Shown piece by piece: positions 1 to 24,000 of a stretch of 24,000 nt of DNA. The notes beneath the pieces were generated by a model. The model was not told the DNA's origin, ran no database searches, and saw nothing but the letters and a program-made list of their open reading frames with translations. The position numbers were made by a program, and so were the translations under genes. This DNA comes from Methanococcus voltae (lineage in GTDB: Archaea; AGJL01; Methanococci; Methanococcales; Methanococcaceae), in contig NZ_JAGGMO010000004.1 in assembly GCF_017875395.1 (NCBI RefSeq), positions 42,478 to 66,477 of the forward strand. The letters are read 5' to 3'. How positions within the stretch are numbered: the first letter of the stretch is position 1; every line of letters starts with the position of its first letter.

Positions 1-370
1 GGTAAGCTAAGTTTTGTAATTTATCAAAATAGTATTTAATTTCATTTATATTAACAATGATAACTTTTCCATTCATATTATTTGTTTTTAATTTTAATTC
101 TTTTACATAAGGTGCTATGTTTCTTTCTTCTTTCTTTATATATTCTTTTACGTGCGGTTTAAGATATCTTTGCAATACATTAAGCTCATCGACAAGAGAT
201 TTTACATATTTTAAATTTGAACTGTTTTTTGCGAGACTCTCTAATTCGATTGCATTAACATAGTGTTCAGCAATATATTTTCGTAAATCCAAATCTGCGA
301 TTACTTTACCCTGACCGCCATTTTGATTTTGGATATCCACATTATATTTCTCTGAATTATTATATTTCAT
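1..370 (-). CDS. hypothetical protein; only the N-terminal 123 aa are visible (MKYNNSEKYNVDIQNQNGGQGKV...), and the C-terminus lies beyond the window edge
   Basis: Absent from the ORF track because it runs off the window. My minus-strand translation from the ATG at 370-368 stays open to position 1. The start overlaps the stop of the upstream 360..692 ORF by 11 nt, which is operon-style coupling. Confidence 0.5.
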   Translation of the reverse strand, partial: MKYNNSEKYNVDIQNQNGGQGKVIADLDLRKYIAEHYVNAIELESLAKNSSNLKYVKSLVDELNVLQRYLKPHVKEYIKKEERNIAPYVKELKLKTNNMNGKVIIVNINEIKYYFDKLQNLAY

Positions 371-692
371 AACAACCCTCTGCAACTTTATTAATTGCAA
401 TTTCTATGACTTGATAGTCGAAATAATTAGGATGATTTTGTTTAACATTCTTTATTGTTTCAAAAAATAGTTTTTTCTTATTTTCGGATAATTTATATTT
501 TTTAGCAAGTTCGCCAGCTTTACTTTTAACCGTGTTCATTGAACTACAAGTTCCAGCATTAATAACTGCACTATTTAGTAGTGTCCCACAGCCTGTATCA
601 TAAATAACTGCAAATTTACCCGATGCGTAATAATCTCTTTGTCCATAATCTATAAAAACTTCTTCACATAGTGGACATACTTTTAACTTCAT
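360..692 (-). CDS. hypothetical small protein with an N-terminal CPLC motif (possible zinc ribbon)
   Basis: 110-aa ORF. GGTG Shine-Dalgarno lies 5 nt upstream of the ATG (minus strand reads gaatGGTGtaattATG). It is coupled to the downstream partial ORF. No family recognised. Confidence 0.6.
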   Translation of the reverse strand: MKLKVCPLCEEVFIDYGQRDYYASGKFAVIYDTGCGTLLNSAVINAGTCSSMNTVKSKAGELAKKYKLSENKKKLFFETIKNVKQNHPNYFDYQVIEIAINKVAEGCYEI

Positions 693-921
693 AATTACAC
701 CATTCTACATCCTATATTTACTAAAATGAGGGTGATGAGTAATTTAAAAATAGTTTTGAAATAAATTAATTAATTAAATAATTTATAGTTAATAGTCCTT
801 TATTTAAGGATATAATGAGGGGTGGGAAAATAGTAGGTAATCTATTCATTTGTTCATTAGGTCGACACCTTCACAAATGATAATATGATTTAAAACTTTA
901 TCATTTAAAATAGATGTTATT

Positions 922-948
922 AAAAAAGTTAAAAAAAGTATTTTAAAT
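922..948 (-). terminator. oligo-T terminator-like element downstream of the PHP-ATPase gene (minus strand ATTTAAAATACTTTTTTTAACTTTTTT)
   Basis: T7 and T5/T6 tracts lie 29 nt after the stop at 977. The 22-nt core aaaaagttaaaaaaagtatttt is identical to 4053-4074. Confidence 0.35.
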
Positions 949-976
949 TTAATATTGTTAAGTCATTAGTGTTAAG

Positions 977-3958
977 TTATCTTTTAAATTTTCCATATTT
1001 GGATTCTCTTTTCTCAAAAGCTTGTTCTCCCCCCTCCAAAATTTCAAAAATATGTTCCCTAATACCTCGATTATATAAGATACCTTTCTTACTATTTTGA
1101 TAATTATTATTACAATTATCACAATTACCAAAATTCTTATTATCACATAATTTGTGAGGATTATATGAATATTCCAAAGCACCATTTGTATATTCAAATT
1201 TACATTCTTTATTTTCAGTACTATAACCATCCTGATTTGCAACAATGATATTTTCAGAGTCAGTAGATACGACTAAATTAGGATTGTGCGATACAATTAT
1301 TATTTGTCGATTAATTTTTTTATCTTTGATGTAATTTACTAAATTTTTAGAAACAGTTCTATTATCTAAATTATCTTCGGGTTGGTCAATTAATATAGGA
1401 TTTTCTGAATTATTGAGTTCAAGATATAGTTTTAATAAAACGGTGCCTTTTTTTCCCTCAGACATTTTACTTATTGAATCATTTTCATATTTTATATCAT
1501 AATTAATTGTAAAATAATTATCGAACAAAGCCGATATCTGATTTAAATATGTTTCACCATTTTTTATTATATCTTTTTTATGTCCTTTCTTATAAGAGTC
1601 TAAAATAAACTCAAAAATATTAGAGATATTTGAAATGTGGGTATCTAGATTATATTCATAGTACTTTTTATCATTGAAACATTTGAAAGTAGCATAAAAT
1701 TCTCTATTCGATGATTTGTAGAATATATCGCTAAAATTTTTGTTATCAAAACTTAAGTTCCCAGTAATAGTTAAATTACTTTCTAGATTATTATCTCCAT
1801 ATTCACTATTTATCTTTTTAATACGACTATTATAATTTTCGAAAATTTTAGTATAATGTAGGATAATCTCCTCTTTATTAGCATTTATTCTTTTTTCGAG
1901 GTCTTCGATTATAGTTTCTAAATTGATAATTTTATCAAGTTTAGATTGTTCTTTATCCTTTTTTTCAAATAAATTCTTAATAATAGCTTCTTTTTCTAAT
2001 TTTTTGGCATATTTAGATATTTTTTCTTTTAGTATATCTTGCTGTGAGATATAATTAATTATTTGATTAGTGGTTTCTTCCATATATTCGTATATTTTAC
2101 TTTCATACTCAATACTAATTAATTTTGAGCGTATGCTTATTTCATCTTGTAAATCTTTTATTTTACTGTTTAAATTACTTAAATCGTTTTGATTAGTATT
2201 TTGACTATGCTGTATACCATAACTACCAATCCCTTCCATATATTCATTAGTAGCTTGTTTTATATGCTTTTTAAAAGAACTTAATGTATTCTTTAATTCA
2301 TTTTTACTACCTAAATCCTTATTTAATGAGTCTAATTCATCTTTTAATTTGGTATATTCTTCGAGCTCTGATTCCGATAATTTACAGGTAACTTCTAAAT
2401 CCTTAATTTCATTAGTTAATCTTTCAATCTCGCTAGTAATGGCGGTTTTAGAACCTGCATTATATAAGTCAGCAGTATATTTTAAATATTCTTCTAAATT
2501 ACCATCTAGGTTAATGGATAATGAAGAAATTTTTTTTTGCAAATTTTTTACATTACCTTCCATATCTTCCAAGTATTGTTTAATGTCACTTTTTTCAAAA
2601 ATTATATTTTCCACAAGTTCATTTAATTCTTTAGAATTTTCACTTATGGTTGACAGATGCATTTGAGGAATGTATGTAATATTACGATTTTCTTTATTTT
2701 TATCAGTATATTTATCAATATGTTCGTCGCCCCAAACAACTTCAAAATCCTCTAATTCCTTCTCAAAAAACTCATCATATTTTTTAATTTTTTCCGAATT
2801 ATAGTTTTTTACGTCCTTTGCGCATTTTAAATCGTCACTGATATTACTATTAATTGTCTTTGCAATTAAATAAAGCAATATAGATTTCCCTGACGATTTA
2901 CCCCCTATTATAGAATTTAAATTTTGATTTAAATATATTCTTTCATTAGTAAAATAAGGTTTTCCAGTTTTATCTGCGCGATTTATAAATCTAACATATT
3001 TTATGTAATCATATGGTGTTTTTTGCTCAGGTTTTTCCTCTTGAACTTTTATACGGTCATTATCATAAACGATTTGTTTCAAACCTTCAAATGTGGTATT
3101 TGCTTTTATCCAAGTTTTACAATTTCCAATCTTATCTTTTTGAGTAGAATTTGAGAAATAATGTGCATCGCTACAATCCAATAATAAATCATTTACCTTA
3201 TTATCTTTTAATTTAGTTTTAGCATTATTATAGTTTTCAACAGATTCAGATGCGGTAAATACAAGAGGTACCCTATTAATAATATTTTTCTTCTCGGAAA
3301 TTGATGATTCACTCCACCCTAGTTTATCCCATTCCGTTTTACCGACTGCCATTAAATATTTTCCCTGAAAACGATTATTCATTATTAAATTACTTTCAAT
3401 ATCTTTAAAATCTACATTTAAATTATTAAACCCAATTTTTAAATCGGATTTTTTATCATCTCTGGGGCTAGTTTCTTTTATTTTTTTACCCAATTCTTCC
3501 AAAGATTCTTTCGTTACGCAACCATCCCAAATAACCTCCTCTCGACCAAGTGTTCCTTTTTCTAAATGGTACTTACATTGGATTGCCTTTAAAAACTGAC
3601 TTTTAATTGTTTTTACTTTAAGTTCTTCAGAAAATATAACGTGTAAATTTATACGTTTAAGATTCTCAAACTTTACACCTGCAAAATTACTTATTCTAAA
3701 TTCAACTACAGGTAATAATGTATCGATATTTTCTAATCGACCCTCTTTTTTATAATTTAATAACTTTTCATAGCCATCAAGAAATAAGTAATCATTAATC
3801 CCGAGAACTTTAAACTCAGAGGGTAAGTTTTCCAAATCTGTTACATATTTTTCCCAAACGTCAGCTTTGCCCCCATAATGATTAATTATCGAACAAGGGG
3901 TATGAACATGTAAATCCCATATATTCCATTCTGAACCTCGAGGGTATTTTATATTCAA
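977..3958 (-). CDS. PHP-domain phosphoesterase fused to a coiled-coil SMC/Rad50/ABC-type ATPase (Ppl-like architecture)
   Basis: N-terminal PHP motifs: WDLHVHT (HxH), VVEF, NLHVIF, DCSDAHY. Walker A is IIGGKSSGKS. A heptad-rich E/K/L segment of about 300 aa separates the ATPase halves. Walker B/D-loop is ILIDQPEDNLD and the H-loop is IIVSHNPN. Confidence 0.85.
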   Translation of the reverse strand: MNIKYPRGSEWNIWDLHVHTPCSIINHYGGKADVWEKYVTDLENLPSEFKVLGINDYLFLDGYEKLLNYKKEGRLENIDTLLPVVEFRISNFAGVKFENLKRINLHVIFSEELKVKTIKSQFLKAIQCKYHLEKGTLGREEVIWDGCVTKESLEELGKKIKETSPRDDKKSDLKIGFNNLNVDFKDIESNLIMNNRFQGKYLMAVGKTEWDKLGWSESSISEKKNIINRVPLVFTASESVENYNNAKTKLKDNKVNDLLLDCSDAHYFSNSTQKDKIGNCKTWIKANTTFEGLKQIVYDNDRIKVQEEKPEQKTPYDYIKYVRFINRADKTGKPYFTNERIYLNQNLNSIIGGKSSGKSILLYLIAKTINSNISDDLKCAKDVKNYNSEKIKKYDEFFEKELEDFEVVWGDEHIDKYTDKNKENRNITYIPQMHLSTISENSKELNELVENIIFEKSDIKQYLEDMEGNVKNLQKKISSLSINLDGNLEEYLKYTADLYNAGSKTAITSEIERLTNEIKDLEVTCKLSESELEEYTKLKDELDSLNKDLGSKNELKNTLSSFKKHIKQATNEYMEGIGSYGIQHSQNTNQNDLSNLNSKIKDLQDEISIRSKLISIEYESKIYEYMEETTNQIINYISQQDILKEKISKYAKKLEKEAIIKNLFEKKDKEQSKLDKIINLETIIEDLEKRINANKEEIILHYTKIFENYNSRIKKINSEYGDNNLESNLTITGNLSFDNKNFSDIFYKSSNREFYATFKCFNDKKYYEYNLDTHISNISNIFEFILDSYKKGHKKDIIKNGETYLNQISALFDNYFTINYDIKYENDSISKMSEGKKGTVLLKLYLELNNSENPILIDQPEDNLDNRTVSKNLVNYIKDKKINRQIIIVSHNPNLVVSTDSENIIVANQDGYSTENKECKFEYTNGALEYSYNPHKLCDNKNFGNCDNCNNNYQNSKKGILYNRGIREHIFEILEGGEQAFEKRESKYGKFKR

Positions 3959-4052
3959 AATATCACCACCAAATTATTAAATTAGATACCATACTATAAT
4001 AATTAGGTTTCAATATATAATTAATAATTTAAATATTTTCCCCATCGGGGGT

Positions 4053-4079
4053 AAAAAGTTAAAAAAAGTATTTTTAAAT
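4053..4079 (-). terminator. oligo-T terminator-like element downstream of the wHTH gene, a near-identical copy of 922-948
   Basis: It shares the 22-nt core with 923-944 and lies 41 nt after the stop at 4120. It is preceded by a small CCCC-atc-GGGG hairpin (4040-4050). Confidence 0.35.
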
Positions 4080-4119
4080 GTAGTATTTTTATTATTAGTT
4101 AATTTTTCATTATTTAAAT

Positions 4120-4464
4120 TTAAAACTTGTATAAATTAACATTTCCCTTTATAACGCCCATATTTATAAAACCTTCATTATTTGATGAGCTATTAGCTCC
4201 AAATTTAGAATTATAATCATTATTTTCCAAATTATCTAAATTATCCAGTATATTTTTAAAATAAATTCCTTTATCGGATAATTTATAAATATCTTTATTA
4301 TTCAATACAATTTCTAAGTTTAACAGTTCTAACATTATCATATCTAATTCATTATAATCTATTCTTAAAACACTTTTTAATTCTTCAAATTGTAATTCTT
4401 TATTTACATGCAAACAATTAATTATTTCTTTAACATGTTCTTTTGAAATCAATTTATCCATCAT
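4120..4464 (-). CDS. small winged-helix (ArsR/MarR-like) DNA-binding protein with a conserved C-terminal GFINxGxIKGNV tail
   Basis: 114-aa ORF with GAGGG SD 6 nt before the ATG. The helix-turn-helix-like stretch is LQFEELKSVLRIDYNELDMIMLELLNLEIV, followed by a wing at YKLSDKG. It is a paralogue of 11447..11863. Confidence 0.7.
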   Translation of the reverse strand: MMDKLISKEHVKEIINCLHVNKELQFEELKSVLRIDYNELDMIMLELLNLEIVLNNKDIYKLSDKGIYFKNILDNLDNLENNDYNSKFGANSSSNNEGFINMGVIKGNVNLYKF

Positions 4465-4740
4465 AATAAACCCTCGAGATTTTTAATTGGATATATTAAG
4501 AATTAGTACTTAATTAGTTAAATCGTTAATTTAAATAATAATATTTTCTAAAAGATTACATATATAATTTAAGGTTTTAACGGGTTAAAAAGTTTAAATT
4601 TATAAAAATTTGTTTCGGTAATATTTTATATTCTTAAACCCAAATATATTTTTATTATATTTGAGGGGATTATTATTAACGAGTACATAGCAACTTGGAA
4701 TAATATAATAGCAAATTGTAGTTATGATAATACATATAAA

Positions 4741-5673
4741 ATGGCGTGGGCTAAGGCATTGGTAGAACTATGTGTTCTAAATACGGATTTAAAAAATATT
4801 AAAAATAACCAAAATTCAACAATTTCATTCACATTCGAAGAAATTGCAGAGCTATATTTAAAATATTATTGGAATCAAACAATATACTTTGATTTAGTAC
4901 AGGGCTCTAATCTTACAAAATTACCTGTCATTATACAGCACGTTAAAAAATTGATAAGAGAATATAACGCTATTGCAGGAAATAATCCTAAAAAATATGA
5001 AAAAATAGATTTTAAAGCATTAGGTTTAGAAAAAGCTTACAAAAATACTATAAAAAAGATTTCTAACGTACTACCTGAAAATGTAGCTTGGAGATTTAAA
5101 AAATTAAATAAAAATACTTACGAAATTTATGAATTAGACTTAGAAAAAAGAACTGTTAGTTTTAAATTAGAAGATGCAATGATTTTAAACAGGTACTCTG
5201 ATTTAATGTTCCAAATAATAAATTATCGATGGACACAGATGTTAGAAGGTTTTAACTTATCTCCTCGAATATCTTCAAAAGTAAAAGTTTGTGACCAACC
5301 TGAAATTAAAAGAAATAGCTTAAATAAATTTAAAAAGTTTTTAGACTGCGAATTTGAAGATGAATATAGGTATTGTTTTTACAGTACTGAAAAATTATCT
5401 AACGATTTAACTTCTATAGACCACGTTATACCTTGGTCTTTTATGTACTCCGATGATATATGGAATTTAGTTTATTGTAATAGGTGCATAAATTCAAGTA
5501 AATCAAATAAAACGCCTACCGAAGATACTATAGAAAAGTTAGAAGATAGAAATATATTACTCTTAAAAAAATTGGAAAATTCTGTATATTCTACAAGTAA
5601 AGTTACTAAGGAATTAAATTTAGCGATTAAAAAAGATTATGTTAGAAAATTTTGGATAGCTTCGAAGGGATAA
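4741..5673 (+). CDS. HNH endonuclease-domain protein (C-terminal HNH_4/Cas9-type HNH, N-terminal ~200 aa unknown); the true start may be upstream at about 4672
   Basis: C-terminal motif is SIDHVIPWSFMYSDDIWNLVYCNRCINSSKSNKTP (DH...N...N pattern). The frame is open back to 4639. A strong GAGGGG SD sits at 4663-4668, whereas the ATG at 4741 has no SD. Confidence 0.85.
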   Translation: MAWAKALVELCVLNTDLKNIKNNQNSTISFTFEEIAELYLKYYWNQTIYFDLVQGSNLTKLPVIIQHVKKLIREYNAIAGNNPKKYEKIDFKALGLEKAYKNTIKKISNVLPENVAWRFKKLNKNTYEIYELDLEKRTVSFKLEDAMILNRYSDLMFQIINYRWTQMLEGFNLSPRISSKVKVCDQPEIKRNSLNKFKKFLDCEFEDEYRYCFYSTEKLSNDLTSIDHVIPWSFMYSDDIWNLVYCNRCINSSKSNKTPTEDTIEKLEDRNILLLKKLENSVYSTSKVTKELNLAIKKDYVRKFWIASKG

Positions 5674-5674
5674 C

Positions 5675-5998
5675 ATGAAAATTCACTATAATAAACTCGT
5701 AAGGGGTAATATTATTGATATTATAGAAAAAGACAACAAAAAAGCAAGTTTTCACATTGCAAACGATGAAGAATATAAAATAAAACTCTATGAAAAATTA
5801 AACGAAGAAATTGACGAATTTAAAAATAATCCTTGTGAAGAAGAACTTTCAGATATTTTGGAGGTAATTTATACAATATCTAAACTTAATAATTTTGATT
5901 TAGAAACTGTTGAAAAAATAAGAAAATCTAAATTATTAAAAAATGGAGGATTTGAAAAAAAGATAATCCTTGAAGATGTTGATATTGAAGAGATTTGA
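5675..5998 (+). CDS. MazG-like / PRA-PH-like all-alpha nucleoside-triphosphate pyrophosphohydrolase
   Basis: 107 aa. The N-terminal YNKLVRGNIIDII resembles the KLVRDxIP signature of this family. Acidic metal-binding clusters are EEIDEF and EELSDILEV. The ATG lies 1 nt after the HNH gene stop, with a GAAGGGA SD inside that gene. Confidence 0.75.
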   Translation: MKIHYNKLVRGNIIDIIEKDNKKASFHIANDEEYKIKLYEKLNEEIDEFKNNPCEEELSDILEVIYTISKLNNFDLETVEKIRKSKLLKNGGFEKKIILEDVDIEEI

Positions 5999-6000
5999 AT
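5941..6000 (+). repeat. left copy of a ~60-bp direct repeat (the 3' end of the MazG-like gene) bracketing the TA cassette
   Basis: It aligns with 6701-6760 at a constant offset of 760 bp. The core 5950-5992 versus 6710-6752 has 2 mismatches in 43. Confidence 0.85.
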
Positions 6001-6044
6001 TTATAAAAATTTATAAAAAAAGTAAGAAAATAATATTTAATAAA

Positions 6045-6305
6045 TTAATATGCATCGTCATGATGTGCATATTCTAAAATAATAATGGTATTAACATCTT
6101 CTTTAATTTCATATATTAAAACAAAAGAAGAATAAACGTGAATTCGATAATTACCTTTTAATTCATGCCTTAAAGGTTTTCCACAATATGGATTTTCAAT
6201 TAATTTATTAAATGATTTGTTTAAAGCTTCCGCATGCTTTTTATCTTTTCTAGCTATTCTTTTAATTTTATTAGATAATTTTTCATTTGCAATTTTTAAT
6301 TGCAT
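6045..6305 (-). CDS. type II toxin, RelE/ParE superfamily
   Basis: 86 aa with the typical pattern ...NPYCGKPLRHELKGNYRIHVYSSFVLIYEIKEDVNTIIILEYAHHDDAY. It lies immediately downstream of a small antitoxin-like ORF. Confidence 0.8.
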   Translation of the reverse strand: MQLKIANEKLSNKIKRIARKDKKHAEALNKSFNKLIENPYCGKPLRHELKGNYRIHVYSSFVLIYEIKEDVNTIIILEYAHHDDAY

Positions 6306-6328
6306 TTTACCATCTCTTATAATGGTAA

Positions 6329-6580
6329 TTATAAACCGAGTAATTCACGCCTATAAGCTTCACTAGTTATATCCACATTTTCCGAAGGCAAACTTTTCTT
6401 GTTTGCAAGTACTGACTGAATAAATTCTTCTTTGAACGTTTCTTTATTTAATATTTTTTCAGCGTATTGTAAAACGATATAGTTTATAGCTTCACTTTTA
6501 TCCTTGAATTCTTCAGTCGTTTTTACCAAGTTGATTATTTTATTGGTATTTTCATCTAAAGTAATGTTTGCTTTTACCAT
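6329..6580 (-). CDS. antitoxin, probable ribbon-helix-helix type
   Basis: 83 aa. The N-terminal beta-strand-like NITLDENT is followed by helices. It lies 23 nt upstream of the RelE/ParE-like ORF on the same strand. Confidence 0.7.
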   Translation of the reverse strand: MVKANITLDENTNKIINLVKTTEEFKDKSEAINYIVLQYAEKILNKETFKEEFIQSVLANKKSLPSENVDITSEAYRRELLGL

Positions 6581-6700
6581 AATTCTTCACCTTTCACGCT
6601 CATACTAATATATTACTTCATGTTATAATAAGTTATTCCAACTAACTTCGCATAACGTAATATATTATATTCTTATTTTAGCACATATATTTATTCTAAA

Positions 6701-6760
6701 AAAATGGAAATTTAAAAAAAAGATAATCCTTAAAGATGTTGATATTGAAGATGTTTAAGT
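6701..6760 (+). repeat. right copy of the ~60-bp direct repeat, an orphan remnant of the MazG-like gene 3' end
   Basis: It would encode ...NGNLKKKIILKDVDIEDV*, compared with the gene's ...NGGFEKKIILEDVDIEEI*. No ORF is attached upstream. Confidence 0.85.
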
Positions 6761-7359
6761 TATTTATTTATAAAGTCTATGCAATCATAACATTTATTAT
6801 TCGCTTCTGATTTTAATATTACAAGTCTTGGTAAATTTTTAAATTCTTCATCATACTTTTTTAAACATTCATACGTGGATTTTAATGCAATACTATTCCC
6901 TTCAGTATCAAATCTGTCATAATCATTAGCGTCTGTAGTTAAAAATGTTGGATTTACCGGTACCGTATTATGATTTATTGTCCACAATATGAAATTAGAA
7001 AATATTTCAATATCTGCGTCATTATCTGTTAAATCATCTAATAAGCTATAGTATAATCGATTGAATGATTGGTTTGTAAAATCAGAATAATTTACCATTT
7101 TCACAATTTTATTTAAATAATTACTGATTGCCCCATATATGGTAACCTTTTGTTCTTCAGTTATTCTACCTTCATTGACATAGTGTTTTAATATCTTCAT
7201 AGACCTATGAAGTACTTCATTCTTCACTTTTTTACACGTTGTAGCATCATTATATGTGGTCAAATTATTTTCTTTAAGAAATTCCGTTACTAATTTATTT
7301 TGTGGATCTAAATTAATATGTTGTCCTATTACCACACAAGAATCTAAAAATAAATTCAT
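6760..7359 (-). CDS. PIN-like nuclease-domain protein
   Basis: 199 aa. Acidic residues are spaced as in PIN domains: LFLDSCVVIG (D6), VKNEVL, DNDADIEIF, FLTTDANDYD. Its ATG overlaps the upstream gene's stop (ATGA). Confidence 0.65.
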   Translation of the reverse strand: MNLFLDSCVVIGQHINLDPQNKLVTEFLKENNLTTYNDATTCKKVKNEVLHRSMKILKHYVNEGRITEEQKVTIYGAISNYLNKIVKMVNYSDFTNQSFNRLYYSLLDDLTDNDADIEIFSNFILWTINHNTVPVNPTFLTTDANDYDRFDTEGNSIALKSTYECLKKYDEEFKNLPRLVILKSEANNKCYDCIDFINK

Positions 7360-8633
7360 AAGCCATTACCCCCAAATTCCTTTCTAAACTCTGATTGGAT
7401 ATCTTCATCAAGTTCAATCCTTAAAGATTCGTTCTTTAATTCTTCATAGGATGGGCGTAATTCAGCATATTTTTCATCTAATTCATTTAATTTTTTAGAT
7501 AAGTTATCATCATAATCTTCTAAAATTGATAAATAAGCTTCACTATTAAACTCCGGTGATTCTTGATCAGGTATTGGAAGTAATATATCATATATAAATT
7601 CATAGAATAAACTTTTCATCTCCAGAATTACAGGTTTTGATTTTTTTATATCATAATTCCTTAAATATAAATTTAAAGTGTTGAAATAATTCCATAAAAT
7701 AACTTCACGTTCATCTTCATATTTTCTGAAATTTAATGTATTTTCTAACCGATTAATAGCTTTTTTTAATTCATCAATAGGGTCGTGAGTTATGAATTTT
7801 GTAAGTTTTTGTTTATTTGATTCATAATTGATTAATTCATCAAAACAAGTTTCTAAATTACGTACTGCTTTTTTTAAACCATCGTCAAGAACGGCATTTC
7901 CAAAAATATCCATTTGAATGCCTTTGTACGGACTAATTGAATTTATAAATATAAATTCATGTTTTACATTATCATATTTTCCATGAATTTTAACAGACCT
8001 GTTGGCAAAACTAAGAATACTTTCTTGTAAATTTTTAGGTAATCCCAAATAACTACCTTTTATTTTTCTACTAACTGTTTTTAAAGTAAATTTCTTAAGA
8101 TCTAAATCTACAGCAGTTAGTATCCCATATTTATCCACATGCTGTGGTTTGTGATATTTAGAATCCAATTCTTCAATTATTTTCATTTTAGATTTGTTAA
8201 AATAAGTATATTCTGAATTGCTTTTTGGTAACTCTTCACTACAACATATACTTATATCATTTTTGTCATTGGACCAAACTCTAGAAGTATATTTAATAAT
8301 GTCGGGAATCCTGAGTTTTAAATTATTATCTATAAGGTGTTTTTCAATGTCTTCACCAGTTTCTGCATTATTAATGTCTGATACATAGTTATTGACTACA
8401 CCATATAATTTAGTTGAATCATTGGTTGCAGTTGAACATTTTAAAATGGCAGAGCCTGGTTTAATATCTTCGATATATAATGTAAATTCAGCAGGATTTT
8501 CCTTAAAACCCCTTAATTTTTCAACCAATTTTTGAAAATCACCAGTTATTTTTGAAAATTCTTCCATGGTTATTTTATGATATTTAACAGATTTTCCGTC
8601 AATTCGTAACCATAAAGCTTTATTTTTTATCAT
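7356..8633 (-). CDS. hypothetical 425-aa protein, no recognisable domain; the C-terminal third is helical and acidic
   Basis: Long ORF with GAGGA SD 4 nt before the ATG. It is translationally coupled to the PIN-like gene by a 4-nt overlap. Confidence 0.75.
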   Translation of the reverse strand: MIKNKALWLRIDGKSVKYHKITMEEFSKITGDFQKLVEKLRGFKENPAEFTLYIEDIKPGSAILKCSTATNDSTKLYGVVNNYVSDINNAETGEDIEKHLIDNNLKLRIPDIIKYTSRVWSNDKNDISICCSEELPKSNSEYTYFNKSKMKIIEELDSKYHKPQHVDKYGILTAVDLDLKKFTLKTVSRKIKGSYLGLPKNLQESILSFANRSVKIHGKYDNVKHEFIFINSISPYKGIQMDIFGNAVLDDGLKKAVRNLETCFDELINYESNKQKLTKFITHDPIDELKKAINRLENTLNFRKYEDEREVILWNYFNTLNLYLRNYDIKKSKPVILEMKSLFYEFIYDILLPIPDQESPEFNSEAYLSILEDYDDNLSKKLNELDEKYAELRPSYEELKNESLRIELDEDIQSEFRKEFGGNGL

Positions 8634-8816
8634 ATTATCCTCTTGTAAAACACTATAATATTATAAAACTTATAAAAAAATTAAAAAAATTGTAATTTAA
8701 TATTATTCCATTTTTATTTTAACTATAACATATTATAATTTTTACTAATATATAATAATTATCATGCAAATTTTTTAATATTGTGTCGATTAAATAAAAC
8801 TATTACTACCATTATA

Positions 8817-9062
8817 TTATTCAGCCAAAATAATATATGTATAACCATCTTCTTTTTTAACGAACTCACACTTATCTAAATCAATTTTTTCGTCAATAAA
8901 ATCCACTATATACGATTCAAACATTTCTAAAATATCTTCTTTAGAAACAGGCCTACTAATATCAATGTGTAAAATCATAGTTTCTTTTTCTTTACCATTT
9001 TCAAAAGGTGTAATTTCAAAATCTGTATAATCATTTTTAAATTTATATAATATTTTTTCCAT
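8817..9062 (-). CDS. hypothetical small acidic protein (81 aa)
   Basis: AGGTGA SD lies 4 nt before the ATG. The gene is 49 nt downstream of the 585-aa gene on the same strand. Confidence 0.6.
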   Translation of the reverse strand: MEKILYKFKNDYTDFEITPFENGKEKETMILHIDISRPVSKEDILEMFESYIVDFIDEKIDLDKCEFVKKEDGYTYIILAE

Positions 9063-9111
9063 ATTTTCACCTTAAAACTTTTAATAATAGTAAAATAAAA
9101 TAATAAAAAAA

Positions 9112-10869
9112 TTAATATCCAATATTAATTTCTAAAATATACGGATATTCTTTATAATTATCTTCAACGTTGCTTTTAAACGTTGTATATATTCCCTTAT
9201 AGCCATTATGTTTTTCTAATTCGTTTTCAACTATTAAATAATAGTTATATTTTAATTCAGGTGCTAAATCTTCCAAATAATAATTTATTTTCTCGCCAGA
9301 TTTATAATTTGAAGGTAGATATTTATTAGTCAAATTTTTATCAAGATTTATATTTTTATCCCCTAAATCGTTGTTTAAATTTGAAGTTGCTAAATTTAAC
9401 ATGTAAGGCGTTATGTACCTTTTTTTAGTCATATCTTTTGTATCTTGAACTTTCGAAACTATTGTTTCATTATTTTTTAATTCTAACTTGTATATACGTA
9501 AATTTTCAATATTATACTTACTTAAGTAATTACCTAAGTTAAATATTGTATTTACTTGGTCTATTGCATAATAATTGTTACCATACTCTATCGCTGTAAA
9601 ACTGTGTCCTTCTCCACCATATTCTTCAAGTTCTACGATATAGGCACCATACTCTGCATTTAATAGATAAGCACAGCTGAACAGCGTATAATCTGAACAT
9701 ACACCGCTTTTTAGTTTATACATTTCAAAAGGTGTATATGGTCTACCGTAATCTTCTTGATTGGCTCTTGATTGATTATACTCAAAGTTTTTAGCTTGGA
9801 AGTTTGCTAAATTAACTGTAGTTTCTAAAACGTTATTTGATTGTAAATAAGTTAATTTTGGTATCTCTTTTAAATATTTGGGCTGCAATAAAGCTGTTGA
9901 ATAATCATACATATCGATTATATTGTTATTGTCATAATCGTCATAATATCCGTAAATTTCTTCTTTTGGAAGTACATAACCTGTTGAATCCTGATTTTGA
10001 AACATTGACATTATTGCATTTTGATTTAAAACAATTAATCCAACTAAAACTATGATTGATAGTAGACCTACGTTTTTAATTGAAAATATATTATTTATTT
10101 TATTACTTTTATTCTTAGTATTATTTTTACTAATTTTTTTATTGCAATTATTGTTTCTTTTTAATGTATTATTTTTATTTTGTTTATTATTCTTAATTTT
10201 GTTTTTATCATCTGTTTTACTTTTTTTAGACTTAAAAAATTTATTATTATCTTTATAATTCTGATTTTTTAAATAAAAATCATTATTTTCATTGTTTATT
10301 GATTTAGTTGTATCTTCCTTTTTTCTAATTAATTTTCCATCAGTTTTTTCATCTAATTCCATGTATTTATAATCATCCCATTCTTCGTCGAAATTATCAT
10401 CAACAGATTCTTGAATTTCTTGGTTTATAGAATATCCTTTTAGATTATTCTTAAAATCTTGATAATATTTTACATCGATATATTTCGCATAATTCTCACT
10501 ATTTAACAAAATATCAATAAGTTCAATTACTTTATCATTTTGCTTTTTTATGTAATAATTGTCTATTTCATCCTCTATTTGTTTAACATCTTGCTTATAT
10601 ATTTTAGAAGATAGTATATCATCGTAAAAATTTTTAAATTCTGGTTTTTTATCTTTAGAATTGCTTATTATATACTCAACATATTCGTCATCATCATAAA
10701 GACGATTACCGCTATCTAATATATTTTCGATATATTCTTTCGAAGATTCGTGATTTCCGTTTAGATACTCTATATAAGCATAATACATATTCATAGAGCC
10801 ACTTGAACCATTATATGCTAATTCTCGTTCAATTAAGGTTTTAACCTTTTCATATTCGCCATGATACAT
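9112..10869 (-). CDS. membrane-anchored protein: N-terminal TPR-like helical region, K/N-rich low-complexity linker, one TM helix, C-terminal transglutaminase-like cysteine-peptidase fold
   Basis: The TM helix is VGLLSIIVLVGLIVL. The Cys-His-Asp pattern is GVCSDYTLFSCAYLL ... GEGHSFTAIEY ... YYAIDQ. The frame stays open upstream to 10974 with a GGTGGG SD and no canonical start codon. Confidence 0.75.
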   Translation of the reverse strand: MYHGEYEKVKTLIERELAYNGSSGSMNMYYAYIEYLNGNHESSKEYIENILDSGNRLYDDDEYVEYIISNSKDKKPEFKNFYDDILSSKIYKQDVKQIEDEIDNYYIKKQNDKVIELIDILLNSENYAKYIDVKYYQDFKNNLKGYSINQEIQESVDDNFDEEWDDYKYMELDEKTDGKLIRKKEDTTKSINNENNDFYLKNQNYKDNNKFFKSKKSKTDDKNKIKNNKQNKNNTLKRNNNCNKKISKNNTKNKSNKINNIFSIKNVGLLSIIVLVGLIVLNQNAIMSMFQNQDSTGYVLPKEEIYGYYDDYDNNNIIDMYDYSTALLQPKYLKEIPKLTYLQSNNVLETTVNLANFQAKNFEYNQSRANQEDYGRPYTPFEMYKLKSGVCSDYTLFSCAYLLNAEYGAYIVELEEYGGEGHSFTAIEYGNNYYAIDQVNTIFNLGNYLSKYNIENLRIYKLELKNNETIVSKVQDTKDMTKKRYITPYMLNLATSNLNNDLGDKNINLDKNLTNKYLPSNYKSGEKINYYLEDLAPELKYNYYLIVENELEKHNGYKGIYTTFKSNVEDNYKEYPYILEINIGY

Positions 10870-11077
10870 TAAAGGTTTTATAACACGAATTATTTCGGAA
10901 TGAGTATGAATTTCTTCATCCAGTATACGATTATAGTCATTTACTATTTTTTCTAATTCTTCGATATTCCCACCCTATGATATAATAATATTAAAAAATC
11001 TTTAATTAACTGTTTATATATTTTATGAAAAAAGTTAGAAAAATAATATTACATATTTGGTGTTTTGTATTATAATA

Positions 11078-11089
11078 TTGTATATACAA
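11078..11089. promoter_or_regulatory. palindrome TTGTATATACAA, copy 1 of 3 (candidate operator)
   Basis: Perfect 12-bp palindrome. The extended shared context ataatattgtatatacaaaa also occurs at copy 2. Confidence 0.4.
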
Positions 11090-11183
11090 AATTATGTATG
11101 AGGTAGTTTGTAATAATGGTATAATTAAATAAATATATATTTATTTAATTCTTATCTATACTATTCAATAGATATGTATAATA

Positions 11184-11195
11184 TTGTATATACAA
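11184..11195. promoter_or_regulatory. palindrome TTGTATATACAA, copy 2 of 3
   Basis: Perfect palindrome. It shares ataatattgtatatacaaaa with copy 1 and tgtatatacaaaaagc with copy 3. Confidence 0.4.
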
Positions 11196-11332
11196 AAAGC
11201 CACTTATTTAAGTTAACTTTTATTTAATATATTAACTTGTTTTAGTTATATGGTTATGTACTTCATAACAATACTACATTTACTATTGATTTAACATATT
11301 AAGTATTACATATTTATTAAATAATAATCTAA

Positions 11333-11348
11333 TTTTGTATATACAAAA
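11333..11348. promoter_or_regulatory. palindrome TTTTGTATATACAAAA, copy 3 of 3 (16-bp perfect)
   Basis: Perfect 16-bp palindrome located 99 nt downstream of the wHTH gene stop. Confidence 0.4.
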
Positions 11349-11446
11349 AGCAATGTAAAAACATTAACACAAAAAGCAAAAAGTATTATATCATAATATT
11401 CAATAATAAAAAAGTAATATCAATAACTTATAAAAAATATTATTAA

Positions 11447-11863
11447 TTATTTTTGAAATTTAACATTACCACCAATATTTCCAGTATTTACAAATCCAGA
11501 ATTATCATTAATTGTATTATTACTTTGTATATTTTTTTTGGCATTGTTTGAATCTTTTATAATTATTTCTATATTTTTATTTCTTTCCAAAGCTTCAGAA
11601 ATTTCATAAATTTTAATAACGGATTTTCCCAAATCCGAAAGTTTAAAATATGACATTGGCATACTCTCTCCTTTGGGTTCTCTGCGCTTAAATACCAATT
11701 TTTTTTTAACTAACGTCGAAAGTATTTTACTTAAATTTCCACTATCTATATCTAATTCGTTTTGTATTTGTCCAGAATATAATTCACCCCGATTATACAA
11801 AATATATAATATTTCCTTAACATATTTTTTAGTTAATGTTTTTAATAACATAGTATACCTCAA
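11447..11863 (-). CDS. winged-helix (ArsR/MarR-like) DNA-binding protein with a conserved C-terminal GFVNTGNIGGNV tail
   Basis: 138 aa. The HTH is ELYSGQIQNELDIDSGNLSKILSTLVKKKLV and the wing is YFKLSDLG. It is a paralogue of 4120..4464 and is divergent from the integrase operon. Confidence 0.75.
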   Translation of the reverse strand: MRYTMLLKTLTKKYVKEILYILYNRGELYSGQIQNELDIDSGNLSKILSTLVKKKLVFKRREPKGESMPMSYFKLSDLGKSVIKIYEISEALERNKNIEIIIKDSNNAKKNIQSNNTINDNSGFVNTGNIGGNVKFQK

Positions 11864-12023
11864 TTAACACTATGTATATTTTTTCAGTTATATTATATAT
11901 TCCATATTTGAACTTTTTTACAGCGTTGTAATTATATGGAAAAATATAAATACTAGGTTAATTAAATTATACATTACTGTACTAAAATACAGATATGTAA
12001 TGTAAAAATAAAAGGTGAAATTT

Positions 12024-12230
12024 GTGAAAGTAGTTCACGAATACGAGGGGGTTGTAAAACCATTAGGAAACTCAGGTCGAGTTCAACCTGCAATACCTGG
12101 AAAATTAATTGGTAAACGGGTTATTGTAAAGGTTTTAGATGAAGAAACAATAAAAGATACGGAAGAAAACCATGAACCTAAAAATAAAAAATATAAAACG
12201 GAGTGTAAAAAAATAGGGGATAAAAAATAA
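12024..12230 (+). CDS. DUF2080-like / AbrB-SpoVT-like small protein ('transposon-encoded protein' family of archaeal mobile elements)
   Basis: The motif VKPLGNSGRVQPAIPGKLIGKRVIVKVL resembles the DUF2080 pattern (v.pfGnSa.v.vPk..iGk.v.v). I prefer the GTG at 12024, which has AAGGTGA 5 nt upstream, over the track's GTG at 12015 that lies inside the SD. Confidence 0.6.
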   Translation: MKVVHEYEGVVKPLGNSGRVQPAIPGKLIGKRVIVKVLDEETIKDTEENHEPKNKKYKTECKKIGDKK

Positions 12231-12256
12231 AAAAATTGTGAAAATTGAGGGGAACT

Positions 12257-12706
12257 ATGGAAGCTGTTGAATACTACATAATGCAAGGAGAAAATGGAGA
12301 AGAATATGATTCACATAGAGCACATTGGGAATCGGTTAATCATGAAAATAAAGAGTTTAACAAATTATTTAAAGAACATAAGGAATCAATAGAACAGTTC
12401 TATAAAACACAGTATGGGAAGAAAGTTTTATTGAAAAAAGTTAAAAAAGAGGAGTATAACGCTTTTAGCTTTAGAAAAGATAAGTTTGTTATCGATAATG
12501 CGATTGAAGATATAAAAACTTTAATCGGGCGAGTAAATGACTCAGTTTTATTTGTAGATGTTTTTACAGATGAAGCTAAAGTCTATATGTCTTGTCCAGA
12601 GGTTCAATTCTGTCAAACGATTCCTTTTGAAACCTTAAAAGGTTTCCACTTTTGTTGTAAACGATTAAATGAAGAGTTTGATGCTGAAATAATGTTTAAA
12701 GATTAG
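12257..12706 (+). CDS. hypothetical protein (149 aa)
   Basis: ORF with GAGGGG SD (12247-12252) 4 nt before the ATG at 12257. The track's TTG start at 12245 overlaps the SD. Confidence 0.65.
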   Translation: MEAVEYYIMQGENGEEYDSHRAHWESVNHENKEFNKLFKEHKESIEQFYKTQYGKKVLLKKVKKEEYNAFSFRKDKFVIDNAIEDIKTLIGRVNDSVLFVDVFTDEAKVYMSCPEVQFCQTIPFETLKGFHFCCKRLNEEFDAEIMFKD

Positions 12707-12717
12707 AGGGGGTTTTA

Positions 12718-12969
12718 ATGCGTAAATATTTTTACACAAGAAATAAAATTGATTCAAGAGATGTAAGGTATTTCTTACATAAAATAGAGGAATTAAAAGA
12801 AATAAATCCCGAATATTTAGTTCAAGCAGTTAAATATGAAAAAAAGCACAAAGTTTCTATAACTTTATCGGAAAGAGAAGCTAAAATCGTTGAAAAATAT
12901 GGAAAAGCCACCGACATATTGATTAATTATTTGCAAGAGGCAGAGCTACATGAAGGATACCAATATTAA
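12718..12969 (+). CDS. hypothetical protein (83 aa), possible RHH-like C-terminal half
   Basis: AGGGGG SD lies 5 nt before the ATG. VSITLSEREAKIVEKYGKATDILINYLQE has a strand-helix-helix appearance. It overlaps the int start by 20 nt. Confidence 0.6.
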   Translation: MRKYFYTRNKIDSRDVRYFLHKIEELKEINPEYLVQAVKYEKKHKVSITLSEREAKIVEKYGKATDILINYLQEAELHEGYQY

Positions 12970-13933
12970 TGATTTACTAATGATTAAAGAGAAGCGGAAG
13001 AAAAAGGAAAAAGTTGGAAGAAGCACGCAAATGGAAGACTGGGTGGATAGATACATTGAAGAACGGGAATTCGACGGAATTAAACAAAATACTATTAAAA
13101 ATGATATTACCCGATTGAGAGTTTATTTGAGATTTTGCTTTGAAACACATCACACAAAACCTGAAGACATGACCACTGAAGATTTTGTTAAATTCTTTAA
13201 CTATCTTGAAAAAGAACGTGAAACTTCAAGAAATACACAAAACAGGTATTTTAACTTTTTAAAAGTTTTTCACAGAGTTTTTAAACTTAAAAACTTTAAA
13301 GAGTTTGAAATAGATTCACAGGATAGAAAGAGATTTGGTAAGATTGAAGTAAAACATTACGATGCAATGACTCTTGATATTTTAAATTCGATAATTGAAA
13401 AGATTATTCAGCAAAACTCTAGAACTAAAATAAGGGATATTACAATGTTAAGGTTGCTTTGGGATACGGGTTGTAGACATTCTGAAGTATTAAATTTAAC
13501 CTATGGAGATTGCGACCTTAAAAAAGGTGAATTTCTACTTAGAAATACTAAAGGGAGTAAAGAAAGAAAGGTAGTTTGTAGTTATGAAACTTTAAAGCTG
13601 TTGAATTATTATGTAAAGCATAATCTTTACAATACGCCCAATAGTCCGTTATTTCAGAATGATAAAGGTGAAAGGGTAAATAATACATGGCTTGGAAAAT
13701 CTTTTAGGGAAGCAGTTGAGGAATTAAAGAAAGATGGGGAAATTCCTCAAAATAAAAGAATTGTAATTCATTCTATTCGACACGGTAGAGCAGTTGATAT
13801 GTTGAATAAAGGTGTTGGTATAGACATTGTAAAAGAATATCTTGGTCATAGGTCAATTGAAACTACTTTGTTTTATAGCCATTCTAAAGAGAGAACCGAG
13901 GGCATGCTTAACGATTTAAAAGATTTATTATAA
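12950..13933 (+). CDS. int: tyrosine recombinase / phage-type integrase
   Basis: Catalytic signature: LLWDTGCRHSEV (Arg), IHSIRHGRAV (HxxR), YLGHRSIETTLFYSH (His...Tyr). An N-terminal SAM-like core-binding region is present (RVYLRFCFE...FVKFFNYLEKE). Confidence 0.9.
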   Translation: MKDTNINDLLMIKEKRKKKEKVGRSTQMEDWVDRYIEEREFDGIKQNTIKNDITRLRVYLRFCFETHHTKPEDMTTEDFVKFFNYLEKERETSRNTQNRYFNFLKVFHRVFKLKNFKEFEIDSQDRKRFGKIEVKHYDAMTLDILNSIIEKIIQQNSRTKIRDITMLRLLWDTGCRHSEVLNLTYGDCDLKKGEFLLRNTKGSKERKVVCSYETLKLLNYYVKHNLYNTPNSPLFQNDKGERVNNTWLGKSFREAVEELKKDGEIPQNKRIVIHSIRHGRAVDMLNKGVGIDIVKEYLGHRSIETTLFYSHSKERTEGMLNDLKDLL

Positions 13934-13941
13934 CTAATCAT
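13910..13941 (+). repeat. direct repeat I, formed by the last 24 nt of int plus 8 nt
   Basis: aacgatttaaaagatttattataa-ctaatcat aligns with 13992-14027. Together the two copies bracket a 50-bp insert. Confidence 0.8.
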
Positions 13942-13943
13942 AT

Positions 13944-13986
13944 CCATCAAAGGATTTTTACGAGTGAAACGAGTAAAAAGGGTTTG
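13944..13986 (-). repeat. 43-bp element, inverted copy (reverse complement is CAAACCCTTTTTACTCGTTTCACTCGTAAAAATCCTTTGATGG)
   Basis: 42/43 identity to 15466-15508 in reverse complement. It starts 11 nt after the int stop. Confidence 0.9.
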
Positions 13987-13991
13987 AGCGA

Positions 13992-14027
13992 AACGATTTA
14001 AAAGATTTGTTATGAGGGGATAATCAT
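13992..14027 (+). repeat. direct repeat II, a duplicate of the int 3' end that still encodes NDLKDLL*
   Basis: The sequence aacgatttaaaagatttgttatgaggggataatcat supplies the GAGGGG SD and the ATG of the next small ORF. Confidence 0.8.
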
Positions 14028-14187
14028 GAATCCATATGTTGTTTTAAAAATAATTAAAAAGGTAGCATCTTATTATGAAGAAGTTACTGTTCACGATAAT
14101 GGGGATGAATTAATAATCTGTAAAAAGAGTAACGGGGGTGAAGAGTTTGGCAACTCAGGAAGAAATATTGCAGTTAATTATAGATAA
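14026..14187 (+). CDS. small hypothetical ORF (53 aa), possibly the N-terminal part of the following wHTH gene split by a frameshift at a G5 tract
   Basis: Not in the ORF track. It has a strong GAGGGG SD 6 nt upstream of the ATG. It overlaps the next ORF by about 50 nt, and the two frames differ by one nt at GGGGG 14134-14138. Confidence 0.35.
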   Translation: MNPYVVLKIIKKVASYYEEVTVHDNGDELIICKKSNGGEEFGNSGRNIAVNYR

Positions 14188-14476
14188 TGGTGGGGTTATC
14201 AGTACTGCAGAGCTGAACAAGTTAGCGAGTTATAAAAGTAACAGTCAACGTTTACAACAATTGATTAAGAAAAAAATAATATCTAAAGTAAAAGGACCCA
14301 ATAAATCAATGATTTACTTCATAATAGACTTAAAATATATCACTAATGAATCTAAAGAATCTGAACTAATCGTATTAAACCTAAATGAAGATTTAAGCAA
14401 CTATGAAAAACTTTTAAAGTTTTTTGAATTAAAAGCAGATAGCGAAGCTGTAAAGAAAATAAAATCAGTTTTATAA
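14138..14476 (+). CDS. winged-helix DNA-binding protein
   Basis: The HTH is ISTAELNKLASYKSNSQRLQQLIKKKIISKV and the wing is PNKSMIYFI. The start is uncertain: GTG at 14138, or TTG at 14147 with the G5 tract acting as SD. Confidence 0.65.
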   Translation: MKSLATQEEILQLIIDNGGVISTAELNKLASYKSNSQRLQQLIKKKIISKVKGPNKSMIYFIIDLKYITNESKESELIVLNLNEDLSNYEKLLKFFELKADSEAVKKIKSVL

Positions 14477-14486
14477 GGTGGTTCCA

Positions 14487-15173
14487 ATGGTTAATACTTG
14501 GAACGGACAAATAAAACCTGGAAGACCGCCCAAACATAAAAATAGTACTAAAATTTTAGTATACTGTGATTTAAGCGATAGAAAATTCTTAGAAAAATAT
14601 TCATCAATGTACAAAGTTTCAATGTCTGAATTCGTAGTTAGATCTATTAAATCCAAAGTAGCTAATCAATACTTTGATAATGAAAAAAATATTAAAATAA
14701 TAAAATATTTAAAGCGAGCAGTGATATCAATGGTTGATAAACTGAATGATATAAAGCAACGGTTAGAAGAAAAAGAACAACAATTAGGTACTTTAACTGA
14801 AGAGAATGATTTAAATGTTGAAAAAGTAACTGTCTTACAAAGGTATATCAAGCTTCAACGGTATTCCACTACCGAAGAATTCAATAGATTTTTAAAAGAA
14901 AATGAAGAGTTACTTTTTAACCTGGAGGTGTTGTCATTTGAAGATAAAAATCAACTGAATACTAATAAAATTATAGAATCTGAAAAGAAAAATCAACAAA
15001 ACACAATATTTGCAAGGAATATAGTTAAAGGTTCTATTGAAACGTTACAGGAATTAAATGAAAAAGAGGTTACTAATGGATTAACAGAGCAAGATTTAAT
15101 CCTTAAAAGTATCCAATACGAGATGATTGAGAAGTATGGAACTCCTGAAGAGATTAAAAAATATATTTGCTAA
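14487..15173 (+). CDS. ribbon-helix-helix (CopG-like) DNA-binding protein with a GRPPK motif and a long C-terminal coiled coil
   Basis: GGTGG SD lies 5 nt before the ATG at 14487; the track's GTG at 14478 is inside the SD. The RHH is KILVYCDLSDRKFLEKYSSMYKVSMSEFVVRSIK, followed by a heptad-rich E/K/L region. Confidence 0.7.
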   Translation: MVNTWNGQIKPGRPPKHKNSTKILVYCDLSDRKFLEKYSSMYKVSMSEFVVRSIKSKVANQYFDNEKNIKIIKYLKRAVISMVDKLNDIKQRLEEKEQQLGTLTEENDLNVEKVTVLQRYIKLQRYSTTEEFNRFLKENEELLFNLEVLSFEDKNQLNTNKIIESEKKNQQNTIFARNIVKGSIETLQELNEKEVTNGLTEQDLILKSIQYEMIEKYGTPEEIKKYIC

Positions 15174-15197
15174 TACCTTTTTTTGCTTTTTTTAATT

Positions 15198-15220
15198 ATC
15201 CTTGTTTCAATGGATTATAC
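15198..15220 (+). repeat. degenerate internal fragment of the CRISPR repeat, 360 bp outside the array
   Basis: atccttgtttcaatggattatac matches repeat positions 7-29 (atccttgttttaatggatcatgc) with 3 mismatches in 23. Confidence 0.7.
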
Positions 15221-15250
15221 CAAACCCTTTTATTCACTTCGTTCATAAAA
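15221..15250 (+). repeat. degenerate copy of the 31-bp core of the 43-bp element
   Basis: caaacccttttattcacttcgttcataaaa compares with caaaccctttttactcgtt.cactcgtaaaa at roughly two-thirds identity. It is in tandem with the next copy. Confidence 0.5.
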
Positions 15251-15290
15251 CAAACCCTTTTTACTCGTTACACTCGTAAAAATCCTTTAT
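15251..15290 (+). repeat. 43-bp element, direct copy with a diverged 3' end
   Basis: The first 38 nt match 15466-15503 with 2 mismatches. The 3' end, atcctttatact, equals the repeat fragment at 15198-15221 with a 12-nt internal deletion. Confidence 0.8.
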
Positions 15291-15359
15291 ACTAAAATCA
15301 TAGATTTTAGGTATTTTAAAAACCGTAGGTTTTTAAGATGATGGACTCGAAATGTAATT

Positions 15360-15464
15360 AAAATATCAAATCTCCGATTTGACATGAAGCCGTTCGCCCA
15401 TCGACAATGTAAGTTGTCGAGCTATAAATCTGAAAGATTTATTTAAAGGCAGTTGGGCTTTCAA
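15360..15464 (+). repeat. duplicate (copy A) of the CRISPR trailer-flank, including the first 7 nt of a repeat and carrying a 44-bp hairpin-rich insertion
   Basis: 15360-15393 is identical to 15527-15560, and 15446-15464 is identical to 15568-15586. The extra segment 15401-15444 contains tcgacaa/ttgtcga and ataaatc/gatttat hairpins. Confidence 0.85.
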
Positions 15465-15465
15465 C

Positions 15466-15508
15466 CAAACCCTTTTTACTCGTTTTACTCGTAAAAATCC
15501 TTTGATGG
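15466..15508 (+). repeat. 43-bp element, direct copy (CAAACCCTTTTTACTCGTTTTACTCGTAAAAATCCTTTGATGG)
   Basis: It is the reverse complement of 13944-13986 (42/43). It sits between trailer copies A and B and directly follows the repeat fragment ctttcaa. Confidence 0.9.
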
Positions 15509-15520
15509 GAATTTAATAAG

Positions 15521-15549
15521 AAAATAAAAATATCAAATCTCCGATTTGA
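15521..15549 (-). terminator. hairpin plus T-tract at the leader-distal end of the CRISPR array (candidate pre-crRNA terminator)
   Basis: The minus strand reads TCAAATC-gga-GATTTGA followed by TATTTTTATTTT. The same hairpin is duplicated at 15366-15382. Confidence 0.4.
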
Positions 15550-15586
15550 CATGAAGCCGTCCGTCCTAAGGCAGTTGGGCTTTCAA
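15527..15586 (+). repeat. copy B of the CRISPR trailer-flank, continuous with repeat 1
   Basis: See 15360-15464. It runs directly into the terminal repeat of the array. Confidence 0.85.
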
Positions 15587-16733
15587 TCCTTGTTTTAATG
15601 GATCATGCACTGTGACGGTGAAAAAATGATATATCAACTACATTGCCCACATTGGTTTCAATCCTTGTTTTAATGGATCATGCACTGTGACAGTAACATT
15701 TGAAAATTTTGATAATAGTGAAAGTATGTTTCAATCCTTGTTTTAATGGATCATGCACTGTGACATATTTTATAAAACGGTGTAATAAATGCCAAGTGTA
15801 GTTGTGTTTCAATCCTTGTTTTAATGGATCATGCACTGTGACATAGGAGATAAATATGGTTCAAGTGCTTTAGCTTGTTTCAATCCTTGTTTTAATGGAT
15901 CATGCACTGTGACATTTATATGGGATATTGACGTACCTGACAAATGTAGTTTCAATCCTTGTTTTAATGGATCATGCACTGTGACTAGTCGATAGATTAT
16001 ACACTAAAATGTTTAAATAGGGGGGTAATATGGAGTTTCAATCCTTGTTTTAATGGATCATGCACTGTGACCCTCGACTAGTTTGGTCATTTTTGTGTAG
16101 GGCTTGAAGTTTCAATCCTTGTTTTAATGGATCATGCACTGTGACTTTACGCTCATGGAACTTCAAGCAATTTCCGGAAGTTTCAATCCTTGTTTTAATG
16201 GATCATGCACTGTGACTTTCTTTAAATGTATGCTCCTCTTCTTTGAACATATCAGTTTCAATCCTTGTTTTAATGGATCATGCACTGTGACTTCTTTAAT
16301 GTTTGCAAGACCTACAATTTGTTCAAGTTTCAATCCTTGTTTTAATGGATCATGCACTGTGACAAATAAGTATCTGCCTCATCGGTACAATGTAGTTCTG
16401 GTTTCAATCCTTGTTTTAATGGATCATGCACTGTGACAGCTACTATATCAAATAATAACGCTTTCGATATCAAGTTTCAATCCTTGTTTTAATGGATCAT
16501 GCACTGTGACTGTTAATAATTTATTTAATACAGTATGATCAATTTGTTTCAATCCTTGTTTTAATGGATCATGCACTGTGACTCAATAACTTGCTTAGTC
16601 TTACCTAATCCTTGCTGATCGGAGTTTCAATCCTTGTTTTAATGGATCATGCACTGTGACTAGATGTTAATGCTACCCGTATACTATATAATATAGGTTT
16701 CAATCCTTGTTTTAATGGATCATGCACTGTGAC
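15580..16733 (-). CRISPR. CRISPR array: 16 repeats of 37 bp (GTTTCAATCCTTGTTTTAATGGATCATGCACTGTGAC on the + strand) and 15 spacers of 34-49 bp
   Basis: Repeats start at 15580, 15655, 15728, 15806, 15877, 15949, 16035, 16109, 16180, 16255, 16327, 16401, 16474, 16546, 16624 and 16697. All are identical except the first base of the 15580 copy (C for G). The reverse complement ends in ATTGAAAC, the canonical 8-nt crRNA 5' handle of Cas6-processed type I/III repeats, so I infer minus-strand transcription with the leader right of 16733. Confidence 0.97.
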
Positions 16734-16853
16734 ACCAAACTAAATTATTACTCATCAATAAGCATTTAAAACAGCTTATGGATAAAACAAAGCTTTATTT
16801 AACCGTATCACAAAATTTATTCAATCTGACAATATATAGTTTGTTTTAGGCCC

Positions 16854-16861
16854 TATATAAA
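16854..16861 (-). promoter_or_regulatory. candidate archaeal TATA box (TTTATATA on the minus strand) in the putative CRISPR leader
   Basis: Exact match to the TTTATATA consensus about 120 nt upstream (minus sense) of the leader-proximal repeat. AT-rich context makes chance matches likely. Confidence 0.3.
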
Positions 16862-17236
16862 AGTTATCATTTGTATTTTAAAAATATAATTCGGGGTTAG
16901 TTGAATAAGTAAAAAGTAACTCATTTAATAAACAGAAAGTAATTACTAATTGATAATCAAAGGATATAGAATTAATTGAGCACATGAATAACACCATAGA
17001 TTAAACAAAGCTTATAAAGAACTCCAAATTTTATAACCCTAAAAAAAGGAGCTCAGAATGGGCTTAATAATTTTGGATTTTGAAATGCGTTATTACAAAG
17101 GTCATCTAAAAATCATACTAAGTATTACTATAATGTTATAAAACTGTCTAAAAATACCCTTTTAGTTATAGGACTAAAATGTATTTTTCTTTTATAGATA
17201 TATTGCCCCATATATGATATTAATCTATTTTTTTAT

Positions 17237-17288
17237 ACGTAGGACCACCCTATTTTACGAGGTCCTGCGCCCGAAAACGTAGGACCAC
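17237..17288. repeat. three phased ACG(T)AGG(A/T)CC motifs at exact 20-bp spacing, within a locally GC-rich ORF-free region
   Basis: acgtaggaccac at 17237, acgaggtcct at 17257 and acgtaggaccac at 17277. Further GGACC/GGTCC-type motifs occur at 17299, 17330, 17338 and 17366. cgtaggacc (17238-46) can pair with ggtcctgcg (17261-69). Confidence 0.6.
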
Positions 17289-17618
17289 ATATATCGAAGG
17301 ACTTCAATATATTGAAAATTCCCGAAATAGGACCCTAGTCCTGCAACCTGTCAATCAACTTTACGGGTCCTTTTTGCCATATGCTCTTTATAGCCCCAAC
17401 GGCGGATAGTTTACTTGGTGCCTTTTTGAGATTTTCTTTAAAAACTCTTTAAATTAAAAAATAAGTTCAATAAGCCCGTAGATAGATTTTAAAAAAATAA
17501 GCGTATAACGTACTTAAATAAAGCTATAAAACTATAAAATAACCATATTAAAAGAATAACAAACTTAAATAAAACATATTTTAAAACTAAGCTTAAATAA
17601 AACTTCAATAAAAGAATA

Positions 17619-17703
17619 CGCGGAGACCGCGATTTGAACGCGGGTTGAGCAGAGCTCAACGGGATTAGCAGTCCCGCGCCGTACCAGGCTGGGCCATCTC
17701 CGC
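17619..17703 (-). tRNA. tRNA-Ser (anticodon GCU)
   Basis: Manual fold of the minus strand. Acceptor GCGGAGA/TCTCCGC; 3-bp D stem GCC/GGC; anticodon stem CGGGA/TCCCG with loop CTGCTAA; long variable arm TTGAGC-tct-GCTCAA (class II); T arm CCGCG-TTCAAAT-CGCGG; discriminator G; no encoded CCA. Confidence 0.9.
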
Positions 17704-17841
17704 ACCGTATAATTAATAGTTGACTTCAATTAGTCACAAATATAGGATGGTGATTCTACTATATAAACATTTCGGTTAAATTTATAAATTTAGATTTTTA
17801 GAGATTCTATACGCCATAGGATAAAAATTTAAAATTATTTA

Positions 17842-18375
17842 TTATTTATTTTTAAATCTAGATACTGCATATAGTATGAAAAACAAAATTACTCCCAATA
17901 TAATTATATACGACTGGTAATCTTGGAAATTGTACATATTTATTAATAATTTTGGAAATCCTGTAACTATGAGTAAAAAATATATCAAATATTTTGATAA
18001 TTTGTAAGTATTGTTATTTTTAACATTTTTTATGTCATCTGCATCATTTTCATTGCTTTTTTTATCATTGCCAATATTATATTTATAATTTTCATGTAAT
18101 ATACATAATATACTGAATAAAAATATAAATTGACCGAGTAGTGCTACAAAAAATCTTAAATCTAGCCCTGCAATTTCATACATTGATAGGTAAGAATAAA
18201 AATCATAATAAGCTATTAAACCTAATAAAAACCCCAATGGTAATAATATATAGCTTTTATATGTATATAATGGCTTTATATCACGTTTAATATAATTTCC
18301 AGTTATTGTAAAGTAAAAATCCACTATTGCGAAAAGCAACAGCCCTATAATCATAAAACTTGAAATATATTCCAT
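17842..18375 (-). CDS. integral membrane protein (about 5 TM helices), function unknown
   Basis: Hydrophobic segments run throughout. GAGGGG SD lies 4 nt before the ATG at 18375; the track's TTG at 18387 overlaps the SD. Confidence 0.7.
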   Translation of the reverse strand: MEYISSFMIIGLLLFAIVDFYFTITGNYIKRDIKPLYTYKSYILLPLGFLLGLIAYYDFYSYLSMYEIAGLDLRFFVALLGQFIFLFSILCILHENYKYNIGNDKKSNENDADDIKNVKNNNTYKLSKYLIYFLLIVTGFPKLLINMYNFQDYQSYIIILGVILFFILYAVSRFKNK

Positions 18376-18586
18376 AATTCCCCTCAAAAAATTTTTATCA
18401 AAATCCCCGTAATTAGTAATATATTTTTCTTATTTTTTATTAGTATCATATTGCCCTATTAATGGCGTGTAATATAGAATAATTTATATAATATGTAAAA
18501 TAATATTAACATAATGAAAATATATGTAATTTAATATGTAATTTATAAAGTAATAATTCATGGAAATCAAAAAAGTAAGTGATTAG

Positions 18587-19138
18587 ATGCCAGACAAGGA
18601 AGTAAAAACCGTTGAAGATATGATATATTACCAATATGCCAAAATAATGGCCAAAAGTGCCTCTAGAAATGGTAAAAAAATGGGTTATGGCTTTATAAAA
18701 ACTAAATTTAGGAACTTAAAAAGTGGTAAAATTTCATGGTCCAGTATAATGAGAGAAGACTTACAGTTTGTAGGGTCTGAAAAGAAGTGCATATACTGTG
18801 GTTGCACTGAAAACCTGACTAAAGACCATATTATTCCCAAATCCATCAACGTAAATGAGAGATGTAAAGATTGTGACAACGTTCAAGGTATTCATAACAT
18901 AATTTGGGCTTGCAAATCTTGCAATAGTAAAAAAGGTAAAAAAGGACTTTATGAGGTATATGACCGAATTTATCCCGATGATGATAAATTTTTTGATAAA
19001 ATACCTTCATTGGTAGAAAAAAAGTATTTAAAACTAGTATATAGATGTTGTAGTTGTGCAAACAAGTTGGATTATGAAATTGATCCAAAAGACGGTTCGG
19101 TATTGGATATAGATTACTGTTTAAAAGAATTTAAATAA
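18587..19138 (+). CDS. stand-alone HNH endonuclease-domain protein
   Basis: Motif CIYCGCTENLTKDHIIPKS...IHNIIWACKSCNSKKGKKG, giving CxxC...DH...N...CxxC zinc-finger HNH topology. Confidence 0.8.
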   Translation: MPDKEVKTVEDMIYYQYAKIMAKSASRNGKKMGYGFIKTKFRNLKSGKISWSSIMREDLQFVGSEKKCIYCGCTENLTKDHIIPKSINVNERCKDCDNVQGIHNIIWACKSCNSKKGKKGLYEVYDRIYPDDDKFFDKIPSLVEKKYLKLVYRCCSCANKLDYEIDPKDGSVLDIDYCLKEFK

Positions 19139-19230
19139 AATATGGTAAAAATTATAATTTATAATTATATTGTATTATCTTATAATATATTATAATTTTA
19201 TAATAGCTATATTATTTTAAAATATTACAA

Positions 19231-20106
19231 TTATTGATAGTAATCCAAAATTTCTTTATTTGATTCAGCGAGGAAATAATCCAAAAATTCAATACCATTA
19301 CCATAATTCACTGCTTTTGGGTGAATTGACAGGGTGAATTGCTTATTTTCTTTTAAACTATTTCTATAATCAATTAATGAAATATTCTTTACCTTTTCGG
19401 TACAATTTTCCGGAGTATACCAAGTATATTCCTTATTAGTAATTATAACTTTTTCAAAATATGTTTTATTTTGATTATTTTTAGTTTTTAAGATGTAATA
19501 GTCCATAATTATTGTAAAGTTTCTTTTTAAAAAGTTATCTTCTGAATCCTTAGATAGCTTATATCTTGGAGTAATAACGTAATTTATCTTCTTTGTATCA
19601 AAATTACAGTCTTCTAGGATTTTAAGAGAATTATCGGTTTTTTCATTTGCTACAGCTTCGCTACAATTGTATTCGCCACCAATATGGTCATAGCCGTGAT
19701 ATTGGATGTGATATCCCCTATCATCCAATTCATGCAGATATTCTACGAATTTGGGATAATTTGACAGCTTATTATCGCCTGCGTGGTTAGTTATAACAAA
19801 TAAATAAGTCCTAGTAGAATAATGATTATTGTCTAATACTTCAATTATTTCTTCCATTTCTTTAAAATAGACTGGACTTACATCATGTATCAAAACTATA
19901 GGTGTTGAAGCGCTATAAATTTGTTTATCATTTGATACATCTTTCAAAGGATCGTATTTTGTGTGATAATTGTTAAAAAACATTAAAGTGGTAAATAATA
20001 CCAAAAATAACAATATTATACAATATTTAGACGATAATTTAAATTTAGATTTAGAGTTATATTCGTTAGATTCTTTAGGTTTTTTAGAGTTTTTTACTTC
20101 TTTCAT
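19231..20106 (-). CDS. membrane-anchored DUF2334-like (polysaccharide-deacetylase-fold) protein
   Basis: N-terminal TM anchor is YCIILLFLVLFTTLMFF. The motifs VLIHDVSPVY and YHIQYHGYDH resemble the DUF2334 / NodB-like metal-binding pattern. GGGTGG SD lies 4 nt before the ATG. Confidence 0.6.
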   Translation of the reverse strand: MKEVKNSKKPKESNEYNSKSKFKLSSKYCIILLFLVLFTTLMFFNNYHTKYDPLKDVSNDKQIYSASTPIVLIHDVSPVYFKEMEEIIEVLDNNHYSTRTYLFVITNHAGDNKLSNYPKFVEYLHELDDRGYHIQYHGYDHIGGEYNCSEAVANEKTDNSLKILEDCNFDTKKINYVITPRYKLSKDSEDNFLKRNFTIIMDYYILKTKNNQNKTYFEKVIITNKEYTWYTPENCTEKVKNISLIDYRNSLKENKQFTLSIHPKAVNYGNGIEFLDYFLAESNKEILDYYQ

Positions 20107-20239
20107 AGTCCACCCTTATTTTAATATAATGCAAAGGACTATTATAGTAAAATTAGTATAAAAATATATACACATTGAATTAATAAAAAAAGATGTAAAA
20201 TGTGTAATTTGTTAAATTTGTTAAATAATTTAATTTAAT

Positions 20240-20443
20240 TTAATTTTTACTTTCGTTTTTCGGATGCTTAACACAGCACACTAATCGGAATATGATGTCA
20301 ACAGTGAATATAATTAATAACAATACGGCAAATAATAACGCAGATATTTCTGTTTCAAGGTATTTGGAAATCAGCCAAGCTATTAAAAGCACGGAAAGAA
20401 GCCCAACTACCCTTGCATAGTGTGATTTATCGATTTTGTTCAT
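20240..20443 (-). CDS. small membrane protein (2 TM helices)
   Basis: 67 aa with two hydrophobic stretches. AGGGGG SD lies 5 nt before the ATG. Confidence 0.55.
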   Translation of the reverse strand: MNKIDKSHYARVVGLLSVLLIAWLISKYLETEISALLFAVLLLIIFTVDIIFRLVCCVKHPKNESKN

Positions 20444-20624
20444 AATACCCCCTTTATTTCCTGTAATTAAATTATATTTATTATCCTATATATAGTTAAA
20501 TTATTAAATATATGGATATATAAAAACTAAAAAAATATAAAAAATAAATATAAAATAAAGATAAAATAAAAGCTAAAAACTAAGATAAAATAAAAAAATA
20601 ATAATAAAAAATAATATGGAAAAA

Positions 20625-23567
20625 TTATTCCATATAAATTGCTATTTTATAAGGAATTGCGAATTTCTTTTTATTCATTATATCTTCGCCATTTACGATA
20701 ATTTCAGCGTCAAATTCTGAAGATAAAAATTCTTTTGCATTTTCAAGTATTTCTTCTTCATTAATTGTATTTTTAACACCGATTTTCATAAATTCGTTAA
20801 TTAATTTTACAACTGCTTTTCCTTGTTGTTTAAATTCTACGTTTTGCATTACAAGTGGAATTATCTGCTTAACGTTTTTATCCTGGTTATCGTGCATAAA
20901 TTCCATTAAATTATATTTCCAGTCGTCTGCAGTATATACGTATATTTTAGATGGCTGAATTTTTGCAACTGATAAGATACTTCTTATATCTTCCATTGTT
21001 GACTTAATAAATTCTTCTCCACGTTCTAAATCATTGTTAAGGAATTCTTGTTTAATGATTGGGAATTTTTCGAGAGATACGAATCCTTCATATCCCAATT
21101 CTTGCCAAATTTCTTCACACAAGTGTGGAGTTACGGGCATTAAAAGCTTGTTCCATATTACAACTACTTCTCTAAGCACGCTTTTATTTTCTCCGCCTCT
21201 TCTCTTGTACCATCTTAAGTCGTTCATCAATTCATAGAATAAGATGCTAATTTTTCTAAGTTGGAAATCGTTGTAGGCTTCGTCTGCGACACTAACTGCA
21301 TTGTAGAGTTTATGTAATAACCACAAGTCAATTCTTGATAATTTGGTTTCTTCAACTCTAGTATTTATTTCTTTTAAATCTAAAGCCATTTCGTAGAATT
21401 TTGTTAAGTTGTCTCTTGCTTTTTCCATTTCTTTAAATTTAATATCTGCGTCTTGTGGCAATTCTGCACAAGTTGTGATGTAGAATCTACCAACGTCAGC
21501 ACCGTATTTTTCGGCAACTTCCATAACTGGTAAAACTGGTCCTTTTGACTTGGATAGCTTCTTACCCTCAATTGTAACGTAACCGTTTACCTCAATTCCT
21601 CTTGGCCATAAACCTTTATTCTGTTCTCCGAATATTGCAGCGTGGTTGAATATCATAAAGGTCAAATGGTTAGGTACAAGGTCTTTTGCGGAACATCTCC
21701 AATCTAACGGGTAGAAATAAAGGAATTCCCTTCTCATATCAAGTATTGTCTCTTTTGATATGTTTGTAAGTTCTGAAACGCTTTCAACGTCGCCTTTTCC
21801 TAAGAATACATAATCTAATAATTCGGGCTTTAACTGCTCTGTTGATATATTTTGAACGTTTATGAATCTTGCAATTGTATAGTACGCCATGTAAATGGTA
21901 CTGTCAGATAAACTTTCAATCATCCATTCGCTATCAAATGGCAATCTTGTACCTAAACCTTTTCTTCTTGCACAAGCTTTATCTTTCATCCAGTCAACTT
22001 TATTGTGGAATTCTTGCCTAAAGCTTTCAGGTTTAAAGTTCATATCGTCAATACATTCGTGAGCTAGTCTCTTCCATTCATCGTCTGAATAAGTGATGAA
22101 CCATTGACCTTTAACGGTTTTTATGATACATTTTTGACCGCATCTACATACAACGTTTTGTTCTGAAAACTCATACATCACTTCTGCAAGTCCGTTTGCA
22201 ATGTGGTCTTTTGTTAATTTTTCCTTAATATCCTTTACAGGGATTCCTTCGTAAATTCCACAGTTTTCGTTTAATTTTCCCTTGTGGAATTCATCTTTAT
22301 AAATTTTACTTGTAGCTTGTTCTAATAATTCATCATCATCTTGATTTTTAATTCCCATTTTTTCAACGATTTCTTTTGCAGGGAATTTTCCATAGCCATC
22401 AATACTAATAAGACCAATTAAACTTACTTTTCCGTTTTCTTCGTCACCAGGTATTTCAGCAATTGCGTCAAGGTCTTTTAATGCGATATAATCGTAAGGA
22501 GCGTGAGCTGGTACACTCATAACGCAACCGGTACCGATACCCATTTCTACAAAATTAGCAGGGAATAATGGAACCAATTTTTGGGAAATAGGGTTTTTAA
22601 GCATTACTTTATTATCAATAAGCTCGCTACCTTTCATTTCTTTTATTATATCAATTTTTTTGTCTTGTTCTGATAATTTATAAGCACATTCTTTGCCCAT
22701 TATCCAGTAACCGTTAAATTGCGTGTTTATTTCTTCGCTATCCATTTTTTGGATTTCATCGTAAACTTCGGCGATTATATATGTTTCATTAGGGTTTACC
22801 CAGGCGTTAGTAACTCCAAATACGGTTTCAGGTCTAAGGGTAGCCATTGGTACAATACATTCTTTGCCATCATATTGAGTTGTAAATTTGATGAGTGTGT
22901 ATTCTACGGTTGTAGCTTCCTCACCGTGTAATAAATCGTGGTCTTCAACCGGGTTATCACAGCTAGGGCAGTATCTAACTGGGTGAGAACCTTTTGAGAT
23001 GTATCCTTTTTCTTTTAAGGTGTAGAATTGCCATTCGATGAATTTAGAAAATACTTCGTCATCAGTTTTGAAATTTCTTCTCCAGTCTAATGAGAAACCC
23101 ATTTTCTTAAATGCTTCGGTTGCTTTTTCTGAAAAACAATTTACGATATTTTGGGGCGTATTTAATGTTAAAAGCTCTTCCATAGGTATTTTGTGAAGAT
23201 TGTTGTATGCCCAAAGTGTGTGCTCGTTTCTGTTTTTGATTAATTCTGCAAGTCCCAATATTGGCGTTCCTGTAACGTGATATCCGAATGTCCAGAGTAC
23301 GTTTTTACCTTTCATTCTGTTGTATCTTGCGAGTGTTTCTGGTATTGTAAATGTCCTTAAGTGTCCTGCGTGTAATACACCGTTTAAGTATGGAAATGCG
23401 GCAGTTATAAAGAATTTTTCTTTTGAAGGGTTCCCATCTGCATCTGCGTATCTGTTGTATTCTGTTTCAAATATTTTATTATCTTCCCAGCTTTTTTGCC
23501 ATTTATCTGCAATTGCTGTAAAATTTAGCTCTTTTCTTTCTGTCGTATTAGTTTTTTCCGTATTCAA
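20625..23567 (-). CDS. leuS: leucine--tRNA ligase (archaeal type)
   Basis: 980 aa. The HIGH motif is PYLNGVLHAGHLRT and the KMSKS motif is KKLSKSKG. A CP1 editing-domain insertion is present, along with Cys clusters (CPSCDNPVEDHD, CRCGQKC) typical of archaeal/eukaryal LeuRS. Confidence 0.97.
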   Translation of the reverse strand: MNTEKTNTTERKELNFTAIADKWQKSWEDNKIFETEYNRYADADGNPSKEKFFITAAFPYLNGVLHAGHLRTFTIPETLARYNRMKGKNVLWTFGYHVTGTPILGLAELIKNRNEHTLWAYNNLHKIPMEELLTLNTPQNIVNCFSEKATEAFKKMGFSLDWRRNFKTDDEVFSKFIEWQFYTLKEKGYISKGSHPVRYCPSCDNPVEDHDLLHGEEATTVEYTLIKFTTQYDGKECIVPMATLRPETVFGVTNAWVNPNETYIIAEVYDEIQKMDSEEINTQFNGYWIMGKECAYKLSEQDKKIDIIKEMKGSELIDNKVMLKNPISQKLVPLFPANFVEMGIGTGCVMSVPAHAPYDYIALKDLDAIAEIPGDEENGKVSLIGLISIDGYGKFPAKEIVEKMGIKNQDDDELLEQATSKIYKDEFHKGKLNENCGIYEGIPVKDIKEKLTKDHIANGLAEVMYEFSEQNVVCRCGQKCIIKTVKGQWFITYSDDEWKRLAHECIDDMNFKPESFRQEFHNKVDWMKDKACARRKGLGTRLPFDSEWMIESLSDSTIYMAYYTIARFINVQNISTEQLKPELLDYVFLGKGDVESVSELTNISKETILDMRREFLYFYPLDWRCSAKDLVPNHLTFMIFNHAAIFGEQNKGLWPRGIEVNGYVTIEGKKLSKSKGPVLPVMEVAEKYGADVGRFYITTCAELPQDADIKFKEMEKARDNLTKFYEMALDLKEINTRVEETKLSRIDLWLLHKLYNAVSVADEAYNDFQLRKISILFYELMNDLRWYKRRGGENKSVLREVVVIWNKLLMPVTPHLCEEIWQELGYEGFVSLEKFPIIKQEFLNNDLERGEEFIKSTMEDIRSILSVAKIQPSKIYVYTADDWKYNLMEFMHDNQDKNVKQIIPLVMQNVEFKQQGKAVVKLINEFMKIGVKNTINEEEILENAKEFLSSEFDAEIIVNGEDIMNKKKFAIPYKIAIYME

Positions 23568-23856
23568 AATTTCACCATAATGAACATTTGATAAAAATAA
23601 TAGTGGTAATAGTAATAATTATTATAATTATTATGGTATTATAGTATTATATTATTATATTATTATAGTATTATAATTATAGTAATCACAATAATAGAAT
23701 GATATGTCATATATACCATTCAAATAATACGAATTTTCGATTATATCCGATTAATAGTATATAATTCATTAAAATATAAAAATATACCCTTTAAATTTAT
23801 TTCAATGAAAGGAATTATAAAAGAATTATAAAATCATATCTAAATTAAGAATATGA

Positions 23857-24000
23857 TTATTTTAAATTCTTCTTCCTACGTTTAAGATTTAATTTAGGCT
23901 TTTTTGTTACTAAAGGTGTTCTTTGCACCTCTAATTTATCAACGGTAGGGTAATATTCGGATATATATGCCCTAAACTCGCCAAACTCGTTTTCAAGTTC
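23857..24000 (-). CDS. hypothetical protein; only the C-terminal 47 aa are visible (...EFRAYISEYYPTVDKLEVQRTPLVTKKPKLNLKRRKKNLK*)
   Basis: My minus-strand translation from the window edge is open to the TAA at 23859-23857. It is not in the ORF track because it is partial. Confidence 0.4.
   Translation of the reverse strand, partial: ELENEFGEFRAYISEYYPTVDKLEVQRTPLVTKKPKLNLKRRKKNLK

What the first reader, a model, noticed from the sequence alone, without database searches (positions are those of the whole stretch)
4639..5998. HNH nuclease plus MazG-like NTP pyrophosphatase operon: candidate uncharacterised two-gene defence module
Seen: a 310+ aa protein has a C-terminal Cas9-type HNH motif (DHVIPWS...WNLVYCN...NSSKSNKTP) and about 200 aa of unrecognised N-terminal sequence. 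One nucleotide after its stop comes a 107-aa all-alpha NTP-pyrophosphohydrolase-like protein (KLVRGNII..., EEIDEF, EELSDILEV). The pair sits among a PHP-ATPase, a TA cassette and a PIN module, and is divergently paired with a wHTH regulator. Inference: pairing a DNA nuclease with a nucleotide-pool 'sanitiser' suggests sensing or clearing non-canonical (phage-modified) dNTPs while cutting invader DNA, or a nuclease/immunity pair. I do not recognise this pair as a named system. The usual KLVRDxIP Asp is Gly here (KLVRGNII), so catalytic competence should be checked.
Basis: partly seen in the sequence, partly recalled or inferred. Interest (0 to 1): 0.7.

Follow-up and report, generated by a model that had tools for sequence, protein, structure and literature searches.

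The report
HNH nuclease with nucleotide-hydrolase partner
A mobile two-gene cassette in Methanococcus voltae pairs a Cas9-type HNH DNA nuclease, carrying a previously undescribed restriction-system domain, with a small MazG-like nucleotide pyrophosphatase; this linkage recurs across bacteria and archaea and probably forms an uncharacterised restriction-type defence module.

Summary
An HNH_4 nuclease gene is followed one base later by a 107-aa MazG/PRA-PH-like gene. The organism is Methanococcus voltae.

- **Gene start.** The nuclease gene is about 22 codons longer than annotated. It probably starts at a non-AUG codon (ATT) near 4675.
- **Linkage.** Of 80 genomes carrying the nuclease, 35 have the MazG-like gene abutting it, in three different gene orders. 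Another 20 have an unrelated HIT hydrolase in its place, 5 have a small SAM methyltransferase, and 20 have no partner.
- **Asymmetry.** The small gene is promiscuous. It more often sits beside SauUSI-like or DUF3427 type IV restriction genes and Nudix genes.
- **Context.** Neighbours include McrBC, Shedu, BREX, TrlF/Ppl and toxin-antitoxin genes. A cognate DNA methylase is almost never present, and the nuclease is absent from phage records.

Best reading (about 0.45): a type IV-like restriction nuclease with an accessory hydrolase that clears non-canonical nucleotides. Function is untested. The Asp-to-Gly change in KLVRD is unique among 238 family members.

The parts
4592..6007 (+). Two-gene cassette as a unit: the block shared at 90% nucleotide identity with a second M. 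voltae strain, where the flanking DNA is unrelated.
   Evidence: blastn of L161/L162 against the window. Gene tables of L161/L162.
4599..4608 (+). TATA-box-like TTTATAAAAA upstream of the operon (putative archaeal promoter; inferred only).
   Evidence: Read directly from the sequence. Not tested.
4663..4668 (+). Shine-Dalgarno-like GAGGGG ahead of the probable true start of the nuclease gene. A similar GAAGGG lies 8 nt before the second gene's ATG.
   Evidence: Sequence. Conserved in the sister strain.
4675..5673 (+). HNH nuclease gene, probable full length of 332 aa. It starts at a non-AUG codon (ATT at 4675, which aligns with Met1 of homologues; ATT at 4669 or 4672 are alternatives). The annotated start is ATG 4741 (310 aa).
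   Evidence: Homologues cover 99% of a query begun at 4669. Alignment shows invariant DNTYKM upstream of ATG 4741. In the sister strain, 3 of 5 upstream substitutions are synonymous and the frame stays open.
4675..5268 (+). N-terminal domain of about 198 aa (helical with two small beta-hairpins; signature DNTYKMAWAKA...YYWNQ...RW). It is undescribed in Pfam and has no solved structural relative found. It also occurs fused to other restriction-type effectors.
   Evidence: AF2 pLDDT 89, pTM 0.87. Foldseek PDB best E 0.83 and BFVD best E 0.48. 603 representatives in a profile search. Other architectures.
5376..5520 (+). Cas9-type HNH (His-Me finger) catalytic core: CFYS...IDHVIPWS...WNLVY...NSSKSN.
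   Evidence: Pfam HNH_4 at residues 214-259 of the 310-aa form, E=1e-11. PDB Cas9 HNH E=2e-7. Foldseek probability 0.98-1.0 to isolated Cas9 HNH domains.
5675..5998 (+). 107-aa MazG/PRA-PH-like (COG4997-type) all-alpha NTP pyrophosphohydrolase-like gene. The acidic motifs are intact. Gly replaces the near-invariant Asp of KLVRD.

Best explanation
The two genes form one operon that travels as a small mobile cassette within a low-GC defence and mobile island.

The first gene product is a DNA nuclease. Its C-terminal Cas9/McrA-like HNH domain cuts DNA. Its N-terminal 200-aa domain is a previously undescribed module confined to restriction-type systems, and it targets or regulates the nuclease.

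A cognate DNA methyltransferase is almost never linked to the gene. The partner gene family also accompanies bona fide modification-dependent enzymes. I therefore infer that the nuclease attacks DNA carrying non-canonical (modified) bases or backbone, in a type IV-like manner, rather than ordinary host DNA.

The second product is a small nucleotide hydrolase, interchangeable in evolution with HIT and accompanied in some operons by Nudix. I infer that it hydrolyses the matching non-canonical (d)NTPs or nucleotides. Modified nucleotides made by a phage, or released when modified DNA is degraded, would then not be built into the host chromosome, where they would provoke self-restriction. Removing them may also deprive the invader of them.

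**Shown:** the domains, catalytic residues, operon structure, conserved linkage, partner displacement, genomic contexts and mobility.

**Inferred:** modification dependence, the substrate of the hydrolase, and the self-protection logic.
For: 1. **Nuclease competence.** HNH_4 E=1e-11 with invariant D-H, N, N residues.
2. **Linkage.** 35 of 80 genome loci have the MazG-like gene abutting the nuclease: downstream, upstream-overlapping, or divergent. M. maripaludis and a second M. voltae strain also keep the pair.
3. **Non-homologous displacement.** In 20 loci a HIT hydrolase (PF01230, best E 1.4e-25) sits in the same abutting position, either upstream or downstream. On the nuclease tree, HIT appears in at least three places, including inside a MazG-partnered clade. 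The required property therefore appears to be nucleotide hydrolysis.
4. **Not type II restriction-modification.** Among the 147 nearest neighbours only about 1-2 are DNA methyltransferases.
5. **Partner family beside type IV enzymes.** Examples are SauUSI-like (PLD + ResIII + DUF3427)-Nudix-MazG-like (L135), DUF3427-NOV_C (McaZI-type)-MazG-like (L155), and SauUSI-like-Nudix-DUF2075-MazG-like-HNH as one overlapping operon (L020).
6. **Contexts.** M. maripaludis S2: MrcB_N-NOV_C | HNH | MazG-like | McrC-McrB | Shedu. Window: TrlF/Ppl-like ATPase, ParE, integrase, tRNA-Ser. Acinetobacter plasmids: between an integrase and BREX.
8. **Mobility.** Only 4592..6007 is shared between M. voltae strains. 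The nuclease is absent from 50,697 phage records.
[quoted passage not shown] Deleting that Nudix gene is tolerated and does not abolish restriction (PMC3312211), which fits an accessory sanitiser. DCTPP1, a MazG-like enzyme, acts on 5-methyl-dCTP (PMC4491611 abstract).
Against: - No experiment exists for this family, so modification dependence is inferred from context only.
- The N-domain has no detectable similarity to any known modified-base reader (SRA, EVE/PUA/DUF3427, MrcB_N, SBD, wH).
- In another architecture it sits beside a C5 methylase. That would fit recognition of unmodified DNA.
- Twenty of 80 nuclease genes lack any partner, and 5 have a SAM methyltransferase instead of a hydrolase. 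The model does not explain the methyltransferase.
- HIT enzymes are not known dNTP pyrophosphatases.
- Many loci have housekeeping neighbours (glmS, pheS, epimerase).
- In this strain the nuclease lacks a canonical start codon and the partner carries a unique Asp-to-Gly change. The local copy may be impaired.
Confidence: 0.45

Rival explanations
1. Nucleotide-gated abortive-infection or toxin-antitoxin-like module. The HNH nuclease is a latent toxin, activated or licensed through its N-domain by a nucleotide that accumulates during infection. The MazG-like or HIT hydrolase keeps that nucleotide low in healthy cells, acting as an enzymatic antitoxin or signal-clearing enzyme.
For: - Tight operonic coupling, and interchangeable hydrolases of unrelated folds.
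- HIT partners match the PADLOC 'ThsC HIT family' model associated with a signalling defence system.
- No methylase is linked.
- The context is rich in toxin-antitoxin genes.
Against: - No nucleotide cyclase or synthetase is linked.
- Twenty of 80 nuclease genes stand alone and are scattered over the tree, so the nuclease is tolerated without a partner.
- The analogous SauUSI-linked Nudix gene can be deleted without lethality.
- The N-domain shows no known nucleotide-binding fold.
- The small protein is mostly found away from this nuclease.
Confidence: 0.2
2. Genome-maintenance pair rather than defence. The hydrolase removes a damaged or non-canonical dNTP before incorporation. The HNH enzyme nicks host DNA at the same lesion after incorporation to start repair.
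For: - MazG, Nudix (MutT) and HIT (aprataxin-type) families all have members in nucleotide sanitation or DNA repair (established knowledge).
- Several loci have housekeeping neighbours.
Against: - The distribution is patchy and strain-specific, and the cassette occupies different places in two M. voltae strains.
- It is carried on plasmids and sits next to integrases and BREX.
- It is embedded among McrBC, Shedu, SauUSI-like and TrlF genes.
- The N-domain recurs in restriction-type operons.
- Frequent frameshifted copies (L002, L012, L031, L033, L063) fit dispensable defence genes.
Confidence: 0.1
3. The local copy is decaying. In this M. voltae strain the cassette is a non-functional or weakened remnant. 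This rival concerns only this window and is compatible with any of the functional models above.
For: - There is no ATG, GTG or TTG for the conserved first 22 codons. Translation from ATG 4741 would remove the first helix and the invariant DNTYK motif.
- The partner has Gly at a position that is Asp in 230 of 238 relatives.
Against: - Both reading frames are intact.
- The upstream 66 nt stay in frame and encode the conserved residues in two strains that differ by about 10% in DNA. Three of the 5 changes are synonymous, and a conserved SD-like GAGGGG lies 6 nt before ATT 4675.
- The sister strain, with the same non-AUG start, keeps Asp.
- All metal-binding acidic residues are present.
Confidence: 0.2
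4. Coincidental neighbours. Both genes are common cargo of defence islands and are adjacent without working together.
For: The small gene family is promiscuous. Only 3-4 of 80 of its loci carry this nuclease.
Against: - Direct adjacency occurs in 35 of 80 nuclease loci across phyla, in three gene orders, usually with overlapping or near-abutting reading frames.
- The same slot is filled by HIT in 20 further loci.
- The pair moves as a unit between M. voltae strains.
Confidence: 0.05

Closest known systems
SauUSI (type IV restriction enzyme of Staphylococcus aureus) with its linked MutT/Nudix pyrophosphohydrolase gene
   Same: A restriction nuclease without a cognate methylase is conserved next to a small NTP pyrophosphohydrolase of unknown role. 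That partner is not needed for restriction itself (PMC3141236; PMC3312211). SauUSI-like genes, Nudix, the MazG-like gene and this HNH gene even occur in one operon (L020, L016, L008).
   Different: The nuclease here is a 330-aa HNH protein with an unknown N-domain, not a PLD-helicase-DUF3427 protein. The partner is an all-alpha MazG/PRA-PH-like protein or a HIT protein, not Nudix. Modification dependence is not shown here.
Reader-HNH type IV enzymes (EcoKMcrA, ScoMcrA, TagI/SRA-HNH)
   Same: The architecture matches: an N-terminal non-catalytic domain plus a C-terminal HNH, with no linked methylase. One relative (P0365) joins this N-domain to MrcB_N and a McrA-type HNH (PADLOC mREase_IV, 4e-9).
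   Different: The HNH core belongs to the Cas9-like HNH_4 subgroup. The N-domain matches none of the solved reader domains. No binding or cleavage data exist.
All-alpha NTP pyrophosphohydrolases (MazG, HisE/PRA-PH, DCTPP1, dimeric dUTPase)
   Same: The EExxE and E..D acidic motifs are present on predicted helices. Sub-threshold hits go to several families of this clan. Sources name the protein a MazG-superfamily house-cleaning NTP-PPase. DCTPP1 gives a precedent for clearing 5-modified dCTP.
   Different: The protein is a distinct subfamily (COG4997-type) with an N-terminal KLVRD motif, and no member has a solved structure. The window protein scores below every Pfam cutoff and carries Gly in place of the motif's Asp.
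His-Me finger 'Group 23' of Jablonska et al. 2017
   Same: It is an uncharacterised His-Me nuclease family noted as encoded directly next to MazG-family genes (PMC5714182).
   Different: Group 23 was defined as having no Pfam or CDD entry, whereas this protein matches HNH_4 (that paper's Group 1). The two are therefore parallel associations, not the same family. Identity of the families could not be checked because accession numbers were not examined.
[not shown]
   Same: The same N-domain occurs in proteins of these operons (P0289 with MTaX1; P0249).
   Different: Those proteins lack the HNH domain and have a linked methylase. No such genes lie in the window.

Membership tests
HNH / His-Me finger nucleases (Pfam HNH_4, Cas9-like subgroup) | Sequence match above the curated threshold | tested here: met
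   HNH_4 45 bits against a cutoff of 22, E=1e-11. Profile against PDB Cas9 HNH, E=2e-7.
HNH / His-Me finger nucleases (Pfam HNH_4, Cas9-like subgroup) | Catalytic beta-beta-alpha-metal core with D-H, N and N residues | tested here: met
   D251, H252, N266 and N275 are invariant in 20-65 homologues and present in the window protein. The AF2 model matches isolated Cas9 HNH domains with probability 0.98-1.0.
HNH / His-Me finger nucleases (Pfam HNH_4, Cas9-like subgroup) | Nuclease activity | not testable with these tools
   Needs biochemistry.
All-alpha NTP pyrophosphohydrolase superfamily (MazG / PRA-PH) | Sequence match above a curated family threshold | tested here: not met
   Window protein: MazG 15.1 bits against a cutoff of 22. 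No NCBIfam, PADLOC or PHROG hit. Only sub-threshold clan hits occur in 22 members. One longer family member (L048) passes PRA-PH, 25.8 against 21.3.
All-alpha NTP pyrophosphohydrolase superfamily (MazG / PRA-PH) | Metal-binding acidic motifs EExxE and ExxD/E on helices | tested here: met
   E44, E45, E48, E57, D60 and E63 are invariant in the family and present here. They align with the corresponding motifs of the HisIE PRA-PH domain 7bgm.
All-alpha NTP pyrophosphohydrolase superfamily (MazG / PRA-PH) | Four-helix-bundle fold and NTP to NMP + PPi activity | not tested
Activity needs biochemistry. The effect of the unique D11G change is unknown.
Type IV (modification-dependent) restriction enzymes | Nuclease domain joined to a non-catalytic targeting domain, without a cognate methyltransferase | tested here: met
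   N-domain plus HNH. DNA methyltransferases are about 1-2 of the 147 nearest neighbours. Exception: an N6_N4 MTase lies upstream in two M. maripaludis strains.
Type IV (modification-dependent) restriction enzymes | Targeting domain is a recognised modified-base or backbone reader | tested here: not met
   [not shown]
Type IV (modification-dependent) restriction enzymes | Cleaves modified but not unmodified DNA | not testable with these tools
   Needs biochemistry or genetics.
Type II toxin-antitoxin / obligate nuclease-immunity pair | Toxin gene always accompanied by its cognate neutralising partner | tested here: not met
   Twenty of 80 nuclease loci have no partner. Partners of three unrelated folds occur. 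Only 3-4 of 80 partner-family loci carry the nuclease.
Named anti-phage systems in PADLOC-DB v2 | Match of either protein to a system-specific model | tested here: not met
   The nuclease gives only generic Cas9 HNH-domain hits, and the small protein gives none.

The most novel reading that the evidence does not exclude
The N-terminal 200-aa domain is a new kind of sensor for a non-canonical DNA or nucleotide feature. The nuclease-plus-hydrolase pair (MazG-like, HIT or Nudix) embodies a general, so far unrecognised principle of 'immunity by nucleotide sanitation'. Under this principle, modification-dependent nucleases are made safe for the host not by methylation but by an enzyme that destroys the modified nucleotide precursors or salvage products. 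This would also explain the long-unexplained SauUSI-Nudix linkage.
Probability: 0.25. Interest if true: 0.8.

Novelty: new variant of a known kind. Interest (0 to 1): 0.58.

Why it matters
If the model is right, it gives a testable answer to a question open since 2011: why restriction enzymes that lack a protective methylase are so often encoded next to small nucleotide pyrophosphatases. It also adds a compact two-gene module to the catalogue of prokaryotic defence, present in archaea as well as bacteria. It defines a new, widespread N-terminal domain (about 600 representative sequences) that marks restriction-type proteins of several architectures. A Cas9-type HNH domain joined to a new targeting domain could also interest enzyme developers seeking tools that detect DNA modifications. 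Separately, the apparent AUU-type start in Methanococcus is a caution for gene annotation.

Tried and rejected
- **Type II R-M reading: rejected.** DNA methyltransferases are almost absent from nearest neighbours. The N6_N4 MTase upstream in two M. maripaludis strains is replaced by an MrcB_N-NOV_C gene in strain S2.
- **Phage gene or homing endonuclease: rejected.** There is no match in 50,697 phage records. PHROG hits cover only the generic HNH core.
- **Phosphorothioate-reader (SBD-HNH) idea: considered.** HIT enzymes can desulfurate nucleoside phosphorothioates (own knowledge). However, neither the profile search nor the fold search retrieved the ScoMcrA SBD.
- **Flanking direct repeat: not conserved.** A 15-nt exact direct repeat (AATTTATAAAAATTT) lies at both edges of the cassette. 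It is not significant (11% of shuffles) and is absent from the sister strain.
- **Promoter and terminator scan: uninformative.** The sigma-70 promoter and intrinsic terminator scan does not suit an archaeon.
- **Literature.** Searches for COG4997 and for HNH+MazG+HIT as a named system found no description of this pair. 'Group 23' of Jablonska 2017 is a different, Pfam-less family.
- **Variant architectures.** A cluster-name look-up for these proteins returned no names.
Full report
**1. What is in the sequence**

The window is from Methanococcus voltae: both proteins have 100% identical database entries from that species.

Two same-strand ORFs lie at 4741..5673 and 5675..5998, separated by a single base after the TAA stop. 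The first matches Pfam HNH_4 (E=1e-11, 45 bits against a cutoff of 22). It also matches the HNH domains of Cas9 in PADLOC, NCBIfam and the PDB. The family's invariant D-H, N and N residues are present.

An AlphaFold2 model built on 65 homologues has mean pLDDT 89. Its C-terminal part matches isolated Cas9 HNH domains with probability 0.98-1.0.

**2. The gene is longer than annotated**

Homologues are 320-326 aa and cover 99% of a query that begins at 4669. The alignment places their Met1 on the ATT codon at 4675. The most conserved motif of the whole N-domain (DNTYKM) straddles the annotated ATG at 4741, which is its final Met.

There is no ATG, GTG or TTG in frame upstream. A Shine-Dalgarno-like GAGGGG sits at 4663-4668, and a similar GAAGGG precedes the second gene.

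A second M. voltae strain, about 10% divergent in DNA, keeps the frame open and keeps GAGGGG ATT ATT AT(T/C). It shows 3 synonymous and 2 conservative changes in these 66 nt. I conclude that initiation at a non-AUG codon near 4675 is likely. With only five substitutions this is not proven. A truncated product that starts at Met23 and lacks the first helix and DNTYK remains possible.

**3. The small protein**

On its own it scores below every curated threshold (MazG 15.1 bits against a cutoff of 22). NCBIfam, PADLOC and PHROGs give nothing.

Family-level evidence still supports membership of the all-alpha NTP-pyrophosphohydrolase superfamily:
- Sources name it and its relatives a MazG-superfamily house-cleaning NTP-PPase, a phosphoribosyl-ATP pyrophosphohydrolase, or an NTP pyrophosphohydrolase.
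- Of 22 members, 8 give sub-threshold PRA-PH hits, 5 MazG, 5 dUTPase_2 and 4 MazG-like.
- One member passes the PRA-PH cutoff.
- The family profile's best PDB hit is the PRA-PH domain of HisIE, with the EExxE and E..D motifs aligned.

E44, E45, E48, E57, D60 and E63 are invariant and present in the window protein.

Asp follows KLVR in 230 of 238 family members, and Gly occurs only in this protein. The sister M. voltae strain has Asp. Its effect cannot be judged without a structure or an assay.

**4. Is the pair conserved?**

A scan of one genome per species returned 80 loci with the nuclease.

| Partner next to the nuclease | Loci | Notes |
|---|---|---|
| MazG-like gene | 35 | Three arrangements (see below) |
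| HIT-family hydrolase (~125 aa) | 20 | Pfam HIT, best E 1.4e-25; abutting, upstream or downstream |
| Small class I SAM methyltransferase | 5 | Overlaps the nuclease stop |
| No evident partner | 20 | Several copies frameshifted |

Sources.

The three arrangements of the MazG-like gene are:
- downstream, as in the window (Bacillales, Paenibacillus, Negativicutes, Methanococcus; median gap about 15 nt);
- upstream and overlapping by about 11 nt (Clostridia, Erysipelotrichaceae);
- divergent (two Bacillaceae).

A class I SAM methyltransferase is also directly upstream of a distant Pseudoalteromonas relative.

On a neighbour-joining tree of the nucleases, partner type follows clades. HIT nevertheless appears in at least three separate places, including inside a MazG-partnered clade. 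Partnerless genes are scattered, which suggests losses.

The reverse test gives a different picture. Of 80 metagenomic loci encoding close relatives of the small protein, only 3-4 carry this nuclease family. The nuclease 'wants' a nucleotide hydrolase, but the hydrolase family has many other homes.

**5. Where else the small protein lives**

Its commonest neighbours are restriction-type SF2 helicases (24 of 80 loci) and Nudix hydrolases (13-14 of 80, directly adjacent). Pfam shows these are type IV restriction contexts:
- L135: a SauUSI-type protein (PLD nuclease + ResIII helicase + DUF3427), then Nudix, MazG-like, DUF6998 and a helicase.
- L155: a DUF3427-NOV_C protein (the McaZI type of modification-dependent enzyme), then MazG-like, with a DUF2075/Schlafen-type helicase nearby.
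- L020: one overlapping operon of SauUSI-like, Nudix, DUF2075, MazG-like and the HNH gene.

DUF3427 is an experimentally supported modified-cytosine reader (PMC6765204).

The literature already records the broader theme:
- Xu et al. (2011) found at least 60 SauUSI-like enzymes linked to MutT/Nudix pyrophosphohydrolases of unknown function (PMC3141236).
- Monk et al. (2012) deleted the S. aureus Nudix gene without lethality and without losing restriction (PMC3312211).
- Bell et al. (2020) noted the same neighbours (PMC7641849).
- Jablonska et al. (2017) described a different, Pfam-less His-Me family ('Group 23') encoded next to MazG genes (PMC5714182).

**6. Context of the nuclease**

- **M. 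voltae.** The two strains share only window 4592..6007 (90% identity); the flanks are unrelated. The two genes plus about 80 bp of upstream DNA therefore behave as a cassette.
- **The window.** The cassette lies in a low-GC stretch (0.19-0.26, against 0.35 near the leucyl-tRNA synthetase gene). Nearby are a TrlF-family/Ppl-like ATPase, a ParE toxin, a tyrosine integrase and a tRNA-Ser gene.
- **M. maripaludis S2.** The pair sits between an MrcB_N-NOV_C gene and McrC-McrB, next to a Shedu (SduA_C) gene. In two other strains the upstream gene is instead an N6_N4 methyltransferase beside a resolvase.
- **Acinetobacter plasmids.** A distant relative lies between an integrase and a BREX operon.
- **Nearest neighbours overall.** Among 147 nearest neighbours, DNA methyltransferases account for only about 1-2 proteins. 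DUF2075, AbiO-, Nhi- and MADS-type matches occur, alongside housekeeping genes such as glmS and pheS.
- **Phage and plasmid records.** The nuclease is absent from 50,697 phage records and present in 25 plasmid records.

**7. The N-domain is a module of restriction-type proteins**

A profile of the N-domain finds 603 representatives (E up to 1e-3) among 1.84 billion proteins. Besides the ~325-aa HNH form, it heads other architectures:
- P0365 joins it to MrcB_N and a McrA-type HNH (PADLOC mREase_IV, 4e-9). That gene lies beside a PvuRts1I-like/SRA gene, a UvrD helicase and a NERD protein.
- Others carry RNA-polymerase-alpha-CTD or sigma-70-region-4 DNA-binding motifs, or long regions without any Pfam match.

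This marks the domain as a targeting or regulatory module of restriction-like systems. It does not show what the domain recognises. Its co-occurrence with MrcB_N, and in another case with a methylase, cautions against calling it a modified-base reader.

**8. Most likely mechanism**

I commit to a type IV-like restriction nuclease with an accessory nucleotide sanitiser (confidence about 0.45).

- **Shown:** a competent-looking HNH core, a conserved operon, interchangeable hydrolase partners of unrelated folds, absence of a cognate methylase, co-operonic and neighbouring type IV genes, and mobility.
- **Inferred:** that the nuclease attacks DNA with a non-canonical feature. Also inferred is that the hydrolase removes the corresponding nucleotides so that they are not incorporated into host DNA, with possible added harm to the invader.

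Precedent for the chemistry comes from MazG-like DCTPP1 acting on 5-methyl-dCTP. From my own knowledge, the E. coli Nudix enzyme NudG also hydrolyses 5-methyl-dCTP. The tolerated deletion of the SauUSI-linked Nudix gene fits an accessory role rather than an antitoxin role.

Weak points:
- the N-domain is unidentified;
- the SAM-methyltransferase partners are unexplained;
- HIT enzymes are not known dNTPases;
- a quarter of the nucleases stand alone.

**9. Rivals**

- **Nucleotide-gated abortive-infection or toxin-antitoxin-like module (0.2).** It fits the interchangeable hydrolases but not the solo nucleases or the lack of a signal synthase.
- **Repair pair (0.1).** It fits the enzyme families but not the patchy, mobile, defence-island distribution.
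- **Coincidental adjacency (0.05).** It is contradicted by three conserved gene orders and by partner displacement.
- **Impaired local copy (about 0.2, independent of function).** The M. voltae copy may be weakened by its non-AUG start and the D11G change.

**10. Novelty and verdict**

The pair is not covered by PADLOC, and I found no paper describing it. It does belong to a known but unexplained theme: methylase-less restriction nucleases linked to nucleotide pyrophosphatases. I rate it a new variant of a known kind, of moderate to good interest.

The function remains untested.

Noticed in passing
window 4663-4741: The HNH gene appears to start at a non-AUG codon (ATT at 4675, after SD-like GAGGGG). 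Database annotation starts it 22 codons too late, at ATG 4741. The same arrangement occurs in a second M. voltae strain (GAGGGG ATT ATT ATC).
   Followed up: partly
window 5705-5707 (codon 11 of the 107-aa gene): Gly replaces an Asp that is present in 230 of 238 family members. The change is unique to this strain, and its functional effect is unknown.
   Followed up: partly
window 4120-4464 (-) and 11447-11863 (-): Two paralogous small winged-helix (MarR/TFIIE-alpha-like) genes are 30% identical. They share an unusual C-terminal tail, GF(I/V)N.G.I.GNV, and bracket about 7 kb of island genes.
   Followed up: partly
window 12950-13933 (+), 17618-17704 (-), GC profile 1-24000: A tyrosine integrase and a tRNA-Ser(GCT) gene lie next to the low-GC block (0.19-0.26 over 1-12 kb, against 0.35 at the leucyl-tRNA synthetase gene 20625-23567). 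This suggests an integrated island.
   Followed up: partly
window 977-3958 (-): A 993-aa TrlF-family AAA-like ATPase with an N-terminal PHP-like motif (NCBIfam 4.9e-164). It is related to the anti-phage protein Ppl (PADLOC 6e-18).
   Followed up: partly
window 6045-6580 (-): A ParE/RelE-type toxin gene (86 aa, Pfam ParE_toxin 1.2e-9) has an 83-aa upstream gene without a family hit, which is the presumed antitoxin.
   Followed up: no
window 6760-8633 (-): Overlapping 199-aa and 425-aa genes have no hit in Pfam, NCBIfam or PADLOC.
   Followed up: partly
window 8817-9062 (-) versus L161 6462-6730 (+): The 81-aa gene is 76% identical in DNA to the gene directly downstream of the cassette in the sister strain. 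In the window, about 2.8 kb (the ParE pair plus the two unknown genes) lies in between, and the orientation is inverted.
   Followed up: partly
window 9112-10869 (-): A 585-aa protein has a transglutaminase-like DUF553 domain, a long Asn/Lys-rich low-complexity stretch and a hydrophobic segment.
   Followed up: no
window 4597-4611 and 5998-6012: An exact 15-nt direct repeat (AATTTATAAAAATTT) lies at both edges of the strain-shared cassette. It is not significant (11% of shuffles) and is absent in the sister strain, so it is probably a TATA-like chance match.
   Followed up: yes
L066, L073-L076 (about 6990-7580 in L066); L169 3087-3680: In Acholeplasma/Anaeroplasma-like genomes and in a Pseudoalteromonas plasmid, the nuclease's partner is a ~190-aa class I SAM methyltransferase (Methyltransf_11/25, TehB-like) instead of a hydrolase. 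The sanitiser model does not explain this.
   Followed up: partly
[not shown]
   Followed up: partly
L024, L035-L037, L042, L044, L057, L065, L071, L079, L080: In marine Alpha- and Gammaproteobacteria and Bacteroidota, the HIT-HNH pair often lies just beyond glmS (and glmU), with small recombinase-like fragments. This is the classic Tn7-type insertion hotspot.
   Followed up: no
L002, L012, L031, L033, L063: The nuclease gene is split by a frameshift or stop codon in several genomes. This is consistent with a dispensable, frequently decaying gene.
   Followed up: no

Follow-up and report, generated by a model that had tools for sequence, protein, structure and literature searches.

An orphan CRISPR array in Methanococcus voltae whose leader-distal end probably adjoins the integrase module of a decayed provirus

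Introduction

The PeSL cassettes of T4-type phages and the boundary sequences of lambdoid phages are repeated promoter/stem-loop or boundary cassettes that mediate the shuffling of modules. Recombination between viruses and CRISPR loci has reportedly been seen as well, along with virus-borne mini-arrays and solitary repeat units, in 2019 work by Varble, by Medvedeva and by Faure. And in CRISPR trailer-end decay, it is the oldest end of an array, opposite the leader, that carries mutated and truncated repeats.

The number of methanogen viruses isolated to date is small (PMC9796341). The type II integrases of Methanococcales elements target tRNA-Ser and use a 54-nt att (PMC6972569), in agreement with the loci described here. 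The core sites of tyrosine recombinases consist of inverted arms around a short centre, as in dif (11-6-11) and lox (13-8-13) (PMC8371274).

Here we analyze a 24-kb stretch of M. voltae DNA, the window, in which a CRISPR array lies between a provirus-like integrase module and a tRNA gene (Table 1). A preliminary description proposed that the leader-distal end of this array consists of collapsed repeat-spacer units, and that a 43-bp element embedded in them is itself derived from the CRISPR repeat. Its observations are partly confirmed and its interpretation is partly supported. Our best reading, based on comparison of sequences, is that the element is a component of a provirus family and not a decayed CRISPR unit.

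Table 1. Features of the M. voltae window, in window positions
Feature	Positions	Strand	Description
int, tyrosine recombinase	12950-13933	+	Methanococcales XerC/D-like ("type II") integrase family
Last 26 nt of int	13906-13931	+	direct repeat at 13988-14013, bracketing site A
Site A, 43-bp dyad element	13944-13986	+	11 nt after int stop codon; inverted relative to B1-B3
Two lineage-specific ORFs (112 aa; 228/231 aa)	14138-15173	+	conserved after site A in three strains
R', solitary decayed repeat fragment	15198-15220	-	repeat positions 7-29, 20/23 matches
B1, truncated element, "PS-type" centre (TTTTATTCACTTCGTTCATAAAA)	15220-15251	-	29 nt, 96.6% to the PS int-adjacent site, inverted; nhmmer E 1.9e-5
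B2, long form of the element	15252-15345	-	core 15252-15288; 50-nt two-hairpin insert 15289-15338; flank TGATGGA 15339-15345
X1, duplicated trailer copy	15360-15464	-	ends in CTTTCAA (15458-15464); 45-nt two-hairpin insert at 15400-15444
B3, short-form 43-bp element	15466-15508	-	97.7% to 13986-13944
X2, native trailer and first 7 nt of terminal repeat	15527-15586	-	palindrome CAAATC-GGA-GATTTG, T-runs
CRISPR array	15580-16733	-	16 repeats of 37 nt and 15 spacers; Rfam CRISPR-DR7, 49.9 bits
Terminal (leader-distal) repeat	15580-15616	-	Rfam CRISPR-DR7, 42.5 bits
Leader-side sequence	16734-17158	-	missing from PS along with the array
460-nt region with GGACC/GGTCC motifs, then tRNA-Ser(GCU) at 17618-17704	17159-17704	-	putative attachment-site arm, conserved in PS

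The array and its duplicated trailer

The array is made of regular direct repeats, spaced 71-86 nt apart, with unique spacers, and its CRISPR-DR7 score compares with a gathering score of 37. In the minus-strand reading the leader is at right and the trailer at left. The end under study was correctly called leader-distal, because CRISPR-DR7 places the terminal repeat on the minus strand; the first plus-strand base of that repeat is C where G is expected. No Cas family is found among the ORFs of the 24-kb window, in which Cas9 models give only weak HNH-domain matches, far under the cut-off. Within the window, the array is an orphan without adjacent cas genes. Its spacers have no credible protospacer in any fetched locus, and the CRISPR repeat, the trailer X and three spacers have no match in IMG/VR.

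How is the end of this array built? We observe two tandem copies, alpha (~15250-15464) and beta (15465-15586), which are 92.5% identical over aligned columns. That the trailer is duplicated together with the first 7 nt of the terminal repeat had been noticed before, and it holds exactly: 15360-15393 is identical to 15527-15560 (34/34), and 15446-15464 is identical to 15568-15586 (19/19). A hairpin-rich block does interrupt the left copy, but it measures 45 nt, with two hairpins, and not the claimed 44 bp, and the duplicated unit is larger than had been thought, about 120 bp that include the 43-bp element, its flank, the trailer and CTTTCAA. A single tandem duplication fully accounts for this arrangement of X and B copies, and the two hairpin-pair insertions are both later than the duplication. 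The AAATC-N3-GATTT palindromes, of which X2 carries one, number 4 versus 0.17 expected.

The likeness to trailer-end decay is that the terminal repeat is mutated at its outer end and that a decayed, truncated repeat lies beyond it. Unlike in trailer-end decay, about 360 bp of apparently provirus-derived palindromes and duplicated trailer stand here between the decayed fragment and the terminal repeat, and there is no periodic series of decaying repeat-spacer units.

Repeat fragments, real and apparent

One fragment, R', is a genuine decayed repeat. It is collinear with the repeat, it lies on the array's own strand, and its local score of 32 (shuffle mean 17.4) is reached by 0/2000 shuffles. 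The preliminary description was right to place this 23-nt fragment before two copies of the element, the first of which is truncated and has a different centre type. R' marks the left edge of the segment that is missing in strain PS.

The remaining claims of repeat similarity fare differently. Once R' is removed, the best repeat score in 15221-15580 is 18 versus a shuffle mean of 16.9 (p 0.35), which gives no support to the proposal that the right end of the element derives from the repeat and sits among decayed units. The flanks of B2 and B3 are at p about 0.5 against shuffles, and the flank of site A is marginal (score 18, p about 0.045, uncorrected). CTTTCAA does lead directly into the element at B3, as reported, but the following atcctttgatgg, taken for a repeat segment with a deletion, shares only the 7-mer AATCCTT with the repeat, and about 50% of dinucleotide shuffles score equally well. 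ATCCTTT is the element's own arm, found in every copy across three strains. Similarly, atcctttatact at the end of the second core copy is not a repeat fragment with a 12-nt internal deletion: it matches the repeat no better than shuffles do, and it is the start of the 50-nt two-hairpin insert of B2. This insert is conserved in strain V3, and TGATGGA, the normal flank of the element, comes after it. The 43-bp element shows neither above-chance similarity to the repeat nor an occurrence confined to arrays.

The dyad element

The element is a dyad-symmetric site, AAAGGATTTTTAC - 11 nt - GTAAAAAGGGTTT, with 13-nt arms, an 11-nt variable centre and a conserved flank, CCATC/G. The arms form 7 perfect base pairs and match at 10/13 over 13 nt, and they can be extended to 21-26 nt at 71-73% complementarity; at site A they reach 26 nt, 73% complementary, with an 11-nt spacer. 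Reading the element as 15-7-15 requires mismatched arm ends. There are at least three centre types (central variants GTGAAAC, GTGTAAC and GTAAAAC), and they covary in the arms as TTTTTAC/GTAAAAA, TTTTAT/ATAAAA and TTTTTAT/ATAAAAA. The element has a T5 run on both strands, and it occurs in a short form and in a long form with 50 additional nt that contain two hairpins. Fold z-scores are -2.2 and -2.6.

A 37-nt core is present in three exact copies, 13949-13985 (-), 15252-15288 (+) and 15467-15503 (+), where 0 are expected by chance. One and the same element is found beside int and in the trailer, and thus the array end is tied to the integrase module, as the preliminary description had it. The trailer copies have different affinities: the centre type of B1 is identical to that of the int-adjacent site in PS, the centre of B3 is identical to that of the int-adjacent copy in V3, and the long form B2 occurs twice in V3 (86% identity over 79-94 nt, E 2e-27).

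We surveyed copies and their contexts over about 70 kb of M. voltae sequence. The element lies at module boundaries: immediately behind int, in front of small operons, and also grouped in clusters. Searches with an nhmmer profile built from it report no extra copies in the window, in PS, in the paralogous module L054, or in M. maripaludis or Methanocaldococcus loci. A metagenome scan with a degenerate pattern for the arms gives chance matches only, none of them a true copy after filtering on the centre, and at a permissive threshold Rfam has nothing for the element or the trailer. The virus and plasmid databases contribute one match: the 37-nt core is found in IMG/VR solely in the M. voltae V3 contig, and 15174-15620 has no match among GenBank phages or PLSDB plasmids. 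Contigs assembled from short reads of the strain that the window comes from (SRR35182738, 100% identical to the window) end exactly at 13944-13986 and within B1, which implies that the genome has more copies identical to these, or recombinant molecules.

The element and the array in other strains

In three M. voltae strains the element stands directly after int, and in two of them, PS and V3, there is no array nearby. This is the finding that, by the preliminary description, would refute its model: PS and V3 carry the element, no array lies within the 21 kb of PS context or the 18 kb of V3 context, and Rfam reports no array at either locus. Moreover, the int-flank copy is ancestral because it occupies the same position in all three strains, and the proposal that it was carried there from the array by inversion is refuted. 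The segment from site A to the ORFs has the same orientation in all three, with no inversion product seen. The duplication of the int 3' end around site A is also present in PS, and absent in V3.

PS and the window are colinear over int, site A and both ORFs, after which PS continues at window position 17159 and ends in a 54-nt partial tRNA-Ser, at a tRNA-Ser in tandem occupancy. The whole array region (about 15.2-17.16 kb) is lacking, and the left edge of the indel falls inside R'. The array was probably already carried by the ancestor that this strain shares with PS, and then deleted in PS, a direction read solely from the ATCC retained where PS closes the gap. The two edges of the indel share the microhomology TTTTAATTAT/TTTTAGTTAT to no greater extent than chance would give.

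V3 has a cluster of three element copies, two of them long forms. Three identical copies each end a 473-bp stacked unit, and these units have diverged to 81-84% mutual identity, and every unit has a palindrome specificity of its own. The integrase module of V3 also holds a solitary repeat fragment (25/26, L055 5044-5069), which starts exactly at the edge of the repeat and adjoins a truncated copy of a viral gene start. This layout is as a spacer-protospacer crossover would leave it; no matching spacer is found, and no second repeat flanks the fragment. Together with the edge of the PS indel inside R', the V3 fragment makes recombination of the module with CRISPR repeats plausible, which is the part of the earlier interpretation that survives. 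In addition, the V3 fragment and the marginal similarity of the site-A flank leave room for a deeper link between the element and the repeat.

The integrase module and its attachment site

Int is 98% identical to a protein of M. voltae PS, and its relatives, at 50-59% identity, are confined to Methanococcales. It is not an integron-type integrase (NCBIfam integron integrase, 75.9 bits vs. a cut-off of 265), and against XerA it scores 138 bits vs. a cut-off of 220. In a scan of genome contigs with an integrase alignment, three of 50 loci are from Methanococcales and the others are unrelated bacterial recombinases. The PS homologue of the second ORF after site A is annotated as DUF1778, a ribbon-helix-helix family; for the two ORFs themselves, sequence searches of Pfam, NCBIfam, PHROGs and PDB return nothing useful.

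The attachment core of this integrase family is the 3' 54 nt of tRNA-Ser, and homologues of Int lie ~150-200 nt from the 54-nt fragment or from the whole gene. PS has the partial copy, the V3 contig (IMGVR_UViG_2918192969_000001) starts with it, and it lies next to int in loci L004 and L186, so that the family integrase is accompanied by the ~54-nt direct repeat of a Methanococcales type II integrase element at tRNA-Ser. There is no partial copy within the window, and since a contig breaks inside the tRNA, a second att copy of this strain is implied outside it. In V3, a virion structural protein (2e-53) and a minor tail protein (3e-46) are encoded after the integrase module and site A. Because head and tail genes come after it there, we take the integrase module to be part of a tailed provirus inserted at tRNA-Ser.

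With the pT26-2 family and its relatives (PMC6972569, PMC8371274) these loci share the integrase family, the 54-nt core, the MarR-DUF2080-...-DUF2540-int module (with an MCM gene in a Methanocaldococcus relative) and, in PS, tandem occupancy of the tRNA. Unlike in that family, the V3 module is joined to tailed-virus head and tail genes, and in the window a dyad site, two ORFs and a CRISPR array separate int from the attachment site.

Origin of the junction

On balance we favor reading the region as the junction of the leader-distal end of an orphan array with the integrase and regulatory module of a decayed tailed provirus at tRNA-Ser(GCU), with the element as a provirus component and part of a recombination scar. 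Viral boundary or regulatory palindromes and one tandem duplication would have built the scar between provirus remnant and array. The element may be a protein-binding or hairpin regulatory cassette, as suggested by its palindromic form, its T5 runs on both strands, and its intergenic location beside the AAATC-N3-GATTT palindromes. Being multi-copy, it may also be a substrate for homologous, illegitimate or possibly Int-assisted recombination, which could have joined the provirus module to the array, where virion genes would otherwise stand. The array would have been in place before this strain and PS separated, and then lost in PS. As with PeSL and lambdoid cassettes, these are viral short multi-copy hairpin sequences at module borders where related genomes differ. 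The differences are that the virus here is archaeal, that there is no sequence relationship, and that a promoter or terminator role is putative.

An unlikely alternative is that the adjacent tyrosine recombinase uses the element as a second recombination site, lox/dif-like or shufflon-/integron-like, where exchange by Int stacked or shuffled modules and joined or duplicated the array end, and where the segment between A and B is invertible. Between the int stop codon and the element there are always 11-27 nt, a placement classical for attP, and like dif and lox the element has inverted arms around an asymmetric centre, in which most of the variation falls. The three diverged 473-bp units of V3 each end in an identical site, and the contigs of the window's strain break exactly at the 43-mer, which inversion heterogeneity would also explain. 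However, the demonstrated att of the family is a 54-nt tRNA-Ser core plus arm (PMC6972569), and for this reason we reject, as the primary reading, the element as the integrase's own att site. Moreover, at 11 nt the spacer is longer than in known core sites, where it has 6-8 nt (PMC8371274), matching between the arms is limited to 10/13, copies A and B differ in the presumed overlap region, no recombination product is observed in the three strains, and Int is far under curated cut-offs for integron integrases and invertases.

A wider version of this idea seems to us rather improbable. Here, the dyad element would be a second recombination site of the tailed-provirus family, Int-driven or self-mobile, used for module swapping and for recombination with host CRISPR repeats; the array would be viral cargo, or a captured host array, at the position of the virion genes, and the V3 repeat fragment would be a scar of the same process. 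Repeat fragments in viral modules, as at window 15198-15220 and V3 L055 5044-5069, resemble the virus-CRISPR recombination cases. Unlike in virus-borne mini-arrays, the array here has 16 repeats and is only putatively viral cargo.

It is improbable, too, that the element is a small non-autonomous, MITE-like insertion into intergenic DNA, sometimes at or in CRISPR repeats, which leaves long target duplications. The element is multi-copy, has short and long forms and imperfect inverted ends, and is bracketed by duplications both at site A (in this strain and PS, not V3) and at B3 (by the duplicated trailer), and the contig breaks imply more copies elsewhere in the genome. But those duplications are of 26 and ~67 nt, unequal and far above the length of a transposase target duplication. 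No transposase accompanies the element, on the AAACCC side its ends lack conservation, and the one tandem duplication already explains the X/B arrangement in full.

The model in which a decayed repeat forms the right end of the element, the trailer consists of repeat-spacer units that have collapsed, and an inversion brought one unit to the int flank is very improbable and largely refuted: R', the CTTTCAA before B3, the site-A flank and the V3 fragment speak for it, and against it stand the chance-level scores of atcctttgatgg and atcctttatact, the conserved insert in place of the claimed deletion, the occurrence of the element and its same flank at places, and in strains, that have no array, and the ancestral int-flank copy.

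With the element as a provirus component, an array end to which a mobile element has been joined can pass for decayed repeats. The locus also presents an orphan array, flanked by the integrase module of a provirus and by the tRNA that serves as its attachment site, which one M. voltae strain has and another cleanly lacks, and a small family of dyad elements (three centre types, short and long forms) that marks points of difference among related Methanococcus proviruses. If these elements were indeed recombination sites, they would provide a handle on module shuffling in archaeal viruses and on their exchange of DNA with CRISPR loci. As for the 26-nt duplication around site A, we also considered ectopic integration of the Cas1-Cas2 type and rejected it, as the lengths do not fit the 37-nt repeat.

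The leader-distal end of the array carries a tandem duplication

This locus is best explained as a scar left by recombination between a decayed provirus and a CRISPR array. Such a scar would be made up of provirus palindromes of a boundary or regulatory kind, together with a single old fragment of the repeat and a single tandem duplication. The features involved are collected in the table below. Rfam places the repeats on the minus strand, thus the array is read from right to left and its left-most copy is the leader-distal terminal repeat. To the right of the array there are about 880 nt of non-coding DNA and then a tRNA-Ser(GCU). No cas gene was found anywhere in the window.

Features of the window in and around the CRISPR array
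Feature	Position	Strand	Evidence
TrlF-family AAA-like ATPase, related to anti-phage Ppl	977-3958	minus	NCBIfam, 5e-164
HNH_4 protein	4741-5998	plus	
ParE-like toxin with small ORF upstream	6045-6580	minus	
MarR / DUF2080 / DUF2540 module	left of array, with tyrosine recombinase		
Tyrosine recombinase (int), left of array	12950-13933		
Lineage-specific ORFs (two), left of array	14138-14476 and 14487-15173		
37-nt element core, exact copy	13949-13985	minus	
37-nt element core, exact copy	15252-15288		
37-nt element core, exact copy	15467-15503		
CRISPR array: 16 copies of a 37-nt repeat, 15 unique spacers	15580-16733	minus	Rfam CRISPR-DR7, 49.9 bits
Leader-distal terminal repeat (left-most copy)	15580-15616	minus	Rfam CRISPR-DR7, 42.5 bits
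tRNA-Ser(GCU)	17618-17704	minus	

The preliminary description reported recurring copies of a 43-bp element, a duplicated array trailer and a repeat fragment, and all three are confirmed. The 37-nt core of the element, AAACCCTTTTTACTCGTTNNACTCGTAAAAATCCTTT, has three exact copies where 0 are expected by chance. The trailer copies share identical blocks of 34/34 and 19/19 positions, which take in CTTTCAA, the 7 nt with which the terminal repeat begins. The fragment at 15198-15220 matches the repeat at 20/23 positions; its local score is 32, where shuffles average 17.4 and 0/2000 of them reach 32.

The trailer duplication is part of a larger tandem duplication of a unit alpha (~15250-15464) and a unit beta (15465-15586), each composed of the element, its flank, about 15 nt, the trailer, and CTTTCAA, with 92.5% identity over aligned columns. 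Two blocks are found in alpha only, one of 50 nt (15289-15338) and one of 45 nt (15400-15444), with two hairpins in each. The right end of the duplication falls 7 nt into the terminal repeat, and therefore the trailer already adjoined that repeat when the duplication occurred.

Comparison with two other M. voltae strains

Int is 98% identical to a M. voltae PS protein and 77% to one from V3, a third isolate; an NCBI M. voltae protein (locus tag J2127) matches one window ORF at 100% identity. Strain PS (GCA_024807035.1) runs colinear with window 12246-15190 (91.6% identity) and continues straight on to window 17159-17671; a 54-nt partial tRNA-Ser closes this stretch, and a different element comes after it. 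PS thus lacks ~15.2-17.16 kb of the window, that is, the element copies found there, the duplicated trailer, the array and 425 nt on its leader side; the int-adjacent element is kept, with another centre type. The PS junction reads ...TTATCC|ATAAGAC and retains the ATCC that opens the repeat fragment, which would favour a deletion in PS over an insertion in the window strain. The microhomology flanking the junction is not significant, so that this direction is favoured, not shown. The further element at the PS tRNA-Ser starts directly after the partial tRNA copy (PS locus 12697-12758 and rightwards). Its genes include one for an nSTAND/AAA-type NTPase, and the first ORF matches window 367-692 at 82% identity, in inverted orientation.

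The V3 contig (IMGVR_UViG_2918192969_000001, 37,269 bp) opens with the same 54-nt tRNA-Ser core. It carries the MarR-to-int module, an element 27 nt after int and homologues of the two lineage-specific ORFs; the genes that come next encode a virion structural protein (phrog_5339, 2e-53) and a minor tail protein (phrog_538, 3e-46), which places the module in a tailed provirus at tRNA-Ser. V3 also has three element copies in one cluster, two of which are of the long form, and a stack of three 473-bp units that all finish with an identical PS-type element.

A solitary CRISPR repeat fragment in V3, GGTTTCAATCCTTGTTaTAATGGAT, has 25/26 matches to the repeat (V3 locus 5044-5069, within 5013-5069) and starts exactly at the repeat edge. 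The start of a small zinc-ribbon ORF is duplicated here and cut short by the fragment (MEDKTVICKR|WFQSLL*), the intact gene following 70 nt later. This is the pattern that a spacer-protospacer crossover would leave, and the fragment may be the scar of one, or a solitary repeat unit; a search for a spacer matching the site found none.

Downstream of the MarR gene, a non-coding scaffold of ~355 nt (window 11039-11400; PS locus 7054-7480; V3 locus 2376-4270) holds three short palindromes and a long central one. The scaffold is conserved and the palindrome sequence is strain- or unit-specific: GTATATAC in the window, CCGG-type in PS, and TGCGCA, ACCGGT or TGGCCA in V3, which has four units in tandem, three without a MarR gene. 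Its appearance suggests an origin or a set of specificity-switching operators.

Nature of the dyad element

The element is dyad-symmetric, AAAGGATTTTTAC, an 11-nt centre, and GTAAAAAGGGTTT, with weaker symmetry reaching out to 21-26 nt and a CCAT(C/G) flank conserved on one side. There are three centre types, and the arm ends covary (TTTTTAC/GTAAAAA, TTTTAT/ATAAAA, TTTTTAT/ATAAAAA). At 15220-15251 lies a truncated copy of the PS type, 96.6% identical to the PS int-adjacent site, inverted. On both strands, the fold of 15190-15580 as a whole is better than that of shuffled sequence (z = -2.2 and -2.6), and the palindrome AAATC-N3-GATTT occurs 4 times in the window versus 0.17 expected, with 3/4 in this region; it is also enriched in the V3 element cluster. 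We infer a terminator or operator cassette, which would be in keeping with the intergenic position, a T5 run on each strand and the accompanying palindromes.

Could the element instead be a recombinase site? Its dyad arms, variable centre, and position directly after int would suit one, but the spacer is 11 nt, the att of this integrase family lies elsewhere, and no recombination product is seen, so we regard it as unlikely. The element is not the primary att site: in relatives from Methanothermococcus and Methanocaldococcus, a 54-nt tRNA-Ser fragment or the whole gene lies within 150-200 nt after int, and Methanococcales type II integrases are described that target tRNA-Ser, with 54-nt att sites (PMC6972569; PMC8371274).

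The last 26 nt of int are directly duplicated on either side of its adjacent element (13906-13931 and 13988-14013), and either copy gives the protein end NDLKDLL*. This duplication is perfect in PS and absent from V3.

The 460-nt stretch adjoining the tRNA (17159-17617) contains repeated GGACC/GGTCC motifs and is conserved in PS; similar motifs lie between int and tRNA-Ser in Methanocaldococcus indicus. This is probably an attachment-site arm with arm-type integrase binding sites. The motifs cluster between the array leader and tRNA-Ser (window 17240-17400; PS locus 12320-12470; M. indicus locus ~6990-7060), with acgtaGGACCac twice and GGACCctaGTCC as examples, and the cluster is conserved in array-less PS.

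Origin of the array end

That the array is virus-borne or virus-captured, through the dyad element sites, we consider quite improbable. The preliminary description had the right end of the element derived from CRISPR repeats and the element embedded in decayed repeat units, which is very improbable as a whole: without the fragment 15198-15220, the sequence 15221-15580 resembles the repeat no better than dinucleotide shuffles (p 0.35); after the element copies in alpha and beta the sole match is the 7-mer AATCCTT (p about 0.5, dinucleotide shuffles); atcctttatact, taken for a repeat with a 12-nt deletion, is an element arm plus the 50-nt insert, after which the usual flank TGATGGA resumes (15339-15345), and this long form occurs twice in V3 at 86% identity; and there is no CRISPR array in the 21 kb of PS or the 18 kb of V3 examined, a result that the preliminary description had itself named as refuting the embedding.

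We found no description of the dyad element or of the locus in the literature searched. The components of the proposed provirus-array scar are already known in kind: trailer decay, tRNA-Ser integrating elements, virus-CRISPR recombination, and modular boundary repeats.

Further copies and neighbouring features

Short-read data from the same strain as the window (SRR35182738) give contigs that match it at 100% identity and span 11121-13973, 13957-15248 and 20608-17645. We take these to be k=31 graph contigs (Logan assemblies). If so, there is a second genomic context for the 43-mer 13944-13986, for a stretch of at least 30 nt of the PS-type copy, and for the tRNA-Ser core. The element copies in the window differ in their centre and therefore cannot cause these breaks, which would reflect either further copies elsewhere in the genome or recombinant molecules in the culture.

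At a second locus of this strain, a paralogue of the MarR-DUF2080-DUF2540-int module (int 53% identical) precedes the gene for a 1192-aa ResIII/DEAD helicase; here no dyad element lies after int. The strain thus has at least two elements of this family.

Left of the MarR module in the window is a defence-type island with the TrlF-family ATPase, HNH proteins and the ParE toxin. Compared with PS, both the TrlF block and the HNH block are inserted, so the island is variable, and it lies within the provirus remnant or next to it. The ParE toxin and small-ORF pair is flanked by a 65-nt direct repeat with 83% identity (5937-6001 and 6697-6761). Low-complexity, strongly A-rich repeats lie upstream of the leucyl-tRNA synthetase gene (20521-20616), and near 23.6 kb (23627-23674) there is an 8-nt tandem repeat, ATTATTAT-like.
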